Source: Euglena gracilis
Taxonomy: Eukaryota
Direction of reading: 5' to 3'
NCBI GenBank assembly: GCA_039621445.1
Contig: CP154954.1
Location: 38,301,703 to 38,365,702, forward strand
Length of the DNA: 64,000 nucleotides
Part shown: positions 1 to 64,000 of the stretch, piece by piece
How the letters are laid out: every line of letters begins with the position of its first letter
How positions within the stretch are numbered: position 1 is the stretch's first letter
Notes under the pieces: generated by a model
The model's input: only the letters and a program-made list of their open reading frames with translations
Told to the model about the DNA's origin: nothing
Database searches by the model: none
Translations under genes and position numbers: made by a program

Positions 1-1048
1 GGACACTCGGCCAAGGGGGGGGGTCCCTATTTTGCCATGCCGAGGGCGCCAAAGAAAATTTTCTTGGAAAACCCCCGCGCACCCCTCCCCCCCCCATCCG
101 GGACCCCCTCGCCACGCCAAAACCCCCCCCTGGCCGGACGGCTTGCCATGGCATGCCCACCCCCCGGGGGGTGGGCAGGGGGGCGGCCGCCCCCCCCTGA
201 GGTATTTTCGTCCTCCCCACCGAGGATTTTCTTGACTCAAAACTTTTTCACCCCCCTCCGAAAAAAAGTTACCCTCCAAAAAATTTTTGCAGTTTGTGAA
301 AAAATTCTTTCAGGCTCAGAACCCAACTTTTCATTGAATTTCCAAGTTTGTGCTGTTGGACATCGCTACTGTCTCGCCGCCCTTTGGGCGGACAAACAAG
401 CCCAAAACTAATGGGTTGGAGGGGGAAAAAGTCTTCCTTTTTTCGATTTGGGGTTGTTGTTTGTCAATATCTCCATTGCAGCACATGTATCTTGACTAGG
501 CTGGTAACGTTCAATTTTTAAGAGAGCAACCAATTTCTGTTGACAAATTTGCTCTTTTTGGGGAAGCTTTTTTGGGAAAATTGCACTACCGTCCAGCCGC
601 CCTTCAGGCGGAAATAGATTTTTTTTGTTCCATGCAAAATGCCTCAGAGGGGGCGGGTTTTGGGAAACAACCTCTTTTTTTTTTGCATTTTGTTCTCGTT
701 TGAAACCCCAAAGCACAAAAGGCAACACCGTCTTGCCGCCCGTTGGCGGCTTGAATGCTTCCAAATTGTGATGGATTTGTGCCATCATGTCAATAATTTA
801 CCACATTTTTTTGTCACGTTCAATGCCTTCTTTCAAAAAAAAGCACTACCGTCTCGCCGCCCTTCGGGCGGGAAAAAGAAAACAACACACACAATATTGG
901 TCACAGGGGTTTTTTTTAGTCGTGGACCCCTGAGGGGGGGGGTAGGGTGGGTGGGTCTCCCCCTCGGGGAGGTCCCCCCTGTGGGGAGTGGGATATGCTT
1001 TGGCGCCAAAAATTTTTGAAAAGGTGCTATGTTTGGAATTTTTCTGTT

Positions 1049-1220
1049 TACCACCCCCCCTTTATTGTCCCCCCCTTTATTGTCCCTGGGCCCTGGCCGA
1101 CGAGGGGTTTTTTTTGGCCCGGTCAATGAAATTCCTTTGGTACCCCTTTATTGTCCCCCCCCCCTTATTGTCCGGTCGGGCCTCCCGGGGGCAGGTCGGT
1201 GGGACAATAAAGGGGTGGGA
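1049..1220. mobile_element. TA-flanked MITE (TIR taccacccccc-tttattgtccc); inverted copy at 9382-9560
   Basis: Terminal inverted repeats tttattgtccc / gggacaataaa; near-identical reverse-complement copy at 9382-9560. Confidence 0.8.
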
Positions 1221-1756
1221 ATGGCCAGTGCCAACTTCGCTTCTAGCCCAGGATCTCGCCACCCCCCCCTTCGAGAAAAAATTGTTTCTACACCACTGGC
1301 TGTGGTGCGCACTTTCAGTGCGCAAATTTCTTTGGAGACTCCGCTACGGAAATGCGTTGCTCGGAAAATTGTGCAAGCGGCACTTTTTGTGAAATTCAAT
1401 TTGCTGAAACTTCAGGAATAACAATCTCATCCCACCGAACCTTCGTGAGCGCAAGAAGTTTTTCTACCATGAGGAGGTAACATGCGACGTTGATGTAAGG
1501 TCACACCGGTCACATATGACCCGTAAAAACTACCATGTTCCCCCCGCGACCCCCCTTCCCCCCCGACCCCTACACCTCCATGGTGTATTGTGGTGTACTG
1601 TGGTGGTGGTATAGTGGACTGCCATTGTCACAATAAAGCTCATGTTCCCGCCTTTGTATTTGATGCTTCCTGGCCTTCACTCCCCCCCTTGATGCTTGAT
1701 GGATGATTGCAACGAGCAAATGTTTAATTTCTTTTCTCGGACACATAGGCGACATA

Positions 1757-2070
1757 TACCATTACCCTCCCTAAACGACCCCACCTTAAATGACCCTCGG
1801 GGGTCCGGGCCCGGACAATGGAAAATTTTTTTCAAGGAAAAAGTCTTCAAAACCGACCGATTTTTTGAGATTTTCAGAAAAGTGAGTTTTCCTTCTTCAT
1901 TGATGCCAAAGAACACAAATTCCACAAAAAAATTACAAAAAAAAACGGGGTAGGGGGTGTCCGAGACCCTTTTTTTTTTCGACCCCCCCCTGAGTGACCC
2001 CCCGCCCTTAAGTGACCCTCCGGGGTCCTGGCCTGGACAAGAGGGGGGTCATTTAGGGGTGGTAATGGTA
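1757..2070. mobile_element. TA-flanked MITE (TIR taccattacc...ggtaatggta); inverted copy at about 27183-27474
   Basis: TIRs visible at both ends; a second copy of the whole body lies in reverse orientation at 27.2-27.5 kb. Confidence 0.8.
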
Positions 2071-2244
2071 AGTACAGGCAGAGGTAGGGGTATTTCTTGG
2101 CAACGGCCACCGTGGGCTTTGTCGGCTTTCGGCAGCGACTGCCCAACGACCCCCTCCCCCAGCCACGCAGGTGTTCGCCCAGACGGTCCTCCACGACGAC
2201 CAAGGTGCGCCTGCAGAATGACTACGGCGCCAACCGGCGGTACG

Positions 2245-4517
2245 GGCTCCCGGATCTGGCCTGGGGGGGGGTTGTGGGCTGACCCTAGGGTCGGCCCAAT
2301 ACGACCCTAGGGTCGCTAGGGTCGCTAAAGTCGACCCCCCCCCCCCGGGACGTGGGGTGGGCCGACCCTAGGGTCGTCGGTGCTAGGGTCGTGGGCCGAC
2401 CCTGGGGTCGGCCCCCTTGTGTTGCTACTCCCTAGCAACACAAGGGAGTAGCCCCCCAAAACGACCCGGAAACACAAGGGATTTTGTTATTTTGGGGCCC
2501 CTCGAACAGTTGAGCAACACAAGGGATTTGCCCCCCAAAAGGACTTGGAAACACAAGGGATTAGCCCCCCAAAACGACTTGGAAACACAAGGCATTTGCC
2601 CCCCAAAACGACCCAGAAACACAAGGGATTTTGTTATTTTGGGGCCCTCAATCAGTTGAGCAACACAAGGGATTTGCTCCCCCAAAACAACTTGGAAACA
2701 CAAGGGATTTTTTTTATTTTGGGGCCCTCGTTATTATTTTAGCATAAGTAACTAATATCAATATTCCATCTTTTGTTTTCTTTTGTATTTGAAGGCCAAA
2801 AAAATTTTCGAAATTTTTTTGATAGGGGGGGCGAGGTCGTGTGGTGCCCCAAAATAACTAAATCCCTTGTGTTTCCAAGTCGTTTTGGGGGGCTAATCCC
2901 TTGTGTTTCCGGGTCGTTTTGGGGGGCAAATCCCTTGTGTTTCCAAGTCCTTTTGGGGGGCAAATCCCTTGTGTTGCTCAACTGTTCGAGGGCCCAAAAA
3001 TCACAAAATCGTTTGTGTTTCCAAGTCGTTTTAGGGGGCAAATGCCTTGCGTTGCCTCACTGTTCGAGGGCCCTAAAATAACGAAATCCGTTGTGTTTCC
3101 AACTCGGTTTGGGGGGCAAATCCCTTGTGTTGCTCAACTGTTCGAGGGCCCCAAAATAACTAAATCCCTTGTGTTTCCAAGTCGTTTTGGGGGGCTAATC
3201 CCTTGTGTTTCCAAGTCCTTTTGGGGGGCAAATCCCTTGTGTTGCTCAACTGTTCGAGGGCCCCAAAATAACTAAATCCCTTGTGTTTCCAAGTCGTTTT
3301 GGGGGGCAAATCGCTTGTGTTGCTCAACTGTTCGAGGGCCCCAAAATAACTAAATCCCTTGTGTTTCCAAGTCGTTTTGGGGGGGCAAATCCCTTGTGTT
3401 GCTCAACTGTTCGAGGGCCCAAAATAACCAAATCCCTTGTGTTTCCAAGTCGCTTTGGGGGGGCAAATCCCTTGTGTTTCCAAGTCCTTTTGGGGGGCAA
3501 ATCCCTTGTGTTGTTCAACTGTTCGAGGGGCCCAAAAATAACAAAATACCTTGTGTTTCCAAGTCGTTTTGGGGGGGCAAATCCCTTGTGTTGCTCAACT
3601 GTTCGAGGGCCCCAAAATAACTAAATCCCTTGTGTTTCCAAGTCGCTTTGGGGGGCTAATCCCTTGTGTTTCCAAGTCCTTTTGGGGGGCAAATCCCTTG
3701 TGTTGTTCAACTGTTTGAGGGGCCCAAAAATAACAAAATACCTTGTGTTTCCAAGTCGTTTTGGGGGGGCAAATCCCTTGTGTTGCTCAACTGTTCGAGG
3801 GCCCAAAAATCACAAAATCCCTTGTGTTTCCAAGTCGTTTTGGGGGGCAAATGCCTTGCGTTGCCTCACTGTTCGAGGGCCCTAAAATAACGAAATCCGT
3901 TGTGTTTCCAACTCGGTTTGGGGGGCAAATCCCTTGTGTTGCTCAACTGTTCGAGGGCCCCAAAATAACTAAATCCCTTGTGTTTCCAAGTCGCTTTGGG
4001 GGGCTAATCCCTTGTGTTTCCAAGTCCTTTTGGGGGGCAAATCCCTTGTGTTGTTCAACTGTTCGAGGGGCCCAAAAATAACAAAATCCCTTGTGTTTCC
4101 GGGTCGTTTTGGGGGGCAAATCGCTTGTGTTTCCAAGTCGTTTTGGGGGGCAAATCCCTTGTGTTGCTCAATTGTTCGAGGGCCCCAAAATTACAAAAAA
4201 CCTCATGTCACCAAGCATTTTTGGGGTGTATTTTAGCATAAGTAATCAATATCAGTCTTTCCTCCTTTTGTTTTCTTTGTATTTGAAGGCCCAAAAGATC
4301 AAAAAAAATTCGAATTTTTTTTGATAGGGGGGTCGAGGTCGTGGGGTGGGCCGACCCCAGGGTCGACCCTGGGGTCGGCCCACGACCCTAGGATGGGCGA
4401 CCCTAGGGTCGGCCCACGACCCCAGAGCGACTTTAGCGACCCTAGCGACCCTAGGGTCGTATTGGGCCGACCCTAGGGTCGGCCCACAACCCCCCCCCCA
4501 GGCCAGATCTACCCCCC
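2245..4517. mobile_element. MULE/foldback-like non-autonomous element with long TIRs and internal satellite
   Basis: 9-bp direct repeat ggcggtacg at 2236-2244 and 4518-4526; TIR gatctggcctgggggggggttgtggg...gtcgctaaagtcg matches cgactttagcgac...cccacaacc...caggccagatc. Confidence 0.85.
2416..4195. repeat. Minisatellite (core aaatcccttgtgtttccaagtcgttttggggggc / gttgctcaactgttcgagggccc); 2416-2730 inverted relative to 2847-4195
   Basis: Repeated 30-80 bp modules seen directly; orientation switches near 2735-2845. Confidence 0.9.
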
Positions 4518-4707
4518 GGCGGTACGGCAACTTCCTGCGGGGCACGTACATCATCCTGAAGGAAGAGGGCCTACCCATATGGGTATAAGGGGGTCCAGGG
4601 GGGAATAAGGGGGGGAACCCTTCCTGCTGAGGTAGCAGCACACACCTGGCAGCGTGGAATATAGCTGGCACTTCGTCTAAAACGAAGTAAAAAAAAACAC
4701 TTTTTTT

Positions 4708-5407
4708 CAGGGTTGGGCAATTAACCGTTATTATTGGGGTCAAGCGATTAACCATGGTTAACTGGGGGTCAACAAGCGATTAACCAATTTTCGATTAACT
4801 GTGCTTTTCCCTCGATTAATTTCGATTAACCACCACAAAAAAATTCAAAGTGTCCCCACCCTTGAGTAGTGTTGTACACCTTGCCAAATTGTGACTCCAG
4901 TGATTTGCGCAATCGCCTTGGTGATTGCTCCGTTGATGCGCTCATGTTTGTGCAAATGAATTTACGCCAACTTGGCTGTCTGGCCCATTTGACAGGCAAC
5001 GGAGATCCGTGGTTTTCATTTTTTTGGTTTGTTCGGCTCATGATCTATCCAATGAATGAGAGCCTGAGCTCTGGTTTGGCGACGATGATTTCAGGCACCT
5101 CTGATGACAATCACCACCCCTCCTCCGAAGGAGTTATGTTGGGTTTTGCAGTTGAAAAGTGCCTCTTTTCCAAAAGGGAACTTTAATTGCCCACACAACA
5201 GGGTCCATCCCAACCCAGTCCCCAAAGGTTAGAGAAATGTTCCCAAACCCATTTGATTTCTGCCAAAAAAAAGGTCGATTAACTGGGGGGGCCACAAGCG
5301 ATTAACCGTTTTTTGATTAACCATGGTTAATTGTCCCCCCCACAAACGATCGATTAACTGGGGGGTCACAAGCGATCAACCGTTTTTCGATTAACCATCC
5401 AACCATG
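4708..5407. mobile_element. hAT-like MITE (TIR cagggttgg...ccaacc(a/c)tg), 8-bp TSD cttttttt
   Basis: TSD at 4700-4707 and 5408-5415; subterminal cgattaacc repeats; second copy at 5659-8385. Confidence 0.85.
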
Positions 5408-5800
5408 CTTTTTTTAAAAAAAAACATGTTTTTTTCAAAAAAAAAACAAAAAATACGCCATTTTTGCCACACCGAGGAAAATTTTTTATGGCACAACCAA
5501 AATGTATTTTTGTCCCCCTGGCCCCGAAGGGGCCGAGACGCTAACACCTTTTTTGAAGCCCAAAAACTTGAGCTACAAAGCGAAATCTGTGTCAAGAACT
5601 GTGTTTGGGCCAAGAGTTAGGGGGTGCCCAGGGGCGCCCCTGCGTGTCGTGGTGCAGGCAGGGTTGGGCAATTAACCGTTATTTTTGGGGTCAAGCGATT
5701 AACCATGGTTAACTGGGGGTCAACAAGCGATTAACCAAATTTCGATTAACTGTGCCTTTCCCTCGATTAATTTCGATTAACCACCACAAAAAAATTCAAA

Positions 5801-6247
5801 GGAGGCTAGACGCGCCGCTCGGGGGGGGTCCGGGACGCTCCCCCCCCCCTGCGCGGCCCCCGCGCGGCTGCCCGTGCGGCCGCTTGCCCCCCCCCGGACC
5901 CCCCCCCTCCCCCCACTATGCCTAGCATAGCCAAGAAAAAAATTTTTTGGTGAAAAAATCGCGATTTTTTGAGGCCCAACCAAAAATGACCATTTTCGGA
6001 CACAAAACGGCAAATTTGGGGGCCGCGCGCTCTGCGCGCGGCCAAAAAAGCATTTTTTTGGTCAAAAATGGCCCAAAAATGGCAAAAAATGACCACTTTT
6101 TGGACCCAAAAATCACCGATTTTAGGATGCGTTCCGCCTGCGCGGCGGCCCTCGGGCCCCCCTCCCCCCCCCTCCCCCCCGCGCGGCCGCCCGCGCGGCC
6201 GCTCGCCCCCCCTGGACCCCCCCCCTCCCCCACTGTGCCTAGCCTCC
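5801..6247. mobile_element. PIF/Harbinger-like MITE (TIR ggaggctag...ctagcctcc), 3-bp TSD aaa
   Basis: The empty site ttcaaagtgtcc is seen in the 4708-5407 copy; further copies at 8738-9196 (TSD aat) and 10766-11148 (TSD cat). Confidence 0.85.
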
Positions 6248-7112
6248 AAAGTGTCCCTACCCTTGAGTAGTGTTGTACACCTTGCCAAATTGGTGCTTGA
6301 AAACATCATCCCCAAACCAGAGCTCGGACTCTCATTCATTGGATGGATCGTGAGCCAAACAAACCAAAAAAATGTAAACCACACGGATCTCCGTTGCCTG
6401 TCTAATGGGTCAGATAGCCAAGTTGGCGTAAATTCATTTGCACAAACACGAGCGCATCAACGGAGCAATCACCGGGGGTGGTTCGGGACGCGGGGGGGGG
6501 GACGCGGGGAGGGACGCGGGGGGACGCGGGGGGGAACCGTGGCCCAACCACCCCCACACATTTCCTTTGGCGTCACCTAAATTTGTATGCAATTTTCCTT
6601 TGGTCGACCAAAAAATGTGCCCGGCCAAAATCCGGGACGCGGGGGGGACGCGGGGGGGGGGGGACGCGGAGGGGGGACGCGGGGGGAACACCCCCACTAT
6701 GGCGATTGCGCAAATCACTGGGGTCACAGCTTCTTTTATCTGATGACAATTACCACCCCTCCTCCGAAGGGTTATGTTGGGTGTTGCAGTTGAAAAGTGC
6801 CTCTTTTCCAAAAGGGAACTTCAATTACCACACACAACGGGGTCCATCCCCACCCAGTGTCTACCATGCCCCCCCATTTCAGACCTCCCCTCGGGAGCCA
6901 AATCCTAGGGGGGGGCCTAGGCCCCCCAGGACCGGCCAAAGGGCCGGCCTTTGGCCGGCCAGGGGGGGTCCCCAAAGGGTAAAGAAATGTTCCCAAACCC
7001 AAGACATGTTTGATTTCCGCCAAAAAAAAAGGTCGATTAACTGGGGGGGCCACAAGCGATTATCCGTTTTTCGATTAACCATGGTTAATTGTCCCCCCCA
7101 CAAACGATCAAT

Positions 7113-8332
7113 TGTAACCGTGAATTGAGGCCCGGCGCCTGCCCTGTATTTCGTGGGTGTGAACACGAAATACAGGGCGTTATTTTCAATTCACGAATAC
7201 AGGCTGTATTTGTGAATTGGGTATTCACGAAATACAGGCTGTATTTCGTGAATTGTATTTTTTTGTTTTTAAACAGCTTCTGAAACTAGAAACCTTCTTG
7301 CATCACATCGTCTGAAGTAATTCAGAAAAAAACCAAATGCACAAAGCAAAAGAAAATTGAATGGCATGTCCTCGGTGATAAATGAGGGCGGTGCACAACT
7401 AGTGCAACGTCAAATAGCAAAGTGCCGTGGATTTATGCTGGGAAAGCTGACGAGGTTTGCACGAATGACACACCCATGACCCATGTTCGGGCTCATGGCA
7501 TAAATGCACACAACACCAGTGGTATGAAAGGGAACAAGCATCGCACTGCACTCGATTTCAAGGAGGTGAGCAAATGCGGATTGCTCTGTCCCTGCCATTC
7601 CGGACGCTTTCTTTTTGGCAGCCTCCAGCAGAAGGTTATCGTGCAGGGGGTCAACGGCAGGGTTCTTTCTGTTCTCCCAACCCTGCTTAATTGTGGCCAA
7701 AAATTCAGCAACTTTTGGGGGTTGCGTCAACGTTCTGTCCATGGTGTTTGCCGCTTTCTTCGCTATTTTTTGGAGAACAGAGTGAGGAGAAACACGGTGT
7801 GAAGGTGCGAAAATAGCACTAAAAAGCTCTAAAAAACAAAGAGCATTGTGGGGGGCCTTTGCGGGGGGACCGGCCGCCTTCGGCACCGCCCCCCCCCCCA
7901 AAGTGCCTCCCTATAACTTGGCCTTACATCCATATCTCATTTTCCAGGACCAGGGGTGTGTTATCAATGTGTTCCGGGTCATCTGGACAATGTTTTCACA
8001 TTTTGGTTTCAATTCACGGAATACAGGGCGTTATTTTCAATTCACGAATACAGGCTGTATTTGTGAATTGGGTATTCACGAAATACAGGCTGTATTTCGT
8101 GAATTGGATTTTTTGAAAATTTTGGGCAAAAAAAAGCCCCAAAAGTGCCCGAAACCATGGCGTGAAGCACATCAACGAAATACAGGGCAGGCGCCGGGCC
8201 TCTTAATTAACGGTTACAGAAAAATCGTGGGCTATAACCCGTATACAGGCCGTATAACGGGTCAAGGGCGCCTACGGCGCCCTTGACCCGTTATACGGCC
8301 TGTATACGGGTTATGCCCACGATTTTTATATA
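7113..8332 (-). mobile_element. TSD-less hairpin-ended element, family A (Crypton-like, internally deleted)
   Basis: IR tgtaaccgtgaattgaggcccggcgcctgccctgtatttcg at the left end, with its partner subterminal at about 8176-8218; near-perfect hairpin 8220-8327 with ggcgcc-tac-ggcgcc apex; no TSD relative to the empty site in 4708-5407. Confidence 0.8.
7399..7742 (-). pseudogene. Remnant ORF: N-terminus homologous to the 20984 ORF, fused out of frame to the C-terminal half of a PHD finger
   Basis: 7742-7560 reads MDRTLTQPPKVAEFLATIK...PAVDPL...EQSAFAHLLE; an alternative frame at 7557-7459 reads NRVQCDACSLSYHWCCVHLCHEPEHGSWVCHSC (CxxCxxxxHxxC...WxCxxC). Confidence 0.75.
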
Positions 8333-8737
8333 AACTGGGGGGGTCACAAGCGATTAACCGTTTTTCGATTAACCATCCAACCCTGGTGCAGGGGCGACCA
8401 CGGCACGAAGGCGCCGTGGTCGCCCCTGGGCCCCCCTAAAACCTTGGCCCAAAACACTGTTCTTGTTTGAAACCGTGTTTTGGGCGAAGATTTAAGACTT
8501 TTAAAGTCTCGAAATCGGCCCAAACACGGTTTCAGTGGTAGAACCCCTTTGGAGACCTCCCAACTCAACCCAACTGTCGACTTCAAAACCTGGGGGGGGG
8601 TGAAGAAGCCATTGGGGGTGTTCTCCCCGCGTCCCCCCCGCATCCCCCCTCCGCGTCCCCCCGCGTCCCGGATTTTGGCCGGGCACATTTTTTGGTCGAC
8701 CAAAGGAAAATTACATACAATTTTTGGTGACGCCAAT

Positions 8738-9196
8738 GGAGGCTAGGCGCGCCGCTCGGGGGGGTCCGGGACCCCCCCCTCCCCCCCCCCCCCGCGCGGC
8801 CCCTGCGCGGCCGCCCGCGCGGCCGCTCGCCCCTCCCTGGACCCCCCCCCTCCCCCCACTGTGCCTAGCATAGCCAAGAAAAAAAAATTTTGGTGAAAAA
8901 ATCGCGATTTTTTGAGGCCCAAAAATGACCAAAAATGACCATTTTCGGACACAAAATGGCAAATTTGGGGGCCGCGCGCTCTGCGCGCGGCCAAAAAAGC
9001 ACTTTTTTGGTCAAAAATGGCCCCAAAATAGCAAAAAAATGCCCACTTTTTGGACCGAAAATCACCGATATTAGGATGCGTTCCGCCCGCGCGGCCACCC
9101 TCGGACCCCCTTTCCCCCCCCCCCCCCCGCGCGGCCGCCCGCGCGGCCGCTCGCCCCCCCCCCTCAACACCCCCCCCCCCGCTGTGCCTAGCCTCC
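8738..9196. mobile_element. PIF/Harbinger-like MITE copy 2, TSD aat
   Basis: Same TIR and body as 5801-6247. Confidence 0.85.
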
Positions 9197-9381
9197 AATG
9201 GAAACACGTGGGGGTTGTTGGGCCAAAGTTCCTCCCGCGTCCCCCCCGTGTCCCGAACCACCCCCATTTTTTACACTTTGCGCAAAATCATTTTTTTTGT
9301 TGAAATTCGACAGTTTCGGAGTCACTTTCCGCTCCGAAAAAACAGGCAATTACTTTTTTCGGCCAAGCCACTCAGTCACTT

Positions 9382-9560
9382 TACCACCCCCCCCCCCCTT
9401 TATTGTCCCACTGACCTGCCCCCGGGAGGCCCGACCGGACAATAAAGGGGGGGGGACAATAAAGGGGTACCAAAGGAATTTCATTGGCCGGGCCAAAAAA
9501 ACCCCCCGTCGGCCGGAGCCCAGGGACAATAAAGGGGGGGGACAATAAAGGGGGGGGGTA
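9382..9560. mobile_element. TA-flanked MITE, inverted copy of 1049-1220
   Basis: Reverse-complement match; ends in ta on both sides. Confidence 0.8.
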
Positions 9561-10111
9561 CTCCCCGGGGGGGGGGGGTCAGCCACTCAGGAAAACCAGT
9601 CACTTTTTGGCCTTTCAAAGCCATTTTGGGCCAAAATTTTCTCCGGCGCCTTCGGCGCCGGTTGGCCACTCAGCCACCTTTGGGTGATTTCTGGCCCTAG
9701 GGGGAGGGCCAAAAGACCAGTCAGTTGCTCACCCCCCCGGGGGGGGGGGGTGGGACAGGTGTTAAGTAACGGTCTGATTCAAACAGCCAAGGTGAAAGTG
9801 GTTTGTGGTGTCCCAAAAAGCAATTAGCATCAAAGGAGGAAAAAAAAAGTCGGTTTTTGGCCAAAATCAAACATCAAGAAGTGCCATGGGGTTTTTTTCA
9901 AGGGCTTTATTTCGGCCGCCAAAGGCGGCCGAGAAGGTGATGGGGGTGTCTGGGACGCGGGGGGGACGCGGGGGGGGACGCGGGGGGGGACGAGGGGGGG
10001 GGGGGACGCGGGGGGAACACCCCTGTGAAGTTCACAATTGGGTTTGGCAGGGGGTGGTTTGGACCCCTGGCGAACTTTCAAACGGTGAACTTCACTTTGG
10101 GGAGGAGGACG

Positions 10112-10284
10112 CAGGGCTGACGTTTTTTTTTGTTTTAAAACAAAGCAAAAAAACTTTTATGAATAAAAAACGGTTTAAAAACGTTTTTTTGTTTCAAAAA
10201 AGAGTGTTTTTTTTAAATAAAACACTGCAAATAGGAAAAAAACTTGTTTAAAAACACTTGTTTTAAAACAATGCCTCAGCCCTG
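10112..10284. mobile_element. hAT-like MITE (TIR cagggctga...tcagccctg), 8-bp TSD ggaggacg
   Basis: Perfect TSD at 10104-10111 and 10285-10292; second copy at 19355-19525. Confidence 0.9.
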
Positions 10285-10765
10285 GGAGGACGGGGGTCCA
10301 AAAACCCAAAGTTCACCGCCCGATATCCAAAACCGAGGGGGGGGTCGTATATGGGGGGCATGGTAAATTTTTCCTGACGAGCGCAAAAAAAGTTGCAAAA
10401 ACAAGGATGTCCGCCCCCACGATGGGGGGTTGGTACGCCGTGGCGAGGGGGTCCGAATAGGGGGGGGGGAGTGGGGGAAAAAGGATTGGCGAGGGGGTCG
10501 GCAACCAGGGGGGGGGGGGGGGGTGTACCATGGTTATCCAACAAAATTTTCGTTCAAAAAATCGCGAAAATCGCCGGTGGCGTGGCGAGGGGGTCCGGCC
10601 AGGGGGGGGAGGGGGGTAAATGGCGTGGCGAGCCCCTCGGAGAGGGGGGGGGGGAGGGGTGTACCAACCCCCCGATGGTCCCACATCCCTTTGCCCGGCT
10701 GCCTTCAATGGAGTCTCAAAGACCTTTTTGTTGACTGGTGTCCCACCCCCCAGATGGTGTTCCAT

Positions 10766-11148
10766 GGAGGCTAGGCGTGCCGCTCGGGGGGGTCCGGGAC
10801 CCCCCCCTCCCCCCCTGCGCGGCCCCTGCGCGGCCGCTCGCCCCCCCCCTGGACCCCCCTCCCCCCACTGTGCCTAGCATAGCCAAGAAAAAAAATTTTG
10901 TGAAAAAATCACGATTTTTTTGAGGCCCAAAAATGCGCTCTGTGCGCGGCCAAAAAAGCACTTTTTGAGTCAAAAATGGCCCCAAAATGGCAAAAAATGA
11001 CCACTTTCTGGACCCGAAAATCACCGATTTTAGGATGCGTTCCGCCCGCGCGGCTACCCTCGGACCCCCCTCCCCCCCCCTCCCCTGCGCCACCGCCCGC
11101 GCGGCCGCTCGCCCCCCCTCAGCCCCCCCCCCGCTGTGCCTAGCCTCC
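10766..11148. mobile_element. PIF/Harbinger-like MITE copy 3, TSD cat
   Basis: Same TIR and body as 5801-6247, with an internal deletion. Confidence 0.85.
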
Positions 11149-14100
11149 CATGCCCACCCTGTCGTTGGACTGGGTGTGCCGCACTATTGGGCTGTGCATC
11201 GAACAAAATTTTTCTGCGTCCCCCCCCGGACCCCACCTCCCCTGGGGGTGCCTTCTATTTCCAAAACAGGGCCATTTTTTTGTACCAAAATTGTATATCC
11301 ACCCCAGTGGTCCCCAAATGGTAAATTTCATTGGGGTTGTACCCCCTGCGACCCCCCACCACCGCACATGGAGGGTTTCCGCAACCCAATAGGGGCCAAA
11401 AAATGACCTGATTATCATGCCCCCCCCCTCATACCACCTCTTCCCCCTAATTGACCCCCCCCAATTGACCAAACGCCCCGGAGAAAATTTTTTGAACCCC
11501 CCCCCCTAATTGACTGCCCAGGGGGATTCTGTAGCACCCCTTATTTGACGGCACCCGCCCCCCCTAATTGACGCCCCCCTCCCCCCCCTAATTGAACCCC
11601 CCCTAATTGACCAAAAGGGGGGTGACCGTGGAGAGGGGCCCCGGGCGGATTCCTGTGGGTGCTCATCCTGGGGGTGATGCCGACCTGGTCGGCCCGACCA
11701 CCTGGTCGGCCCGACCATGGTCGGGCCGACCAGGTCGATAACTACCCCTGGGGGTGATACCGACCAGGTCGGTATCACCCCCAGAAATCTGCATTACCCC
11801 CCCCTCTTTGGAAATTTAACCCCCCCCCCGGGTTTCCAAAAGATGAGATCAACCTGCACCCGAAAAGGGGTTGGCAGATAAAAGGGGTTTATTTTGTTAA
11901 TGAAAGGGATAGGGTTAGGTCGACTTGCACCCGAAAAAGGGTTGGCAGATAAAAGGGGTTTATTTTGTTAATGAAAGGGATAGGGTTAGGTCGACTTGCA
12001 CCCGAAAAAGGGTTGGCAGATAAAAGGGGTTTATTTTGTTAATGAAAGGGATAGGGTTAGGTCGACTTGCACCCGAAAAAGGGTTGGCAAATAAAAGGGG
12101 TTTATTTTGTTAATGAAAGGGATAGGGTTAGGTCGACTTGCACCCGAAAAGGGGTTGGCAGATAAAAGGGGTTTATTTTGTTAATGAAAGGGATAGGGTT
12201 AGGTCGACTTGCACCCGAAAAAGGGTTGGCAGATAAAAGGGGTTTATTTTGTTAATGAAAGGGATAGGGTTAGGTCGACTTGCACCCGAAAAGGGGTTGG
12301 CAGATAAAAGGGGTTGGCAGATAAAAGGGTTTATTTTGTTAATGAAAGGGATAGGGTTAGGTCGACTTGCACCCGAGAAGGGGTTGGCAGATAAAAGGGG
12401 TTGGCAGATAAAAGGATAAAAGGGGTTGATTTTGTTAATGAAAGGGATAGGGTTAGGTCGACTTGCACCCGAGAAGGGGTTGGCAGATAAAAGGGGTTGG
12501 CAGATAAAAGGATAAAAGGGGTTGATTTTGTTAATGAAAGGGATAGGGTTAGGTCGACTTGCACCCGAAAAGGGGTTGGCAGATAAAAGGGGTTGGCGGA
12601 TAAAAGGGGTTTATTTTGTTAATGAAAGGGATAGGGTTAGGTCGACTTGCACCCGAGAAGGGGTTGGCAGAAAAATGGGGTTTATTTTGTTAATGAAAGG
12701 GATAGGTTTAGGTCGACTTGCACCCGAAAAGGGGTTGGCAGATAAAAGGGGTTTGTGAATGAAAGGGATAGGGTTAGGTCGACTTGCACCCGAAAAAGGG
12801 TTGGCAAATAAAAGGGGTTTATTTTGTTAATGAAAGGGACAGGGTTAGGTCGACTTGCACCCGAAAAGGGGTTGGCAGATAAAAGGGGTTGGCAGATAAA
12901 AGGATAAAAGGGGTTGATTTTGCTAATGAAAGGGATAGGGTTTGGTCGACTTGCACCCGAGAAGGGGTTGGCAGATAAAAGGGGTTGGCAGATAAAAGGG
13001 GTTGATTTTGTTAATGAAAGGGATAGGGTTAGGTCGACTTGCACCCGAGAAGGGGTTGGCAGATAAAAGCGGTTGGCAGATAAAAGGGGTTGATGTTGTT
13101 AATGAAAGGGATAGGGTTTGGTCGACTTGCACCCGAGAAGGGGTTGGCAGATAAAAGGGGTTTATTTTGTTAATGAAAGGGATAGGGGTCGACTTGCACC
13201 CGAAAAGGGGTTGGCAGATAAAAGGGGTTTATTTTGTTAATGAAAGGGATAGGGTTAGGTCGACTTGCACCCGAAAAAGGGTTGGCAGATAAAAGGGGTT
13301 TATTTTGTTAATGAAAGGGATAGGGTTAGGTCGACTTGCACCCGAAAAAGGGTTGGCAAATAAAAGGGGTTTATTTTGTTAATGAAAGGGATAGGGTTAG
13401 GTCGACTTGCACCCGAAAAGGGGTTGGCAGATAAAAGGGGTTTATTTTGTTAATGAAAGGGATAGGGTTAGGTCGACTTGCACCCGAAAAAGGGTTGGCA
13501 GATAAAAGGGGTTTATTTTGTTAATGAAAGGGATAGGGTTAGGTCGACTTGCACCCGAAAAGGGGTTGGCAGATAAAAGGGGTTGGCAGATAAAAGGGTT
13601 TATTTTGTTAATGAAAGGGATAGGGTTAGGTCGACTTGCACCCGAGAAGGGGTTGGCAGATAAAAGGGGTTGGCAGATAAAAGGATAAAAGGGGTTGATT
13701 TTGTTAATGAAAGGGATAGGGTTAGGTCGACTTGCACCCGAGAAGGGGTTGGCAGATAAAAGGGGTTGGCAGATAAAAGGATAAAAGGGGTTGATTTTGT
13801 TAATGAAAGGGATAGGGTTAGGTCGACTTGCACCCGAAAAGGGGTTGGCAGATAAAAGGGGTTGGCGGATAAAAGGGGTTTATTTTGTTAATGAAAGGGA
13901 TAGGGTTAGGTCGACTTGCACCCGAGAAGGGGTTGGCAGAAAAATGGGGTTTATTTTGTTAATGAAAGGGATAGGTTTAGGTCGACTTGCACCCGAAAAG
14001 GGGTTGGCAGATAAAAGGGGTTTGTGAATGAAAGGGATAGGGTTAGGTCGACTTGCACCCGAAAAAGGGTTGGCAAATAAAAGGGGTTTATTTTGTTAAT

Positions 14101-17100
14101 GAAAGGGACAGGGTTAGGTCGACTTGCACCCGAAAAGGGGTTGGCAGATAAAAGGGGTTGGCAGATAAAAGGATAAAAGGGGTTGATTTTGCTAATGAAA
14201 GGGATAGGGTTTGGTCGACTTGCACCCGAGAAGGGGTTGGCAGATAAAAGGGGTTGGCAGATAAAAGGGGTTGATTTTGTTAATGAAAGGGATAGGGTTA
14301 GGTCGACTTGCACCCGAGAAGGGGTTGGCAGATAAAAGCGGTTGGCAGATAAAAGGGGTTGATGTTGTTAATGAAAGGGATAGGGTTTGGTCGACTTGCA
14401 CCCGAGAAGGGGTTGGCAGATAAAAGGGGTTTATTTTGTTAATGAAAGGGATAGGGGTCGACTTGCACCCGAAAAGGGGTTGGCAGATAAAAGGGGTTTA
14501 TTTTGTTAATGAAAGGGATAGGGTTAGGTCGACTTGCACCCGAGAAGGGGTTGGCAGATAAAAGGGGTTGGCGGATAAAAGGGGTTTATTTTGTTAATGA
14601 AAGGGATAGGGTTAGGTCGACTTGCACCCGAGAAGGGGTTGGCAGACAAAAGGGGTTGGCAGATAAAAGGGGTTGATTTTGTTAATGAAAGGGATAGGGT
14701 TAGGTCGACTTGCACCCGAAAAGGGGTTGGCAGATAAAAGGGGTTTATTTTGTTAATGAAAGGGATAGGGTTAGGTCGACTTGCACCCGAAAAGGGGTTG
14801 GCAGATAAAAGGGGTTGGCAGATAAAAGGGGTTTATTTTGTTAATGAAAGGGATAGGGTTAGGTCGACTTGCACCCGAAAAGGGGTTGGCAGATAAAAGG
14901 GGTTGGCAGATAAAAGGATAAAAGGGGTTTATTTTGTTAATGAAAGGGATAGGGTTAGGTCGACTTGCACCCGAGAAGGGGTTGGCAGATAAAAGGGGTT
15001 GGCAGATAAAAGGATAAAAGGGGTTGATTTTGTTAATGAAAGGGATAGGGTTAGGTCGACTTGCACCCGAAAAGGGGTTGGCAGATAAAAGGGGTTGGCA
15101 GATAAAAGGGGTTTATTTTGTTAATGAAAGGGATAGGGTTAGGTCGACTTGCACCCGAGAAGGGGTTAAAAAAAAAATGGGGTTTATTTTGTTAATGAAA
15201 GGGATAGGGTTAGGTCGACTTGCACCCGAAAAGGGGTTGGCAGATAAAAGGGGTTTGTGAATGAAAGGGATAGGGTTAGGTCGCGTCGCACCCGAAGAAA
15301 AAAGGGTTGGCAAATAAAAGGGGTTTATTTTGTTAATGAAAGGGATAGGGTTAGGTCGACTTGCACCCGAAAAGGGGTTGGCAGATAAAAGGGGTTGGCA
15401 GATAAAAGGATAAAAGGGGTTGATTTTGTTAATGAAAGGGATAGGGTTAGGTCGACTTGCACCCGAGAAGGGGTTGGCAGATAAAAGGGGTTGGCAGATA
15501 AAAGGGGTTGATTTTGTTAATGAAAGGGATAGGGTTAGGTCGACTTGCACCCGAGAAGGGGCAGATAAAAGAGATTGGCAGATAAAAGGGGTTTATTTTG
15601 TTAATGAAAGGGATAGGGTTAGGTCGACTTGCACCCGAGAAGGGGTTGGCAGAAAAATGGGGTTTATTTTGTTAATGAAAGGGATAGGTTTTAGGTCGAC
15701 TTGCACCCGAAAAAGGGTTGGCAGATAAAAGGGGTTTATTTTGTTAATGAAAGGGATAGGGTTAGGTCGATTTGCACCCGAAAAGGGGTTGGCAGATAAA
15801 GGAGGTTGGCAGATAAAAGGGGTTTATTTTGTTAATGAAAGGGATAGGGTTAGGTCGACTTGCACCCGAGAAGGGGTTGGCAGATAAAAGGGGTTTATTT
15901 TGTTAATGAAAGGGATAGGGTTAGGTCGACGAAGGGGTTGGCAGATAAAAGGGGTTGGCAGATAAAAGGGGTTTATTTTGTTAATGAAAGGGATAGGGTT
16001 AGGTCGACTTGCACCCGAAAGGGGTTGGCAGAGATAAAAGGGGTTGGCAGATAGGGGTTTATTTTGTTAATGAAAGGGATAGGGTTAGGTCGACTTGCAC
16101 CCGAGAAGGGGTTGGCAGAAAAAGGGGGTTTATTTTGTTAATGAAAGGGATAGGGTTAGGTCGACTTGCACCCGAAAAGGGGTTGGCAGATAAAAGGGGT
16201 TTGTGAATGAAAGGGATAGGGTTAGGTCGACTTGCACCCGAAAAAGGGTTGGCAAATAAAAGGGGTTTATTTTGTTAATGAAAGGGATAGGGTTAGGTCG
16301 ACTTGCACCCGAAAAGGGGTTGGCAGATAAAAGGGGTTGGCAGATAAAAGGATAAAAGGGGTTGATTTTGCTAATGAAAGGGATAGGGTTTGGTCGACTT
16401 GCACCCGAGAAGGGGTTGGCAGATAAAAGGGGTTGGCAGATAAAAGGGGTTGATTTTGTTAATGAAAGGGATAGGGTTAGGTCGACTTGCACCCGAGAAG
16501 GGGTTGGCAGATAAAAGCGGTTGGCAGATAAAAGGGGTTGATGTTGTTAATGAAAGGGATAGGGTTTGGTCGACTTGCACCCGAGAAGGGGTTGGCAGAT
16601 AAAAGGGGTTTATTTTGTTAATGAAAGGGATAGGGGTCGACTTGCACCCGAAAAGGGGTTGGCAGATAAAAGGGGTTTATTTTGTTAATGAAAGGGATAG
16701 GGTTAGGTCGACTTGCACCCGAGAAGGGGTTGGCAGATAAAAGGGGTTGGCGGATAAAAGGGGTTTATTTTGTTAATGAAAGGGATAGGGTTAGGTCGAC
16801 TTGCACCCGAGAAGGGGTTGGCAGATAAAAGGGGTTGGCAGATAAAAGGGGTTGATTTTGTTAATGAAAGGGATAGGGTTAGGTCGACTTGCACCCGAAA
16901 AAGGGTTGGCAAATAAAAGGGGTTTATTTTGTTAATGAAAGGGATAGGGTTAGGTCGACTTGCACCCGAAAAGGGGTTGGCAGATAAAAGGGGTTTATTT
17001 TGTTAATGAAAGGGATAGGGTTAGGTCGACTTGCACCCGAAAAAGGGTTGGCAGATAAAAGGGGTTTATTTTGTTAATGAAAGGGATAGGGTTAGGTCGA

Positions 17101-19354
17101 CTTGCACCCGAGAAGGGGTTGGCAGATAAAAGGGGTTGGCAGATAAAAGGATAAAAGGGGTTGATTTTGTTAATGAAAGGGATAGGGTTAGGTCGACTTG
17201 CACCCGAAAAAGGGTTGGCAGATAAAAGGGGTTTATTTTGTTAATGAAAGGGATAGGGTTAGGTCGACTTGCACCCGAAAAAGGGTTGGCAGATAAAAGG
17301 GGTTTATTTTGTTAATGAAAGGGATAGGGTTAGGTCGACTTGCACCCGAAAAAGGGTTGGCAGATAAAAGGGGTTTATTTTGTTAATGAAAGGGATAGGG
17401 TTAGGTCGACTTGCACCCGAAAAGGGGTTGGCAGATAAAAGGGGTTGGCAGATAAAAGGGGTTTATTTTGTTAATGAAAGGGATAGGGTTAGGTCGACTT
17501 GCACCCGAGAAGGGGTTGGCAGATAAAAGGGGTTGGCAGATAAAAGGATAAAAGGGGTTGATTTTGTTAATGAAAGGGATAGGGTTAGGTCGACTTGCAC
17601 CCGAAAAAGGGTTGGCAGATAAAAGGGGTTTATTTTGTTAATGAAAGGGATAGGGTTAGGTCGACTTGCACCCGAAAAAGGGTTGGCAGATAAAAGGGGT
17701 TTATTTTGTTAATGAAAGGGATAGGGTTAGGTCGACTTGCACCCGAAAAAGGGTTGGCAGATAAAAGGGGTTTATTTTGTTAATGAAAGGGATAGGGTTA
17801 GGTCGACTTGCACCCGAAAAGGGGTTGGCAGATAAAAGGGGTTGGCAGATAAAAGGGGTTTATTTTGTTAATGAAAGGGATAGGGTTAGGTCGACTTGCA
17901 CCCGAGAAGGGGTTGGCAGATAAAAGGGGTTGGCAGATAAAAGGATAAAAGGGGTTGATTTTGTTAATGAAAGGGATAGGGTTAGGTCGACTTGCACCCG
18001 AGAAGGGGTTGGCAGATAAAAGGGGTTGGCAGATAAAAGGATAAAAGGGGTTGATTTTGTTAATGAAAGGGATAGGGTTAGGTCGACTTGCACCCGAAAA
18101 GGGGTTGGCAGATAAAAGGGGTTGGCGGATAAAAGGGGTTTATTTTGTTAATGAAAGGGATAGGGTTAGGTCGACTTGCACCCGAGAAGGGGTTGGCAGA
18201 AAAATGGGGTTTATTTTGTTAATGAAAGGGATAGGGTTAGGTCGACTTGCACCCGAAAAGGGGTTGGCAGATAAAAGGGGTTTGTGAATGAAAGGGATAG
18301 GGTTAGGTCGACTTGCACCCGAAAAAGGGTTGGCAAATAAAAGGGGTTTATTTTGTTAATGAAAGGGATAGGGTTAGGTCGACTTGCACCCGAAAAGGGG
18401 TTGGCAGATAAAAGGGGTTGGCAGATAAAAGGATAAAAGGGGTTGATTTTGCTAATGAAAGGGATAGGGTTTGGTCGACTTGCACCCGAGAAGGGGTTGG
18501 CAGATAAAAGGGGTTGGCAGATAAAAGGGGTTGATTTTGTTAATGAAAGGGATAGGGTTAGGTCGACTTGCACCCGAGAAGGGGTTGGCAGATAAAAGCG
18601 GTTGGCAGATAAAAGGGGTTGATTTTGTTAATGAAAGGGATAGGGTTTGGTCGACTTGCACCCGAGAAGGGGTTGGCAGATAAAAGGGGTTTATTTTGTT
18701 AATGAAAGGGATAGGGTTAGGTCGACTTGCACCCGAAAAAGGGTTGGCAGATAAAAGGGGTTTATTTTGTTAATGAAAGGGATAGGGTTAGGTCGACTTG
18801 CACCCGAAAAGGGGTTGGCAGATAAAAGGGGTTGGCAGATAAAAGGGTTTATTTTGTTAATGAAAGGGATAGGGTTTGGTCGACTTGCACCCGAGAAGGG
18901 GTTGGCAGATAAAAGGGGTTTATTTTGTTAATGAAAGGGATAAGGGTCGACTTGCACCCGAAAAGGGGTTGGCAGATAAAAGGGGTTTATTTTGTTAATG
19001 AAAGGGATAGGGTTAGGTCGACTTGCACCCGAGAAGGGGTTGGCAGATAAAAGGGGTTGGCGGATAAAAGGGGTTTATTTTGTTAATGAAAGGGATAGGG
19101 TTAGGTCGACTTGCACCCGAGAAGGGGTTGGCAGATAAAAGGGGTTGGCAGATAAAAGGGGTTGATTTTGTTAATGAAAGGGATAGGGTTAGGTCGACTT
19201 GCACCCGAGAAGGGGTTGGCAGATAAAAGGGGTTGGCAGATAAAAGGGGTTGATTTTGTAAATGAAAGGGATAGGGTTTGGTCGACTTGCACCCGAGAAG
19301 GGGTTGGCAGATAAAAGGGGTTTATTTTGCTAATGAAAGGGATAGGGTTAGGTC

Positions 19355-19525
19355 CAGGGCTGACGTTTTTTTTGTTTTAAAACAAAGCAAAAAAACTTTC
19401 ATGAATAAAAAGCAGTTTAAAAACGGTTTTTTGTTTCAAAAAAGAGTGTTTTTTTAAATAAAACACTGCAAATAGGAAAAAAACTTGTTTAAAAACAATT
19501 GTTTTAAAACAATGCCTCAGCCCTG
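19355..19525. mobile_element. hAT-like MITE inserted in the satellite, 8-bp TSD gttaggtc
   Basis: Perfect TSD; copy of 10112-10284. Confidence 0.9.
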
Positions 19526-19787
19526 GTTAGGTCGACTTGCACCCGAAAAGGGGTTGGCAGATAAAAGGGGTTGGCAGATAAAAGGGGTTGATTTTGTTAA
19601 TGAAAGGGATAGGGTTAGGTCGACTTGCACCCGAGAAGGGGTTGGCAGATAAAAGGGGTTTATTTTGTTAATGAAAGGGATAGGGTTAGGTCGACTTGCA
19701 CCCGAAAAAGGGTTGGCAGATAAAAGGGGTTAGGTCGACTTGCACCCGAAAAAGGGTTGGCAGATAAAAGGGGTTTATTTTGTTAAT

Positions 19788-21415
19788 AAAACCGTTAACC
19801 GTTCACGGGCTTCCCCACGTGAGGAAACGGGGTGCGTTCACGGGTGCGCACTACGGCACCCGTGAACGGACCCCGTTTTCACATATGCGCACCCGTGGTC
19901 GGTTCACGGGTGCACGCACGGCAGCCGTGGACGGAATTTTGCCTTTAAAAAAGGGAAAATATTTATGCAGTAGGGAAGAGGATTTGAAACAAATGGCGAA
20001 CCTGGTGAACTTGAGGGGTGGGGGCAGGAATGCAAGAGGTGGCATAGGGAACTGACACGCGACAAACTAAATTTCGGTGCGAGGCACATGCTCGCGATGC
20101 CTTTCGGCATGGTCAGAGGAACAACGGGACGGATAACTCAACGACAACCCTGACAAATCCACGCTTTTTTCGGCGCGCGACGCAGCTCAGCACACACAAA
20201 ATGATACGTCTCGCCACAAACGGAACAACGAACACTTTTGGCTGCACCCACATCCGTGTCACTAAAAGCACGCACACCACACCGTGGGCACAACGGAGTA
20301 GAGGACGGGGGTGCGGGTGGGAAAACGGAAGGGACAGCAGACAGAATTTGGATAACGGTGGCGCCTTCCGGCGCCGGGTCTGCGTTCTGTGTTCCCTTCG
20401 GCAGCCTTCAAAACTGTGAGCAACTCGTCCGCCTGCAAAACTGTGTTTGTCAACCCACCCTTGGCCTCCATTGCCTTTTTGGCCCTTTCGTGCGTGACGA
20501 GTGGCTTCATTAACGCATTGAACTGCGGGAACTGGGACACAGACGATGGTACAATGATGGCATAAACGGGAGCCAATGCCTTGTAAATGTTGCTTACAGC
20601 ATTTACATAGGTCCGAAAACTGGACACTGGCATGGAGCGAAGGCGCCCATCTTTTCCTGCCTTCTCCTGCCTTGTCTGGACCCAGGCATCGGCTTCCTGC
20701 TGCGTCTTGAAAAGTTCACGAGCATCAACGCACCATCTGGCCCATCCCACCAAAACTTCGTCCAAAGAGCCAAAAACAATGCCATGCCGGTTGCAAACAT
20801 CCATATACTCCAAAAAACACTTTACTGCGGCATGGTTCTTGGGGCCCAAGTCACAATTTTGACCACCGGTGGGGAGACTGCCTAAAAGGGCATCCACTGC
20901 AGCAGCTCCTAGGGAGCTGGCACCACGTAAAACAGCCAGAAATTCATCTACGTTGGGGGGGCGGGGCATCTGTGCTTCCATCATGTTGGCAAAACGCTTC
21001 ATTGGACTGTGGGGAAAAGCAGCAGACAGACAGATACACAAATGTTAAAAACCCCAAAAAATTCAAATTCCGATCACGGGTAACACCTTGCGCAACCGTG
21101 GTCGGTTCACGGGTGCACGCACGGCAGCCGTGGACGGAAATTCCGTTCACGGGTGCGCACTACGGCACCCGTGAACGGCCAAAGTTCACCCGTGAACGCC
21201 AAAAACGAGATTTTTGACCCCCTAGGCATCTCGTTAGGAAGCGCTTGCCTACTGCGAGGAAGCCCGTGAACTTGGTTAACGGTTTTAAGACAAAAGCGGG
21301 GTCCGATCACGATTCCCGGTGGAGAAACGGGGGGCGCCTACGGCCTACGGCCTACGCCTACGGCGCCCCCCGTTTCTCCACCGGGAATCGTGATCGGACC
21401 CCGCTTTTTCTTATA
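19788..21415 (-). mobile_element. TSD-less hairpin-ended element, family B (Crypton-like, internally deleted)
   Basis: Inserted in the satellite unit gttaat|gaaaggg without duplication; IR taaaaccgttaaccgttcacgggcttcc with subterminal partner at about 21258-21287; hairpin about 21287-21413 with (gcctacg)n loop; ends ttata. Confidence 0.85.
20138..20984 (-). pseudogene. Putative tyrosine-recombinase N-terminal region (about 195 aa) joined out of frame to a linker and a complete C-terminal PHD finger
   Basis: ORF MMEAQMPRPPNVDEFLAVLR...KDGRLRSMPVSSFRTYVNAVSNIYK...LQADELLTVL; a second frame ending at the stop 20140-20138 reads CPRCGVRAFSDTDVGAAKSVRCSVCGETYHFVCAELRRAPKKAWICQGCR (C4HC3). The recombinase call is by resemblance only; catalytic residues are absent. 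Confidence 0.7.
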
Positions 21416-24400
21416 GAAAGGGACAGGGTTAGGTCGACTTGCACCCGAAAAGGGGTTGGCAGATAAAAGGGGTTGGCAGATAAAAGGATAAAAGGGGTTG
21501 ATTTTGTTAATGAAAGGGATAGGGTTTGGTCGACTTGCACCCGAGAAGGGGTTGGCAGATAAAAGGGGTTGGCAGATAAAAGGGGTTGATTTTGTTAATG
21601 AAAAGCATAGGGTTTGGTCGACTTGCACCCGAGAAGGGGTTGGCAGATAAAAGGGGTTGGCAGATAAAAGGGGTTGATTTTGTTAATGAAAGGGATAGGG
21701 TTTGGTCGACTTGCACCCGAGAAGGGGTTGGCAGATAAAAGGGGTTTATTTTGTTAATGAAAGGGATAGGGGTCGACTTGCACCCGAAAAGGGGTTGGCA
21801 GATAAAAGGGGTTTATTTTGTTAATGAAAGGGATAGGGTTAGGTCGACTTGCACCCGAAAAGGGGTTGGCAGATAAAAGGGGTTGGCAGATAAAAGGATA
21901 AAAGGGGTTGATTTTGTTAATGAAAGGGATAGGGTTTGGTCGACTTGCACCCGAGAAGGGGTTGGCAGATAAAAGGGGTTGGCAGATAAAAGGGGTTGAT
22001 TTTGTTAATGAAAAGCATAGGGTTTGGTCGACTTGCACCCGAGAAGGGGTTGGCAGATAAAAGGGGTTGGCAGATAAAAGGGGTTGATTTTGTTAATGAA
22101 AGGGATAGGGTTTGGTCGACTTGCACCCGAGAAGGGGTTGGCAGATAAAAGGGGTTTATTTTGTTAATGAAAGGGATAGGGGTCGACTTGCACCCGAAAA
22201 GGGGTTGGCAGATAAAAGGGGTTGGCAGATAAAAGGGGTTGATTTTGTTAATGAAAGGGATAGGGTTAGGTCGACTTGCACCCGAGAAGGGGTTGGCGGA
22301 TAAAAGGGGTTGGCAGATAAAAGGGGTTTATTTTGTTAATGAAAGGGATAGGGTTAGGTCGACTTGCACCCGAGAAGGGGTTGGCAGATAAAAGGGGTTT
22401 ATTTTGTTAATGAAAGGGATAGGGTTAGGTCGACTTGCACCCGAAAAAGGGTTGGCAGATAAAAGGGGTTTATTTTGTTAATGAAAGGGATAGGGTTAGG
22501 TCGACTTGCACCCGAAAAGGGGTTGGTAGATAAAAGGGGTTGGCAGATAAAAGGGGTTGATTTTGTTAATGAAAGGGATAGGGTTAGGTCGACTTGCACC
22601 CGAGAAGGGGTTGGCAGATAAAAGGGGTTGGCAGATAAAAGGGGTTGATTTTGTTGATGAAAGGGATAGGATTAGGTCGACTTGCACCCGAGAAGGGGTT
22701 GGCAGATAAAAGGGGTTTATTTTGTTAATGAAAGGGATAGGGTTAGGTCGACTTGCACCCGAAAAGGGGTTGGCAGATAAAAGGGGTTGGCAGATAAAAG
22801 GGGTTGATTTTGTTAATGAAAGGGATAGGGTTAGGTCGACTTGCACCCGAAAAGGGGTGGGCAGATAAAAGGGGTTGGCAGATAAAAGGGGATTATTTTG
22901 TTAATGAAAGGGATAGGGTTAGGTCGGCTTGCACCCGAAAAGGGGTTGGCAGGTAAAAGGGGTTGGCAGATAAAAGGGGTTGATTTTGTTAATGAAACGG
23001 ATAGGGTTAGGTCGACTTGCACCCGAGAAGGGGTTGGCAGATAAAAGGGGTTTAATGTGACACCCCCCCTATTTGTCACCCCCCCAATAGTCGCCCCCCC
23101 TTGGGGGGGCGACAATTAGGGGGGGTTACCCATGGACCCATGGAAATGTGGGGTAAATTGAGTAACTCCCCCCCAATTGTCACCCCCCCTAATAGTCGCC
23201 AGGGGGGTCAAAACACTCCCGAGGGGTGCTATATAGGGTGGGGGGTCACGTTATTAAATTTTTTTAATTAAATTTTTACCTTACTTAACAATTGACCTAT
23301 TCAAACGAAGGGGGGGGGGCTTAAATTTCCAAAAGGTGGGGGGGGTAATGCGGATTTCTGGGGGTCGGGCCGACCAGGTCGGCATCACCCCCAGAGGTCG
23401 GTATCCCACCAACAGGGGTCGGGCCGACCACAGGTCGGGCCGACCAGGTCGGCATCACCCCCAGGATGAGCACCCACAGGAATCCGCACGGAGCCGTGGA
23501 GAGGTCCCACGTTGGAGATCAGGCAGTAGACTTTGGTCATTTTGACCCCCCCCCCCCTATGGCGAAGTTCACCGTTTGAAAGTTCACCGGGGGGTCCCGG
23601 ACCCCCTCCCCCCCCCCTCTGCCTAACCCATCGGTGAACTTCACCGGTGAAGTTCAACAAGAGAGTACTTTTTTTGGCCAAAAATGACCAAAAATGGCAT
23701 TTGGGTAAGTTTTCGGAAATTTCGATAAAATTCCATGAAGCATCAACCTCAAAATGACCATTTTGAGAGGAAAGGGGCAAATTTTTACCCATGAAAATTT
23801 CACCCCCAACCATCAAAACGGTGAAGTTCACCGGTGAACTTCACCAGTGAACTTCACCACCGAAAGCACCCCCCCCCCGGTGAATGTTCACCGGTGAACT
23901 TCACCGGGGGGGTCCACAGCCCCCCCACCCCTGCCTAAACTCCGTTCAATCAAGGGGGGGGGAGGTGGAATAAGACCCCCTGCCAAAATCCCAGGGGGGT
24001 GTTATTTGGCATGGTAGGAATTGGCACCCAAAGGAATCAAAACTACCAAAAAAAACGTGTGATAAATTCTTGACTGGATCTATTTTTGGACCCAAAAGTT
24101 TTCAGGACAGAGTCGTCATCCAGAAAACCCGTGGAGGGGGACGGCGGTTCTGCCCTGAACCCGGCGTCCCAAACGCCGGTTTAACCAGAAAAGGGGGAGG
24201 GGGGACGGTTTTGGGGACCCGAACTCGACAGCCTAGCCCCATTTGCCCCCCCCCCCCAGTGCAAAACAGTGGATGTGGGCGGGGGGCAATGGGTGGCCGG
24301 CTGACTAGTCGGCTGACCACCCAGTTGGATGGCCGACTAGGCCTAGTTGGTAGCTGGTCGGCGAGACGGGGTGGGGTGGGGGGGGGAGTGGTGGGTAGTC

Positions 24401-27400
24401 GGCCGACTAGTCGGCGAAATACCCCCTCCAATGTGCTAACGGGTCAAAGCGCCGACTTTTAAGCACCCCCCTGAAAAAAACGTACGTAGAAATCACCTGA
24501 ACGCCACTCAAAACCCACCCAAATGGCTCCAGAGCCCCCAATTGGGGGTGAATATGCAAAAACTGGGGGGGGGATGTCCATATTGGGCCCCTTTTTGACA
24601 AAAGAACACCTCTCCCCATTGGATTTTCAATATACCATGCCCCCCCCCCCCACATAAGACCCCCCCCTGGCCGGCCGAAGGCCGGCCCTTTGGCCGGGAC
24701 CGACCCCCCCATATAAGCCCCCCATATGAGATCCCCCCCCCCCCCGGGATTTTGGCTCCCGAGGGGGGGTCTTATATGGGGGGGGGGCATGGTAATGTCA
24801 AGATTTCGCACAAAAAGGACTTAGCCTTCCAAGTATGTTGCCAACATAGAAGGGATTTTGTTATTTGAGGGGGGGGGGGCGGAGCCCCCCCCGCCTGTGC
24901 CAAAGTGAGCCACAAAAAACGACTTAGCCCCCAAGTGTGTTGCCAACACAGAAGGGATTTTGCTATTTGAAACTCGGATGGGAGGTGGAGGGGGTGTTTT
25001 CTGCCCTTCGTAACGCAGAAAGCTTGCATTTCTAAAGGATTTTCATGTAATCCCTTTTTCATTGTTAATTTTGTAACCCTCTGGACCCCCATCACAGGCC
25101 CACCCACCCCCACCGACCAAAGATTTTCATTTGAGGGTGTTTATGTTGGTGTTAGGCACTTATTTGGACCCATCCGGACCATTTCCAGGTGATTTGGGTC
25201 CGCCACAGACCATTTTTATGACCATCGACTACCGGGGCACCAACTGGTTTGCATAGGATTTTCTTCATGGGGCCTGTTAGTACAAAAGAGTGGGTAGCCG
25301 GCCCACTACACAATACCCCCCATCCCGTCTCGCCGACCACCTACCGCGGCCGACCACCCACTACCATCCCCCAGTCCACCGCCATGGAGGTTGGGGGGGG
25401 GGTGTTGCGGACCCCCCGGTGAACTTCACCGGTGAAGTCCACCGGCCAAAAAAGTCCTCGTGGTGAACGTTCACCGCTGGAGGTTCGGCAGCCCCCCCCC
25501 CCTGGTCACCCGACCCCCTCGGCACGGCGTGCCGAACCATACCAATGAATTTTCCTTTGGGAAAACAGCTTCACCCAAACCGTGCCCCGGGCACGTGCCG
25601 TGTTCCGTTTCAGCTCCAAACGGGAATTGAATTCACGGCGGGTAGCACTGCTTCACCCAGACCGTGCCCCGGGCCCAGGGGAATTGCTCTTTTTTGCCCT
25701 CGCTCCGTTTTCATCGTTCGGCGAACTTCGCAATTCCGAAATCGTCATCAACGACGAGATGAAGTTCAACGCAACGATTGTGCATTTGTTCTGCACACTG
25801 CTGGTGTGTTTTGTTTTGTGATTGGTTGGGGATCAGCTGCAACCAATGCCAATTTTTTTTGGCAAAGTGACAAAAAGTTGTCAGGGAAAAAAATTCAAAA
25901 AGAAATGAAACAGTATCAATAAAATATGTGTCTCTAATTCAGTTCGGGTTGGGACAAGTCACTACAAAATGCAAGTGAACGGTGGCGCGGATTTCGGCAC
26001 TGGAGCGGTGCTGGAATGGAGTGCTGGACGTGATTTTGCCTTCAAAACTCACAAAGAGCACCACATGGCTGAGATGGGCCTTTTGCAGAAGTGGCAGAAG
26101 CTTCTGAGTGCTGAACTCACTTCAGAGACTGTCAACTGCAGTGCATCTGTAGAAAATCTCTCTGTGCAAAAAGAAACAATAAACACGCGCTTTGTGGACA
26201 CATGCGCTTCGAGCAGTTGCGCGGATGTCCACCTTCAGCGTCGTTAACACCACCGGCATTGTCATCAAAAAACTTGTGGAGTTGAGGCAAAATTTGACGC
26301 ACTGCAGGGCAGTGCAATGCCATGCAGCGAAGTGGCAGTGCCTGGCAACACAATGGCAGTGACAGTGCAGTGGTTTGGGTTTCAAAACAGAGTGCAATGG
26401 CAATGCAGTGCAGTGGAGTGCAGTGCAGTGGCGTTGGCTGTGTTGTGATTCATCAGCACTCCAACCCAGAACTGCGTCAGTGCCGACCACTGGCTCCTCC
26501 ATGCTGTTGCATTTTGTTGTGGCTTGTCGCAAGTCCCATGTGCACCTCATCAATCAAGCAGGTGAAATGCTTGCGTGCCAAAAGATGCAAGTGCCAAATG
26601 TTGCAACTGTCAGCTGTCAGTTAAACCAAGACGGTTCCTGTTCACTGGTTCTTGAAGGAATCAAGGGTTAGGGTCAGAGTCAGGGTTGGGGTTAGGTGAG
26701 GGTCAGGTTTAGGGCAGCTGGCGGTCGAGTGGCGAACAGCACCACCAAGTCTTTTTTCCAAAAACCTGCACTTCATGACCAGTGACCAAGCGTTCCACCA
26801 TCTGGACCCTATGCAGTCATGTTTGAGTTTTTCAAATGGCGGTACTTGCTCGCCAAGGGACCTTCACCCAAAATTTTACAACTCGGTTGCCCTGAGGCCT
26901 GAATTGTGGTTGTGTGATACATCTGATGGTTTTGGGGTGAATTTTTGCTTTTGGGTTGGTGTTGTGAGCCATATGACCTGACTTTGATCCCAGTTGTGAG
27001 GCTAAGGTGGGGAAGAAAGGGGGGGAGACAAGAGTGTTTGCTGCTAGTCTTTGCCTCCAGCAACGGCAGGTGAGGCAAAATGTCGGAGGGCTTTGTCTTT
27101 CTTCATCCCTGCCAGTCGTCCGCCTTGGGATGGCAGAATAATCCTAAACCTTGCCCCCAAGCTAACGGGAATTCGCTGAGAATACCATCAACCCCCCCCC
27201 TGAATGACCCCCCTCTTATCCCGGCCAGAACCCCGGAGGGTCACTTAGGGGGGTCACTGAGGGGGATCGAAAAAAAAGGGTCTTGGACACCCCCTACCCC
27301 GTTTTTTTGTAATTTTTTGGCATCAATTCTACAAGAAGGAAAACTCACTTTTCTGAAAATCTCAAAAAATCGGTCAGTTTTGAAGACTTTTTTCCTTGAA

Positions 27401-27569
27401 AGAGCTTTCCATTGTCTGGGCCCGGACCCCGGAGGGTCTTTAGGGGGGGGGGGTCGTTTAGGGGGGTAATGGTGATCCTGCTGGTGATCTGACTAACACC
27501 CTCAGCCCTACCCTACACCTACAACCCTACACCCTCAGCCCCAACCCCTGCACCTTCAAATTGCCCTGA

Positions 27570-28050
27570 GGCAGGGGGGGGGGAAAAATGCGTTTCGCAT
27601 TTTTTCGCATTTTTGCGCATTTTTTGCGCATTTTTTCAAATTTTCCGAAAATGCGCATTTTTGCGCATTTTTTCGCATTTTTTGCGCATTTTTTCGCTTT
27701 TTTCAGCACATTTTTTTGCTTTTTGGCACATTTTTTCGTGATTTTCCAAAATTTTCGCATTTTTGACCATTTTTGCAATTTTTTGCAAAAATTTGAAATT
27801 TTTGACTTTTTTTGAAACATACATTTTCCTCATTATTCTCCATAATTTCTTCAAATTTGGTGCCATTTTTGCATGTTTTTGGGTAATTTTTGCATTTTCG
27901 TGAATTTTGCGCATTTTTTCTCGGATTTTGCACATTTTTGCGCATTTTTTCCAAAAATGCGCATTTTTTGCGCATTTTTTTGCGCATTTTTGCGCATTTT
28001 TGCGCATTTTTTCCGAGGCCGGCCGAGCGCATTTTTCCCCCCCCCCTGCC
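27570..28050. mobile_element. MITE with TIR ggcagggggggggg-aaaaatgcg, 3-bp TSD tga, internal (tttttgcgca)n repeats
   Basis: tga at 27567-27569 and 28051-28053; the internal low-complexity repeats explain the K/C/A/M-rich spurious ORFs. Confidence 0.75.
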
Positions 28051-28070
28051 TGAGGAGGGGATTTTTTTTT

Positions 28071-28391
28071 TACTTGTCTGTTCGTCGATCCATGGCAAAA
28101 CAGGTCGATCCACACTTTTGGCCTACTTTGGGTCAATGATGGACAGGGAAAGCCCAGAACAGGGTTAGAAGACATGGCTGGTGTCGGCACAGGGTCCGGA
28201 GAGCTCAGAGAGCTTGTGGAGCTGCGCACATGGATACACACAGGAGGGGAACGCCCGACGGGTTAGGGTTAGGGTTAACCCTAACCCAAACCCTGACCCT
28301 AAACCCTAAACCCCATCCCTAACCGTTATTGGTGTGGATCGACCAACTAACAGACTTGATGCACTGCCGTGGATTGACCAACAGACAAGTA
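28071..28391. mobile_element. TA-flanked TIR element carrying head-to-head telomere-like repeats
   Basis: TIR tacttgtctgttcgtcgatccatggca / tgccgtggattgaccaacagacaagta; internal gggttagggttagggttaaccctaaccc at 28260-28290. Confidence 0.7.
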
Positions 28392-29020
28392 CCAGGGTTT
28401 CTGCTTTGTAAAGGCCCCAGGGCAACCGATAAAATTTTGGGTGGCGGTCCCTTGGCAACAAAGTACCACAATGATGGTTGATCCCGCATGAATGGTCTGG
28501 GGGAGGGAGGCTGGAGTCGGCCGCTGGACTGCCAAATGGCACTGACATTTGGCTAACTGGAGAAAAATTTTCCCTGTGGCTCACAAATGGCCAAAATGGC
28601 ATTCTTGGGTGGCCATATCCCAAATCGCAAAATCTTGGCTTTTCGGCATACCATGACCCCCCCAAATGTCCCTTCTGCAAATGTCAGTCTGCAAAAAATT
28701 CACTGGTTTTTTGATTTCTTTCAAATTTTGTGTTGGGACCACCCTCTCCAATCCGCTGAATAAGAAAAAGTCATGACCAGTCCAATTACCCTCACCCCCC
28801 CTCTCCCCCAGATTGCCCCCCTGATTGGCCTTTCGGGGTCCGGCAGAAGAGATCCAATCCGGGGGGGGGGAGGGTATGCACAAGATTTGACCAATTTTGC
28901 ATAGGTCAAAAAATGAGGGGGTGGGGGTCCTCCAGCCACCCCCTTAATTGGCCAAATGGGGGTCTGAAGCCATTGGTTAAATTGGGCTGAGTTGAGGGCA
29001 TTTTGGGCAATCCTTCGGTA

Positions 29021-29259
29021 CCACCTCCCCCCCCCCTAATTGACCGTGGGACCTCTCCACGGTCACCCCCCATTTGGTCAATTAGGGGGGGGGGGTTCAA
29101 TTAGGGGGGGTTGGTCAATTAGGGAAGGGGTACCGTCTTTTTGGGGGTGCTTCGGCACGGAATCCCCCCGGGCAGTCAATTAGGGGGGGGGGGTTGAAAA
29201 AATTTTCCCCGGGGCGTTTGGTCAATTAGGGGGGGGTCAATTAGGGGGGGGAGGTGGTA
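29021..29259. mobile_element. TA-flanked MITE (taccacctccccccccctaattgacc); a disrupted inverted copy starts at about 11432
   Basis: TIRs visible; homologous to 11432-11636 plus 23496-23511. Confidence 0.75.
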
Positions 29260-29347
29260 ATAAATTTTTAACACAAAAAAAGTCAGCCATTTTTAGCCAT
29301 TTTGATCCGTTTTGAATCCATTTTCACACTTTCCTCCTCTGTCACAG

Positions 29348-32300
29348 CTCCAGCACCACCTCCCTCCCGCCGCCGATCACTTGGTGACCGCCGGCGCCTC
29401 TCCCCTTCCTCAGCCACACAATTGCTCCGGACCAAAAACCACATCTTTGGTGAGAAAAGTCGGACAGAATCTCATTAAAATGTGGGGGAATCTCACAAAT
29501 TGTGAAGGAAAATGCCAACTGCAAAGACCTCCACCAGGGAAAATATCCATGATGAGCACCCCATGACGCAACCACCCGGGGCAATTTGGGCAAACCTGGA
29601 GTATTTCCCCTATTTGGAGCAATTGCATGCTGACAATTCCTCCCCGCCCCTCTCCCTCCTCTCCCCGCCGCCCTCCCCCTTCCACTCGCCCTCCCCATGC
29701 CGGCGCACAGGGTTGCATGGGAAGCTCCGCAGACATGAGGTAGTTGGCAGGGGAGGGTCACCCCCCCCGCCAGGGGGGTACGGTGGCGAGGGGGATCCAC
29801 CCCCCCCCAGTGTCAAAAGGAGGGTCCCCCCACCCCCCTCCCCCTCCTCCCCCTCCAAAAAAAATCTTCCGACGCTTCGCACTAAGTGTGCATTTTGGGA
29901 CTCTCTTGAGGCTCAGCATGAAATTTCGGCAAAATGGCCAAAAACGACGTCACTCGGGACAGGCGGGGAGTTGTGGGGAAATCAAAATACTGTTAGATGG
30001 GCCATTTTAAGGGCTGCAATTTTGTTCTCCGGACATTTCCTCTAATTCCCTGCCATTTTGAGAAATACCAGAAATTGATTTTTTGACCTCCCCAAAAAAC
30101 GGCCAAAATTTTCGACAACCGAAAACTGGGGGTTGGAGGCGGGGTCCTCCCAACCCCCCCCCCCATTTTGGAAGGATGCTGCCCCCACTCCCATCCCTCC
30201 TCCGAGATCCCATGCGGCCCTGCCGCCGCATCACCTGGTGATCGCCGGCCCGCCGCCCTCCCCCTTCGCCTCGCCTCGCCCTCCCCACGCCGGCACACAG
30301 GATTGCATGGGAAGTTTCGGAAGGAAGTCCGCAGACAGAGGTTGGTGGTAGCAACCCCCCCCGGGGGGGGGGCAAGCTGGCGGGGGGCCATTTCTGAGAA
30401 ATGCCCAAAAAGCTGATTTTTTTAACCCGGAAAATGGCCAAAAATTTCGGCAACCGAAAACTGGGGGTCGGAGGCGAGGACCCCCCCCCCAGCTTTGGAA
30501 GGGTGCTCCCCCCCACTCCCTCCTCCGAGATTCCCATGCGGCCCTGCCGCCGCATCACCTGGTGATCGCCGGCCCCGCCGCCCTCCCCCTTCGCCTCGTC
30601 GCCCTCCCCCTTCGCCTCGCCCTCCCCACGCCGGCACACAGGGTTGCATGGGAAGTTCCGCAGGCAGAGGTTGGTGGTAGCAACCCCCCCCCGGGGGGGG
30701 GCAAGGTGGCGGGGGGCCATTTCTGAGAAATGCCCAAAAAGCTGATTTTTTTAACCCGGAAAATGGCCAAAAATTTCGGCAACCGAAAACTGGGGGTCGG
30801 AGGCGAGGTCCTACCCCCCCCCCCCCCCAGCTTTGGAAGGGTGCTCCCCCCACTCCCTCCTCTGAGATTCCCATGCGACCCTGCCGCCGTATCACCTGGT
30901 GATCGCCGGCCCCCCCCCCCCCCCCCCTCGCCTCCTCCCCCCCACGCCGGCACACAGGGTTGCATGGGAAGTTCCGCAGACAGAGGTTGGTGGTAGCAAC
31001 CCCCCCCCCGGGGGGGGGCAAGGTGGCGGGGGGCCATTTCTGAGAAATGCCCAAAAAGCTGATTTTTTTAACCCGGAAAATGGCCAAAAATTTCGGCAAC
31101 CGAAAACTGGGGGTCGGAGGCGAGGTCCTACCCCCCCCCCCAGCTTTTGAAGGGTGCTCCCCCCCCACTCCCTCCTCTGAGATTCCCATGCGACCCTGCC
31201 GCCGTATCACCTGGTGATCGCCGGCCCCGCCGCCCTCCCCCTTCGCCTCGCCCTCCCCACGCCGGCACACAGGGTTGCATGGGAAGTTCCGCAGGCAGAG
31301 GTTGGTGGTAGCACCCCCCCCCCTGGGGGGGCAAGGTGGCGGGGGGCCATTTCTGAGAAATGCCCAAAAAGCTCATTTTTTTAACCCGGAAAATGGCCAA
31401 AAATTTCGGCAACCGAAAACTGGGGGTCGGAGGCGAGGTCCTCCCACCCCCCCCCCCAGCTTTGGAAGGGTGCTCCCCCCACTCCCTCCTCTGAGATTCC
31501 CATGCGACCCTGCCGCCGTATCACCTGGTGATCGCCGGCCCCGCCGCCCTCCCCCTTCGCCTCGTCGCCCTCCCCCTTCGCCTCGCCCTCCCCACGCCGG
31601 CACACAGGGTTGCATGGGAAGTTCCGCAGGCAGAGGTTGGTGGTAGCACCCCCCCCCCTGGGGGGGCAAGGTGGCGGGGGGCCATTTCTGAGAAATGCCC
31701 AAAAAGCTGATTTTTTTTAACCCGGAAAATGGCCAAAAATTTCGGCAACCGAAAACTGGGGGTCGGAGGCGAGGTCCTCCCCCCCCCCCCCCCCAGCTTT
31801 GGAAGGGTGCTCCCCCCCCACTCCCTCCTCCGAGATTCCCATGCGGCCCTGCCGCCGCATCACCTGGTGATCGCCGGCCCCGCCGCCCTCCCCCTTCGCC
31901 TCGCCATTCTCCCGGTGGCCCCCATCCTGGCCCTCCCGGCCCCCGCCCTGGCCCTCCCGGCCCCCGCCCTGGCCCTCCCGGCCCCCGCCCTGGCCCTCCC
32001 GGCCCCCGCCCTGGCCCTCCCGGCCCCCGCCCTGGCCCTCCCGGCCCCCGCCCTGGCCCTCCCGGCCCCCGCCCTGGCCCTCCCGGCCCCCGCCCTGGCC
32101 CTCCCGGCCCCCGCCCTGGCCCTCCCGGCCCCCGCCCTGGCCCTCCCGGCCCCCACCGTGTTGGCCCTCCCAGCGCCCACCCCGCTGGCCACACCATTGC
32201 TCAACGCCGGTCCTACCCCAACCGGGGGGCCGGGGGGGGGGGGTGGTGACCAACTGGTTTCTTCAGAGTGACTGACTGGTTTTTTGCCCCCCCCCAAGGG

Positions 32301-33470
32301 GTGGGGTAGGCCCGAAAATGAAAAAGTGTATTTTTCGAGATTTTTTGGCAAATGCGCATTGCCTCCTGAAGAGTGGCCAATCCCTCCGGGGGGGGGGGGA
32401 CTGACTGGTTTTTTTGGAGTGGAAAGCAACCCCCTTCCCCCCCCCCCCCCCCGGGGGTCGCTGAGCAATGGTGTGCTGCTGGCCCTCCCAGCGCCCATCC
32501 TGCCGGCCCCCCAGCCTATCCTGCTGGCCCTCCCAGCACCCACCCTGCGGGCCTGCCGGCCCATCCTGCTGGCCACACCATTGCTTAACACCTGTCGTAC
32601 CCCAACCGGGGGGGGTATGCCCAATAATGAAATATTGGCTGGCCTGACGCCGAAGTTGCAGGAATTTTTTTTGGATTTATATATATATGTATATAATATG
32701 TTTTTTTTAATATAAATATGTATATGTATGTATACGTCTGTACACATACAATGAAAAAGTGACTGACTGGTTTTTCCGGAAGTAGTGACTGACTGGTTTT
32801 TTTTTGGAGTGGAAAGCAACCCCCCCCCCCCCCCCCCCGGGGTCGCTGAGCAATGGTGTGCTGCTGGCCCTCCCGGCACCCATCCCGCCAGCCCTCCCAG
32901 CCCTGCGGCCTGTTCAGGGTTTGTTCCCCTGGTGCACCTGACATGTTTTTTTCCCTTCAGAAATTATCGTTTTGCAAGGGGTTGCCCGCCAAAATGGCCA
33001 AATGTGCCCACCTGCTGCCAGGTTTTTTTTGAAGGTTTGCCGAAGATGTATCCATTTTGGACTTTCTCGACCGAGCAGAAGTCCCGGGGCTGTGCAGAAA
33101 CCCTCAACAGCCAATGGGTAACAAATGACAGATCAATGATATATAGTTATGTGCAACGTCCCCATTTTTCTGCACAACAACCAACCCTCGCCCCACCCCG
33201 CCGCCATCAACCAACCTCTTCCTCTACAACTACACTCCACTCAACTACTTCTACAACTACACTCCGCCACCTGCCCCAGCAGCCCCCAGCACCATCGATG
33301 CCGCCGCCCCCACGTTCCGCCCCAAACCTCCGATGCCCCCGGCCCCAATGCCCGCGCCCATCCCCAAGCCCACCAACAACACCCCCACCCCCACCACGAC
33401 TGCAACGACAACCGCCACCACCTGGGCTGTGGCCATCGTCGCCGTCATGCTCCTCTTCCTCGCCTTCCAG
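29348..33470 (+). CDS. Multi-exon 5' part of an unknown Pro/Ala/Leu-rich protein gene, ending in a predicted transmembrane helix
   Basis: Exon pieces LQHHLPPAADHLVTAG (after a cacag acceptor), repeated HHLVIAGPAALPLRLALPTPA, (LALPAPA)x11, ...PTTTATTTATTWAVAIVAVMLLFLAFQ followed by a gtatgt donor at 33471. Some repeat copies carry indels; start codon not identified. Confidence 0.6.
29708..31851 (+). repeat. Six tandem hAT-like MITE/intron plus mini-exon units
   Basis: Elements cagggttgcatgggaag...ttcccatgcg(g/a)ccctg at 29708-30222, 30298-30546, 30639-30883, 30955-31198, 31270-31512 and 31605-31851; TSD-like flanks ccggc(g/a)ca / ccgccg(c/t)a. Confidence 0.85.
31927..32153 (+). repeat. 21-bp coding minisatellite ctggccctcccggcccccgcc (LALPAPA) x about 11
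   Basis: Perfect tandem copies, in frame with degenerate LALPAP exons downstream. Confidence 0.9.
32187..32480 (+). other. Predicted non-canonical intron = TIR element (cacaccattgctca...tgagcaatggtgtg) with 8-bp TSD
   Basis: t|ggcCAC...GTGctgct|g; TSD ccgctggc/ctgctggc; removal keeps PL-ALPAP in frame. Confidence 0.75.
32571..32865 (+). other. Predicted non-canonical intron, sister of 32187-32480, perfect TSD ctgctggc
   Basis: t|ggcCAC...GTGctgct|g; removal keeps ILL-ALPAP in frame. Confidence 0.75.
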
Positions 33471-33559
33471 GTATGTCTTGTTTACATTCCACGCATAATG
33501 GTCAGTCGCTGCAGTGTGATCCGAGTGATGCCAGTCGGTGCAGAGTGATCCGATACGGG

Positions 33560-36500
33560 CGACACCACTGTCACCGGAGCCAGTGCTGGTGAACACCCTG
33601 CAGTAGCGAAACTTTGGCAATTATTTTTTTGGAATAATTCGGGGCGGGGGGGGGGCATGGGGGGAGGCGTGATTTTTCAGGGACAGATTGCCTCAATGCC
33701 AGCAAATTGGGGGGTGCCAAAAAGTGCGACCAGCCCCCGGGACCAGGTCGGCTGGGTTCCCCACCCCCAAAAACCCCACTGTCACCGGAACCACTGCTGG
33801 TAAAACACCCCGCAATAACAAAATTTTGGCCATTTTTCAGTGTAATTTGGGGCGGGGGCGGGGGGTGGGGGGGGGGGGCGTGATTTTTTGGGGCCAGATT
33901 GCCTCAATGCCAGGAATTTGGGGGGTGCCAAAAAGTGCGACCAGCCCCCGGGACCAGGTCGGCTGGGTTCCCCACCCCCAAAAACCCCACTGTCACCGGA
34001 ACCACTGCTGGTAAAACACCCCGCAATAGCGAAATTTTGGTAATTTTTAAGTGTAATTCGGGGCGGGGGGGGGGGGGGGGGGGGGCGTGATTTTTTGGGG
34101 CCAGATTGCCTCAATGCCAGGAATTTGGGGGGGGCAAAAAAGTGCGACCAGCCCCCGGGACCAGGTCGGCTGGGTTCCCCACCCCCAAAAACCCCACTGT
34201 CACCGGAACCACTGCTGTTAAAACACCCCGCAAAAGCGAAATTTTGGCCATTTTTAAGTGTAATTCGGGGCGGGGGCGGGGGGTGGGGGGGGGGCGTGAT
34301 TCTTTGGGGCCAGATTGCCTCAATGCCAGGAATTTGGGGGGTGCCAAAAAGTGCGACCAGGCCCCCGGGACCAGGTCGGCTGGGTTCCCCGCCGCCAAAA
34401 ACCCCACTGTCACCGGAACCACTGCTGTTAAAACACCCCGCAATAGCGAAATTTTGGTAATTTTTAAGTGTAATTCGGGGCGGGGGCGGGGGGTGGGGGG
34501 GGTCTTTGGGGCCAGATTGCCTCAATGCCAGGAATTTGGGGGGTGCCAAAAAGTGCGACCAGCCCCCGGGACCAGGTCGGCTGGGTTCCCCACCGCCAAA
34601 AACCCCACTGTCACCGGAACCACTGCTGGTAAAACACCCCGCAAAAGCGAAATTTTGGTAATTTTTAAGTGTAATTCGGGGCGGGGGCGGGGGGTGGGGG
34701 GGCGTGATTTTTTGGGGCCAGATTGCCTCAATGGCAGGTAATTGGGGGTGCCAAAAAGTGCGACCAGCCCCCGGGACCAGGTCAGCTGGGTTCCCCGCCC
34801 CCAAAAACCCCACTGTCACCGGAACCACTGCTGTTAAAACACCCCGCAATAGCGAAATTTTGGTAATTTTTAAGTGTAATTCGGGGCGGGGGCGGGGGGT
34901 GGGGGGGGGCGTGATTTTTTGGGGCCAGATTGCCTCAATGGCAGGAATTTGGGGGGTGCCAAAAAGTGCGACCAGCCCCCGGGACCAGGTCGGCTGGGTT
35001 CCCCACCCCCAAAAACCCCACTGTCACCGGAACCACTGCTGTTAAAACACCCCGCAATAGCGAAATTTTGGCCATTTTTAAGTGTAATTCGGGGCGGGGG
35101 CGGGGGGTGGGGGGGGGCGTGATTTTTTGGGGCCAGATTGCCTCAATGCCAGGAAATTGGGGGGTGCCAAAAAGTGCGACCAGGCCCCCGGGACCAGGTC
35201 AGCTGGGTTCCCCGCCCCCAAAAACCCCACTGTCACCGGAACCACTGCTGTTAAAACACCCCGCAATAGCGAAATTTTGGTAATTTTTAAGTGTAATTCG
35301 GGGCGGGGGCGGGGGGTGGGGGGGGGGCGTGATTTTTTGGGGCCAGATTGCCTCAATGCCAGGAATTTGGGGGGTGCCAAAAAGTGCGACCAGCCCCCGG
35401 GACCAGGTCGGCTGGGTTCCCCACCGCCAAAAACCCCACTGTCACCGGAACCACTGCTGGTAAAACACCCCGCAAAAGCGAAATTTTGGTAATTTTTAAG
35501 TGTAATTCGGGGCGGGGGCGGGGGGTGGGGGGGCGTGATTTTTTGGGGCCAGATTGCCTCAATGCCAGGAAATTGGGGGTGCCAAAAAGTGCGACCAGGC
35601 CCCCGGGACCAGGTCAGCTGGGTTCCCCGCCCCCAAAAACCCCACTGTCACCGGAACCACTGCTGTTAAAACACCCCGCAATAGCGAAATTTTGGTAATT
35701 TTTAAGTGTAATTCGGGGCGGGGGCGGGGGGTGGGGGGGGGGCGTGATTTTTTTGGGGCCAGATTGCCTCAATGGCAGGAATTTGGGGGGTGCCAAAAAG
35801 TGCGACCAGCCCCCGGGACCAGGTCGGCTGGGTTCCCCACCGCCAAAAACCCCACTGTCACCGGAAGCACTGCTGTTAAAACACCCCGCAATAGCGAAAT
35901 TTTGGCCATTTTTAAGTGTAATTCGGGGCGGGAGCGGGGGGTGGGGGGGGGCGTGATTTTTTGGGGCCAGATTCCCTCAATGCCAGGAAATTGGGGGGTG
36001 CCAAAAAGTGCGACCAGGCCCCCGGGACCAGGTCAGCTGGGTTCCCCACCCCCAAAAACCCCACTGTCACCGGAACCACTGCTGGTAAAACACCCCGCAA
36101 TAGCGAAATTTTGGTAATTTTTAAGTGTAATACGGAGCGGGGGCGGGGGGTGGGGGGGGGCGTGATTTTTTGGGGCCAGATTGCCTCAATGCCAGGAATT
36201 TGGGGGGTGCCAAAAAGTGCGACCAGCCCCCGGGACCAGGTCGGCTGGGTTCCCCACCCCCAAAAACCCCACTGTCACCGGAACCACTGCTGTTAAAACA
36301 CCCCAAAAGCGAAATTTTGGCCATTTTTTAAGTGTAATTCGGGGCGGGGGCAAGGGGTGGGGGGGGGCGTGATTTTTTGGGGCCAGATTGCCTCAATGCC
36401 AGGAATTTGGGGGGTGCCAAAAAGTGCGACCAGCCCCCGGGACCAGGTCGGCTGGGTTCCCCACCGCCAAAAACCCCACTGTCACCGGAACCACTGATGG

Positions 36501-39500
36501 TTAAACACCCCGCAATCGCGAAATTTGGTAATTTTTTAAAGTGAAATTCGGGGGGGGGGGGGGGGGGGGGGGGGGGCGTGATTTTTTGGGGCCAGATTGC
36601 CTCAATGGCAGGAATTTGGGGGGTGCCAAAAAGTGCGACCAGCCCCCGGGACCAGGTCGGCTGGGTTCCCCACCCCCAAAAACCCCACTGTCACCGGAAC
36701 CACTGCTGTTAAAACACCCCGCAATAGCGAAATTTTGGTAATTTTTAAGTGTAATTCGGGGCGGGGGCGGGGGGTGGGGGGGGGCGTGATTTTTTGGGGC
36801 CAGATTGCCTCAATGCCAGGAATTTGGGGGGTGCCAAAAAGTGCGACCAGCCCCCGGGACCAGGTCGGCTGGGTTCCCCACCGCCAAAAACCCCACTGTC
36901 ACCGGAACCACTGCTGTTAAAACACCCCGCAATAGCGAAATTTTGGTAATTTTTAAGTGTAATTCGGGGCGGGGGCGGGGGGTGGGGGGGGGCGTGATTT
37001 TTTGGGGCCAGATTGCCTCAATGCCAGGAATTTGGGGGGTGCCAAAAAGTGCGACCAGCCCCCGGGACCAGGTCGGCTGGGTTCCCCACCCCCAAAAACC
37101 CCACTGTCACCGGAACCACTGCTGTTAAAACACCCCGCAAAAGCGAAATTTTGGCCATTTTTAAGTGTAAGGGGGGGCGGGGGGGGGGGGGGGGGGGGGG
37201 GCGTGATTTTTTGGGGCCAGATTGCCTCAATGCCAGGAATTTGGGGGGTGCCAAAAAGTGCGACCAGCCCCCGGGACCAGGTCGGCTGGGTTCCCCACCG
37301 CCAAAAACCCCACTGTCACCGGAACCACTGCTGTTAAAACACCCCGCAATAGCGAAATTTTGGTAATTTTTAAGTGTAATTCGGGGCGGGGGGGGGGGGT
37401 CGTGATTTTTTGGGGCCAGATTGCCTCAATGCCAGGAATTTGGGGGGTGCCAAAAAGTGCGACCAGCCCCCGGGACCAGGTCGGCTGGGTTCCCCGCCCC
37501 CAAAAACCCCACTGTCACCGGAACCACTGCTGTTAAAACACCCCGCAAAAGCGAAATTTTGGTAATTTTTAAGTGTAATTCGGGGCGGGGGCGGGGGGTG
37601 GGGGGGGCGTGATTTTTTGGGGCCAGATTGCCTCAATGGCAGGAATTTGGGGGGTGCCAAAAAGTGCGACCAGCCCCCGGGACCAGGTCGGCTGGGTTCC
37701 CCACCGCCAAAAACCCCACTGTCACCGGAACCACTGCTGTTAAAACACCCCGCAATAGCGAAATTTTGGCCATTTTTAAGTGTAATTCGGGGCGGGGGCG
37801 GGGGGTGGGGGGGGGCGTGATTTTTTGGGGCCAGATTGCCTCAATGCCAGGAAATTGGGGGTGCAAAAAAGTGCGACCAGCCCCCGGGACCAGGTCGGCT
37901 GGGTTCCCCGCCCCCAAAAACCCCACTGTCACCGGAACCACTGCTGTTAAAACACCCCGCAATAGCGAAATTTTGGTAATTTTTAAGTGTAATTCGGGGC
38001 GGGGGGGGGGGGGGGGGGGTTTTTTGGGGTCAGATTGCCTCAATGGCAGGAATTTGGGGGGTGCCAAAAAGTGCGACCAGCCCCCGGGACCATGTGGGCT
38101 GCGTTCCCCCCGGCAAACAACCCCACTGTCAGCGGAACCACTGCTGTTAAAACACCCCGCAATAGCGAAATTTTGGCCATTTTTGAGTGTAATTCGGGTC
38201 TGGGGGGGGCGGGGGGGTGCGCGTGATTTTTTGGGGGCAGATTGCCTCAATGCCAGGAATTTGGGGGGTGCCAAAAAGTGCGACCAGGCCCCGGGACCCA
38301 GTCGGCTGGGTTTCCCACCCCCCAAAAACCCCACTGTCACCGGAACCACTGCTGTTAAAACAGATCGCAAGAGCGAAATTTTGGTAATTTTTAAGTGTAA
38401 TTCTGGGCGGGGGAGGAGGAAAAAGATTTTTTGGGGCCAGATTGCCTCAATGCCAGGAATTTGGGGGGTGCCAAAAAGTGCGACCAGCCCCCGGGACCAG
38501 GTCAGCTAGGTTCCCCACCCCCAAAAACCCCACTGTCACCGGAACCACCGCTGGTAAAATACCCCGCAATATCGAAATTTTGGTTATTTTTAAGTGTAAT
38601 TCAGGGCGGGGGTGGGGGGGGCGTGATTTTTTGGGGCCAGATTGCCTCAATGCCAGGAATTTGGGGGGTGCCAAAAAGTGCGACCAGCCCCCCGGGACCA
38701 GGTCGGCTGGGTTCCCCACCCCCAAAAACCCCACTGTCACCGGAACCACTGCTGTTAAAACACCCCGCAATAGCGAATTTTTGTTTTTTTTTAAGTGTAA
38801 TTCGGGGCGGGGGCGGGGGGTGGGGGGGGCGTGATTTTTTGGGGCCAGATTGCCTCAATGCCAGGAATTTGGGGGGTGCCAAAAAGTGCGACCAGCCCCC
38901 CGGGACCAGGTCGGCTGGGTTCCCCACCCCCAAAAACCCCACTGTCACCGGAACCACTGCTGTTAAAACACCCCGCAATAGCGAAATTTTGGTAATTTTT
39001 AAGTGTAATTCGGGGCGGGGGCGGGGGGTGGGGGGGGGCGTGATTTTTTTGGGGCCAGATTGCCTCAATGCCAGGAATTTGGGGGGGGCCAAAAAGTGCG
39101 ACCAGCCCCCGGGACCAGGGTGTGCGGGCTTCCCCTCGCCAAAAACCCCACTGTTACCCGAACCACTGCTGTTAAAACACCCCGCAATAGCGAAATTTTG
39201 GTAATTTTTAAGTGTAATTCGGGGCGGGGGCGGGGGGTCGTGATTTTTTGGGGCCAGATTGCCTCAATGCCAGGAATTTGGGGGGTGCCAAAAAGTGCGA
39301 CCAGCCCCCGGGACCAGGTCGGCTGGGTTCCCCACCCCCAAAAACCCCACTGTCACCGGAACCACTGCTGGTAAAACACCCCGCAATAGCGAAATTTTGG
39401 TAATTTTTAAGTGTAATTCGGGGCGGGGGCGGGGGGTGGGGGGGGGGCGTGATTTTTTGGGGCCAGATTGCCTCAATGCCAGGAATTTGGGGGGTGCCAA

Positions 39501-42500
39501 AAAGTGCGACCAGGCCCCCGGGACCAGGTCGGCTGGGTTCCCCACCCCCAAAAACCCCACTGTCACCGGAACCACTGCTGTTAAAACACCCCGCAATAGC
39601 GAAATTTTGGTAATTTTTAAGTGTAATTCGGGGCGGGGGCGGGGGGTGGGGGGGGGGCGTGATTTTTTGGGGCCAGATTGCCTCAATGCCAGGAATTTGG
39701 GGGGTGCCAAAAAGTGCGACCAGCCCCCGGGACCAGGTCGGCTGGGTTCCCCACCCCCAAAAACCCCACTGTCACTGAAACCACTGCTGTTAAAACACCC
39801 CGCAATAGCGAAATTTTGGTAATTTTTAAGTGTAATTCGGGGCGGGGGCGGGGGGTGGGGGGGGGGCGTGATTTTTTGGGGCCAGATTGCCTCAATGCCA
39901 GGAATTTGGGGGGTGCCAAAAAGTGCGACCAGCCCCCGGGACCAGGTCGGCTGGGTTCCCCACCCCCAAAAACCCCACTGTCACCGGAACCACTGCTGGT
40001 AAAACACCCCGCAATAGCGAAATTTTGGTAATTTTTAAGTGTAATTCGCGGGGGGGGCGGGGGGGGGGGGGGGCCAGATTGCCTCAATGCCAGGAATTTG
40101 GGGGGTGCCAAAAAGTGCGACCAGCCCCCGGGACCAGGTCGGCTGGGTTCCCCACCCCCAAAAACCCCACTGTCACCGGAACCACTGCTGTTAAAACACC
40201 CCGCAATAGCGAAATTTTGGCCATTTTTAAGTGTAATTCGGGGCGGGGGCGGGGGGTGGGGGGGGCGTGATTTTTTGGGGCCAGATTGCCTCAATGCCAG
40301 GAATTTGGGGGGTGCCAAAAAGTGCGACCAGCCCCCGGGACCAGGTCGGCTGGGTTCCCCACCGCCAAAAACCCCACTGTCACCGGAACCACTGCTGGTA
40401 AAACACCCCGCAAAAGCGAAATTTTGGCCATTTTTAAGTGTAATTCGGGGCGGGGGCGGGGGGTGGGGGGGGGCGTGATTTTTTTGGGGCCAGATTGCCT
40501 CAATGCCAGGAATTTGGGGGGTGCCAAAAAGTGCGACCAGCCCCCGGGACCAGGCCGGCTGGGTTCTTTGCCCCCAAAAACCCCACTGTCACCGGAACCA
40601 CTGCTGGTAAAACACCCCGCAAAAGCGAAATTTTGGCCATTTTTAAGTGTAATTCGGGGCGGGGGCGGGGGGTGGGGGGGGGCGTGATTTTTTTGGGGCC
40701 AGATTGCCTCAATGCCAGGAATTTGGGGGGTGCCAAAAAGTGCGACCAGGCCCCCGGGACCAGGTCGGCTGGGTTCCCCGCCCCCAAAAACCCCACTGTC
40801 ACCGGAACCACTGCTGTTAAAACACCCCGCAATAGCGAAATTTTGGTAATTTTTAAGTGTAATTCGGGGCGGGGGCGGGGGGGGGGTGGGGGGGGGGGCG
40901 TGATTTTTTGGGGCCAGATTGCCTCAATGCCAGGGATTGGGGGGTGCCAAAAAGTGCGACCAGCCCCCGGGACCAGGTCGGCTGGGTTCCCCGCCCCCAA
41001 AAACCCCACTGTCACCGGAACCACTGCTGTTAAAACACCCCGCAATAGCGAAATTTTGGCCATTTTTAAGTGTAATTCGGGGCGGGGGCGGGGGGTGGGG
41101 GGGGGCGTGATTTTTTGGGGCCAGATTGCCTCAATGCCAGGAATTTGGGGGGTGCCAAGAAGTGCGACCAGCCTCCGGGACCAGGTCGGCTGGGTTCCCC
41201 ACCCCCAAAAACCCCACTGTCACCGGAACCACTGCTGGTAAAACACACCGCTAATAGCGAAATTTTGGTTTTTTTTAAGTGTAATTCGGGCGGGGGCGGG
41301 GGGGGGGGGGGGGGTGGGGGGGGTGATTTTTTTGGGGCCAGATTGCCTCAATGGCAGGTAATTGGGGGGGTGCCAAAAAGTGCGACCAGCCCCCGGGACC
41401 AGGTCGGCTGGGTTCCCCACCCCCAAAAACCCCACTGTCACCGGAACCACTGCTGTTAAAACACCCCGCAATAGCGAAATTTTGGCCATTTTTAAGGTTA
41501 ATTCGGGGCGGGGGGGGGGGGGGGGGGGGGGGGCGTGATTTTTTGGGGCCAGATTGCCTCAATGCCAGGAATTGGGGGTGCCAAAATGTGCGACCAGCCC
41601 CCGGGACCAGGTCGGCTGGGTTCCCCACCCCCAAAAAACCCCATTGTCCCGGAACCCCACTGCTGGTAAAACACCCCGCAATAGCGAAATGTCGGCAATT
41701 TTTAAGTATAATTCGGGGCGGGGGGGGGGGGGTGGGGGGGGGGGGCCAGATTGCCTCAATGCCAGGAATTTGGGGGGTGCCAAAAAGTGCGACCAGCCCC
41801 CGGGACCAGGTCGGCTGGGTTCACCACCCCCAAAAACCCCACTGTCACCGGAACCACTGCTGGTAAAACACCCCGCAATAGCGAAATTTTGGTAATTTTT
41901 AAGTGTAATTCGGGCCGGGGGTGGTGGGGGCGTGATTTTTCGGGGCCAGATTGCCTCAATGCCAGGAAATTGGGGGGTGCCAAAAAGTGCGACCAGCCCC
42001 CGGGACCAGGTCGGCTAGGTTCCCCACCCCCAAAAACCCCACTGTCACCGGAACCACTGCTGTTAAAACACCCCGCAATAGCGAAATTTTGGCCATTTTT
42101 AAGTGTAATTCGGGGCGGGGCCGGGAAGTGGAGGAGGGGCGTGATTTTTTGGGGCCAGATTGCCTCAATGGCAGGAATTTGGGGGGTGCCAAAAAGTGCG
42201 ACCAGCCCCCGGGACCAGGTCGGCTGGGTTCCCCACCCCCAAAAACCCCACTGTCACCGGAACCACTGCTGGTAAAACACCCCGCAATAGCGAAATTTTG
42301 GCCATTTTTAAGTGTAATTCGGGGCGGGGCCGGGAAGTGGAGGGGGGGCGTGATTTTTTGGGGCCAGATTGCCTCAATGCCAGGAATTTGGGGGGTGCCA
42401 AAAAGTGCGACCAGCCCCCGGGACCAGGTCGGCTGGGTTCCCCACCCCCAAAAACCCCACTGTCACCGGAACCACTGCTGTTAAAACACCCCGCAATAGC

Positions 42501-45500
42501 GAAATTTTGGTAATTTTTAAGTGTAATTCGGGGCGGGGGCGGGGGGTGGGGGGGCGTGATTTTTTGGGGCCAGATTGCCTCAATGGCAGGTAATTGGGGG
42601 GGTGCCAAAAAGTGCGACCAGCCCCCGGGACCAGGTCGGCTGGGTTCCCCACCCCCAAAAACCCCACTGTCACCGGAACCACTGCTGTTAAAACACCCCG
42701 CAATAGCGAAATTTTGGCCATTTTTCAGTATAATTCGGGGCGGGGGCGGGGGGTGGGGGGGGGCGTGATTTTTTGGGGCCAGATTGCCTCAATGCCAGGA
42801 ATTTGGGGGGTGCCAAAAAGTGCGACCAGGCCCCCGGGACCAGGCCAGCTGGGTTCCCCGCCCCCAAAAACCCCACTGTCACCGGAACCACTGCTGGTAA
42901 AACACCCCGCAATAGCGAAATTTTGGTAATTTTTAAGTGTAATTCGGGGCGGGGGCGGGGGGTGGGGGGGCGTGATTTTTTGGGGCCAGATTGCCTCAAT
43001 GCCAGGAATTTGGGGGGTGCCAAAAAGTGCGACCAGCCCCCGGGACCAGGTCGGCTGGGTTCCCCACCGCCAAAAACCCCACTGTCACCGGAACCACTGC
43101 TGGTAAAACACCCCGCAAAAGCGAAATTTTGGTAATTTTTAAGTGTAATTCGGGGCGGGGGCGGGGGGTGGGGGGGGCGTGATTTTTTGGGGCCAGATTG
43201 CCTCAATGCCAGGAATTTGGGGGGTGCCAAAAAGTGCGACCAGCCCCCGGGACCAGGCCAGCTGGGTTCCCCGCCCCCAAAAACCCCACTGTCACCGGAA
43301 CCACTGCTGTTAAAACACCCCGCAATAGCGAAATTTTGGTAATTTTTAAGTGTAATTCGGGGCGGTGGGGTGTGGGGGTGGGTGGGGTGGGGGGGGGGGG
43401 GGCGTGGGGGGGGGGGGGGGGGGGGGGGGGGGTGGGGGGGGGGCGTGATTTTTTGGGGCCAGATTGCCTCAATGGCAGGAATTTGGGGGGTGCCAAAAAG
43501 TGCGACCAGCCCCCGGGACCAGGTCGGCTGGGTTCCCCACCGCCAAAAACCCCACTGTCACCGGAACCACTGCTGGTAAAACACCCCGCAATAGCGAAAT
43601 TTTGGTAATTTTTAAGTGTAATACGGAGCGGGGGCGGGGGGTGGGGGGGGGCGTGATTTTTTGGGGCCAGATTGCCTCAATGGCAGGAATTTGGGGGGTG
43701 CCAAAAAGTGCGACCAGCCCCCGGGACCAGGTCGGCTGGGTTCCCCACCCCCAAAAACCCCACTGTCACCGGAACCACTGCTGGTAAAACACCCCGCAAT
43801 AGCGAAATTTTGGCCATTTTTAAGTGTAATTCGGGGCGGGGCCGGGAAGTGGAGGAGGGGCGTGATTTTTTGGGGCCAGATTGCCTCAATGGCAGGAATT
43901 TGGGGGGTGCCAAAAAGTGCGACCAGCCCCCGGGACCAGGTCGGCTGGGTTCCCCACCCCCAAAAACCCCACTGTCACCGGAACCACTGCTGGTAAAACA
44001 CCCCGCAATAGCAAAATTTTGGCCATTTTTAAGTGTAATTCGGGGCGGGGCCGGGAAGTGGAGGGGGGGCGTGATTTTTTGGGGCCAGATTGCCTCAATG
44101 CCAGGAAATTGGGGGGTGCCAAAAAGTGCGACCAGGCCCCCAGGAGCAGGTCGGCTGGGTTCCCCACCCCCAAAAATCCCACTGTCACCGGAACCACTGC
44201 TGGTAAAGCACCCCGCAATAGCGAAATTTTGGTTATTTTTAAGCGTAATTCGGGGGGGGGGGGGGGGGGGCGTGATTTTTTGGGGCCAGATTGCCTCAAT
44301 GCCAGGAATTTGGGGGGTGCCAAAAAGTGCGACCAGCCCCCGGGACCAGGTCGGCTGGGTTCCCCACCCCCAACCCCACTGTCACCGGAACCACTGCTGG
44401 TAAAACACCCCGCAATAGCGAAATTTTGGTAATTTTTAAGTGTAATTCGGGGCGGGGGCGGGGGGTGGGGGGGGGCGTGATTTTTTGGGGCCAGATTGCC
44501 TCAATGCCAGGAATTTGGGGGGTGCCAAAAAGTGCGACCAGCCCCCGGGACCAGGTCGGCTGGGTTCCCCACCCCCAAAAACCCCACTGTCACCGGAACC
44601 ACTGCTGGTAAAACACCCCGCAATAGCGAAATTTTGGTAATTTTTAAGTGTAATTTGGGGCGGGGGCGGGGGGTGGAGGGGGCGTGATTTTTTGGGGCCA
44701 GATTGCCTCAATGCCAGGAATTTGGGGGGTGCCAAAAAGTGCGACCAGCCCCCGGGACCAGGTCGGCTGGGTTCCCCGCCCCCAAAAACCCCACTGTCAC
44801 CGGAACCACTGCTGGTAAAACACCCCGCAATAGCGAAATTTTGGTAATTTTTAAGTGTAATTCGGGGCGGGGGCGGGGGGTGGGGGGGGGCGTGATTTTT
44901 TGGGGCCAGATTCCCTCAATGCCAGGAATTTGGGGGGTGCCAAAAAGTGCGACCAGCCCCCGGGACCAGGTCGGCTGGGTTCCCCGCCCCCAAAAACCCC
45001 ACTGTCACCGGAACCACTGCTGGTAAAACACCCCGCAATAGCGAAATTTTGGTAATTTTTAAGTGTAATTCGGGGCGGGGGCGGGGGTGGGGGGGGGCGT
45101 GATTTTTTGGGGCCAGATTGCCTCAATGGCAGGAATTTGGGGGGTGCCAAAAGGTGCGACCAGCCCCCGGGACCAGGTCGGCTGGGTTCCCCGCCCCCAA
45201 AAACCCCACTGTCACCGGAACCACTGCTGGTAAAACACCCCGCAATAGCGAAATTTTAGTAGTTTTTAAGTGTAATTCGGGGCGGGGGGGGGGGGGGGCG
45301 TGATTTTTGGGGGCCAGATTGCCTCAATGCCAGGAATTTGGGGGGTGCCAAAAGGTGCGACCAGCCCCCGGGACCAGGTCGGCTGGGTTCCCCGCCCCCA
45401 AAAACCCCACTGTCACCGGAACCACTGCTGTTAAAACACCCCGCAATAGCGAAATTTTGGTAATTTTTAAGTGTAATTCGGGGCGGGGGGTGGGGGGGGG

Positions 45501-48500
45501 CGTGATTTTTTGGGGCCAGATTGCCTCAATGGCAGGAATTTGGGGGGTGCCAAAAGTGCGACCAGCCCCCGGGACCAGGTCGGCTGGGTTCCCCGCCCCC
45601 AAAAACCCCACTGTCACCGGAACCACTGCTGTTAAAACACCCCGCAATAGCGAAATTTTGGCCATTTTTAAGTGTAATTCGGGGCGGGGGCGGGGGGTGG
45701 GGGGGGGGGCGTGATTTTTTGGGGCCAGATTGCCTCAATGCCAGGAATTTGGGGGGTGCCAAAAAGTGCGACCAGGCCCCCGGGACCAGGCCAGCTGGGT
45801 TCCCCGCCCCCAAAAACCCCACTGTCACCGGAACCACTGCTGTTAAAACACCCCGCAATAGCGAAATTTTGGTAATTTTTAAGTGTATTTCAGGGCGGGG
45901 GACAGGATGGGGGGGGGGCGTGATTTTTTGGGGCCAGATTGCCTCACTGCCAGGAATTTGGGGGGTGCCAAAAAGTGCGACCAGCCCCCGGGACCAGGTC
46001 GGCTGGGTTCCCCACCGCCAAAAACCCCACTGTCACCGGAACCACTGCTGGTAAAACACCCCGCAAAAGCGAAATTTTGGTAATTTTTAAGTGTAATTCG
46101 GGGCGGGGGCGGGGGGTGGGGGGGCGTGATTTTTTGGGGCCAGATTGCCTCAATGCCAGGAATTTGGGGGGTGCCAAAAAGTGCGACCAGCCCCCGGGAC
46201 CAGGCCAGCTGGGTTCCCCGCCCCCAAAAACCCCACTGTCACCGGAACCACTGCTGTTAAAACACCCCAAAAGCGAAATTTTGGTAATTTTTAAGTGTAA
46301 TTCGGGGCGGGGGCGGGGGGTGGGGGGGCGTGATTTTTTGGGGCCAGATTGCCTCAATGCCAGGAATTTGGGGGGTGCCAAAAAGTGCGACCAGCCCCCG
46401 GGACCAGGCCAGCTGGGTTCCCCGCCCCCAAAAACCCCACTGTCACCGGAACCACTGCTGGTAAAACACCCCGCAATAGCGAAATTTTGGTAATTTTTAA
46501 GTGTAATACGGAGCGGGGGCGGGGGGTGGGGGGGGGCGTGATTTTTTGGGGCCAGATTGCCTCAATGGCAGGAATTTGGGGGGTGCCAAAAAGTGCGACC
46601 AGCCCCCGGGACCAGGTCGGCTGGGTTCCCCACCCCCAAAAACCCCACTGTCACCGGAACCACTGCTGGTAAAACACCCCGCAATAGCAAAATTTTGGCC
46701 ATTTTTAAGTGTAATTCGGGGCGGGGCCGGGAAGTGGAGGGGGGGCGTGATTTTTTGGGGCCAGATTGCCTCAATGCCAGGAATTTGGGGGGTGCCAAAA
46801 AGTGCGACCAGCCCCCGGGAGCAGGTCGGCTGGGTTCCCCACCCCCAAAAATCCCACTGTCACCGGAACCACTGCTGGTAAAGCACCCCGCAATAGCGAA
46901 ATTTTGGTTATTTTTAAGCGTAATTCGGGGCGGGGGCGGGGGGTGGAGGGGGCGTGATTTTTTGGGGCCAGATTGCCTCAATGCCAGGAATTTGGGGGGT
47001 GCCAAAAAGTGCGACCAGCCCCCGGGACCAGGTCGGCTGGGTTCCCCACCCCCAAAAACCCCACTGTCACCGGAACCACTGCTGGTAAAACACCCCGCAA
47101 TAGCGAAATTTTGGTAATATCTAAGTGTAATTCGGGGCGGGGGCGGGGGGTGGAGGGGGCGTGATTTTTCGGGGCCAGATTGCCTCAATGCCAGGAATTT
47201 GGGGGGTGCCAAAAAGTGCGACCAGCCCCCGGGACCAGGTCGGCTGGGTTCCCCACCCCCAAAAACCCCACTGTCACCGGAACCACTGCTGGTAAAACAC
47301 CCCGCAATAGCGAAATTTTGGTAATATCTAAGTGTAATTCGGGGCGGGGGCGGGGGGTGGAGGGGGCGTGATTTTTCGGGGCCAGATTGCCTCAATGCCA
47401 GGAATTTGGGGGGTGCCAAAAAGTGCGACCAGCCCCCGGGACCAGGTCGGCTGGGTTCCCCGCCCCCAAAAACCCCACTGTCACCGGAACCACTGCTGGT
47501 AAAACACCCCGCAATAGCGAAATTTTGGTTATTTTTAAGTGTAATTCGGGGCGGGGGCGGGGGGTGGAGGGGGCGTGATTTTTTGGGGCCAGATTGCCTC
47601 AATGCCAGGAATTTGGGGGGTGCCAAAAAGTGCGACCAGCCCCCGGGACCAGGTCGGCTGGGTTCCCCACCCCCAACCCCACTGTCACCGGAACCACTGC
47701 TGGTAAAACACCCCGCAATAGCGAAATTTTGGTAATATCTAAGTGTAATTCGGGGCGGGGGCGGGGGGTGGAGGGGGCGTGATTTTTCGGGGCCAGATTG
47801 CCTCAATGCCAGGAATTTGGGGGGTGCCAAAAAGTGCGACCAGCCCCCGGGACCAGGTCGGCTGGGTTCCCCGCCCCCAAAAACCCCACTGTCACCGGAA
47901 CCACTGCTGGTAAAACACCCCGCAATAGCGAAATTTTGGTAATTTTTAAGTGTAATTCGGGGCGGGGGCGGGGGGTGGGGGGGGCGTGATTTTTTGGGGC
48001 CAGATTGCCTCAATGCCAGGAATTTGGGGGGTGCCAAAAAGTGCGACCAGCCCCCGGGACCAGGTCGGCTGGGTTCCCCACCCCCAACCCCACTGTCACC
48101 GGAACCACTGCTGGTAAAACACCCCGCAATAGCGAAATTTTGGTAATTTTTAAGTGTAATTCGGGGCGGGGGCGGGGGGTGGAGGGGGCGTGATTTTTCG
48201 GGGCCAGATTGCCTCAATGCCAGGAATTTGGGGGGTGCCAAAAAGTGCGACCAGCCCCCGGGACCAGGTCGGCTGGGTTCCCCGCCCCCAAAAACCCCAC
48301 TGTCACCGGAACCACTGCTGGTAAAACACCCCGCAATAGCGAAATTTTGGTTATTTTTAAGTGTAATTCGGGGCGGGGGCGGGGGGGCGGGATGTTTTGG
48401 GGTCAGATTGCCTCAATGCCAGCAAGTTGGTGGGTGCCAAAAAGTGCGACCAGCCCCCAGGACCAGGTCGGCTGGGTTCCCCACCCCCAAAAACCCCACT

Positions 48501-51500
48501 GTCACCGGAACCACTGCTGGTAAAACACCCCGCAATAGCGAAATTTTGGTAATATCTAAGTGTAATTCGGGGCGGGGGCGGGGGGTGGAGGGGGCGTGAT
48601 TTTTCGGGGCCAGATTGCCTCAATGCCAGGAATTTGGGGGGTGCCAAAAAGTGCGACCAGCCCCCGGGACCAGGTCGGCTGGGTTCCCCGCCCCCAAAAA
48701 CCCCACTGTCACCGGAACCACTGCTGGTAAAACACCCCGCAATAGCGAAATTTTGGTAATTTTTAAGTGTAATTCGGGGCGGGGGCTGGGGGGGGGCGTG
48801 ATTTTTTGGGGCCAGATTCCCTCAATGCCAGGAATTTGGGGGGTGCCAAAAAGTGCGACCAGCCCCCGGGACCAGGTCGGCTGGGTTCCCCACCCCCAAA
48901 AACCCCACTGTCACCGGAACCACTGCTGGTAAAACACCCCGCAATAGCGAAATTTTGGCCATTTTTAAGTGTAATTCGGGGCGGGGGCGGGGGTGGGGGG
49001 GGGCGTGATTTTTTGGGGCCAGATTGCCTCAATGCCAGGAAATTGGGGGGTGCCAAAAAGTGCGACCAGCCCCCGGGACCAGGTCGGCTGGGTTCCCCGC
49101 CCCCAAAAACCCCACTGTCACCGGAACCACTGCTGGTAAAACACCCCACAATAGTGAAATTTTGGTAATTTTTAAGTGTAATTCGGGGCGGGGGTTGGGG
49201 GGGGGCGTGATTTTTTGGGGCCAGATTGCCTCAATGGCAGGAATTTGGGGGGTGCCAAAAGGTGCGACCAGCCCCCGGGACCAGGTCGGCTGGGTTCCCC
49301 GCCCCCAAAAACCCCACTGTCACCGGAACCACTGCTGGTAAAACACCCCGCAATAGCGAAATTTTAGTAGTTTTTAAGTGTAATTCGGGGCGGGTGGGGG
49401 GGGCGTGATTTTTGGGGGCCAGATTGCCTCAATGCCAGGAATTTGGGGGGTGCCAAAAGGTGCGACCAGCCCCCGGGACCAGGTCGGCTGGGTTCCCCGC
49501 CCCCAAAAACCCCACTGTCACCGGAACCACTGCTGTTAAAACACCCCGCAATAGCGAAATTTTGGTAATTTTTAAGTGTAATTCGGGGCGGGGGGTGGGG
49601 GGGGGCGTGATTTTTTGGGGCCAGATTGCCTCAATGGCAGGAATTTGGGGGGTGCCAAAAAGTGCGACCAGCCCCCGGGACCAGGTCGGCTGGGTTCCCC
49701 GCCCCCAAAAACCCCACTGTCACCGGAACCACTGCTGTTAAAACACCCCGCAATAGCGAAATTTTGGCCATTTTTAAGTGTAATTCGGGGCGGGGGCGGG
49801 GGGTGGGGGGGGGCGTGATTTTTTGGGGCCAGATTGCCTCAATGCCAGGAATTTGGGGGGTGCCAAAAAGTGCGACCAGGCCCCCGGGACCAGGCCAGCT
49901 GGGTTCCCCACCCCCAAAAACCCCACTGTCACCGGAACCACTGCTGTTAAAACACCCCGCAATAGCGAAATTTTGGTAATTTTTAAGTGTAATTCGGGGC
50001 GGGGGCGGGGGGTGGGGGGGCGTGATTTTTTGGGGCCAGATTGCCTCAATGCCAGGAATTTGGGGGGTGCCAAAAAGTGCGACCAGCCCCCGGGACCAGG
50101 TCGGCTGGGTTCCCCACCGCCAAAAACCCCACTGTCACCGGAACCACTGCTGGTAAAACACCCCGCAAAAGCGAAATTTTGGTAATTTTTAAGTGTAATT
50201 CGGGGCGGGGGCGTGGGGTGGGGGGGCGTGATTTTTTGGGGCCAGATTGCCTCAATGCCAGGAATTTGGGGGGTGCCAAAAAGTGCGACCAGCCCCCGGG
50301 ACCAGGTCGGCTGGGTTCCCCGCCCCCAAAAACCCCACTGTCACCGGAACCACTGCTGTTAAAACACCCCGCAATAGCGAAATTTTGGTAATTTTTAAGT
50401 GTAATTCGGGGCGGGGGCGGGGGGTGGGGGGGGCGTGATTTTTTTGGGGCCAGATTGCCTCAATGCCAGGAATTTGGGGGGTGCCAAAAAGTGCGACCAG
50501 CCCCCGGGACCAGGTCGGCTGGGTTCCCCACCGCCAAAAACCCCACTGTCACCGGAACCACTGCTGGTAAAACACCCCGCAATAGCGAAATTTTGGTAAT
50601 TTTTAAGTGTAATTCGGGGCGGGGGCGGGGGGTGGGGGGGGCGTGATTTTTTGGGGCCAGATTGCCTCAATGCCAGGAATTTGGGGGTGCCAAAAAGTGC
50701 GACCAGCCCCCGGGACCAGGTCGGCTGGGTTCCCCACCCCCAAAAACCCCACTGTCACCGGAACCACTGCTGGTAAAACACCCCGCAATAGCGAAATTTT
50801 GGTTATTTTTAAGTGTAATTCGGGGCGGGGGCGGGGGGTGGAGGGGGCGTGATTTTTTGGGGCCAGATTGCCTCAATGCCAGGAATTTGGGGGGTGCCAA
50901 AAAGTGCGACCAGCCCCCAGGACCAGGTCGGCTGGGTTCCCCACCCCCAAAAACCCCACTGTCACCGGAACCACTGCTGGTAAAACACCCCGCAATAGCG
51001 AAATTTTGGCCATTTTTAAGTGTAATTCGGGGCGGGGGCGGGGGGTGGAGGGGGCGTGATTTTTTGGGGCCAGATTGCCTCAATGCCAGGAATTTGGGGG
51101 GTGCCAAAAAGTGCGACCAGCCCCCAGGACCAGGTCGGCTGGGTTCCCCACCCCCAAAAACCCCACTGTCACCGGAACCACTGCTGGTAAAACACCCCGC
51201 AATAGCGAAATTTTGGTAATTTTTAAGTGTAATTCGGGGCGGGGGCGGGGGGTGGGGGGGCGTGATTTTTTGGGGCCAGATTGCCTCAATGCCAGGAATT
51301 TGGGGGGTGCCAAAAAGTGCGACCAGCCCCCGGGACCAGGTCGGCTGGGTTCCCCACCCCCAAAAACCCCACTGTCACCGGAACCACTGCTGGTAAAACA
51401 CCCCGCAATAGCGAAATTTTGGTAATTTTTAAGTGTAATTCGGGGCGGGGGCGGGGGGTGGGGGGGGAGTTGGGGGGGGTGTGATTTTTTGGGGCCAGAT

Positions 51501-53480
51501 TGCCTCAATGCCAGGAATTTGGGGGGTGCCAAAAAGTGCGACCAGCCCCCGGGACCAGGTCGGCTGGGTTCCCCACCCCCAAAAACCCCACTGTCACCGG
51601 AACCACTGCTGGTAAAACACCCCGCAATAGCGAAATTTTGGTAATTTTTAAGTGTAATTCGGGGCGGGGGCGGGGGTGGGGGGGGCGTGATTTTTTGGGG
51701 CCAGATTGCCTCAATGCCAGGAAATTGGGGGGTGCCAAAAAGTGCGACCAGCCCCCGGGACCAGGTCGGCTGGGTTCCCCGCCCCCAAAAACCCCACTGT
51801 CACCGGAACCACTGCTGGTAAAACACCCCGCAATAGCGAAATTTTGGTAATTTTTAAGTGTAATTCGGGGCGGGGGCGGGTGGGGGGGGCGTGATTTTTG
51901 GGGGCCAGATTGCCTCAATGCCAGGAATTAGGGGGGTGGCAAAAAGTGCGACCAGCCCCCGGGACCAGGTCGGCTGGGTTCCCCGCCCCCAAAAACCCCA
52001 CTGTCACCGGAACCACTGCTGGTAAAACACCCCGCAATAGTGAAATTTTGGTAATTTTTAAGTGTAATTCGGGGCGGGGGGTGGGGGGGGGCGTGATTTT
52101 TTGGGGCCAGATTGCCTCAATGGCAGGAATTTGGGGGGTGCCAAAAGGTGCGACCAGCCCCCGGGACCAGGTCGGGTGGGTTCCCCGCCCCCAAAAACCC
52201 CACTGTCACCGGAACCACTGCTGGTAAAACACCCCGCAATAGCGAAATTTTAGTAGTTTTTAAGTGTAATTCGGGGCGGGTGGGGGGGGCGTGATTTTTG
52301 GGGGCCAGATTGCCTCAATGCCAGGAATTAGGGGGGTGCCAAAAAGTGCGACCAGCCCCCGCTACCAGGTCGGCTGGGTTCCCCACCTCCAAAAACCCCA
52401 CTGTCACTGGAACCACTGCTGGTAAAACACCCCGCAATAGCGAAATTTTGGTAATTTTTAAGTGTAATACGGAGCGGGGGCGGGGGGTGGGGGGGGCGTG
52501 ATTTTTTGGGGCCAGATTGCCTCAATGCCAGGAAATTGGGGGGTGCCCAAAAGTGCGACCAGCCCCCGGGAGCAGGTCGGCTGGGTTCCCCGCCCCCAAA
52601 AACCCCACTGTCACCGGAACCACTGCCGGCAAAACACCGATGGTAAAACACCCCCGCAATAGCGAAATTTTGGTTATTTTTAAGTGTAATTCGGGGCGGG
52701 GGGGGGGGGGGGGTGGGGGGGGTGATTTTTCGGGGCCAGATTGCCTCAATGCCACGAAATTGGGGGGTGCCAAAAAGTGCGACCAGCCCCCGGGACCAGG
52801 TCGGCTGGGTTCCCCACCCCCAAAAACCCCACTGTCTCCGGAACCACTGCTGGTAAAACACCCCGCAATAGCGAAATTTTGGCCATTTTTCAGTATAATT
52901 CGGGGCGGGGGCGGGGGGTGGGGGGGCGTGATTTTTTGGGGCCAGATTGCCTCAATGGCAGGAATTTGGGGGGTGCCAAAAAGTGCGACCAGCCCCCGGG
53001 ACCAGGTCGGCTGGGTTCCCCACCCCCAAAAACCCCACTGTCACCGGAACCACTGCTGGTAAAACACCCCGCAATAGCGAAATTTTGGCCATTTTTCAGT
53101 ATAATTCGGGGCGGGGGCGGGGGGTGGGGGGGGCGTGATTTTTTGGGGCCAGATTGCCTCAATGGCAGGAATTTGGGGGGTGCCAAAGAGTGCGACCAGC
53201 CCCCGGGACCAGGTCGGCTGGGTTCCCCGCCCCCAAAAACCCCACTGTCACCGGAACCACTGAGGGTAAAACACCCCGCAATTGTGTAAGTTTGGCCATT
53301 TTTCAGTATAATTCGGGGCGGGGGGGTGGGGGGGGCGTGAGTTTTTGGGAATTGGGGGGTGCCAAAAAGTGCGACCGTGCCCCCGGGACCAGGTCAGCTG
53401 GGTTCCCCACCCCCATTGTCACCGGTAAAACACCTTACAATAGGGATTTTTGACAGTTTTTCAGTATAATTCGGGGTGGG
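33560..53480. repeat. Satellite of about 207-bp units, roughly 95 copies, G-run rich, inside a predicted GT-AG intron (33471-53867)
   Basis: Unit gggccagattgcctcaatgccaggaattt...taattcggggcgggggcgggggg repeated head to tail; degenerate at both edges. Confidence 0.95.
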
Positions 53481-53867
53481 GGTTCGGGGCAGGCTTCTTT
53501 TTAATTCACCTGACCCCCCCCTCCCCCGGGGGAGGGGGGTGGGTGGGTGGGTCTGGGCCGGACCCCCTGGGGGGTGGGGGGTCTGCGCCGGGTGTACGTT
53601 TTTGGCGCAAAGCGCCGAAAAACGTTGACAATTGCCTTTAACGCGCCTGATTTTGGGGGAGGGATCCCCGCCCCCCGGGGGGTCCACCCTGGGGACCCCC
53701 TTTCCCCCGGGGGGTCATAAAAAGAAGCCTGTTGGGGGGCGCGTGTTTTTTCGGGGCAGATTCAAAAAGTGCGACCAGCCTCCGGGACCAGTTCAGCTGC
53801 GTGCTTCTCAGCGTGCGTGTGGGAAAGCCTTCGTGCTCTGCCACCATCTCAATCCAAATCTCCACAG

Positions 53868-56800
53868 GTCCCGCCACCCGCCGCCTACGTCGCCCCCGCC
53901 GTGCTCCTGCAGGAAGCGGACGAGAAGGCAGCGGAGCACGAGCGGGATCGCCACGCAGGCCCCGGTGGCCAGGAAAATATGGGCCATCAAAGAAATACCA
54001 GGGGTGCACACAATCATTTGCCCCCCTGTGCTTTCGCGACTCCGCTATGACCCCCCTCCCGTCACAGACACAGCGTCCTGGCGCAAAGCATAAGGCCGAA
54101 AACCCTTGGACCCAAAAGTGGCCAAAAATCAGCCAAAAATTTTTTGGGCAAAGAATTGCCGAAATTTCACAAAAGGGTTTCCCGCACCTCACCCCCGCCT
54201 TTGCAGTCTCTTCACCAATCCAGGGGGGATCACTGACTGGGTTTTGTCCCTGTCCACCTCCCTCCAGAAGCAGTCATCGCAAAGGTGACCCGGCCGCATA
54301 TTATTTCTGCCATTTTTTCCCCGTTCCAGATTCCAGAGCACCTGACCCCGGGGGGGGGGGACTGGCTGGATTTCCAAACTGCCTGGTTCTTGGTGACTGC
54401 CTGGTTTTCGGAAGAGTGGACCCCTGGGGGAGGGGTCGGCCGATGGTTGCCCACCCCTCTGTCCTCTTCTCCTCCGGGGTGGGAGGTTGGACAGGGGTGA
54501 GAATATTTTTCCCTGGCATTGGATTCTTGAAGCCCCCTCCCCTCATTTGGCAGTTTTACATTACTCTGCGGGGGGTCGACCCCCCCCCCCCATACTTGAA
54601 TAACACCCCCCCTCTCCGGGGCCGATTTCGAGCGCCCAAATATCACCCCCCTAATTTCTTTTGGTTTTCCATGTAAAAATAACACCCCCCCCCAAATTAC
54701 CCCCCCCCCCCGGGGCCCAGGGTGCCCAAGTAACACAAGGGGGGGGGTGTTATTTGGGGGGGGGGTTATTTGGATGGCAGCCATATTCTAAATGGCCCCC
54801 CTGGTCACTCTAAATGGCCCCCCCTGGCATTTTTTCGTTAATGATGGAGTAGGTTTAGGTGCGCGACTTAGGCTTAGGGTTAGGCCTAACTTGTACACCG
54901 AACACCCATCTATAAGTTAGGCCTAACCCTAAGCCTAAGTCGCGCACCTAACCCTACTCCATCATTAACACAAAAAAACTATTTTGACCCCCCTGGTCAC
55001 TCTAAATGGCCCCCCAGGGGGGGGCATTTAGAGTATGGCTGCCATTTGGATATCCAGGGTAGGGTGTGTACATTGCGGCCGTGTCTTGCTTGTGTCTGCT
55101 TCATGGCCAGGGTGGGGGATCATCATCCCAAAACCCGGCGTTTGTTCGGATTCCACGCGTGGTGCTTTCATTCTGCAGTTTCTGTTTATCACAAACCCCC
55201 CCGGAAAGTGCCACCAGCAGCCACCACCACATCTGCATCTGTCCCAAAATCAGAAAAATGGGTTTTTTTTGCGCCAAACCAGAAATTTTTTTCAGCACAA
55301 AACTCCCATGGTTTTTAAAGAAGGTCAATGGCTTCCCCCCAGAGGTTTTTGTTCTGAGGGTCCCACACCACGCAGAGGCGTTGGAAAGACGCCTGCATTG
55401 CAATTGTGGTGAAGCCCCCCCCCATCAGTCCAGCACGGCCTGGGGGCAACACCAGCTCCATCCGCCCCAAAACTTGCTGGCCCGCGCGCGCCGCGCTGCC
55501 AACCCACTGCGTGGGATTCGGCAGCTGCTTGAGCAGGCGGTTTTTTTTTGTGGTGTTTATCGAAACAACAAAACAAAACAAACAAAAAGCAGCCTGCCGC
55601 CGAATATTGGTGGCTAATCGAGACCCCCGCGGAGAGGACAACCAGGGCAGAACGGGAGGCCAACCACACCACCGTATTTCCGGGAACACCAATTTTCGAC
55701 CCCAAAGTTTTTTTCCGGCGCCAAAGGGGCGGGGAAAAAATTGTCATGTACGTTATCTAATAAGGTCTATCAATGTTATCTGATAAGAAATCTGTGAAAT
55801 TGCCGTGGTGGGGTGGGGGGTCAAACACCCGCCTCCCGGGTGGACCAGGCCTTCCCGTTCTGCCCTGGGGACGGCGAAGGAGATCCAGGTCCGCCACGCG
55901 GTGGCGGACCCGGACCTCTGTGCCCGCTGCCGCCCACGCCCTTCCTTAAATGTGTGCCCTTCTGTTAAATGTGCGTTGTGGTGACCCAGACAGTGCAAAG
56001 ATAATTTAATTACAAATATCTGTCAGAAGTGCCATTTTCGGTTGGAAGGAAACTGACTTTTGGGGACGGGGGATTTCCGTGGGGGGGGGAAGCCCCCCCC
56101 CACCCCTGCTTGTCAAGGACCTCATTCCCATGCATGTTAACACAATGACAAAGTAACGAAGGGCGTGGGGCCACCACCGTCGGCTGGGGATGGTGCAGGC
56201 GGAGGTCGCCGGGCGCAGCGTGCCACTGTGCCCTGCCTGCCGCTTCGCCACGGTGTGTTCTGCCTTGCCCTTTGCTTCTTCCGAATCTCTTTTCATTTTC
56301 ATTGTGCACCCCTGTCCCCTGGAATTCTGGATTCAACCTGGACAGTTCTCTTCAAAAGCCACCTGTGGGGGACAGGGGTTTTTTTGGTCGTGGACCCCGG
56401 GGGCAGGGTTCGATATAAGGAGGGCGTACATGGTTTAGGTGGGGGGTGTCCCCCCCACCCCCCCCCCTCCTGGCCCGCAGGGGGGGGTCAGGACCACCCC
56501 CCCCCCACCTGCAAGGGGGGTCCGGACCGACCCTCGGGGGGGGGTACCCGGGACCCCCCCCCCAAAAAGGGGCAATTTTTTCCTCCGGCGCTTTGCGCCG
56601 AATTTTTTTTTGCATTTTTGGCCAATTTTTGCCCAAAAAGTGCCCAAAATGGCACTTTTGGTCGTCTTGGGGGGTCAAAAATTTTCGGCCCGGCGCTTTG
56701 CGCTGGGCCGAAAATCGGTCACCCTGACCGCGCCACTGTTTAGGTGGGGGGGTGTCCCCCCCACCCCCCCCCCCCTCCTGGCCCGCAGGGGGGGGGGCCG

Positions 56801-59404
56801 GACCCCCCCCCCCTCCTCTCCTTATATCGAACCCTGCCCGGTGGGGGGGGGTTGGGAAGGGTTTGATATAAGGAGGCGTACATGGTTCAGGTGGGGGGGT
56901 GTCCCCCCCCCTCCTGGCCTGCAGGGGGGTCCGGACCACCCCCCCCTCCTCTCCTTATATCGAACCCTGGGGTAGGGTGGGTGGGTCCAGCCGAGCCCCC
57001 CCCCCCCCGGGGGGGTCCCACCGGAGGGGGGTGGGATATGCTTTTCGGCGCTGAAGGCGCCGAAAGTGCTATTTTTAGCACTTTCATGGTGTCCAGGCCC
57101 AGTGCTAACTCAGAAGACCCCGTGCCACGGGACTGTGTGGAGGTCGGTGCGTTTGGGGTTTGTCCGGGTTCCAAATGGATCGGGGGTGTGCTGGATCTTC
57201 ACTCAACTGGCAGTAACAAAGTGTCAAGCGTTAGTTTTAGCAAGGGGAGGGAAGGCAAGGGGAACGCAAATGTTTTTTTTGCATTATTTGTGTTTTTCTA
57301 TTTTGATAAAATTTGTGTTTTTATGTCTGTTGTTGTTGTTGTTGTTATTGTTGTTGTTGCATTTTGTTTTTTTTTCCGTCCCGATTTTCTAGTTTCAAAA
57401 AGGGTTTGGGCAAAGGTAAGGGTCAAGGTCTTTTTGACAATGAAAAATTGCTCGTTTTGCCCTCGATTTTCCCCCGAGACCAAAAATTCTGTCGACCTTT
57501 TGTCATTTGCCCGATGGAGAAGTTTTTCCCCTGTGTTGAGTGAACAGTGGTCTTGCGGGAGGGGGGGGTGCGGGGAAAGAGTGGTTAGACCCCCCGGGGG
57601 GAGGGTGGGTCCAGACCCCCCCTTCAGACCGAGGGGTCTGGGACCCCCGGAAACCCAGAAAGAATAAAAAATGGGTGGTGCATTGTTTGGCTGATTTTTC
57701 AAAAAAAATATGTGCGAAAACTCGATTTTTTGGTTTTTTTCGTTGCCAGAAATTTTTTTGCACAATCCAACCCCCCCCAACACTCATTTAATACCCTGCC
57801 CGAGGGATGGGGGCAGGCTTCTTTTTAAGTCAGCAGACCCCCCCGGGGGGGGGAGGGAGGGTGGGTGCCAGACATTTATTCAGTGTGGTATACCAACGTT
57901 GTCATTTTGTGGTTCACCGTGGACACCGAGAGTTTTTTTGTGGTTCACCTGTTGACACCAAAAAAGAATTTGTGGTTCACACATCTTTTGTGAGCCACAC
58001 TAAATGAATGTCTGGTGGGTGGGGGGGTCCGGGGCCGGACCCCCCGGGGGGTGGGTCCCGCGCCGGGTATACCTTTTCGGCGCGAAGCACCGAAAATTTT
58101 TGAAAATTGCCTTTAACGGGCCCGATTTTGGGGTCCCCCCCGGGGTCCCGCGCCACCCTGGGTGGGTGGGGGACCCCCCTGGATGGGGGTCCGGACCCTC
58201 CCAGGCTGTGTTTCAGATTTACAACCTCAAATGCCCCTGCCTCTCACAGTTCGAGAGCGCGCTGCTGGCGCGTGAGGCAGCGAGGGAACGACCGCCCCGC
58301 GCACCGCGAACGGTATGTCATTGCTTGCGCCCCACATCCGCCTGATCTTTGCTCACGTCTCCACAAATTTCTCCGGAATGAATTAAAAAAACTGATAAAA
58401 TTCAAAAGAAGACAGATTTGGTGAAATGCAGCTTTCTAAAGGCGATAACAATGGCGAGGGATGCACATGGGTTTCTGTTTGATTCTTTGCAATGCGCACC
58501 CCCCGGGGGGGGGGGCTATTGGCAGGCAGGGGTAGGGCATTTTCGACCCCTCTGGAGGGGAGTCGGGGTTTGGGGTGGGTTGGCGCCACAGCACACCCCC
58601 TGACGCCGAATGGCCCAAAAATGGCCTCCAAAAAATGACCTGGCTGGTAGGCTCCGAGAGGCACAATACCCCCCCCCCCCAGGTTGATGAAAAGAAGCCT
58701 GATCCTCTGACGTTGCCCCCCAAATGTTTTGCATTTTGTGGGTTGACTCGCAGAACATCGTACATTTTTTTACCGCATTGGTTGCCATGACAGAATTTCG
58801 CTCATATTCTCTAAACATGCGGCTGGTGCTGGTGCCCCCCATGTCCATTGCTGCACAGGGGACATTTTCGCTCTGGAGGGGAGTCGGGGTTGGGGTGGGT
58901 TGGCGCCACCACCCCCCCCCCCGAATGGCCCCTCCCAAAAAACCTCCAATCCCCCCCCCCCCCAAACCCCCTGACGTTGCCCCCCAAATGTTTTGCATTT
59001 TGGGTTGACTCGCAGAACAAACACCCACCCCCCCCAAAATTATCAAAAAACCACTTCCCCTCTCACGCCCCCCTGCTGCTCGCCCCCATCGTCGCCGCGG
59101 GCTGGACGCACAGGGCCGAGTGGCGTCGGCATTTGGGGTCAGAGAAACGGGAAGGTGAAATTTGGGAGCACAACCCGGAGTGGAGCCGGCTTCCTGGGTC
59201 AGGTTTGAATTACTGCCAGCGTTGCGTTTCACTCCCATTCAGAGGAATTTGGCTGAAACATTGTAAGCCTGGTTTTTTTTTTTTGTTCTTGGGGGTTAGA
59301 TTGGTGCTGTTGACCCCCAGCCAAATCGAGTCAACATGTTTTGTTGAGATGTTGAATATTTTCCTTTTTTCATCATCATCATCATCGTCATCATCATTAT
59401 TGTC

Positions 59405-59439
<35 letters not shown>

Positions 59440-59478
59440 CATCATCATCATCATCATCATCATCATTATTATTGTTGC

Positions 59479-59532
<54 letters not shown>

Positions 59533-59593
59533 TGCTATTATTATCATTATCATCATCATCATCATTATTCTTATTCTTATTCTTCTTCTTCTT

Positions 59594-59624
<31 letters not shown>

Positions 59625-59769
59625 TTATCATCATCATCATCATCATCATCATTATTATTATTATTACCATCATCATCATCATCATCATTATTATTATTAC
59701 CATCATCATCATCATCATCATCATTATTATTATTACCATCATCATCATCATCATCATTATTATTATTAC

Positions 59770-59806
<37 letters not shown>

Positions 59807-62273
59807 GTCATCATCATCATCATCAGGTGCATTGACCTACCAATGGGCCCTGCTGTTGATCCTGCCGACCACCGACAGCCGCCTGGCCAACGCGCTGGCA
59901 TGGCTGGCCAGGGTTGTATGGGAAGCTCCGCAGACATGACGCAGGTGGCAGGGGGTCCCCCCCTAGGGGGGTAAGGTGGCAGGGGGGTCCCCCCACCCCC
60001 GTCCCCCCGGTTTCGGAAGGGGGTCCCCCACCCACCCCCCTCCCCCTCCTCTGCAGGGGCAAATAAAAATCTTCCGGTGTGCATTTTTGGACCCTCTTGA
60101 AGCTCGATATGAAATTTTGGCAAAACGGCCAAAATTGGTCGAAAAATGGCTGTAACTTGGGCCAGGAGGGGAGTTGAGGGGAAATCAAAATGGCATTTCA
60201 AGGCTTCAATTTAGGTATCTGACATTTTGTCCACCATTTTTGAGGAATTTCAGAAGAATTGATGTTTTTGACCCAAACAGGGCCAAATTTTTCGGCGACT
60301 GAATACTGGAGGTAGGGGGGTCCCCCCTCCCCCCCCCCCTCCCCCCCCCCCCAGTTTTGGAAGGGGAGCCCCCCCCCCTCGAGATTCCCATACAAGCCTG
60401 CGGCTGGCGGTGGTCTCCACGTACAGCTCGCTGTACGTGGACTGCCTGCGGCCGCGGCTGCGGTGGGTCGCCGGGCTGTACCCGTGCACCGCAAGCGGGG
60501 GGCCCTTTGCGGTTGCATTTCAAGGGGCGGAGGGTTGCCTTCAAGTTCATTCGCAAACCCCCAACGGATTTGTCTCTCATCCAAATCCAACCTCCCCCCC
60601 CCCCCCCCCCTGGCAGAGGGCCCTCCGCCGCCAGCCGTCGCCGCCATCGTCCATGCCATCGACCGCCGCCTGCGCGAACAAGTCGAGGGCAACGGCTACG
60701 GCGGGCCACACCCTGGCTCACCCCCCCCCCCCCGTTGGCTTGGCTTGGGGTCTCCCTGGTCCCTCCCCAGGGATGGATTGGAAGCATTTTGGTTTGAAGG
60801 TGGGTGAGGGGGCCCCTTCCTGGAGGTTGGGGGGGTCCGGACCCCCCCTGCTTTATGACAAAAATATTTCTTTTGGCGCGCCGGAAAATGAACAAAAATG
60901 CCCCTTTTCCTCACTTTTGAGCATATTGCGCATTTTTGGGGTGCTTTCCGCAGCTAAAGTGTTCACAATTTTCAAGGAATTCATTTTCAAAGAAAAATCA
61001 AGGGATTTTCAACAATTTTGGTCTGGCCTCCAAGACACTCTGGACCCCCCCCCCCGGTTGGTAAAAAGCAGCCTGGTCCCCTCCCTCCCCCTGTCCCCTT
61101 TGAACCGGGGCGTGGCGGCACAACGCCGCCTACGCCGCCCTCCGCATGGCCCACACGTGGGCCATCATGGTGGGCGCCGTGGGCGACCTCGCCGTCCACG
61201 CCCTGCTGCTGGGGCCAGGCCTGTCCCCCCCTTTTTTCTATGGGCGGATGAGCGATGTTCCAAAAGTGCCAGGAATCACTTTTTTTCCCGAAGTCGACCC
61301 GTTTCGGGCAAAATACGGCCACTTTTCGGTCATGGATTTTCAAAAAAATTTCTCGGCTGTGCCGGGACGGGATTTTTTTTTTTTTTTTTTTTGCTTAAGG
61401 ACCGCCCTGGGTCCAACGGATGCCTCTCGGCTCACAATTTGAAGAAAGTTCTCCAAAGTTCTCCAAACCTCCCGGGCCGTTTGTTTCCCACCCCCACCCC
61501 AAGTGGGTTCCCGGGGGGGCCGGCCTGCGGCCAAGTGCCCGCCCCCTTCATCAACCCCACCACGCCCCTCCAGCGGTGGAGGGACGCGCAGCCGCCGCCG
61601 CCGCCCGGGCCCGTGGCGAAGGCGAAGGCGGTGGTGCGGGAGATCCGGCGCCGGCTGTGGCCTGCCGGGCAGGCCCTTCCTGAAGGGCACCCGCCCCTCC
61701 CCCTGCCTTTCTGCATTGCAAGTCCCACGCAGACAATCACTCACTGATCGGTATCCCATCCCGACCAGGTTTTTTTCAGCTTTGGACCTCCTGGGGGGGG
61801 GGGGGGGGAGGGGGGGGGGGGTCCAGCCAAGCCCCCCATGGGGGGGGGTCCCCCCAGGGGGAGTGGGATGCCCTTTTCGGCGCTGAAGGTGCCGAAATTT
61901 TTTGAAAAAGGTGCTTTTTTAGCATTTTTCGCGATTTTTCGGCCATTTTCGGTGGGTCCCCTGGGACCCCCCTGGGGTGGGTGGGGAGATTGACTGGTTT
62001 TTTGGGTGGATGTGACCCCTGGGATCAGTGTAAAGAACTTTGTGCAGTCCCCCCCTCAACACGGTCTCTTTGAAGAAGCGACAGGGTGCCAAGCCCCCCT
62101 CTTCTGGTGCAAATCCCAGGCACCCCTCCCCCGCCATCTTTGGCAACGGCCTGTCGCTGCCCGGCCTGCGGAGCCGCCTGCGCCGCCAGCCGCGCCGGCT
62201 GTCGCGCCAGCTGCGCTGCCAGCCGAGCTGCCGGCCGCGCCGGCCGCTGAAGCAGCAGCGGTGGCGCAACCCC
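53868..62273 (+). CDS. Multi-exon 3' part of the same unknown gene (CxxC...CxxC motif, hydrophobic segments, Pro/Ala-rich tail); runs on beyond the last exon identified
   Basis: Predicted exons 53868-53966, 54258-54284, 55456-55530, 55602-55639, 55873-55931, 56173-56252, 57114-57146, 58250-58312, about 59070-59107, 59858-59905, 60406-60492, 60618-about 60703, about 61108-61212, 61533-61666, 62159-62273. They join to VPPPAAYVAPAVLLQEADEKAAEHERDRHAGPG-LPPEAVIAK-LHPPQNLLARARRAANPLRGIRQLL-EYWWLIETPAERT-AKEIQVRHAVADPDLCARCH-HRRLGMVQAEVAGRSVPLCPACRFAT-KTPCHGTVWRS-FESALLAREAARERPPRAPRT...WTILPTTDSRLANALAWLAVVSTYSSLYVDCLRPRLRWVAGLYPCTAGPPPPAVAAIVHAIDRRLREQ...; GC3-rich codons. Junctions near 58313-59080 and 60703-61108 are unresolved. 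Confidence 0.7.
54784..55036. mobile_element. Palindromic MITE with a telomere-like internal hairpin
   Basis: TIR t(a)ttctaaatggccccc / ggggcatttagagta; arms gttaatgatggagtagg...ttagggttaggcctaactt / aagttaggcctaaccctaag...cctactccatcattaac. Confidence 0.75.
56404..56836. mobile_element. hAT-like MITE (TIR cagggttcgatataagg); related copies at about 56859-56969 and from 63886
   Basis: TIR ccttatatcgaaccctg at the right end; TSD cccggggg/cccggtgg. Confidence 0.75.
59371..59825. repeat. Compound trinucleotide microsatellite (CAT/TAT/CTT)n
   Basis: Direct reading; lies inside the predicted intron 59108-59857. Confidence 0.95.
59909..60400 (+). mobile_element. hAT-like MITE in coding sequence, forming predicted intron 59906-60405
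   Basis: TIR cagggttgtatgggaa...ttcccatacaagcctg; TSD tggctggc/cggctggc; same family as 29708-30222; removal restores ...ALAWLAVVSTY. Confidence 0.85.
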
Positions 62274-64000
62274 AGCCAGGGCACATAAAACATGGCACAC
62301 CAAGCGCACAACAAAATACAATTTCTTTCCAGGGGTTTTTTTCATCGTGGACTCCAGGGGGGGGGGGTAGGGTGGGTGGGTGGGGCCCCGGGACCCGGGG
62401 GGGGGGGCCCGCCGGAGGGGGCTGGGATGTACTTTTCAGCGCTTTTGGCGCAGAAATTTTTTGAAAAAGTGCTATTTTTTTAGCACTTTTCGCGATTTTC
62501 GGCCATTTTTTTTGTGGGTCCCCCGACCCCCCCCCCCCAGGGAGGCCCCTCCAGGGGTTGGTGGGCGGGGGACCTCCCCCCGGTCTTAAGAAAAACCCCT
62601 GCTCCTTTCTAAATGAATGGGGAACAGGGAATTTCTTAAGGGCCCCCCCGGGGGGGTCCAGCCCAGACAATTGCTTAAGCACTGTCCCACCCCCCCCCCC
62701 CCGGGGGGGGGGGTGACTGGTTTTTTCAGAGTGACTGACTGGTTTTGGGCCCGGACCCCCTCCCCCCCGGGGGGGGTCGGCCAGGAGTGGGCAAAAGTGG
62801 CTTGAGTGACCCCAGCGCCGAAGGCGCCGGAAAATTTTTTTTGACCTAAAATGGCCTAAAGTGACTGGAAAGTGGCCGTTTTTCTGAGTGGCCGACCCCC
62901 CCCGGGGGGGGGGGGTAGTGACTGGCTGGTTTTTTGAAAATGAGTGACTGACTGGTTTTTAAAAAAGTGGAGTGACCCCCTCCCCCCCCCCCCCCCCCCC
63001 GGGGGTCGGTAAGCAATTGTATGGTCCAGCCTCCGGCTGGCAAAAAAGGCTGCTGGCTGGATTTGAGCTGCTGGCTGGAACGACCCCCCCCCCGGGGGGG
63101 GGGGGGGGGGTGGGGGGTCCGGGACTGGAGGGGACTGGGCTGGGCTGGGTCGAGGAAAAACAAAATTTTCTAACACATTTTTGTCATTTTAGACGTTTTG
63201 ATGGGTGGAGCTAGATCAAGGCTGGGGGGCTGTGATGGAGGGCTGTGATGAGGAGAAAAAAAGCAAGGATAAGTGAGCTGGGCAGCCCAGTTGGCTGGCC
63301 CGCCTGCGGTTGGCTGGCCCGGCCTCCAGTTGGGCTGGACCCAGTTTTATTTTACTCGACCCCCAGGAGGGGGGCTCCCAGCCCGAATTTGGGCTGCTGG
63401 CTGGATTTGAGCTGCTGGCTGGCTGGACCCCCCCCCCCCGCGGGGGGTAGGGTACCCTCCGGCTTACAAAATTCCCTGATGGGGAAGGAGCAAAAAAAAA
63501 GACATTCAATGCATAACACATCCCATCTGGGGCTGGGGTTGAAAATCCATTTTTTCACTGAGGGCTTTCCAAAAGAGTTGCCAGAGCCCCCTGCTTCCCT
63601 GTCCAGGAAGTTTCTTCGCGTGAGTGATGAAGAATACTCGAAAACCAATGAAATTTTTACACGCAAAGTGAAAATTCAGCTCAAAAAACAAGAGAATGTT
63701 TTTTTGGAGATAATTAAGCATGGGGCGGTGTCTCTTTGGCTCGGGGCGGCTCACGGTTTTGATTTTTTTCCTCCTCGCCAGTGAACGTTTTTTGAGCCCG
63801 CCCAGCTTTGGCTTTGGTGGGGGATTGGCAATTTTCAGGTTGGGGCGCAGCTTAAGAAAATTTGATCCCATGGGGGGTTCCAGCCCAGGGTTCGATATAA
63901 GGAGGGCGCCCAGGGTTCAGGTGGGGGGTGTCCCCCCCCACCCCCCTCCTGGACCACCCTGCCAAGGGGGTCCGGACCAACCCTGGGGGGTTCCGGACCC

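What the first reader, a model, noticed from the sequence alone, without database searches (positions are those of the whole stretch)
7113..8332. A second, sequence-divergent family with the same end architecture and the same protein remnants
Seen: little DNA similarity to 19788-21415, yet the same plan. It has a t(g/a)(t/a)aaccgt left end, a subterminal IR partner with the same 2-nt TT bulge (cctc-TT-aattaacggtt versus gaac-TT-ggttaacggtt), a roughly 50-bp-stem hairpin with ggcgcctacggcgcc apex, a TATA end and no TSD against the empty site in the sister MITE. The minus-strand N-terminus aligns (QPPKVAEFLATIK/RPPNVDEFLAVLR; AVDPL/AVDAL; SAFAHLLE/AAVKCFLE) and is followed by a PHD half (CDACSLSYHWCC...WVCHSC). 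Inference: independent conservation of the bulge, hairpin apex and domain order marks the functional cis-elements of a diversified superfamily.
Basis: partly seen in the sequence, partly recalled or inferred. Interest (0 to 1): 0.85.

Follow-up and report, generated by a model that had tools for sequence, protein, structure and literature searches.

The report
Euglena tyrosine-recombinase transposon with hairpin end
This stretch is a broken, non-autonomous copy of a high-copy mobile element, probably of Euglena gracilis, whose own gene is a Cre-like tyrosine recombinase with a PHD finger and whose ends (inverted repeats plus a long hairpin, no target duplication) are not those described for known elements of that enzyme class.

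Summary
It has 48/50-nt terminal inverted repeats, and the right arm carries two extra T's after terminal base 13. A 52-bp-stem hairpin with apex GGCGCC-TAC-GGCGCC follows, then an ATATA tail. There is no target-site duplication. Contigs of four public runs join 7113 directly to 8333.

Element 19788-21415 has the same plan in the same register, with almost no shared DNA.

The "protein remnants" are the N-terminal domain of a tyrosine recombinase (YR), followed by a C-terminal PHD finger. A model of a full-length relative matches Cre (Foldseek E 1.2e-7). A profile built from 16 outside homologues hits exactly these two ORFs among 1346 in the window.

Both window copies are internal-deletion derivatives. 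Five database proteins show other N-part-to-PHD deletion fusions.

The host is probably Euglena gracilis: 194/197 residues match one of its transcripts.

My best reading is a Crypton-like YR DNA transposon with Helitron2-like structured ends. Conservation of the cis-elements across the superfamily rests on only two families. No further DNA copies and no full-length copy could be fetched, and no description was found in print.

The parts
7114..8332 (+). Element B, whole insertion (1219 bp), a non-autonomous internal-deletion copy. Its gene lies on the minus strand.
   Evidence: Joint 7113->8333 appears in contigs of 4 of 4 runs, with no base fitting both sides. The empty sister site is at ~5349-5355.
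7114..7161 (+). Left terminal inverted repeat. The first 13 nt, GTAACCGTGAATT, are the part shared with family A (AACCGT core).
   Evidence: (I2, I13)
7141..7178 (+). 5' hairpin with 15-bp arms, formed by the inner part of the left repeat and the sequence just downstream.
   Evidence: I14, 100%; -20.4 kcal/mol, z -5.9
7164..7263 (+). Subterminal direct repeat, copy 1, made of CACG(A)AATACAG motifs.
   Evidence: D1, 98%. All 9 motif matches in the 64-kb window lie in 7144-7250 and 8015-8101.
7554..7763 (-). Remnant of the tyrosine-recombinase N-terminal (core-binding) domain, profile positions 2-70.
   Evidence: hmmsearch E 9.8e-9; tblastn hits of P0021, P0022 and P0038; BLASTP to P0038 29/53 identical
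7551..7554 (.). Internal-deletion breakpoint. Longer copies continue differently on both sides of it.
   Evidence: Loose ends at 7551 (before) and 7554 (behind) in runs X1 and X6. My own reading of the reverse complement of the 7551 consensus gives roughly EVCSALGAVY, like P0038's DVCNALCAVY.
7450..7551 (-). C-terminal half of the PHD finger (Cys3-Cys4-His-Cys6...Trp-x-Cys7-x2-Cys8).
   Evidence: P0038 residues 170-183 are 86% identical here
8015..8114 (+). Subterminal direct repeat, copy 2.
   Evidence: D1
8168..8217 (+). Right (subterminal) inverted repeat, with the two extra T's at 8203-8204.
   Evidence: In the fold of the whole strand it pairs with the left repeat and the two bases bulge out.
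8220..8327 (+). Long hairpin: 52-bp stem with one bulged T and a TAC loop between GGCGCC and GGCGCC.
8328..8332 (+). ATATA tail, the last bases of the element.
   Evidence: the joint, and a loose end at 8326 in X16 showing another copy that ends ...ATATA before a different flank
19788..21415 (+). Element A, the comparison copy. It has the same plan: inverted repeats 19788-19814 and 21258-21286 (TT at 21272-21273), hairpin 21286-21413, and it sits in a 71/88-bp satellite without TSD.
20400..21002 (-). Element A: the whole recombinase N-terminal domain (profile positions 3-204).
   Evidence: hmmsearch E 1.6e-55; 194/197 identical to a Euglena gracilis transcript product
20141..20386 (-). Element A: linker plus complete PHD finger, out of frame with the N-domain. 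The deletion junction lies at about 20386-20388.
   Evidence: 67/82 identical to P0129; P0001 homology ends at 20388

Best explanation
Window 7114-8332 is an internally deleted, non-autonomous copy of a DNA transposon, probably in the Euglena gracilis nuclear genome.

The element's own single gene encodes a Cre-like tyrosine recombinase (YR). The order is N-terminal core-binding domain, catalytic domain, basic linker, C-terminal PHD finger. Element 19788-21415 is a copy of a second, distant family of the same group.

Shown here:
- The insertion is discrete and has no target duplication.
- The end plan is the same in both families and in the same register: a 13-nt conserved terminus, a 2-nt extra TT in the right arm, family-specific repeated motifs, subterminal direct repeats, and a >50-bp hairpin outside the right repeat.
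- The protein family has the YR fold.
- Deletions recur that keep both gene ends.

Inferred:
- The recombinase, supplied in trans by full-length copies, binds the 13-bp termini as core sites and the family-specific motifs as accessory sites.
- It then excises and reinserts the element by strand exchange without DNA synthesis, which would explain the absence of a TSD.
- The PHD finger may steer insertion to particular chromatin.
- The two-base offset and the hairpin make the two ends functionally different.

Whether the substrate is a double-stranded circle (the Crypton model) or a folded single strand is open.
For: Boundaries and mobility:
- Joint 7113->8333 is seen in 4 of 4 runs, and an empty sister site lies in the window.
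- A interrupts a satellite unit exactly.
- Thousands of contigs at 88-99% likeness lie on B, with other internal-deletion joints such as 7166->8090, 7257->8110 and 7938->8172.

Protein:
- There are 117 homologues. Full-length ones have about 440-590 aa.
- Conserved positions in P0015 numbering are Arg234, Lys267 and Arg361/362. Tyr392 is present in all 14 rows that reach it; the numbering and that count are my own reading of the alignment.
- The AF2 model has pLDDT 79.4. Foldseek's top matches are Cre/Tre at E 1.2e-7, prob 1.0, over ~410 columns, followed by XerH, XerA and Tn1549 Int. 53 matches have E <= 0.001.
- The Atlas's own model of P0031 matches integrases.

Own gene, not cargo:
- Both families carry it in the same position and orientation.
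- 5 of 126 proteins (P0007, P0019, P0038, P0107, P0118) fuse the N-part to the PHD end at different points.
- P0129 joins the basic linker to the PHD.
- Contigs encoding full-length proteins are at most 3.2 kb.

Structure:
- The hairpin stems of A and B share no sequence, yet both are near-perfect.
- The fold of the whole strand pairs the two repeats directly beside the hairpin.
Against: - No full-length DNA copy was seen, so a second gene cannot be excluded.
- Full-length predicted proteins show no PHD. Its place in one reading frame with the recombinase is inferred from deletion derivatives and from P0129.
- The usual His of the H-x-x-R motif is absent; the family has K-D-x-x-R-R.
- Pfam Phage_integrase reaches only E 0.001-0.003, below the cut-off, in 2 of 22 proteins. 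The profile search of PDB sequences gave nothing significant.
- The empty-site contigs come from a multi-copy host repeat, so they are paralogous sites and not proof of excision.
- The paired change 8245 A>T / 8303 T>A may be a mirror artefact of laying short contigs on a palindrome.
- There is no microhomology between the ends and the target, unlike published Cryptons.
Confidence: 0.7

Rival explanations
1. A Helitron2/Helentron-type rolling-circle element, moved in trans by a Rep-helicase, that carries captured fragments of a recombinase-PHD gene.
For: The end plan equals the one published for Helitron2. There, the 5' inverted repeat lies 0-2 bp from the end, the 3' repeat lies just upstream of a 3' hairpin, a 5' hairpin uses part of the 5' repeat, and there is no TSD (passages read in PMC3627910). 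Here the same features are seen.
Against: - The repeats are 27-50 nt here against 8-15 bp there, and the hairpin stems exceed 50 bp.
- Two families that share almost no DNA carry the same gene in the same place and orientation.
- At least 5 further lineages show deletions that keep both gene ends.
- Contigs with full-length recombinase genes are at most 3.2 kb, which leaves no room for a Rep-helicase.
- No Rep-helicase was seen, though the window was not scanned for one exhaustively.
Confidence: 0.1
2. A decayed DIRS-like or VIPER-like tyrosine-recombinase retrotransposon. The inverted repeats would be its ITRs and the subterminal direct repeats would be split direct repeats.
For: DIRS-type elements have a YR and inverted terminal repeats, and they occur in Euglena and in kinetoplastids (passages in 10.64898/2026.05.21.726589; listing of PMC6681497). 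B has 100-bp direct repeats inside its inverted repeats.
Against: - No reverse-transcriptase, RNase H or methyltransferase family was found in 22 of 22 homologues scanned.
- Gene-bearing contigs are 1-3.2 kb.
- The many nested internal deletions that keep both ends are the pattern of cut-and-paste DNA elements.
- No internal complementary region was looked for.
Confidence: 0.07
3. The hairpin is a separate repeat or a preferred target that merely lies beside a TIR element, not part of it.
For: GC-clamped mini-hairpins with GGCGCC arms are common in this window.
Against: - The empty-site joint skips the hairpin together with the rest, 7114-8332 in one piece.
- The same is true of A in the satellite.
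- Both families have the hairpin at the same distance from the right repeat.
Confidence: 0.03

Closest known systems
Crypton DNA transposons (eukaryotic elements that encode only a tyrosine recombinase)
   Same: The protein has a tyrosine-recombinase fold and is the only gene seen. There is no reverse transcriptase and no target-site duplication. By Atlas features, the nearest clusters are eukaryotic YR clusters, including NDC10_II-type and oomycete core-binding-domain proteins (leads only).
   Different: Published Cryptons have no terminal inverted repeats. They are flanked by 4-6-bp direct repeats that match the target (passages read in PMC3212892, and PMC13465315). Here there are 27-50-nt inverted repeats, a long terminal hairpin and zero shared bases at the joint. 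A PHD finger takes the place of GCR1_C, DUF3504 or a C48 peptidase.
Helitron2 / Helentron elements
   Same: Asymmetric terminal inverted repeats, with the 3' one just upstream of a 3' hairpin. A 5' hairpin uses the 5' repeat. There is no TSD (PMC3627910).
   Different: The encoded enzyme is a tyrosine recombinase, not a Rep-helicase. The repeats and the hairpin are several times longer. The termini are AACCGT...TATA, not T...hairpin.
Folded single-strand substrates of tyrosine recombinases (integron attC with extrahelical bases; CTX-phage attP used by XerCD).
   Same: Imperfect inverted repeats whose pairing leaves a fixed unpaired element, with structure conserved rather than sequence.
   Different: Those are bacterial systems with short sites. 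Nothing here shows that the Euglena element is ever single-stranded.
Cre / XerH / Tn1549 integrase (solved structures)
   Same: Two-domain fold: Foldseek E 1.2e-7 to 2e-4, TM by target 0.47-0.61.
   Different: Sequence identity is 10-15%. The family has K-D-x-x-R-R where the H-x-x-R motif sits, plus a C-terminal extension with a PHD finger.

Membership tests
Tyrosine recombinase superfamily | Two-domain fold: a core-binding domain plus a catalytic domain | tested here: met
   AF2 model of P0015 against PDB. Cre/Tre are top at E 1.2e-7, prob 1.0, ~410 aligned columns; 53 matches have E <= 0.001. The Atlas model of P0031 gives the same answer.
Tyrosine recombinase superfamily | Catalytic residues R...K...H-x-x-R...H/W...Y | tested here: inconclusive
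   In alignment A1 (16 sequences), Arg234, Lys267 and Arg362 are invariant and Arg361 nearly so. By my own reading of the alignment, Tyr392 is present in all 14 rows that reach it. The first His is replaced (K-D-x-x-R-R) and the second His varies. Residue equivalence with Cre was not checked on the structures.
Tyrosine recombinase superfamily | Match to the curated sequence model (Pfam PF00589) | tested here: not met
   Only 2 of 22 proteins match, at E 0.001-0.003 and 17.9-19.3 bits against a cut-off of 27.1.
Crypton | The recombinase is the only enzyme encoded; no reverse transcriptase | tested here: inconclusive
   No RT or other enzyme family was found in 22 homologues, and gene-bearing contigs are at most 3.2 kb. 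No full-length DNA copy was seen.
Crypton | No terminal inverted repeats | tested here: not met
   Repeats of 48/50 nt (B) and 27/29 nt (A).
Crypton | Short (4-6 bp) terminal direct repeats shared with the target | tested here: not met
   At joint 7113->8333, 0 bases fit both sides. The same holds by eye for A.
Crypton | No target-site duplication | tested here: met
Helitron2 | Rep-helicase transposase | tested here: not met
   The gene between the ends is a tyrosine recombinase, and no Rep-helicase was seen. An autonomous partner elsewhere in the genome could not be searched for, because no genome is held.
Helitron2 | Asymmetric terminal inverted repeats, a 3' hairpin downstream of the 3' repeat, a 5' hairpin, and no TSD | tested here: met
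   The sizes are far larger than the published 8-15 bp.
DIRS-like retrotransposons | Reverse transcriptase/RNase H next to the recombinase; internal complementary region | tested here: not met
   No RT or RNase H in 22 homologues. The internal complementary region was not looked for.
PHD finger | C4HC3 zinc-binding pattern with Trp before Cys7 | tested here: met
   In A: C-x2-C-x16-C-x2-C-x4-H-x2-C-x11-(W-I)-C-x2-C. The Pfam score of 22.6 is just under the cut-off of 24. B keeps only the second half.

The most novel reading that the evidence does not exclude
This is a eukaryotic tyrosine-recombinase transposon that works on folded single strands. On one strand the two inverted repeats pair with a fixed two-base bulge and stack on the long 3' hairpin. 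That places the two element termini side by side, as in integron attC sites or the CTX-phage attP. The recombinase then cuts and joins this structure. Under this reading, the likeness to Helitron2 and IS200/IS605 ends is convergence on a structure-guided, TSD-free mechanism by a different enzyme class.
Probability: 0.2. Interest if true: 0.85.

Novelty: new variant of a known kind. Interest (0 to 1): 0.6.

Why it matters
About a third of the 2.37-Gb Euglena gracilis assembly is unclassified repeat (passages read in PMC11252322). A preprint notes abundant, expressed but uncharacterised recombinase genes across that genome (passages read in 10.1101/2025.04.23.650285).

This family gives a name and an anatomy to part of that fraction. 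It also extends eukaryotic recombinase-only transposons to Euglenozoa, with an end architecture that published Cryptons are said to lack.

The pairing of a Cre-like enzyme with Helitron2-like structured ends can be tested directly, by looking for circle junctions and by binding and cleavage assays on duplex versus folded ends. Such tests could show how a tyrosine recombinase transposes without homology to its target.

Tried and rejected
- The search for homologous proteins with A's ORF and longer proteins found none.
- Protein-guided scans for related loci found nothing. Metagenome contigs gave 19 pattern matches with 0 confirmed. Genome contigs gave 11 with 0 confirmed. Viral contigs gave 13 with 0 confirmed.
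- The DNA pattern TTAACGGTT-N40-65-GGCGCCTACGG in metagenome contigs gave 13 loci. On reading, 0 of 13 had a long hairpin or the repeat plan. Five are one conserved, gene-like stretch and the rest are unrelated.
- A profile of the family against PDB sequences gave only weak HTH hits and XerC at E 1.6.
- Pfam on 10 large ORFs of the window gave no clue to the host.
- Rfam (0 matches) and tRNA scan (0 genes) over the window show the hairpins are not known RNAs.
- I first took the GGCGCC-GGAAGG-CGCC palindrome at A's deletion junction for filler DNA. I rejected this because it encodes PAPEGA, which is present in the intact linker of P0129.
- I looked for a Cre-type site, 13-bp arms around a 6-8-bp spacer, at the joined ends with the hairpin extruded. 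B would give 7 nt but A would give 2 or 12, so there is no consistent support.
- Similarity between target and element ends was examined by eye for two sites only. Both have a 5' flank ending in T and a 3' flank starting with RA, which is too few sites for a consensus.
- The paired change 8245/8303 in the hairpin is not counted as covariation, because short contigs on a palindrome can mirror one change onto both arms.
- Summed contig depth is higher over the ends than over the interior. The tool warns that this is no copy number, so it is only a hint of short derivatives.
- Literature searches for a description of this family found none. Supplementary files were not seen and may list such repeats.

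Full report
WHAT IS THERE

Its left end reads GTAACCGTGAATT. The following 35 bases pair with a partner at 8168-8217 on the other side (repeat finder I2 and I13). Written in the same direction, the two arms are GTAACCGTGAATT--GAGGCCCGG... and GTAACCGTTAATTAAGAGGCCCGG.... The right arm therefore has two extra bases, TT at 8203-8204 on the + strand, after terminal base 13.

Two bases after the right arm a hairpin begins at 8220 and runs to 8327. It has a 52-bp stem with one bulged T and a TAC loop between GGCGCC and GGCGCC. As single-stranded DNA it folds at -68.4 kcal/mol, z -19.2, and 0 of 200 shuffles fold as well. The element ends with ATATA at 8328-8332.

- A 15-bp 5' hairpin (7141-7155 with 7164-7178) that uses the inner part of the left arm (I14).
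- Two 100-bp direct repeats, 7164-7263 and 8015-8114, 98% alike (D1).
- Those repeats are built from a motif, CACG(A)AATACAG. All nine of its matches in the 64-kb window lie in these two subterminal regions.

BOUNDARIES AND MOBILITY

The element sits in a short tandem repeat. An uninterrupted sister copy of that repeat lies at about 5270-5400, and there the site reads gatcgatt|aactgg.

I laid the Logan contigs of four public runs of one coded organism on 6800-8700. The runs had been found because they hold this stretch. All four have contigs that join 7113 directly to 8333. The joint skips 1219 bases whose ends are GT..TA, and no base fits both sides.

T7113 is flank, although it pairs with A8218. 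There is no target-site duplication and no microhomology.

Because the host repeat is multi-copy, these are paralogous empty sites. They do not prove excision.

The same call shows:
- Thousands of contigs at 88-99% likeness lie on the element.
- There are other internal-deletion joints: 7166->8090, 7257->8110, 7938->8172, 7593->7649 and 7703->7893.
- A contig of another copy ends ...ATATA before a different flank (loose end at 8326 in X16).

THE SECOND FAMILY

Element A (19788-21415) interrupts a 71/88-bp satellite exactly between ...ttgttaat and gaaaggga..., with no duplication.

Its arms are AAAACCGTTAACC--GTTCACGGGCTTCC and AAAACCGTTAACCAAGTTCACGGGCTTCC, with TT at 21272-21273. Its hairpin has 56-nt arms, -73.8 kcal/mol, z -18.05. 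The apex is the same GGCGCC-TAC... motif, expanded by CCTACGG repeats. The element ends in CTTATA.

With B starting at 7114, the two families are in exact register. AACCGT occupies positions 3-8, and the extra dinucleotide comes after position 13.

The 9-mer TTAACGGTT occurs three times in the window, and all three are at these ends.

A also has subterminal repeat modules in direct orientation at both ends, built on its own motif GTTCACGGG. All 9 matches of that motif in the window lie inside A.

Apart from the apex, blastn finds no similarity between A and B. The hairpin stems share nothing, yet both are near-perfect. That is the strongest sign that the structure is what is kept.

THE PROTEIN

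On the minus strand, A has a 259-aa ORF (20262-21041) and B has a shorter one (7410-7901).

phmmer of A's ORF against 1.84 billion representatives gave 117 hits at E <= 1e-3, 47 at <= 1e-10 and 4 at <= 1e-30. Full-length relatives have about 440-590 aa.

In an alignment of 16 of them, Arg234, Lys267 and Arg362 (P0015 numbering) are invariant. By my own reading of that alignment, Tyr392 is present in all 14 rows that reach it. The usual H-x-x-R motif reads K-D-x-x-R-R.

Sequence methods barely see the fold:
- Pfam Phage_integrase matches 2 of 22 proteins, below the cut-off.
- A profile search of PDB sequences gave nothing significant.

An AlphaFold model (pLDDT 79.4) matches Cre and its variants first (Foldseek E 1.2e-7, prob 1.0, about 410 columns). 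XerH, XerA, the Tn1549 integrase and an integron integrase follow, and 53 matches have E <= 0.001. The ESM Atlas's own model of P0031 agrees.

A profile built from the 16 outside sequences was searched against all 1346 six-frame ORFs of the window of 30 aa or more. It hits exactly two: A at E 1.6e-55 (profile positions 3-204) and B at E 9.8e-9 (positions 2-70).

DELETION DERIVATIVES AND THE PHD FINGER

A's ORF follows its 92%-identical relative P0001 up to ...KAAEGNT. At that point P0001 goes on into the catalytic domain. A instead jumps, out of frame, into a linker and a complete C4HC3 PHD finger. These are 82% identical to the C-terminus of P0129, which shows a basic KRVLKLE stretch upstream of the linker.

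B breaks after only about 70 residues of the N-domain, at 7551-7554, and continues with the second half of the PHD finger. Loose ends of contigs at 7551 and 7554 show longer copies that continue on both sides. By my own reading, the reverse complement of the 7551 consensus continues the N-domain as in P0038.

Five of the 126 proteins held at that point (P0007, P0019, P0038, P0107, P0118) are other fusions of the recombinase N-part to the PHD end, each at a different breakpoint.

Nested deletions that keep both gene ends are what the element's own gene would show if it fills the interior. Contigs encoding full-length proteins are at most 3.2 kb.

Against this reading, no predicted full-length protein includes the PHD finger. 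An intron or a frameshift after the basic stretch is my inference.

HOST

The product of a Euglena gracilis transcript, as labelled by its source, is 194/197 identical to A's ORF. The window is therefore very probably E. gracilis nuclear DNA, and the family is transcribed. One homologue is filed under a plant, Genlisea aurea. My guess is that this is contamination.

HOW IT PROBABLY WORKS

I commit to a tyrosine-recombinase DNA transposon. Full-length copies supply the enzyme, and the window copies move in trans or are dead.

The 13-bp conserved termini are of the size of recombinase core sites. The Crypton paper's background gives 11-13 bp arms around 6-8 bp (passages read in PMC3212892). The family-specific repeated motifs would be accessory sites.

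Conservative strand exchange explains the missing TSD. The absence of any shared bases between ends and target is unusual for this enzyme class.

The fold of the whole 1.2-kb strand pairs the two arms with the TT bulged out and sets them one base from the long hairpin. This brings both termini together. That is only thermodynamics, but it is the geometry published for Helitron2 ends (passages read in PMC3627910). It also recalls bacterial recombinases that act on folded strands (recalled, not read here).

Which form is the substrate, duplex circle or folded strand, is open.

COMPARISON AND NOVELTY

By enzyme the element is Crypton-like. By ends it is not. Published Cryptons lack inverted repeats and have 4-6-bp direct repeats matching the target, and both features were tested here and not met.

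By ends it is Helitron2-like, but the enzyme is wrong for that group.

DIRS-like elements are excluded as far as 22 homologues without an RT can exclude them.

Six literature searches found no description of such elements in euglenids. The genome paper leaves 32.7% of the assembly unclassified. A preprint mentions abundant uncharacterised recombinases. Supplements were not seen.

I rate it a new variant of a known kind.

Every attempt to fetch further DNA copies failed.

Noticed in passing
window 5270-5400; 7030-7112 with 8333-8400: The host of element B is a short tandem repeat of ~74-bp units, flanked by G/C runs. It contains GATTAACCGTTTTTCGATTAACC, which is the same TTAACCGT core as the element termini. 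This could be chance, or a relic of a related element.
   Followed up: partly
window 8389-8540: Just right of element B lies another repeat, with a 16-bp perfect hairpin (8389-8404/8413-8428) and 20-nt inverted repeats (8468-8487/8515-8534). It had the highest summed contig depth of the stretch laid.
   Followed up: no
window 11855-23052: An 11-kb satellite of 71/88/96-bp units (GGTTGGCAGATAAAAGGGG...) with strong G-over-C skew (GC skew ~0.57). Element A sits inside it.
   Followed up: no
window 33565-53349: A 20-kb tandem array: 95.5 copies of a 207-bp unit, 92% matches.
   Followed up: no
window 54830-54976: A hairpin with 66-nt arms (94%), flanked on both sides by the direct repeat CCCCCTGGTCACTCTAAATGGCCCCCC. 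It may be another small structured element.
   Followed up: no
window 9645-9659; 20358-20375; 7868-7890: Small GGCGCC-loop-GGCGCC palindromes recur outside the terminal hairpins. The one in element A encodes PAPEGA of the recombinase-PHD linker.
   Followed up: partly
window 30593-32154; 59370-59825: A 335-bp tandem repeat (4 copies) followed by a 21-bp repeat (11 copies), and a (TCA)n tract of about 150 units.
   Followed up: no
protein P0040: A 476-aa member of the recombinase family is filed in public databases as a hypothetical protein of the carnivorous plant Genlisea aurea. It probably comes from a protist in the plant's traps, which is my guess.
   Followed up: no

What the first reader, a model, noticed from the sequence alone, without database searches (positions are those of the whole stretch)
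19788..21415. TSD-less, hairpin-ended mobile element encoding a putative tyrosine recombinase-PHD finger fusion
Seen: a precise insertion in the satellite (gttaat|gaaaggg) with no duplication; a left-terminal IR whose partner is subterminal; a long terminal hairpin (stem about 50 bp, gcctacg loop) ending TATA; a 195-aa minus-strand ORF followed out of frame by a complete C4HC3 PHD finger that the ORF track misses (20290-20141). Established: Cryptons are tyrosine-recombinase DNA transposons that lack classic TSDs, and PHD fingers read histone H3 tails. Inference: the segment KDGRLRSMPVSSFRTYVNAVSNIYK...F..L..L resembles the helical core-binding region preceding Crypton/DUF3504-type catalytic domains; the catalytic domain was deleted here, and the parent is a chromatin-reading YR transposon that may be undescribed in this lineage.
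Basis: partly seen in the sequence, partly recalled or inferred. Interest (0 to 1): 0.88.

Follow-up and report, generated by a model that had tools for sequence, protein, structure and literature searches.

The report
Deleted tyrosine-recombinase transposon with PHD finger
This is a broken copy of a small jumping gene whose enzyme is a Cre-like DNA recombinase fused to a chromatin-reading PHD finger, and its sharply defined, hairpin-bearing ends, seen twice in this window, mark a so far undescribed structural type of such elements.

Summary
A 1,628-bp insert (19788-21415) interrupts a 71/88-bp satellite with no target duplication. It has a 40-nt inverted repeat whose right copy is subterminal, and a 56-nt-arm terminal hairpin.

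The minus-strand ORF's first 205 residues are 204/205 identical to a public protein that continues into a recombinase catalytic domain. A full-length relative folds like Cre (Z 19.9, 301 of 320 residues). One relative carries a homologous C-terminal PHD finger. Contigs in four of four sequencing runs leave the window's sequence exactly at the ORF break (20385/20388). The window copy is therefore an internal, frameshifting deletion derivative.

New here: a second, diverged and more deeply deleted element (7114-8332) has the same architecture. It has the same TIR layout, direct-repeat blocks holding lox-like palindromes, and a terminal hairpin with the same apex, GGCGCCTACGGCGCC. It also sits in a tandem repeat without duplication.

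I read this as a Crypton-class (recombinase-only) DNA transposon group. Its TIRs, hairpin and PHD finger depart from described Cryptons. A cluster mate is labelled Euglena gracilis.

The mechanism (recombinase acting on the repeated TTCACG half-sites) is inferred, not shown.

The parts
19788..21415 (-). Element E1: internally deleted, non-autonomous copy of a tyrosine-recombinase/PHD transposon. The gene lies on the minus strand.
   Evidence: Precise insertion in the satellite with no duplication.
19788..19827 (+). E1 left terminal inverted repeat, containing the AACCGTTAA box and a GTTCACGGG half-site.
   Evidence: four-way TIR alignment A5.
19834..19869 (+). E1 lox-like site A, left copy: 14-nt inverted arms around the 8-nt spacer GCACTACG. 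It is the centre of a 120-nt imperfect palindrome at the left end.
   Evidence: (D2, I2, I14); fold of 19788-19935 has z -7.4.
19900..19934 (+). E1 lox-like site B, left copy (14-7-14), inside the 54-nt direct repeat 19886-19939.
   Evidence: (D5).
20141..20290 (-). C4HC3 PHD-type zinc finger, out of frame with the N-terminal ORF in this copy.
   Evidence: Pfam PF00628 E 3.5e-4, 21 bits against a cut-off of 24. PDB sequence hits are almost all PHD fingers, best 2ysm at E 1.5e-4. Homologous to the P0131 tail.
20138..20385 (-). C-terminal reading frame of the parent gene (end of the recombinase domain, linker, PHD finger, stop).
   Evidence: The loose end at 20385 continues this frame upstream in other copies (translated by hand).
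20385..20388 (.). Deletion junction. Full-length copies carry the catalytic domain here. The deletion shifts the frame.
   Evidence: Loose ends at 20385 (4 of 4 runs) and 20388 (2 of 4 runs listed). Homology to P0151 stops at residue 205, which is base 20388.
20388..21002 (-). N-terminal 205 codons: N-terminal extension, core-binding domain and first helix of the catalytic domain.
   Evidence: 204/205 identical to P0151. The fold of relative P0009 matches Cre.
21103..21137 (+). E1 site B, right copy (direct repeat of the left copy).
   Evidence: (D5, 96%).
21143..21178 (+). E1 site A, right copy (100% identical direct repeat of the left copy).
   Evidence: (D2, I14).
21245..21288 (+). E1 right, subterminal inverted repeat, carrying a 2-nt AA insertion relative to the left copy.
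21292..21408 (+). E1 terminal hairpin with 56-nt arms. The apex is GGCGCC-(GCCTACG repeats)-GGCGCC, followed by TTTTTCTTATA.
7114..8332 (-). Element E2: a second, diverged and more deeply deleted member with the same architecture, inserted in another tandem repeat without duplication.
   Evidence: tblastn; anatomy.
7114..7161 (+). E2 left terminal inverted repeat.
   Evidence: (I3).
7164..7263 (+). E2 left 100-nt direct-repeat block holding palindromes of the TTCACGAAATACAG half-site.
   Evidence: (D2, I6).
7456..7554 (-). E2 remnant of the second half of the PHD finger.
   Evidence: tblastn to P0131 residues 472-504, 48% identity, E 4.8e-6; translation.
7554..7766 (-). E2 remnant of the first ~75 codons of the recombinase gene. 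The start codon is changed to ATA.
   Evidence: tblastn to P0174 residues 1-74, E 7e-6; translation.
8015..8114 (+). E2 right 100-nt direct-repeat block, 98% identical to the left one.
   Evidence: D2.
8168..8218 (+). E2 right subterminal inverted repeat, with the same 2-nt AA insertion as in E1.
8221..8327 (+). E2 terminal hairpin with 39-nt perfect inner arms and apex GGCGCCTACGGCGCC, followed by TTTTTATATA.
   Evidence: I2; dG -68.8, z -17.8.
11855..23052 (+). Host 71/88-bp satellite array that E1 interrupts.

Best explanation
E1 (19788-21415) is a dead, internally deleted copy of a small DNA transposon of roughly 2.2 kb. Its only gene encodes a Cre-fold tyrosine recombinase with a C-terminal PHD finger.

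What the deletion did. The deletion at 20385/20388 removed the catalytic domain and shifted the frame. This copy can therefore move only if a full-length relative supplies the enzyme.

Architecture. The element belongs to a group with a fixed layout in coding orientation:
- a terminal hairpin
- an inverted repeat
- a direct-repeat block with lox-like palindromes
- the recombinase-PHD gene
- a second direct-repeat block
- a second inverted repeat
A second, diverged member (E2, 7114-8332) shows the same layout.

Inferred mechanism. The recombinase binds the repeated TTCACG-type half-sites in the repeats. It synapses the two ends and cuts and rejoins DNA conservatively through a phosphotyrosine. 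It excises the element, probably as a circle, and integrates it without target duplication. The PHD finger would steer it to particular chromatin, here tandem-repeat arrays.

Shown: the protein identity and fold, the deletion, the existence of longer copies, the end architecture and its conservation.
Inferred: which sites the enzyme binds, the circular intermediate, the role of the hairpin, and what the PHD finger reads.
For: Protein.
- The ORF is 204/205 identical over residues 1-205 to P0151, which continues into the recombinase motifs.
- The family has 208 representatives at E<=1e-3 and 117 at E<=1e-10.
- The model of P0009 has pLDDT 88.6.
- Foldseek's top hits are all Cre, with E from 6e-7 and probability 1.0.
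- VIA-align gives Z 19.9, rmsd 3.8 A, 301 of 320 residues, followed by XerH, Tn1549 Int, lambda Int and IntI.
- Conserved positions in alignment A2: R234 36/39, K267 28/30, K357 17/19, D358 20/20, R361 19/23, Y392 17/18.

PHD finger.
- P0131 matches PF00628 at E 6.8e-5 and PF13831 at E 3e-5.
- The window tail aligns to the P0131 tail at E 4e-8.
- PDB sequence hits are nearly all PHD fingers.

Deletion.
- Loose ends lie at 20385 in 4 of 4 runs, and at 20388 in 2 of 4 runs listed.
- The 20388 loose end, translated by hand, gives PFWVQRRNVL, which equals P0151 residues 206-215.
- P0151 is itself a different, in-frame deletion ending in the same PHD tail.

Multi-copy status. Twenty of 24 listed runs from 17 studies hold the element.

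Ends.
- GTTCACGGG occurs 9 times in the window, all within E1's non-coding ends, against 0.6 expected.
- There are two 14-8-14 and two 14-7-14 palindromic sites.
- E2 has its own half-site, with 8 hits against 0.1 expected.
- E2 shares the TIR, direct-repeat and hairpin layout.
- The exact apex motif GGCGCCTACGG is found only at the two hairpins.
- The AACCGT(T/G)AA box and the 2-nt left/right TIR indel are the same in both elements.
- Neither insertion has a duplication.
Against: - No full-length copy of the E1 lineage was seen end to end. About 80 residues between the end of P0151's catalytic part and the 20385 loose end were never observed.
- No circle junction, excision footprint or second E1 insertion with flanks was recovered. 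The empty-site joints are just ordinary satellite monomers.
- The canonical recombinase signature is incomplete. The first histidine is Lys/Asp (K-D-x-x-R-R), and the second histidine position is conserved in only 8 of 18 sequences.
- Pfam PF00589 is matched below its cut-off, by 8 of 39 members.
- The profile search of PDB sequences found nothing significant, and the C-terminal motif also resembles a helix-turn-helix.
- The PHD fold test was inconclusive: model pLDDT 70 and no Foldseek hit at E<=0.001.
- The terminal layout (5' repeat complementary to a subterminal 3' site, then a stem-loop and a T run, no duplication) is also that of Helentrons (PMC4067079, passages read).
Confidence: 0.78

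Rival explanations
1. E1 and E2 are non-autonomous Helentron/Helitron2-type rolling-circle elements. They merely carry a captured recombinase-PHD gene and are moved by a Rep/helicase encoded elsewhere.
For: The architecture matches what is described for Helentrons and HINEs. That description includes a 5' inverted repeat whose partner is subterminal, a 3' stem-loop, T runs at the boundary and no target duplication (PMC4067079, passages read; window).
Against: - Two diverged elements each keep the same gene, in the same orientation relative to the hairpin.
- The gene family is large, with conserved catalytic Arg, Lys and Tyr. That is not expected of decaying cargo.
- The repeated half-sites differ between E1 and E2 in step with the proteins, and they form lox-like 14-8-14 palindromes.
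- The insertion sites are T|G and T|A, not the TT preference reported for Helentrons.
- No Rep-like sequence was seen, but no genome was available to search.
Confidence: 0.07
2. The recombinase gene is the integrase module of a DIRS-like retrotransposon. E1 would then be a fragment of a longer retroelement.
For: DIRS-like and mixed elements are reported as abundant in Euglena gracilis (bioRxiv 10.64898/2026.05.21.726589, passages read). DIRS elements also have inverted repeats.
Against: - Both deletion breakpoints lie inside the recombinase ORF, so the parent has room for only this one gene between the ends.
- E2 has the same single-gene layout.
- Relatives sit on contigs of 1.0-3.2 kb that encode only this protein.
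- No RT or RNase H match was found in any of the 39 members scanned.
Confidence: 0.04
3. The structure is composite. A circular recombinase cassette (the part between the two A sites) integrated by site-specific recombination into an A-like site of a pre-existing palindromic MITE. The outer TIRs and hairpin would belong to that MITE.
For: - The two A sites are 100% identical direct repeats flanking the gene.
- Recombination between them would leave a ~320-bp TIR-plus-hairpin remnant.
- One contig in run X2 shows the hairpin end next to a different flank.
Against: - E2 shows the same outer and inner parts together although its sequence has diverged.
- The outer TIRs carry the same family-specific half-site as the inner repeats. 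This argues for one co-evolving unit.
- No solo remnant was seen in the window.
Confidence: 0.08
4. The insert is not a mobile element. It would be a fragment of a host or viral gene placed in the satellite by repair or rearrangement.
For: Only one copy of E1 is in the window. The region is extremely repeat-rich.
Against: - The insertion is base-precise and the termini are structured.
- The element is present in 20 of 24 listed runs from 17 studies, with variant and longer copies.
- There are at least three independent deletion derivatives: E1, P0151 and E2.
Confidence: 0.03

Closest known systems
Cryptons (tyrosine-recombinase-only DNA transposons; groups CryptonF, S, A, I)
   Same: The single gene encodes a tyrosine recombinase with no reverse transcriptase. 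Integration leaves no conventional target-site duplication. Deletion-derived non-autonomous copies exist (PMC3212892 and PMC9977147, passages read).
   Different: - Described Cryptons have no terminal inverted repeats, and 4-6-bp direct repeats at the termini (for example TATGG in CryptonS). E1 and E2 have 40-50-nt TIRs, a ~115-nt terminal hairpin and subterminal direct-repeat blocks, and no terminal direct repeat of 4 bp or more.
- The accessory domains known for Cryptons are GCR1_C or a separate C48 peptidase. 'PHD' does not occur in PMC3212892.
- The Crypton-derived Pfam families DUF3504 and DUF3435 match 0 of 39 members.
Cre/loxP and relatives (Cre, Tre, XerH, Tn1549 Int)
   Same: The closest fold covers both domains, with Z 19.9. 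Sites A and B resemble lox in layout, with 14-nt inverted arms around 8- or 7-nt spacers. The lox layout of 13-8-13 is recalled, and PMC3212892 states 11-13-bp repeats with 6-8-bp spacers.
   Different: Sequence identity is only 12-14%. The protein has an N-terminal extension, a K-D-x-x-R-R box in place of H-x-x-R, a PHD finger, a eukaryotic nuclear host and a transposon context. Binding to sites A and B has not been tested.
Helentrons / HINEs (Helitron2)
   Same: Asymmetric ends: the 5' inverted repeat pairs with a subterminal 3' repeat, followed by a stem-loop and a T run. There is no target duplication (PMC4067079, passages read).
   Different: Helentrons encode Rep/helicase(/endonuclease) and prefer TT targets. 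E1 and E2 carry a recombinase gene and inserted at T|G and T|A. Their repeats are 40-50 nt and their hairpins ~115 nt, against 13-bp subTIRs and short stem-loops.
DIRS/Ngaro/VIPER/TATE tyrosine-recombinase retrotransposons
   Same: These are eukaryotic elements that use a tyrosine recombinase. Some occur in Euglenozoa (PMC6681497, abstract and passages read).
   Different: They carry RT/RNase H genes. E1 and E2 have room for the recombinase gene only.

Membership tests
Tyrosine recombinase superfamily (Cre/Int fold) | Two-domain fold: helical core-binding domain plus catalytic domain | tested here: met
   The model of relative P0009 (pLDDT 88.6) against Tre/Cre gives Z 19.9, rmsd 3.8 A and 301 of 320 residues, spanning model residues 27-408. 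This was tested on a relative with 35% identity over 214 residues by tblastn, not on the window's truncated product.
Tyrosine recombinase superfamily (Cre/Int fold) | Catalytic residues R...K...H-x-x-R...H/W...Y | tested here: inconclusive
   Arg 36/39, Lys 28/30, a second Arg 19/23 or 20/23, and Tyr 17/18 are conserved. The first His position is K-D (17/19, 20/20). The second His is conserved in only 8/18. The assignment of columns to catalytic roles is by motif order, not by superposed coordinates.
Tyrosine recombinase superfamily (Cre/Int fold) | Pfam PF00589 above the gathering score | tested here: not met
   Eight of 39 members match at E<=1 (best 0.001), all below 27.1 bits.
Tyrosine recombinase superfamily (Cre/Int fold) | The window's own copy encodes the catalytic domain | tested here: not met
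   Homology stops at residue 205. The catalytic domain is deleted.
Crypton | DNA element whose only enzyme is a tyrosine recombinase (no RT) | tested here: met
   Both breakpoints of the E1 deletion are inside the recombinase ORF. E2 has the same single gene. None of the 39 members has an RT or RNase H match.
Crypton | No terminal inverted repeats | tested here: not met
   TIRs of 40-50 nt are present in E1 and E2. The feature is as stated in PMC3212892.
Crypton | Short (4-6 bp) direct repeats at both termini matching the target | tested here: not met
   There is no shared direct repeat of 4 bp or more at either element's junctions. Only AAA is shared in E1. This rests on two insertions.
Crypton | Recombinase clusters with CryptonF/S/A/I sequences | not testable with these tools
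The proxies DUF3504 and DUF3435 match 0 of 39 members. Protein-atlas neighbours include DUF3504, DUF3435 and oomycete core-binding clusters at 0.94-0.96, which is a lead only.
Helentron/HINE | 5' repeat complementary to a subterminal 3' repeat followed by a stem-loop; no duplication | tested here: met
Helentron/HINE | Insertion within a TT dinucleotide | tested here: not met
   E1 inserted at T|G and E2 at T|A. This rests on two insertions.
Helentron/HINE | Autonomous partner encodes Rep/helicase | not testable with these tools
   No genome is held for this window. The only gene in E1 and E2 is the recombinase.
PHD finger | C4HC3 zinc-ligand pattern with Trp two residues before the seventh ligand | tested here: met
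   The translation of 20138-20407(-) shows C-x2-C-x17-C-x2-C-x4-H-x2-C-x12-C-x2-C with W-I-C. All ligands are invariant against P0131.
PHD finger | Pfam PF00628 above the gathering score | tested here: not met
   The window scores 21 bits and P0131 23.2 bits, against a cut-off of 24.
PHD finger | PHD fold | tested here: inconclusive
   The two-sequence AlphaFold model has pLDDT 70, and Foldseek gives no hit at E<=0.001. The sequence search of PDB gives almost only PHD fingers, best at E 1.5e-4.
DIRS-like retrotransposon | RT/RNase H genes within the element | tested here: not met
   There is no room and no match.

The most novel reading that the evidence does not exclude
E1 and E2 represent a new superfamily of eukaryotic tyrosine-recombinase DNA transposons. 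Its enzyme would not only recombine lox-like duplex sites. It would also act on the conserved apex (GGCGCC-TAC-GGCGCC) of a ~115-nt terminal palindrome extruded as a hairpin or cruciform. That would be chemistry of the kind known for integron attC sites, CTX-phage attP or telomere resolvases. Its PHD finger would direct integration into tandem-repeat heterochromatin. If so, this would be a natural Cre/lox-like system native to a eukaryotic nucleus, with a defined 36-bp site.
Probability: 0.15. Interest if true: 0.85.

Novelty: new variant of a known kind. Interest (0 to 1): 0.7.

Why it matters
Crypton-class elements are the least understood DNA transposons. Their ends are hard to define and their recombination sites are unknown (PMC3212892). 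The first observations of activity date only from 2023 (PMC9977147).

This group offers base-precise ends and family-specific repeated half-sites arranged like lox sites. It also offers a conserved hairpin apex and a compact recombinase of about 440-510 residues with a confident Cre-like model. Together these make the mechanism directly testable.

A recombinase fused to a histone-reading module would be an example of chromatin-guided integration outside the retroelement chromodomain paradigm. A eukaryote-native Cre-like enzyme with a candidate 36-bp site could also interest genome engineers.

The likely host lineage is euglenid, judged from the label of one cluster mate. I found no paper linking Euglena with Crypton transposons (3 papers, none on transposons). 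I also found none linking tyrosine recombinases with PHD fingers in transposons. Supplementary files could not be opened, and Repbase or Dfam entries could not be checked, so an existing library entry cannot be excluded.

Tried and rejected
- Whole-genome copy census: no genome is held for this window.
- Related loci in JGI metagenome contigs and IMG/VR found by protein patterns: no confirmed relatives. The wider alignment was too diverse to search with.
- DNA pattern for the lox-like site in metagenome contigs: five loci, all unrelated short palindromes with no other similarity and no recombinase.
- Third protein search, with the PHD-bearing tail: nothing.
- Profile searches of PDB sequences with A1 and A2: nothing significant.
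- Rfam and tRNA scans of the window: nothing.
- Empty-site joints in the laid runs: these are ordinary satellite monomers, so they say nothing about excision.
- Depth in the laid runs: it comes from contigs and was not used as copy number. The RNA-library run X20 holds 41 contigs of the element, but DNA carry-over cannot be excluded, so it was not used as proof of transcription.
- AlphaFold and Foldseek on the 67-residue PHD piece: no match.
- Pseudo half-site in the satellite monomer (GCACCCGAGAAGGG, 2 mismatches): it lies 25-32 nt from the insertion point. By my rough estimate it could be chance (a few per cent), so it was not used.
- Third long hairpin at 54830-54976: an unrelated foldback without the apex motif or TIR box.
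Full report
**Observation**

The window is eukaryotic-looking and extremely repeat-rich. It has no tRNA or Rfam match. A 71/88-bp satellite runs from 11855 to 23052.

At 19787/19788 the satellite motif GTTAAT|GAAAGGG is split, and it resumes at 21416. The motif is intact at 100 listed sites, with no GTTAATAAA variant. The insert is therefore 1,628 bp, base-precise and without duplication.

- The left terminus is the inverse complement of a subterminal site. 19787-19800 pairs with 21274-21287 at 100%, extending to about 40 nt with a 2-nt indel.
- Between that site and the right end lies a hairpin with 56-nt arms. It is 93% complementary, folds at -73.8 kcal/mol with z -15.9, and 0 of 200 shuffles fold as well. 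GCCTACG heptads sit at its apex.
- The minus-strand ORF from the ATG at 21002 is 246 codons, not 195.
- A complete C4HC3 finger lies downstream in another frame.

**The protein**

The ORF has no Pfam match, but it has relatives.

- P0001 is 92% identical.
- Its cluster mate P0151 is 204/205 identical over residues 1-205.
- Beyond residue 205, P0151 continues with PFWVQRRNVLLLGYTTGYRGEVLRRL...GTMKN. These are the box-I arginine and beta-hairpin lysine motifs of tyrosine recombinases.
- An exhaustive profile search found 208 representatives at E<=1e-3 and 117 at E<=1e-10. Most are fragments on short contigs.

An AlphaFold model of the full-length relative P0009, built from a 39-sequence alignment, has pLDDT 88.6.

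- Foldseek puts Cre first, at E 6e-7 and probability 1.0.
- VIA-align gives Z 19.9, rmsd 3.8 A and 301 of 320 residues to Tre/Cre across both domains. XerH, Tn1549 integrase, lambda Int and integron IntI follow.

Conserved columns in the alignment are R 36/39, K 28/30, K-D 17/19 and 20/20, R-R 19/23 and 20/23, and Y 17/18. The usual second histidine is conserved in only 8/18. Pfam PF00589 is reached only below its cut-off, by 8 of 39 members. DUF3504 and DUF3435 match 0 of 39. The fold is that of a tyrosine recombinase, and the catalytic signature is a variant of the canonical one.

**The PHD finger belongs to the same gene**

- P0131 (507 aa) has the recombinase domain and a C-terminal PHD finger (PF00628 E 6.8e-5, PF13831 E 3e-5, both just under the cut-offs).
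- The window's out-of-frame tail aligns to that tail at E 4e-8, with every zinc ligand invariant.
- P0151 ends, in frame, with the same last nine residues as the window's finger.
- A sequence search of PDB with the window's 67-residue piece returns almost only PHD fingers: MLL3 at E 1.5e-4, then PHF21A, CHD4, KAT6A, TAF3 and ING proteins.
- A two-sequence AlphaFold model was too weak to confirm the fold.
- Most C-terminally complete relatives I read, such as P0009, P0174 and P0178, end without a finger. The fusion is therefore a trait of some lineages.

**The deletion**

I laid the contigs of four public runs on the element.

- Contigs in four of four runs follow the window up to 20385 and then diverge.
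- Contigs in two of four listed runs follow it from 20388 and diverge on the other side.
- Translated by hand, the sequence adjoining 20388 reads PFWVQRRNVL, which is exactly P0151 residues 206-215.
- The sequence adjoining 20385 reads ...ARWSAYLNWH in the frame of the PHD finger. This probably includes the nucleophile tyrosine (inference).

The window copy has thus lost the catalytic domain by a frameshifting internal deletion. P0151 is a second, in-frame deletion. The element, or near-identical copies, is held by 20 of 24 listed runs from 17 studies. One of these is an RNA library, which is not proof of transcription. One cluster mate carries the EukProt label of a Euglena gracilis transcript, so the host is probably a euglenid.

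**The ends**

The 9-mer GTTCACGGG occurs nine times in the window, all in E1's non-coding ends, against 0.6 expected.

- With flanking bases it forms 14-nt half-sites arranged as inverted pairs.
- Site A (14-8-14) lies at 19834-19869 and 21143-21178, and the two copies are 100% identical.
- Site B (14-7-14) lies at 19900-19934 and 21103-21137.
- Both pairs are direct repeats flanking the gene.
- The geometry matches what is stated for tyrosine-recombinase sites: 11-13-bp inverted repeats with 6-8-bp spacers (PMC3212892).

**A second element**

tblastn with family proteins found a second relative at 7766-7456 on the minus strand. It keeps about 75 N-terminal codons with a mutated start, followed out of frame by the second half of a PHD finger. 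Its boundaries are 7114-8332.

It shares no detectable nucleotide similarity with E1, yet it has the same plan:

- The left TIR 7114-7161 is the inverse of the subterminal site 8168-8218.
- Direct-repeat blocks of 100 nt (98% identical) flank the gene and hold palindromes of its own half-site, TTCACGAAATACAG (8 hits against 0.1 expected).
- A terminal hairpin (39-nt perfect arms, -68.8 kcal/mol, z -17.8) is followed by a T run and TATA.

Four features are conserved between E1 and E2:

- The hairpin apex GGCGCCTACGGCGCC. The exact 11-mer occurs only at the two apexes.
- The outer TIR box AACCGT(T/G)AA.
- The same 2-nt AA indel between left and right TIR.
- The position of the hairpin upstream of the gene.

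E2 also sits in a tandem repeat. Comparison with the one uninterrupted junction in the window (5342) shows no duplication and one flank substitution.

Two diverged elements that keep gene, ends and asymmetry together argue that these ends belong to the recombinase gene.

**Mechanism**

Shown: a Cre-fold enzyme family, elements with one gene, precise duplication-free insertions, and family-specific repeated half-sites.

Inferred: the enzyme binds those half-sites, synapses the ends, and excises and integrates the element by conservative recombination. This follows the model proposed for Cryptons and consistent with their observed activity in Chlamydomonas (PMC9977147, passages read).

The roles of the hairpin and the direct-repeat blocks are unknown. 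They could be accessory or arm-type sites, or folded-DNA substrates. The PHD finger may bias integration toward particular chromatin. Both copies here lie in tandem arrays, but two cases prove nothing.

**Comparison and novelty**

By class definition this is a Crypton-type element, being a recombinase-only DNA transposon. It fails two structural features given for Cryptons: absence of TIRs and presence of 4-6-bp terminal direct repeats (PMC3212892). It also carries a domain not mentioned there.

Its end layout resembles Helentrons (PMC4067079). However, its gene, its site geometry and its targets (T|G and T|A rather than TT) do not.

- I found no paper linking Euglena with Crypton transposons.
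- I found none describing a recombinase-PHD transposon.
- Supplements, Repbase and Dfam could not be consulted.

I rate it a new variant of a known kind, possibly a new superfamily.

Noticed in passing
window 19354-19524 and 10112-10285: There are two copies (96% identical) of a ~170-bp AT-rich MITE with CAGGGCTGA... terminal inverted repeats. The copy in the satellite is flanked by an 8-bp duplication (GTTAGGTC), which is hAT-like.
   Followed up: partly
window 11855-23052 (each monomer, e.g. 19627-19640): Every satellite monomer contains GCACCCGAGAAGGG or a close variant. This is 2-3 mismatches from E1's 14-nt half-site and lies 25-32 nt from the insertion point. It may be chance, or a pseudo-site that attracts the element.
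   Followed up: partly
window 54830-54976: A foldback with 66-nt arms (94% complementary) is flanked by direct repeats of CCCCCCTGGTCACTCTAAATGGCCCCCC. It has no similarity to the E1 or E2 hairpins.
   Followed up: partly
window 33800-53400: A ~20-kb array of a ~200-bp G+C-rich tandem repeat stays open in several frames, giving proline-rich pseudo-ORFs of up to 616 aa. This is probably satellite rather than coding sequence.
   Followed up: no
window 6563-6659 and 8644-8740: E2 and its host repeat lie between 97-nt inverted repeats (90% complementary) rich in GGGACGCGGGG units. This may be a larger foldback or TIR element enclosing the region.
   Followed up: no
proteins P0025 and P0007: Two family members are deposited as Genlisea aurea (a carnivorous plant) proteins on ~1-1.9-kb contigs. 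Contamination from trapped protists seems more likely than a plant origin.
   Followed up: no
window 59300-59830: A long, imperfect trinucleotide-type simple repeat produces runs of I, D, N, S or H in all frames.
   Followed up: no

Follow-up and report, generated by a model that had tools for sequence, protein, structure and literature searches.

The region analysed here is probably best explained as the 3' part of a gene that mixes conventional introns with nonconventional introns of a known class, and five or six of the seven candidate nonconventional introns most likely belong to that class. It would represent the 3' portion of a plus-strand protein-coding gene in a euglenid-type genome, in which introns of two kinds lie between short exons whose third codon positions are very rich in GC. 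The first kind would be conventional GT-AG introns, with a GTGTG-like donor and an acceptor formed by a C-rich tract followed by CAG. The second kind would be the known nonconventional introns of Euglena, the RNA ends of which are predicted to pair through CAG at +4 to +6 and CUG at -8 to -6 plus an extension of variable length; the predicted cuts lie 3 nt upstream of CAG on one side and 5 nt downstream of CTG on the other, mostly at a pyrimidine-purine (Y/R) step and before a purine. As far as the DNA can tell, this 3+5 rule is the published euglenid code and not a new one, and the introns are largely real and not new in kind. A sequence-only reading had proposed seven stem-loop introns in a gene using two splicing modes. 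Most of the seven held up on their Y/R signature, their end pairing and reading frames derived from codon periodicity, but the boundaries proposed for two of them, #1 and #7, are open to doubt. We observe motifs, pairing, Y/R steps and coding periodicity, and infer from these that splicing would occur at the junctions. Positions are those of the window, the whole 64-kb stretch of DNA that was analysed, and the features are listed in Table 1.

Exon frames were set independently of the intron rule, by GC content at third codon positions (GC3) and by the three-base periodicity of GC. A minus-strand gene was ruled out by stops in 4 of 14 blocks (with the last block also counted in two alternative frames) in the minus frame that shares the GC-rich phase; the minus-strand frame in phase with exon block E1 contains a stop. 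In the 5' exons GC3 is merely moderate (46 of 248 codons end in A or T) and frames are ambiguous. Candidates #3, #4 and #6 join exon frames clearly in frame; #1, #2 and #5 link frames that are themselves ambiguous. The stop codon of the GC3-rich frame is likely located at 62286-62288, and no coding-like block was found downstream of it up to 64000. The additional intron that had been proposed to start at 62274 was not confirmed: reading of the sequence revealed no long partner helix, and no coding-like block follows within the window.

Table 1. Features of the gene region, in window positions. A slash within a motif marks the predicted splice junction; #1 to #7 are the candidate nonconventional introns.
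Feature	Position	Strand	Details
Putative GT-AG intron, 20.4 kb	33471-53867	+	CAG acceptor just before exon block E1
Exon block E1	53868-53966	+	Three-base GC periodicity; GC1/2/3 = 0.94/0.52/0.82 in the originally proposed frame
Proposed nonconventional intron #1	53967-54257	+	GGC-CAG...CTG-TCCAC; helix 1 bp past motif
Conventional GT-AG intron (GTGACC...CATCAG)	54285-55428	+	Ends unpaired (duplex z +0.59)
Exon block E3	55429-55530	+	Frame ambiguous: GC3 0.76 (originally proposed) vs 0.79 (+1)
Candidate nonconventional intron #2, 71-nt hairpin	55531-55601	+	GAG-CAG...CTG-CCGCC/G; Y/R both sides; P = 0.06
Exon E4, 38 nt	55602-55639	+	GC3 highest (0.75) in the frame that continues into E5 via #3
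Candidate nonconventional intron #3, MITE-like, ~19-bp terminal inverted repeats	55640-55872	+	Y/R both sides; GC3 frames agree
Two coding blocks with an intron between	55873-56252 (blocks ~55873-55945, ~56192-56252)	+	GC periodicity; in-frame stops between blocks
GT-AG introns (n = 3)	56253-57113, 57147-58249, 58313-59015 (within 56253-59015)	+	Donors GTGTGT, GTGCGT, GTATGT; CAG acceptors after C-rich tracts
Short exons between these three introns	57114-57146, 58250-58312	+	
Exon block E8	59061-59107 (5' limit uncertain, 59016 or later)	+	GC3 0.93; minus-strand frame with stop
Candidate nonconventional intron #4	59108-59857	+	GCA-CAGGGCC...GGCCCTG-CTGTT/G; Y/R both sides; in frame with GC3 frames
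Additional candidate nonconventional intron (outside the seven; positive control)	59906-60405	+	Inverted-repeat (TIR) score 15; TSD 7/8; duplex z -4.9
Exon E10	60406-60492	+	GC3 1.00; A/T-ending codons 0/28
Candidate nonconventional intron #5, CGG-CTG type	60493-60617	+	AAG-CGG...CTG-GCAGA/G; top helix, in frame; P = 0.016
Exons E11 and E12 with an intron between	60618-61212 (E11 60618 to ~60705, E12 ~61104 to 61212)	+	E12 GC3 1.00 over 34 codons
Candidate nonconventional intron #6	61213-61532	+	GGC-CAGGCC...GGCCTG-CGGCC/A; duplex -35.8, z -5.8
Exon E13	61533-61666	+	GC3 0.98; A/T-ending codons 1/44
Proposed nonconventional intron #7	61667-62158	+	GGG-CAGGCC...GGCCTG-TCGCT/G; Y/R both sides; duplex p = 0.016-0.017
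Last coding block	62159-62288	+	Frame from 62160: A/T-ending codons 1/42, ends TAA

The candidates had been described as alternating with ordinary GT-AG introns. GT was confirmed at 33471, 54285, 56253, 57147 and 58313, with a C-rich tract and CAG acceptor downstream of each, and these neighbours have the conventional features, namely GT or GC at the donor and, at the acceptor, AG preceded by a pyrimidine tract. At the proposed boundaries of the seven candidates these features were absent in every case; a GT or GC start is never combined with an AG end, as #4 begins with GC but ends with TT. GT-AG alternatives overlap #1 and #7. The seven candidates (291, 71, 233, 750, 125, 320 and 492 nt for #1 to #7) all carry the motifs ascribed to them: each starts with a 3-nt spacer followed by CDG (six CAG, and CGG in #5) and ends with CTG followed by a 5-nt spacer, and in six the exon that follows begins with a purine, the exception being #1 (C). 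The inverted repeats quoted for #3 (a 19-nt arm), #4 (cagggcc/ggccctg) and #6 and #7 (caggcc/ggcctg) are likewise present. Most junctions were said to be Y/R, and this was found on 11 of 14 junction sides (binomial p = 5.7e-6, background YR frequency 0.207). The signature is specific for the offset: the 3+5 split gives 11/14, whereas dividing the same 8 nt in the eight other ways gives 0-6/14. Among decoy motif sites close to the seven candidates, 13 of 65 show Y/R.

Each candidate had also been said to restore the reading frame. This is clear for #3, #4 and #6, but #7 enters an atypical frame, and frame-keeping alone is weak evidence because same-phase pairs are common by chance. At 53-76% of sites, local composition-matched shuffles produced a same-phase pair conforming to the rule inside a ±30-nt range (product over the seven sites ~0.055). 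The rule is permissive, with 10-50 conforming pairs per ±30-nt box when both N5 and N6 are allowed. These chance pairs give substance to an alternative that we take seriously and place a little short of an even chance, namely that #1 and #7, possibly along with #2 and #5, represent CAG/CTG pairs that arose by chance close to genuine intron ends, the true boundaries being GT-AG, hybrid or in another register. Against this alternative, Y/R steps reach 11/14 at the 3+5 offset alone, and strict alternatives are scarce, amounting to 5 further CAG donors and 8 further CTG acceptors within ±30 nt of all seven candidates.

The length of the terminal helix discriminates further between candidates. In local shuffles, the observed helix length was equalled or exceeded by a same-phase pair in 0/2000 cases for #3 and with P = 0.008 for #4, 0.016 for #5 and 0.039 for #6; for each of these four, the longest-helix candidate in the ±30-nt box is the one originally proposed, and its reading frame agrees with the GC3 frames. 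Persistence of terminal pairing, also part of the original claim, was assessed against shuffles in which the CAG/CTG core was kept fixed. The end duplex reached p < 0.05 in five of the seven (#2, #3, #5, #6 and #7) but not in #4 (p = 0.078) or #1 (p = 0.20). None of five GT-AG introns of the same locus reached p < 0.05 in the end-duplex test, z being +0.67, +0.18 and -0.53 for 56253-57113, 57147-58249 and 58313-59015, respectively. As a means of locating intron ends, an unbiased scan for inverted repeats over 53800-62400 was rejected, being swamped by G-run/C-run pairs.

On these sequence criteria, #3, #4 and #6 are well supported as nonconventional introns. The arms of #3 (55643-55661 and 55849-55867) differ by 2 mismatches and have no further copy in the window; 12 contiguous pairs extend beyond CAG/CTG, and the fold of the whole intron has a z of -5.4. 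In its interior, contig depth rises to 342 at 55686 compared to ~5 nearby, which is only a hint of multiple related copies. The helix of #4 is the top one in its box, with a duplex p of 0.01 when the core is free to vary; the intron contains a 456-nt trinucleotide microsatellite (59370-59825). Three candidates followed by a purine are present in the box of #6, which has the longest helix among them and is in frame, and none of 500 core-fixed shuffles was as good. The additional intron at 59906-60405, used as a positive control, also preserves the GC3 frames and has a related copy at 29708-29943 (79-86% identical). Candidate #2 is plausible as a nonconventional intron: the entire intron is predicted to form a single stem-loop in which CAG pairs with CUG (MFE -23.6, z -3.5, equalled by 1/200 shuffles), and this single hairpin argues against a chance pair. 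Candidate #5 is plausible but weak. Its helix consists of a G-run against a C-run, homopolymer runs of this sort are abundant locally (578 inverted pairs), its acceptor junction is A followed by G, and the frame of the following exon is not unique (GC3 0.83 vs 0.86); the whole-intron fold, with a z of +0.19, is no better than shuffles, which counts in favour of a chance pair.

The alternative of chance pairs applies most directly to #1 and #7. For #1, the shuffle P is 0.37, the end duplex p is 0.10-0.20, the next exon begins with C, and an in-frame GT-AG alternative at 53965-54268, noted on reading the sequence, lies behind a C-rich tract. Support for #1 is no better than chance, and the stretch may represent a GT-AG intron or a hybrid one, or else a motif pair due to chance. 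As drawn, #7 joins E13 to a frame in which 12 of 38 codons end in A or T, whereas in the six exons upstream this applies to 8 of 164 codons (Fisher p = 1.6e-5). Three other junctions, 61663-62158 (CGG-CTG), 61667-62111 and the GT-AG pair 61657-62119, lead instead to the +1 frame, which has a GC3 of 0.98 and runs to the stop at 62286-62288. On the other side, #7 shows Y/R at both junctions and a duplex p of 0.016. A nested repeat is present in its body at 61804-61897. Candidate #7 probably corresponds to a real element, with a donor or frame that is doubtful or mis-assigned.

Two gaps between coding blocks were searched for junctions. Between E5 and E5b (within 55873-56252), 20 rule-conforming pairs were found in the search box, equally weak and none of them prominent. 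Between E11 and E12, an in-frame junction was sought under both the GT-AG and the nonconventional rules and none was found. The latter result and the frame conflict at #7 would fit a silent or decaying locus, in which the elements are insertions into a pseudogene that were never spliced and frame restoration has no present function. Transcript and homology data point the same way. In RNA run X11 (~5% of the run), depth was 0-0.4 in mostly unique exon bins, and among the 15 splice joints listed from it none equals a proposed intron; contig sets X1-X3 cross the sites unspliced at a depth of 2-8, as DNA would. A protein search with the open frame 60272-61747 gave no match, and the same query limited to E13 gave 19 word candidates, none with E <= 1, so that neither of the two word-indexed searches provided a relative. 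E13 had no match at E <= 0.001 among 1.84 billion protein representatives, ten exon peptides hit no Pfam family, and a tblastn search for paralogues within the window gave nothing below E = 0.06. We nevertheless regard a silent locus as improbable. The exon blocks have a GC3 of 0.83-1.00 and no internal stops, compared to a GC3 of ~0.5 in adjacent intron sequence, and this counts against decay because such a pattern fades quickly without selection. In addition, the RNA depth derives from ~5% of one run only, and orphan genes are common in euglenids.

The reading of the region as a gene with two kinds of intron was accompanied by a claim on origin, according to which the stem-loop introns form an age series of domesticated insertions with target-site duplications (TSDs) that are degenerate or gone and with selection for the terminal helix. 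When the 8 nt preceding CAG were compared with the 8 nt following CTG, identity was 2, 2, 5, 2, 3, 0 and 3 of 8 for #1 to #7 (chance mean 2.04, P(>=5) = 0.042). This matches the description of the TSDs, with six of seven at chance (0-3/8) and #3 at 5/8, every mismatch in #3 being A against G. Terminal inverted repeats of ~10 bp or more, as expected of a MITE, were found solely in #3 (19 nt, 2 mismatches); the other six have 4-7 contiguous end pairs, core included, and a full flanking TSD was found in none of the seven. The data are consistent with an age series and with selection acting on the terminal helix, and it is by inference that a transposon origin and relative ages would extend to the short-helix introns. 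Alternatively, the short-helix introns may not be aged transposon insertions at all and may instead have arisen from conventional introns that gained CAG/CTG, or de novo, so that no age series exists. The chance-level TSD identity in six of seven and the lack of a second copy of the bodies of #1 to #6 within the 64-kb window are in line with this alternative, as is the proposal of conversion between intron types in Milanowski 2014 (PMC3935182). We consider it unlikely, given the intermediates in the same gene (59906-60405 with its TSD of 7/8, and #3 with 5/8 and its 19-bp inverted repeat) and given that the non-coding DNA of the window contains many elements that end in CAG...CTG and carry 8-bp flank repeats.

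In 14 CAG...CTG inverted-repeat elements of the window, flank identity peaks at k = 8, with 0.54 compared to 0.07-0.46 for the other k between 2 and 12; identity of at least 5/8 is found in 8 of the 14, some of them outside any exon. We raise tentatively, and with more doubt than confidence, the idea that the 3+5 cut geometry mirrors at the RNA level the 8-bp TSD of transposons ending in CAG...CTG. Removal of such an element together with 3+5 nt would delete exactly one of the duplicates, and would in this way restore the message that existed before insertion. Old introns would retain only what the excision machinery reads, i.e. the CAG/CTG core, a short extension and the Y/R steps. An 8-bp duplication with CAG-type ends is, we presume, reminiscent of hAT-like elements. 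The published text describes direct repeats, 'slidable' introns and a MITE-like origin (PMC12501133, PMC3935182, PMC11282704). Repeat length and superfamily are absent from the text available from these accounts, and the figures and supplements of Nomura 2025 may already show them; the term 'hAT' has 0 occurrences in the text available from the 2024 review (PMC11282704).

The code published for Euglena nonconventional introns is 5'-N3CDG-/-CH'GN5-6 followed by R (Nomura et al. 2025, PNAS, PMC12501133). According to that text, the CGG-CTG variant is spliceable, the exon on the acceptor side prefers a purine, a C after the intron led to unstable transcripts in the assay, both intron types co-occur in one gene, and a MITE origin is considered. 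The introns described here are the same in kind; in our set, however, C is the base after #1, the frame produced by #7 is unexpected, and splicing is predicted. Milanowski 2014 (PMC3935182) gave the Y/R consensus, direct repeats located at junctions and also the MITE hypothesis. The 2024 Mobile DNA review (PMC11282704) states that nonconventional introns leave as full-length circular RNA, after the conventional ones. Shared with these accounts, as far as their text goes, are CAG at +4 to +6, CTG at -8 to -6, Y/R at both junctions, TSD-like direct repeats, a proposed MITE origin and very variable length. Unlike in the model of Milanowski as set out in that text, six of our seven candidates lack a detectable junction repeat and #3 alone has an inverted repeat of MITE grade. 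The text of a survey of E. gracilis introns (BMC Genomics 2024, PMC11170887) reports CCAGG at +3 to +7 and CCTG at -9 to -6; in the present set, G at +7 and C at -9 occur in 7/7 and C at +3 in 3/7. The conventional introns match the same survey in their GTGTG-like donors and in the C-rich tract plus CAG, with no difference in kind. Compared to MITEs and introner-type introns, #3 and 59906-60405 share terminal inverted repeats and flank duplications, and elements ending in CAG...CTG with 8-bp flank repeats are present elsewhere in the window too. In contrast to these systems, removal here would not proceed via GT-AG signals supplied by the element, and no repeat family was detected within the window for the short-helix introns.

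Should cDNA confirm them, these introns would add unremarkable cases to the splicing code defined genetically in 2025. Calling a junction needs three more tests besides a frame-keeping CAG...CTG pair, namely offset-specific Y/R, extension of the end pairing and independently set exon frames. One gene displays a range from transposon-like introns to introns with a minimal helix, and the sole possible addition to the field would be the correspondence between an excised spacer sum of 8 nt and an 8-bp target-site duplication.

The window is GC-rich, with abundant G/C homopolymer runs and repeats, and short plus-strand blocks between 53.8 and 62.3 kb show a strong three-base periodicity of GC. Third-position GC (GC3) reaches 0.83-1.00 in the 3' half of the gene, and A/T-ending codons account for 8 of 164 in exon blocks E8-E13 (it is uncertain where E8 starts). 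As minus-strand frames with the same GC-rich phase contain stops in 4 of 14 blocks, the gene was placed on the plus strand. The DNA separating the coding blocks is AT-richer or repeat-rich and carries in-frame stops, which argues that the separators are introns. Ordinary GT-AG introns are among them: GT is present at the five claimed donors (33471, 54285, 56253, 57147 and 58313) and CAG acceptors with a C-rich tract upstream were found at 53867, 55428, 57113, 58249 and 59015. Seven other stretches (#1-#7) had been proposed to be stem-loop introns that obey a 3+5 rule and restore the reading frame. All seven begin with N3-CAG (CGG in #5) and end with CTG-N5, all carry a G at +7 together with a C at -9, and the inverted repeats quoted for them are present. 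The 19-nt arm of #3 has a single partner with 2 mismatches and no further copy in the window, 0.03 matches being expected from shuffles. In the E5/E5b gap the intron junction is ambiguous, the search box there holding 20 rule-conforming pairs. Neither the GT-AG rule nor the nonconventional code as published gave an in-frame junction for the E11/E12 intron (60706-61103), whose acceptor is confined to 61103-61112 by a TGA in frame at 61101-61103. This gap is not alarming, since 61.2% of nonconventional introns match the signature in the account of Nomura et al. 2025 (PMC12501133).

Proposed introns, related elements and repeats of the window. Phase, fraction of shuffles that yield one or more pairs in the phase needed; helix, shuffle probability that a same-phase pair arises whose helix extends at least as far as that observed; pairing, end-pairing p; flank, 8-nt flank identity.
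Feature	Position	Length (nt)	Phase	Helix	Pairing	Flank	Remarks
#1	53967-54257	291	0.70	0.37	0.20		
#2	55531-55601	71	0.53	0.06	0.024		
#3	55640-55872	233	0.74	0/2000	0	5/8	
#4	59108-59857	750	0.71	0.008	0.078		
#5	60493-60617	125	0.59	0.016	0.012		
#6	61213-61532	320	0.63	0.039	0		
#7	61667-62158	492	0.76	0.07	0.016		contains nested repeat
Six introns other than #3						0-3/8	mean 2.0; chance mean 2.04
Control intron	59906-60405					7/8	transposon-like, same gene
CAG...CTG element	53490-53731					5/8	
CAG...CTG element	56404-56836					7/8	
CAG...CTG element	57869-58014					7/8	
CAG...CTG element	62330-62601					6/8	
Putative GT-AG intron	33471-53867	20.4 kb					GTATGT...CCACAG
207-bp tandem array	33565-53349						95.5 copies, 92% matches
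335-bp tandem units	29650-31905						4.1 copies, 91% matches
21-bp tandem repeat	31917-32154						11.3 copies, 99% matches
Trinucleotide microsatellite	59370-59825	456					in #4; TCA/TTA-type units, 150 copies, 83% matches
Satellite arrays	11855-23052						long; 71/88/159-bp periods

The rule is permissive, with 10-50 conforming pairs within 30 nt on either side of each proposed pair when both spacers are allowed. Same-phase pairs arose so often in 2000 local dinucleotide shuffles of each site that a frame-preserving CAG/CTG pair is by itself no evidence; the product over the seven sites is about 0.055. Within 30 nt of the seven sites there are just 5 further CAG donors and 8 further CTG acceptors, which left the sequence-only reading little choice. 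When exon frames were set from GC3 alone, the longest-helix candidate at #3, #4, #5 and #6 was the proposed pair and was in frame, as was the control intron. The blocks joined by #1 and #2 have no unique frame, nor does the exon that follows #5 (GC3 0.83 vs 0.86), and the frame after #7 is atypical.

Other signals go beyond chance. Helix-extension probabilities from random boxes elsewhere in the window were similar to those from shuffles. End pairing was assessed by keeping the core and shuffling the remainder of the 30-nt ends; the five GT-AG introns of the locus gave z values of -0.5 to +1.7. On RNA folding, #2 formed a single hairpin closed at CAG/CUG (z -3.5) and in #3 the long arms closed the fold (z -5.4), but #5 behaved like its shuffles (z +0.19). 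Most junctions had been described as Y|R, and this is borne out: 11 of 14 sides are Y|R at the 3+5 split compared to 0-6 at eight other splits (p = 5.7e-6 for a background of 0.207), and decoy motif sites adjoining the seven gave 13/65. The split of the 8 removed flank bases is invisible to frame preservation. In the simulation that the sequence-only reading had itself named as a refutation, frame-preserving pairs are expected by chance; the helix, end-pairing and Y|R signals exceed it.

Target-site duplications had been called degenerate or gone, and flank identities agree. No further copy of the bodies of #1-#6 was found in the window. These features fit an age series in which, judging from sequence, transposon marks would have decayed and the core helix been kept; short-helix introns of non-transposon origin would fit equally well. 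For 14 non-redundant inverted-repeat elements with CAG...CTG ends in the window, identity of the flanks is maximal at k = 8 (0.54); this indicates that the removed 3+5 nt correspond to the target-site duplication length; identity is at least 5/8 in 8 of the 14, several of them inside GT-AG introns or past the stop codon. The four tabulated elements have 11-20 matching terminal inverted-repeat positions and lie either in GT-AG introns or beyond the coding region.

Every 335-bp tandem unit combines an exon-like, GC3-rich piece with a copy of the CAGGGTTGCATGGG...CCCATGCG.CCCTG element, of the control intron family, and the array looks like a tandem duplication of exon plus nonconventional-intron units. 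The 207-bp array fills nearly all of the putative 20.4-kb intron, which lies between a Pro/Thr-rich exon ending in a hydrophobic stretch and E1. By eye, the 21-bp repeat, in a GC-rich coding-like block with periodicity only at its edges, would translate into a 7-residue Pro/Ala/Leu repeat. GC skew lies between +0.25 and +0.59 at 12-20 and at 22-24 kb; GC content is lower at 12-20 kb (0.44) than in the rest of the window. Contig depth rises to thousands and up to 100,000 at 56232-56939, 60126-60479 and 62604-63665 (2-8 in unique parts); these are very high-copy genome repeats, among them poly-C/G runs and palindromic elements ('ttttcggcgc...gcgccgaaaa').

Two introns call for caution. #1 is doubtful: it has no signal above chance, a C lies directly 3' of it, and an in-frame GT-AG alternative (53965-54268) ends in a long C-rich tract and CAG. 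#1 may thus be a conventional or a hybrid intron. For #7, it is the donor or frame that is doubtful. Across the proposed junction 61666|62159, E13 continues in a frame rich in Ala and Pro, where 12 of 38 codons end in A/T, compared to the 8/164 upstream (Fisher p = 1.6e-5); for Ala and Pro codons alone the counts are 10/29 and 4/49 (p = 0.0055). With A/T at the end of 1/42 codons, the +1 frame is GC3-rich back to ~62112 and ends in TAA at 62286-62288, exactly at the 3' limit of the last GC-rich block; no coding-like block was found from there to 64000. This TAA is likely the stop codon of the gene, passed over in another frame by the sequence-only reading. The TAA-ending frame is given by 61663-62158 (CGG-CTG, acceptor unchanged), 61667-62111 (CAG-CTG, lacking an extended helix) or a GT-AG intron at 61657-62119. 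The proposed junction has a better helix than these and Y|R at both sides, and its frame is less distinct from the 5' exons of the locus (46/248 A/T-ending codons; p = 0.081). On balance the stop-codon frame is probably correct, in which case the next intron proposed at 62274 would not be real.

The contigs of three compared sets cross the proposed sites unspliced at a depth of 2-8 and are DNA-like. In about 5% of one RNA run (X11), depth was 0-0.4 in unique exon bins and none of the joints listed matched the proposed introns; the locus may be a silent gene. Protein searches returned no homologue, Pfam gave no match and no paralogue was found within the window. That the introns are spliced is accordingly an inference from the DNA.

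The rule itself is already in print. Nomura et al. 2025 (PMC12501133) report 5'-N3CDG-/-CH'GN5-6|R, defined via knock-in genetics, with a 3-nt donor spacer that tolerates no 1-nt insertion or deletion and a 5-nt acceptor spacer that tolerates +1; they describe splicing of CGG-CTG and CGG-CCG introns, the two intron types together in many genes and a proposed MITE-like origin. Milanowski 2014 (PMC3935182) and a 2024 Mobile DNA review (PMC11282704) describe where CAG and CTG lie, the Y|R step at either junction and repeats resembling TSDs, and present the MITE hypothesis. The consensus in the 2024 E. gracilis survey (PMC11170887), CCAGG at +3..+7 and CCTG at -9..-6, agrees with the seven stretches at positions +7 (G) and -9 (C); its conventional introns have a GTGTG donor and a C-rich pyrimidine tract. 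Combined, the results indicate that the observation is largely real and that five or six of the seven introns are probably genuine. Its interpretation is right in kind but amounts to a rediscovery of the known class of nonconventional introns.

Follow-up and report, generated by a model that had tools for sequence, protein, structure and literature searches.

The present analysis found, as its main result, a non-autonomous DNA transposon of the cut-and-paste kind (MITE) that sits at 59909-60400 between two coding-looking sequences and that could probably be removed from the transcript, together with one copy of the 8-bp duplication around it, by euglenid nonconventional splicing. All positions are those of the window, i.e., the whole 64-kb stretch of Euglena gracilis DNA that was analysed. 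According to the explanation that we favour, the element comes from a population of CAG...CTG transposons that would duplicate 8 bp of the target on insertion, and this copy would have entered a coding exon of a plus-strand gene. The element termini and the terminal stem would then form the exact cis signal for nonconventional splicing, and the splicing machinery would cut 3 nt before CAG and 5 nt past CTG, taking out the element and 8 nt. The mRNA would thereby regain the pre-insertion sequence, so that the insertion would be silent. Within this explanation, we infer the transcription of the locus, the 3/5 cleavage and the assignment to the hAT superfamily.

The element and its relatives in the window

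The sequence-only reading of this locus had described a 492-bp CAG...CTG element with 16-bp terminal inverted repeats (TIRs) and an 8-bp target-site duplication, the only mismatch of which would fall into the intronic part, and this description was confirmed in its coordinates and essential details (Table 1). The element has CAG at its left end and CTG at its right end. The left arm, CAGGGTTGTATGGGAA, and the right arm in reverse complement, CAGGCTTGTATGGGAA, are identical at 15 of 16 positions, so the TIR is not perfect; with repeat finding, its length reaches 20 nt, of which 90% (18/20) match. The duplication copies differ at position 1, and under the 3/5 cut the base of the right-hand copy (60401) would be intronic. 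The interior carries no codon periodicity (GC by position 101/164, 86/164 and 91/164), and no Pfam match was obtained for the open reading frames (ORFs) covering the element. Short, non-coding, bordered by TIRs and flanked by a target-site duplication, 59909-60400 has the properties of a MITE. A G5TC5 palindrome was not significant as a genome-wide signature; four of its six matches lie within the element, and six matches were reached in 4 of 100 shuffles.

Table 1 Features of the window discussed in the text
Feature	Position	Strand	Details
MITE, non-autonomous TIR element	59909..60400	+	492 bp; TIRs, 8-bp duplication, copy family
Left terminal inverted repeat	59909..59928	+	Begins CAGGG; 20 nt, 90% complementary to 60381-60400
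Right terminal inverted repeat	60381..60400	+	Ends CCTG; pairs with left arm in MFE and centroid folds
Left target-site duplication copy	59901..59908	+	TGGCTGGC; 7/8 identical to right copy
Right target-site duplication copy	60401..60408	+	CGGCTGGC; 7/8 identical to left copy
Putative upstream exon piece E1	59826..59905	+	Directly after (TCA)n microsatellite; GC by codon position 16/27, 14/27, 22/26
Predicted nonconventional intron	59906..60405	+	500 nt: GGC spacer, element, CGGCT spacer; fits N3-CAG...CTG-N5|R with predicted 3/5 cuts
Putative downstream exon piece E2	60406..60492	+	First base purine (G); GC by codon position 18/29, 17/29, 29/29
Candidate second nonconventional intron, CGG...CTG type	60493..60617	+	125 nt; N3/N5 rule joins 60492|60618 in frame
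Predicted nonconventional intron around TIR element 61216-61527	61213..61532	+	TIR 12/14; flank identity 0/8
Second full-length copy of the 59909-60400 family	29708..30222	+	515 bp; 70.5% identity over 485 columns; flanks CCGGCGCA / CCGCCGCA, 7/8
Five internally deleted family copies	30298..31851	+	243-249 bp, in ~320-bp tandem array with short spacers; flanks 5-6/8
CAG...CTG element, 19-bp TIR	56404..56836	+	433 bp; flanks CCCGGGGG / CCCGGTGG, 7/8
CAG...CTG element nested in copy (57814-58133) of another family	57869..58014	+	146 bp; flanks GTGGGTGC / GTGGGTGG, 7/8
CAG...CTG element	62330..62601	+	272 bp; flanks TTTCTTTC / CTCCTTTC, 6/8
Unrelated CAG...CTG element	62625..63478	+	854 bp; perfect 8-bp duplication ATGGGGAA; flanks AT-rich, non-coding-looking

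The membership of 59909-60400 in a real multi-copy mobile-element family, with the terminus CAGGGTTG.ATGGGAAG, is supported by its occurrence at two independent sites in the window, at 59909 with the flank TGGCTGGC and at 29708 with CCGGCGCA / CCGCCGCA. The five internally deleted copies (30298-30546, 30639-30883, 30955-31198, 31270-31512 and 31605-31851) do not represent independent insertions, because they are tandemly duplicated. This array at 30.2-31.9 kb was considered as a second clear exonic case and was set aside as suggestive at best: its copies duplicate one another, and although the spacers left after N3/N5 trimming (67, 84, 63, 63 and 84 nt) are multiples of 3 in four of five cases, the 67-nt spacer breaks the frame; GC3 in the array is not distinct from GC1. 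Among the other CAG...CTG elements, the one at 57869-58014 is nested in a repeat copy, and the uninterrupted paralogue (53490-53731) offers a compatible single site, though within a short GGGT run, and further copies of the 56404-56836 element begin at about 56858 and at 63886.

The combination of CAG...CTG inverted repeats with 8-bp flank repeats exceeds chance. With the satellites masked, which dominate the window, flank identity of at least 6/8 was observed for 6 of 25 CAG-terminated inverted repeats vs 31 of 1446 with the other 63 terminal trinucleotides (Fisher p = 2e-5). Over the window with duplicates removed, the same threshold was reached in the 8-bp register by 6 of 26 CAG..CTG inverted repeats; for the same 26, the numbers in the other registers were one (7 bp), one (9 bp) and none (10 and 11 bp). 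The chance model consisted of 60 order-2 Markov sequences simulated from 30,541 non-satellite bases. Only one of these 60 contained any CAG..CTG pair with a TIR of at least 13/14 and a flank of at least 7/8, and the mean number of simulated CAG..CTG pairs with a flank of at least 6/8 was 0.10.

The putative exons and the predicted intron

The flanks of the element look coding. E1, single-copy in the window, is read in the frame of ORF 58815..59939, and E2 in that of ORF 60272..61747; of the 12 segments with strong periodicity in the 64-kb window, five fall between 59.8 and 62.3 kb. Cuts at 59905|59906 and 60405|60406 take out 500 nt and join these two open frames with the peptide ..A-W-L|A-V-V.. 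over the predicted junction, in agreement with the earlier proposal that removing one duplication equivalent restores W-L-A-V. Across the insertion the codon start phase shifts from 0 mod 3 to 2 mod 3; the shift corresponds to 500 mod 3 and not to 492 mod 3, and so fits removal of the element plus one duplication rather than of 492 nt. At the same time, eight of the nine splits with a + b = 8 around the element yield the same peptide, and the sequence therefore fixes the sum of 8 and not the 3/5 split. No in-frame GT donor was found around 59909-60400, and none of the 20 in-frame, stop-free GC-AG alternatives there restores the target. Reading the locus on the minus strand was rejected: the downstream exon would begin with C, which fails the purine rule, and the antisense frame of the exon at 61095-61226 contains a stop.

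Searches with stretches of 40 and 44 aa from two putative exons found no protein homologs, which is weak evidence, and none spanning the predicted 59905/60406 junction. The Pfam scan of 114 ORFs gave nothing relevant, just weak DUF5409-type matches within a satellite. As no match came from the protein searches or Pfam, the gene is anonymous and could be dead. Its model is incomplete: E1 has no start codon, no acceptable link of the third to the fourth putative exon was found, and the fifth and sixth exon pieces can be linked only in a hopelessly ambiguous way. The Rfam and tRNA scans of the window returned no matches.

Euglenid nonconventional introns leave transcripts and are released as circular RNA. 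Knock-in experiments have defined their code as N3-CDG...CH'G-N5-6|R with pairing, in which a 5' spacer of exactly 3 nt is indispensable and the 3' spacer has an optimum of 5 nt, with 6 nt tolerated (Nomura et al. 2025, PMC12501133), and according to junction rules (i)-(iii), Y ends the exon and the intron and R starts the intron and the exon (PMC4770533). Judged by its sequence, the predicted intron 59906-60405 appears to possess every published cis requirement of this splicing, including the CAG(+4..6)/CTG(-8..-6) positions, the Y|R junctions and the non-GT-AG borders that the sequence-only reading had pointed out. It starts with GG and ends with CT, so its borders are not GT/GC-AG, and CAG occupies 59909-59911 (+4..+6) and CTG 60398-60400 (-8..-6). 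Pairing inward from CAG/CTG is complementary at 18 of 20 positions, and both folds of the predicted intron, MFE and centroid, contain the stem; the folding z score of the whole intron (-0.38) is uninformative, the terminal stem alone being what matters. The junction bases are T 59905, G 59906, T 60405 and G 60406, i.e., T|G at both ends, which together with C as the third base of the predicted downstream exon matches rules (i)-(iii) of PMC4770533.

Two further introns of this type can be proposed downstream in the same gene. Around the TIR element 61216-61527, the N3/N5 rule joins 61212|61533 as G|AA, followed by GTG, so that the downstream exon would start with A (a purine), in phase with two exons having GC3 of 36/36 and 37/37. 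The candidate at 60493-60617 also leaves an open reading when joined at 60492|60618; it has no clear duplication, since its flank identity is 3/8, and is weaker than the other predicted introns. Thus, the suggestion that introns with 8-bp duplications are general finds no support within this gene, given flank identities of 0/8 and 3/8 at these two places.

Superfamily assignment

The best-fitting superfamily for 59909-60400 is hAT, which is unproven. The hAT elements have 8-bp duplications and YARNG termini (PMC3014272); the duplication is 7/8 both here and at the 29708-30222 sister copy, and the left terminus, CAGGG, fits YARNG. The small size, the non-coding character, a TIR of 16-20 bp starting from CAGGG, and internal-deletion derivatives are likewise shared with hAT non-autonomous elements (PMC3014272). 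Unlike them, the element has CAGGC at its right terminus (reverse complement), and its target does not follow nT....An, a tendency rather than a definition of hAT (PMC3014272): positions 2 and 7 of TGGCTGGC are both G, and among the six duplicated elements ATGGGGAA alone fits. No transposase was found in the window among 114 of the 192 ORFs of at least 120 aa, the other 78 all lying in two satellite arrays, and the literature searched contained no report of hAT in Euglena. The earlier designation as hAT-like therefore stands as regards the 8-bp duplication and the CAGGG terminus, and does not extend to the CAGGC end or to a transposase in the window.

These last two points, the lack of a hAT transposase in the window and of a hAT report for Euglena in the literature searched, would also suit another superfamily with 8-bp duplications, Merlin or a P-like group, all else being as in the favoured explanation. 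Merlin is documented in E. gracilis by two families, both with 8-bp duplications as in the elements described here (PMC8101967). However, a conserved 5'-GG-3' terminates the TIRs of Merlin (PMC8101967), while the termini are CAG/CTG in 59909-60400 and in eight other aligned elements, and it is hAT for which 8-bp duplications go together with YARNG ends that CAGGG fits (PMC3014272). We regard an origin outside hAT as fairly unlikely.

Discussion

The evidence points to a MITE in a coding exon that would be spliced out with one duplication copy. It could also be a genuine MITE that remains unspliced, lying in a gene that is dead, in a fragment of a pseudogene or in an open frame arisen by chance, its fit to the splicing code following just from its CAG...CTG ends. 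Any element of the CAG...CTG population meets most of the code wherever it is inserted, the searches with two putative exons found no homolog, Pfam gave no hit, the window is rich in satellites, and the gene model cannot be completed. On the other hand, GC3 values of 29/29, 36/36 and 37/37 would hardly arise unless coding constraint had acted recently, and the element plus 8 nt precisely restores frame and phase. Moreover, the downstream purine and the Y|R junctions occur at 59909-60400 and at the other coding-like copy, and the two features coincide on the plus strand in none of the four duplicated elements with non-coding flanks; with this, a dead locus seems unlikely. It is very improbable that the 8-bp flanking repeat arose by double-strand-break repair or another non-transposon route of intron gain. 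For the recently gained nonconventional intron of E. agilis gapC, the junctions of which carry direct repeats of eight nucleotides, the authors proposed break repair (PMC4770533); as independent literature, these repeats also speak for the favoured explanation. Against such an origin here, the family is present at a further locus where its 8-bp flanks differ, 8-bp repeats, one of them perfect, also border unrelated CAG...CTG elements that lie in non-coding DNA, a different repeat contains a nested element, and the enrichment is limited to CAG termini and the 8-bp register.

The origin of the 3/5 spacing is a separate matter. The arithmetic behind the claim that the splice-site offset is the 3+5 split of a duplication is right: 3 + 5 = 8 equals one duplication, which makes the predicted removal scarless. 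The sum is what the sequence gives, and the split itself would come from the published code. The agreement may be coincidental, with the ruler set by the structure of the cleavage machinery itself and most introns of this type not derived from elements with 8-bp duplications; we consider this doubtful, yet a serious alternative. It would accord with the tolerance of a 6-nt 3' spacer (PMC12501133), with the lack of a duplication at 61216-61527 and 60493-60617, two out of three nonconventional introns predicted for the gene, and with the attribution of the 8-nt gapC repeat to break repair in 2016 (PMC4770533). Against coincidence, the strict 3 nt at the 5' end and the optimal 5 nt at the 3' end are the sole pair that is scarless for an 8-bp duplication, direct repeats are present at the junctions of 84.4% of E. 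agilis introns (PMC12501133), and mirrored Y/R junction rules are what a duplication cut twice at the same internal position predicts. The opposite view, that the splicing ruler (3 before CAG, 5 after CTG) is co-adapted to transposons duplicating 8 bp and that most nonconventional introns descend from hAT-like MITEs, is put forward here tentatively, as a possibility somewhat short of a probable one.

With the nonconventional introns of euglenids (Milanowski et al. 2014, 2016; PMC12501133), the predicted intron shares the absence of GT-AG, CAG at +4..+6, CTG at -8..-6, paired ends, predicted 3/5-nt spacers, a purine-first downstream exon, Y|R junctions and junction direct repeats. It differs from the published ones in that it can be recognised as belonging to a multi-copy TIR family, has an 8-bp duplication that is almost intact, and has sister copies elsewhere. 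Introners, in which a TIR DNA transposon with its duplication lies in an exon and RNA removal leaves no duplication scar (predicted in our case), are a close parallel. Those of Amoebophrya have inverted repeats of 8-20 nt and direct repeats of 3-5 nt over the boundaries (PMC7789003), vs an 8-bp duplication split 3+5 here. The introners of Micromonas and Aureococcus (Huff, Zilberman and Roy 2016, as described in PMC7789003 and PMC11282704) use canonical spliceosomal sites, whereas the predicted signal here is the non-spliceosomal CAG/CTG with a stem; spliceosomal introners leave the RNA through canonical GT-AG sites that the duplication supplies in part, and no in-frame GT donor was found around 59909-60400.

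In maize, removal of the Dissociation element (Ds) proceeds via spliceosomal sites and is usually imprecise. Dissociation, a hAT element, was reportedly described by Giroux and colleagues in 1994 as spliced in the form of a de novo intron, and it provides a precedent for a hAT-type element leaving the transcript as an intron.

Published work already contains a MITE origin of nonconventional introns, junction repeats resembling target-site duplications, a newly gained intron with an 8-nt repeat, and spacers of 3 and 5 nt, just as the sequence-only reading had stated that a transposon origin was proposed before. The passages of the published proposal on a MITE-like origin name no family, duplication length or superfamily, and the origin of nonconventional introns was still called unclear in 2025 (PMC12501133). 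An explicit link of 3 + 5 = 8 to one duplication was not found in the literature searched. Overall, the initial interpretation is partly supported, and the locus is a good lead that lends itself to testing rather than a system of a new kind.

The significance of the locus is that it offers a tangible transposon family, the ends of which are intact and the 8-bp duplication nearly so, located in a putative exon in the register of an experimentally defined code, so that the MITE-origin hypothesis can be put to straightforward genome-wide tests in the E. gracilis and E. agilis assemblies already available. A single account is thereby offered for several regularities that had been reported separately, namely the 3/5 spacing, the mirroring of the Y|R junctions, the slidability of introns and the 8-nt repeat of the newly gained intron, and duplication-matched removal would explain how such transposons become harmless introns. 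If the co-adaptation of the ruler to the duplication were true, exonic insertions with a purine at the sixth base of the duplication would be spliceable scarlessly from birth. The mirrored Y|R rules, the slidable junction repeats and the 8-nt repeat of the new intron would then be fossils of the duplication or selection filters on it, and the nonconventional introns, which account for ~70% of all E. agilis introns, would have come mostly from hAT-like MITE insertions.

Structure of the element and its predicted removal

Direct reading of 59500-60900, together with a scripted check, places a 492-bp element at 59909-60400, with CAG at its 5' end and CTG at its 3' end. The left arm, CAGGGTTGTATGGGAA, and the reverse-complemented right arm agree at 15 of 16 bases, and in the repeat search the terminal inverted repeat (TIR) extends to 20 nt at 90%. 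The 8-base flanks, TGGCTGGC on the left and CGGCTGGC on the right, agree at 7/8 bases. With cuts placed 3 nt ahead of CAG and 5 nt past CTG (the N3/N5 rule), 500 nt are lost and two open frames fuse into ..A-W-L|A-V-V... The sequence-only reading described the locus accurately, the exception being the TIR, which is imperfect.

The exon sequence flanking the insertion site is rich in inverted repeats. A stretch of the upstream exon (59867-59882) pairs with the right duplication and the first 10 exon bases (60400-60415; 16 nt, 94% complementary), and directly after this pair comes a 12-nt palindrome (60416-60441) whose arms match perfectly around a 2-nt loop. Once the exon is restored, the target would sit in the 3' arm of a hairpin. 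These repeats could reflect chance in period-3, GC-biased sequence, target preference or RNA structure.

A population of elements with 8-bp duplications

A BLAST search of the locus against the window returned a second full-length copy (70.5% identity over 485 columns) and five copies of the element's 3' part, which form a tandem array extending to 31855. The termini and subterminal regions are conserved in the family alignment, and the five short ones, 243-249 bp long, derive from the family by internal deletion. Together with a short flank, a family copy has been tandemly amplified here; the region 30223-32154 may be coding sequence, repetitive and rich in proline, alanine and leucine, with a duplicated exon-intron unit, although one spacer of the array breaks the frame.

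The window was scanned for CAG...CTG inverted repeats with at least 12/14 complementary positions and arms 40-4000 bp apart, yielding 87 raw pairs, 70 after low-complexity filtering and 26 after removal of duplicates. Flank identity of at least 75% was found for 6/26 of these deduplicated pairs in the 8-bp register, for one each in the 7-bp and 9-bp registers and for none at 10 or 11 bp. With satellites masked, duplicated flanks accompanied 6/25 CAG-terminated repeats vs 31/1446 for the 63 other terminal trinucleotides pooled (odds ratio 14, Fisher p = 2e-5). In a null model of 60 simulations (order-2 Markov, built on the 30,541 bases outside satellites), pairs with flanks of at least 6/8 averaged 0.10, and a pair as good as the 59909-60400 element was present in only one simulation. 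The other duplicated elements belong to unrelated families. One of them, 57869-58014, is nested and splits a copy (57814-58133) of another family; the intact paralogue of that copy, 53490-53731, carries a compatible single target, at a site within a short GGGT run where the duplication is not cleanly resolved. We conclude that TIR transposons with CAG...CTG termini and 8-bp target duplications form a population in this window, to which the element at 59909-60400, a genuine MITE, belongs. The array at 2437-4198 shows that CAG...CTG inverted repeats also exist outside the duplicated-element kind.

Features of the window, with flanks given as identical bases out of eight
Feature	Position	Remarks
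Second full-length family copy	29708-30222	own 8-bp flanks CCGGCGCA / CCGCCGCA, 7/8
Tandem array of family copies	30223-31905	units ~320 bp (TRF: 335-bp period, 4.1 copies); spacers after N3/N5 trimming 67, 84, 63, 63, 84 nt, sequence ..HLVIAGPAALPLRLALPTP...
21-bp repeat after the family array	31917-32154	11.3 copies
CAG...CTG element	62625-63478	perfect duplication ATGGGGAA, flanks AT-rich
CAG...CTG element	57869-58014	flanks 7/8
CAG...CTG element	56404-56836	flanks 7/8; more copies near 56858 and at 63886
CAG...CTG element	62330-62601	flanks 6/8
CAG...CTG element	61216-61527	TIR 12/14; flanks 0/8
Candidate intron	60493-60617	flanks 3/8 (own count)
Array with inverted repeats	2437-4198	units of 34/78/112/192 bp; many repeats of the perfect 14-nt inverted-repeat partner CAGTTGAGCAACAC; no 8-bp flank repeat
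Satellites	11855-23052	71/88/96-bp units; very strong GC skew (about +0.57); GGGTTAGG-like motifs
207-bp satellite	33565-53349	95.5 copies, 92% match; almost 1/3 of the window
Imperfect (TCA)n microsatellite	59370-59825	~150 units

Coding context

In the putative upstream exon piece (59826..59905), G or C fills the three codon positions in 16/27, 14/27 and 22/26 cases, and in the downstream one (60406..60492) in 18/29, 17/29 and 29/29; the element interior has a flat profile (101/164, 86/164, 91/164). The high-GC phase moves from 2 mod 3 to 1 mod 3 positions across the element, the shift expected if 500 nt rather than 492 were taken out. Across the entire window a strict periodicity filter retains just 12 segments, of which five lie within 59.8-62.3 kb and one is the microsatellite. 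GC3 reaches 36/36 at 61104-61212 and 37/37 at 61535-61645, two pieces separated by the TIR-bounded element 61216-61527; here the N3/N5 rule would connect 61212|61533, keeping the phase of both frames and beginning the next exon with A, and the antisense frame of 61095-61226 contains a stop. Taken together, codon-position GC, the phase shift and the GC3-rich pieces provide good compositional evidence for a predicted + strand gene whose small exons alternate with introns of the CAG...CTG type.

Among 114 of the 192 window ORFs of at least 120 aa (the other 78 all lie inside the two satellite arrays), Pfam detected neither a relevant domain nor a transposase, and exon-level searches with two putative exons found no protein homologues. 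Against a gene, the upstream piece has no start codon, the gene model could not be completed, and the region is embedded in satellites. ORFs over the satellites at 11855-23052 give weak Pfam DUF5409 matches, one of which, at 29 bits, exceeds the 25-bit cut-off; most likely they arise from translating repeats. The (TCA)n microsatellite stops 1-2 nt short of the putative exon (...tcatcag|GT), whose frame remains open across it; the tract would either code for Ser/Leu or form the tail of an intron with an AG acceptor. The putative exon 61104-61212 matches its own reverse complement (74% over 100 columns), probably as a by-product of codon sets closed under reverse complementation.

Splicing code, conventional removal and superfamily

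Knock-ins have established the signature 5'-N3-CDG...CH'G-N5-6|R(exon) for nonconventional introns, in which the CAG/CTG bases are essential, a 5' spacer of exactly 3 nt is obligatory, a 3' spacer of 5 nt is best, 6 nt being tolerated and 4, 7 or 8 nt poor, a purine is favoured as the first base of the downstream exon, and base pairing inward from the motif is required (PMC12501133). Cut in this way, the predicted intron 59906-60405 has all of these features: N3 would be GGC, the motifs are CAG/CTG, N5 would be CGGCT, the next exon would begin with GGC, both junctions would be T|G, and the terminal stem (18/20) appears in both the MFE and centroid folds. According to the same paper, 84.4% of E. 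agilis introns have junction direct repeats and are termed "slidable". The minus-strand reading, in which the downstream exon would begin with C, was rejected. Conventional GC-AG removal may also be compatible with the sequence, since 20 in-frame, stop-free GC-AG pairs surround the element, but a GT donor occurs in 0/20 of these pairs and none of them restores the target. The earlier proposal of a nonconventional intron is partly supported, by the MITE, its 8-bp duplication, the coding-like flanks and the register with the code; splicing, host and superfamily are inferred.

As to the superfamily, hAT elements are recognised by their YARNG termini and duplications of 8 bp (PMC3014272). The hAT-like assignment draws on the duplication and on the left end, CAGGG, which fits YARNG; against it stand the right end, CAGGC, a target unlike the nT....An type, and the lack of a transposase among the window ORFs searched. 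Merlin elements reported in E. gracilis likewise make 8-bp duplications but have GG ends (PMC8101967) instead of CAG...CTG. The label "hAT-like" is accordingly a best guess that could fall either way, not a finding.

A proposed link between duplication length and splice spacers

If the duplication is numbered t1..t8, the splicing rule would set both cuts between t5 and t6, so that the exon would retain t1-t5 of the left copy plus t6-t8 of the right copy, and the intron would take t6-t8 as N3 and t1-t5 as N5. The element plus 8 nt would be removed, leaving a message identical to the uninterrupted target; scarless removal would follow by arithmetic from an 8-bp duplication and the published 3- and 5-nt spacers. 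Both junctions would share the dinucleotide t5|t6, and a requirement at exon +1 alone would therefore produce the mirrored Y|R rule and a purine at intron +1. The intronic halves of the duplication would be free to drift, so old introns would lose the repeat. The neighbouring predicted introns, around 61216-61527 and at 60493-60617, do not show the 3+5 pattern, and their flanks are compatible with such loss.

On tiny numbers, the Y|R pattern seems to reflect filtering for insertions that can be spliced, not a preference of the transposase: Y at t5 together with R at t6 occurs in each of the coding-context duplications (TGGCTGGC and CCGSCGCA), and by our own reading of the flanks 0/4 duplicated elements in non-coding surroundings combine the two on the + strand. 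Cleavage at a fixed distance from the helix base, together with the circular intron release stated in a review (PMC11282704), would point to a ruler-type endonuclease plus ligase, not a spliceosome, an idea already raised in the literature.

A MITE-like origin of nonconventional introns was proposed in 2014 (PMC3935182) and restated in 2016, 2024 and 2025. In the 2024 review the TIRs are located at +4..6/-8..-6 and the junction repeats are called "TSD-like" (PMC11282704), and eight-nucleotide direct repeats at a newly gained gapC intron were ascribed to break repair (2016, PMC4770533). The duplication length, the hAT name and the 3+5 = 8 link were not found for these introns in the literature searched, largely outside subscription journals, and the link may already be in print.

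At the level of sequence, it is confirmed that the element sits in coding-like surroundings and that its position matches the register of the nonconventional splice code perfectly. With its splicing predicted, it is a new and unusually clean example of the hypothesised MITE-derived nonconventional intron, and the locus suggests a simple explanatory link (3+5 = duplication) that is easy to test genome-wide.

What the first reader, a model, noticed from the sequence alone, without database searches (positions are those of the whole stretch)
59901..60408. An intact hAT-like MITE acting as a non-canonical intron: its 8-bp TSD explains the euglenid splice-site geometry
Seen: a 492-bp element with 16-bp TIRs starting CAG and ending CTG and an 8-bp TSD (tggctggc/cggctggc) sits in the middle of an ORF. 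Cutting 3 nt before CAG and 5 nt after CTG (t|ggcCAG...CTGcggct|g) removes exactly one TSD equivalent and restores W-L-A-V. The single TSD mismatch falls in the part that would be intronic. Established: euglenid nonconventional introns lack GT-AG, have paired CAG(+4..6)/CTG(-8..-6) ends and Y|R junctions, and hAT elements make 8-bp TSDs and often start CAG. A transposon origin of these introns has been proposed before. Inference: the +4/-6 offset is the 3+5 split of a hAT TSD, so such an insertion would be scarlessly spliceable, making these MITEs intron generators.
Basis: partly seen in the sequence, partly recalled or inferred. Interest (0 to 1): 0.92.

Follow-up and report, generated by a model that had tools for sequence, protein, structure and literature searches.

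The report
Mini-transposon probably acting as Euglena intron
A 492-base jumping-DNA copy with an 8-base insertion scar sits inside a coding exon and has the end shape that Euglena's unusual splicing system cuts out, which fits the idea that these introns began as such insertions, although no spliced RNA was seen here and the class of transposon is not settled.

Summary
In detail: a 492-bp CAG…CTG element (59909-60400, arms 15/16), flanks matching 7/8, repeated in the genome. It interrupts an exon of a predicted 12-exon, 320-codon gene. Six other predicted non-GT-AG introns there share the 3+5 geometry and keep the frame. In the window, 4 of 10 CAG…CTG pairs carry an 8-bp duplication and none carries another length from 6 to 12. 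The element meets every term of the published Euglena splicing code.

Not shown: splicing or transcription. Two RNA runs gave about zero exon depth and no junction was listed. In-frame GT-AG alternatives exist. The six other introns keep no duplication as a set (16/48). 'hAT' is unproven, because P elements also duplicate 8 bp.

A MITE origin is in print since 2014. Published tables show perfect 5+3 repeats at 3 of 23 intron positions, one of them read by its authors as break repair. I found no paper equating 3+5 with a TSD. The scan has noted this idea on other DNA of this genome at least 18 times.

The parts
59827..59905 (+). Predicted coding exon upstream of the element (AG acceptor at 59825-59826)
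   Evidence: GC3 0.88 in the model frame, stops in another frame; model frame scores best leave-one-out; no RNA support
59901..59908 (+). Left copy of the 8-bp target duplication (first 5 nt exonic, last 3 intronic under the code)
59909..59928 (+). Left terminal inverted repeat, starts CAG
   Evidence: 15/16 and 18/20 pairing; 34 contigs of run X20 leave the window at 59908/59909 into other flanks
59909..60400 (.). 492-bp non-coding MITE, with a subterminal GGGGTCCCC motif four times and an AT-richer core
   Evidence: stops in all three + frames; motif at 59952, 59984, 60020, 60317, core 41% GC against 57% overall; 70.5% identical copy at 29708
60381..60400 (+). Right terminal inverted repeat, ends CTG
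60401..60408 (+). Right copy of the target duplication (first 5 nt intronic, last 3 exonic; the exon starts with G)
59906..60405 (+). Predicted 500-nt nonconventional intron = element plus 3 + 5 flanking bases
   Evidence: inferred from the published code; terminal stem present in the MFE and centroid folds; not seen spliced
60406..60490 (+). Predicted coding exon downstream of the element
   Evidence: GC3 1.00 in the model frame; same frame as the upstream exon after removal
53868..61670 (+). Host gene model: 12 exons, 320 codons without a stop, 7 predicted nonconventional introns, two CxxC motifs and hydrophobic segments; no known family; ends not defined; the junction 58312/59082 is unresolved
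   Evidence: protein searches blank
29708..30222 (.). Second full-length member of the family (515 bp, flanks 7/8), followed by five internally deleted tandem copies up to 31851

Best explanation
A non-autonomous cut-and-paste element of a repeated family inserted into a coding exon of a Euglena-type gene and duplicated 8 bases. Its paired CAG…CTG ends are what the euglenid nonconventional splicing system reads. That system cuts 3 nt before CAG and 5 nt after CTG, in front of a purine, so it removes the element plus exactly one TSD's worth of bases and restores the reading frame. Shown here: element, duplication, repeated family, coding frame on both sides, fit to every term of the published code. 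Shown in print: the code is sufficient for splicing in knock-ins. Inferred: that this copy is transcribed and spliced; that the code's 3+5 offset descends from an 8-bp transposase footprint. The transposase class (hAT about 55%, P-like about 35%, other about 10%, my estimate) is open. Because both ends are symmetrical, either orientation should splice. A scarless cut needs a purine at TSD position 6 on the transcribed strand, which this copy has on + (G) and lacks on - (C).
For: Element and 7/8 flanks. 4 of 10 CAG…CTG pairs in the unmasked window have at least 7/8 at k=8 and 0 of 10 at k=6, 7 and 9-12; mean identity 0.64 against a null of 0.27; other start triplets 5 of 725. Family: 34 contigs break off at 59908/59909; related copy at 29708. 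Gene model: 320 codons without a stop, all 7 predicted introns N3-core…core-N5 followed by a purine, model frame best in 11 of 12 exons. Code and its sufficiency with synthetic introns (PMC12501133). Published tables, counted by eye: 3 of 23 intron positions have a row with a perfect 5+3 repeat, in three genera, including the strain-specific new gapC intron. First-row tallies are G at exon -5 12/22, T at -4 9/23, A at +2 15/23 and C at +3 16/23, which resembles the GT…AC target motifs of hobo and P.
Against: No spliced read or contig among the 15 joints shown (374 not shown). RNA depth over 60380-60519 is 0 in X21 and 0.15 in X24, from 12.9 and 8.3 million records read, with no positive control. 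No homologue confirms the protein. The six other predicted introns match at 16 of 48 positions in the 8-register against a null of 20.8 (p 0.94; individually 3, 2, 5, 5, 1, 0 of 8). In-frame GT-AG alternatives exist, one with an AG after a C-run at 60353-60354. Of 8 exonic differences I translated from the lay table, 4 are synonymous and 4 are not. Frame restoration at the focal site follows from the TSD alone and does not show splicing. The T at -4 tally is not significant (p 0.05-0.4), and all tallies are confounded by codon position. Two predicted introns have CAC…GTG cores, outside the published code. Whole-intron folding is not better than shuffles (z -0.70).
Confidence: 0.6

Rival explanations
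1. The element is an ordinary MITE insertion in a silent or dead gene copy and is never spliced; its fit to the code follows from CAG ends plus an 8-bp TSD.
For: About zero RNA depth on the exons in 2 of 2 raw RNA runs; no protein relative; 4 of 8 exonic differences change the residue; most TSD-flanked elements of the window lie outside predicted exons.
Against: 320 codons without a stop across 11 junctions, GC3 0.87, model frame best in 11 of 12 exons. Only 5-6% of each RNA run was read and strain identity is unknown. The code is sufficient for splicing of artificial sequence.
Confidence: 0.22
2. The element is removed by the ordinary spliceosome through a GT or GC donor upstream and an AG inside the element or the next exon, which changes the protein locally.
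For: GT at 59855 is in frame with AG ends at 60354, 60363, 60396 and 60426. The AG at 60353-60354 follows a C-run, and C-rich tracts mark E. gracilis acceptors (PMC11170887).
Against: The donor reads GTTGAT, far from the GTGTG consensus. It would discard 17 codons with high GC3. Hybrid introns are 0.8% of introns and are thought to use the noncanonical route.
Confidence: 0.06
3. It is a nonconventional intron born from a transposon, but the 3+5 offset is set by the splicing machinery for its own reasons. Elements with 8-bp TSDs are simply those that survive in exons (a filter, not an origin), or the 8-nt repeats come from double-strand-break repair as proposed in 2016.
For: The acceptor spacer tolerates 6 nt. 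Older introns here keep no repeat. The repair reading is in print (PMC4770533). One CAG-ended element in the window has a 7-bp duplication (27572-28048).
Against: 8-bp duplications also flank CAG-ended elements outside exons, where no splicing filter acts (56404, 57869, 62625). Repair gives no reason for a fixed length of 8 or for repeated TIR families (inference). Filter and origin are not exclusive.
Confidence: 0.12

Closest known systems
Euglenid nonconventional introns, code 5'-N3CDG…CH'GN5-6|R (PMC12501133; PMC3935182; PMC4770533; PMC11170887)
   Same: 3-nt spacer, CAG, paired ends, CTG, 5-nt spacer, purine at the exon start, slidable junction; also the CCAGG and CCTG consensus of E. gracilis.
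   Different: Here the intron body is a recognisable member of a repeated TIR family with a near-intact 8-bp duplication. Excision was not observed.
Strain-specific gapC intron 4 of Euglena agilis ACOI 323 (PMC4770533)
   Same: A new nonconventional intron with an exact 8-nt repeat split 5+3.
   Different: CAT…ATG core, 160-162 bp; the authors read the repeat as a double-strand-break repair scar.
Introner elements of Micromonas, Fritillaria, Amoebophrya and Polarella (review PMC11282704)
   Same: MITE-like DNA elements with TIRs and TSDs that become introns on insertion.
   Different: Those are described as cut by a spliceosome using splice sites from the element or the TSD, with TSDs of 3-5 nt where stated. 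Here the signal is the paired TIR end itself, with both cuts inside an 8-bp TSD, and the machinery is unknown.
hAT-superfamily MITEs (BuT2-derived; hobo target motif)
   Same: 8-bp TSD, TIR of 10-25 bp, repeated subterminal motifs.
   Different: No autonomous partner found. An 8-bp TSD is shared with P elements and Merlin.
P-superfamily elements (P, 1360) and Merlin of E. gracilis
   Same: P: 8-bp TSD, motif GTCCGGAC; 1360: 7 bp. Merlin in E. gracilis: 8-bp TSD.
   Different: Merlin ends begin with GG, which this element lacks. That P-type ends begin with CA is recalled, not from a call.

Membership tests
Euglenid nonconventional intron | CDG at +4..+6 and complementary CH'G at -8..-6 | tested here: met
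   CAG 59909-59911 and CTG 60398-60400 for intron 59906-60405; register assumed within 8 slidable positions
Euglenid nonconventional intron | Base pairing inward of CAG/CTG | tested here: met
   15 of 16 pairs; stem in the MFE and centroid structures
Euglenid nonconventional intron | Purine at the first base of the downstream exon | tested here: met
   G at 60406; the opposite strand would give C
Euglenid nonconventional intron | Lies in a coding gene whose frame is restored by removal | tested here: met
   predicted model only; no homologue found
Euglenid nonconventional intron | Absent from mature RNA | tested here: inconclusive
   no exon coverage in 2 raw RNA runs, no junction among the joints listed
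Euglenid nonconventional intron | Host is a euglenid | tested here: inconclusive
   inferred from 7 in-frame introns of this geometry and C-rich acceptors; earlier scan notes name E. gracilis, unchecked
Euglenid nonconventional intron | Excised as a full-length circle, not a lariat | not testable with these tools
   described in review PMC11282704
MITE | Short, non-coding, with TIRs | tested here: met
   492 bp, stops in all + frames
MITE | Target site duplication | tested here: met
   7/8; empty site not seen
MITE | Many copies at different sites | tested here: met
   34 contigs with unlike left flanks at the exact boundary; second copy with another TSD; copy number not measured
hAT superfamily | 8-bp TSD | tested here: met
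   not diagnostic
hAT superfamily | Short TIR of 10-25 bp | tested here: met
   16-20 bp; range from PMC3942097
hAT superfamily | Autonomous element with these ends encoding a hAT transposase | not testable with these tools
   no whole genome held; 0 of 38 window ORFs reached a Pfam cut-off; an unchecked scan note reports a hAT gene elsewhere in the genome
hAT superfamily | Target motif of the hobo type (T at 2, A at 7) | tested here: inconclusive
   the focal TSD has G at both positions; published introns show a G/T…A/C bias; P has the same outer bases
P superfamily | 7- or 8-bp TSD | tested here: met
   8 bp here; a CAG-ended element with 7/7 at 27572-28048
P superfamily | P-type transposase with matching ends | not testable with these tools
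   no genome held
Merlin | TIR begins with GG | tested here: not met
   begins CAG; Merlin rule from PMC8101967

The most novel reading that the evidence does not exclude
The whole euglenid nonconventional splicing code is the footprint of CA-ended DNA transposons with 8-bp target duplications. CAG/CTG and the stem are the TIRs, the 3- and 5-nt spacers are one TSD, and Y|R at both junctions is one duplicated dinucleotide. The unexplained A/C bias at exon +2/+3 and a matching G/T bias at exon -5/-4 are the transposase's palindromic target preference. Euglenids would then run a dedicated RNA-level eraser for these insertions, so that about half of all exonic insertions, in either orientation, become clean introns at once. 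That would explain how such introns came to be about 70% of all introns in E. agilis. The transposase may be P-like rather than hAT.
Probability: 0.5. Interest if true: 0.82.

Novelty: new variant of a known kind. Interest (0 to 1): 0.55.

Why it matters
The origin of euglenid nonconventional introns (71.8% of E. agilis introns) and the reason for their lopsided 3+5 cut are open in the papers read. Equating the spacers with one 8-bp TSD turns a qualitative MITE hypothesis into numbers that existing genomes can test: repeat length, position-6 purine, target motif, orientation independence. It also names a class of transposase to look for. This locus alone is one more candidate example without RNA proof.

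Tried and rejected
Whole genome: not held, so no family census or transposase search was possible. Run search: no RNA holder listed; this is no evidence on expression. TIR pattern in metagenome contigs: 117 loci, none like the element beyond the 18-21 nt pattern; chance matches. Protein searches: 60401-60550 against longer proteins, 0 hits among 169 candidates; residues 420-468 of ORF 60272-61744, 0 of 27; 60401-60493 against 1.84 billion representatives, 0; Pfam, 0 of 38 ORFs at cut-off, two sub-threshold rows; Atlas on one exon, best 0.90 with no family. Only single exons or unspliced frames were searched, so sensitivity was low. Rfam over 53000-64000: 0. Scan notes by sequence and nearby: none. 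RNA depth at 60322-60352 is poly-C artefact. My first look for GT-AG alternatives found none because its range began at 59860; one search corrects this. The TIR scan masked satellites (2350-4500, 11800-23100, 31900-32160, 33600-53500, 59340-59830), dropped low-complexity arms (which removes the 7-bp case at 27572), dropped pairs whose palindrome runs on outwards, and collapsed tandem copies (the array is represented by 30639, 5/8, not by 29708, 7/8). Its non-CAG classes include inner offsets of the same elements and are not independent. Searches for published terminal consensus motifs of hAT and P gave nothing usable.

Full report
1. Observation. The flanks TGGCTGGC and CGGCTGGC match at 7 of 8, with a chance of about 0.001 at local composition. 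Removing the element plus 8 bases restores W-L-A-V, but all eight cuts after 59901-59908 give the same product. Retention stops the frame after 36 codons. The remark that the mismatch lies in the intronic part carries no weight: for any cut, each TSD position has one exonic and one intronic copy.

2. It is a repeated mobile element. A 515-bp relative at 29708-30222 aligns at 70.5% over 485 columns and has its own 7/8 flanks; five internally deleted tandem copies follow it. In run X20, 34 contigs leave the window at 59908/59909 into unlike sequence, and contig depth over the left end is about a thousand times that of single-copy bins; the tool warns that this is no copy number. In a scan of all start triplets, 4 of 10 CAG…CTG pairs have at least 7/8 identity at k=8 and none passes at k=6, 7 or 9-12. 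Mean identity at k=8 is 0.64 against 0.27 for mismatched pairs. Other starts give 5 of 725 (masks and dropped rows are listed under Tried and rejected). Three of the four lie outside predicted exons. One low-complexity CAG-ended element has a 7-bp duplication (27572-28048).

3. It interrupts coding sequence. Coding-like segments on + join into a 12-exon model from 53868 to 61670: 320 codons, no stop, GC 0.75/0.55/0.87 by codon position. Seven introns are of the paired-end type, each cut 3 nt before and 5 nt after a paired core and followed by a purine. A leave-one-out frame score picks the model frame in 11 of 12 exons. I built the model by hand with the code in mind; one junction (58312/59082) has a GT donor without an AG, and two cores are CAC…GTG, outside the published code. 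No relative of the protein was found. The host is inferred to be a euglenid from this intron geometry; scan notes name E. gracilis, which I did not check.

4. Splicing was not seen. In two raw RNA runs (12.9 and 8.3 million records, 5-6% of each run) depth over 60380-60519 was 0 and 0.15. No joint from 59905 to 60406 is among the 15 shown; 374 weaker ones were not shown. There was no positive control, so this means low or no expression in those samples, or another strain. In-frame GT-AG routes exist from a weak donor at 59855. Of 8 exonic differences I translated from the rows shown, 4 are silent and 4 are not, which says little. The six other predicted introns match at 3, 2, 5, 5, 1 and 0 of 8 in the TSD register, 16 of 48 against 20.8 expected, so this gene shows no general remnant.

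5. Mechanism. Knock-in genetics define the code as N3-CDG…CH'G-N5-6|R, with a strict 3-nt donor spacer, an optimal 5-nt acceptor spacer, required pairing and no requirement for the last donor base; synthetic introns that obey it are spliced (PMC12501133). An insertion with CAG…CTG ends and an 8-bp TSD obeys the code whenever TSD position 6 is a purine, and the cut then removes exactly one TSD. This copy has G there on + and C on -. That step follows from arithmetic and published genetics; that it happens at this locus is inferred. The model also accounts for Y|R at both junctions, reported in 49-55 of 55 introns.

6. Published data re-read. Counting by eye over 23 nonconventional intron positions in the junction tables of PMC3935182 and PMC4770533, three have a row with a perfect 5+3 repeat: gapC-4 of E. 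agilis ACOI 323, tubB-12 of Lepocinclis and tubB-13 of Monomorphina (there the repeat runs on to 10). The other 20 do not. The authors fitted slidable junctions to their consensus. First-row tallies of the exon bases give G at -5 in 12 of 22, T at -4 in 9 of 23, A at +2 in 15 of 23 and C at +3 in 16 of 23 (p 0.001-0.05, 0.05-0.4, at most 0.003 and at most 0.001 over background rates of 0.22-0.35). This resembles the target motifs of hobo (GTNCGNAC) and P (GTCCGGAC). The sample is small, hand-counted and confounded by codon position.

7. Which transposase. hAT elements have 8-bp TSDs and 10-25 bp TIRs, but P has 8 bp and its relative 1360 has 7. Merlin, reported in E. gracilis, has 8 bp with GG ends, which excludes it for this element. 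Two of the three perfect published cases have CAT…ATG cores, and the window has a 7-bp case; both would suit P-like elements, whose CA ends I recall and could not cite. No transposase was found in the window and no genome was held. 'hAT-like' is a fair description of shape and an unproven assignment.

8. What is known. A MITE origin was proposed in 2014 and repeated in 2024 with mention of TSD-like repeats and in 2025. An 8-nt repeat at a newly gained intron was reported in 2016 and ascribed to break repair. Searches, and the texts read, gave no statement that the 3+5 spacers equal a TSD or that hAT or P is the source; subscription papers are mostly outside the library. Seen: PMC12501133 parts 1-4 of 6, the supplement list, a term search of the supplements and Dataset S8 (figures, including the slide-distance plot that bears on this claim, not visible); PMC3935182 passages and its supplement; PMC4770533 passages, part of section 8 and its supplement; PMC11170887 parts 2-3 of 4 (24, 56); passages only of PMC11282704, PMC3942097, PMC3276498 and PMC8101967. 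The scan itself has recorded the same idea at 18 other places in this genome, several claiming RNA proof; these are unchecked notes and not independent evidence.

9. Verdict. A real MITE with an 8-bp duplication in a probably real exon, more likely than not a young nonconventional intron (0.6). The general link between the code and a transposon footprint is a testable refinement of a published hypothesis (0.5, interest 0.82 if true). For this locus, with no RNA and no transposase, interest is 0.55.

Noticed in passing
window 29640-32930: A second candidate gene: a Pro/Ala/Leu-rich repeat frame interrupted by six tandem copies of the focal family and two CAC…GTG elements. After 3+5 removal, 6 of 7 inner segments are multiples of 3. 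The three elements tested for strand (29708, 32190, 32574) fit the purine rule on + only. The element seems to have been amplified with the coding repeat.
   Followed up: partly
window 32190-32475 and 32574-32860; 55935-56167; 60707-61114: Elements and predicted introns with CAC…GTG cores, two with 7/8 and 8/8 duplications, outside the published CDG…CH'G code. They may extend the code.
   Followed up: partly
window 54776-55043: TIR element beginning GG with a perfect 8-bp duplication, the shape reported for Merlin.
   Followed up: partly
window 27572-28048: CAG…CTG element with a perfect 7-bp duplication; a P/1360-like length or an assembly slip.
   Followed up: no
window 56404-56836, 57869-58014, 62330-62601, 62625-63478: Four more CAG…CTG elements of other families with 7/8, 7/8, 6/8 and 8/8 flanks, outside predicted exons.
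   Followed up: partly
window 59909-59924 against 29708-29723: The two family members differ at position 9 of both arms at once (T/A against C/G), which keeps the pairing.
   Followed up: no
window 2160-4582: Coding-like fragments that recall a mitochondrial carrier (from memory, untested), split by a 2.3-kb insertion with inverted ends, a 12-bp direct repeat and an inner 34/78-bp satellite.
   Followed up: no
window 59340-59826: About 480 bp of mixed ATC/ATT/CTT microsatellite inside a predicted GT-AG intron, ending directly at the acceptor with no pyrimidine tract.
   Followed up: no
window 11855-23052 and about 33700-53500: Two large satellites: 71/88-bp units with strong G skew, and units of roughly 210 bp.
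   Followed up: no
window 4898-6720 and 4993-6400: Nested long inverted repeats, probably a larger element with further insertions.
   Followed up: no
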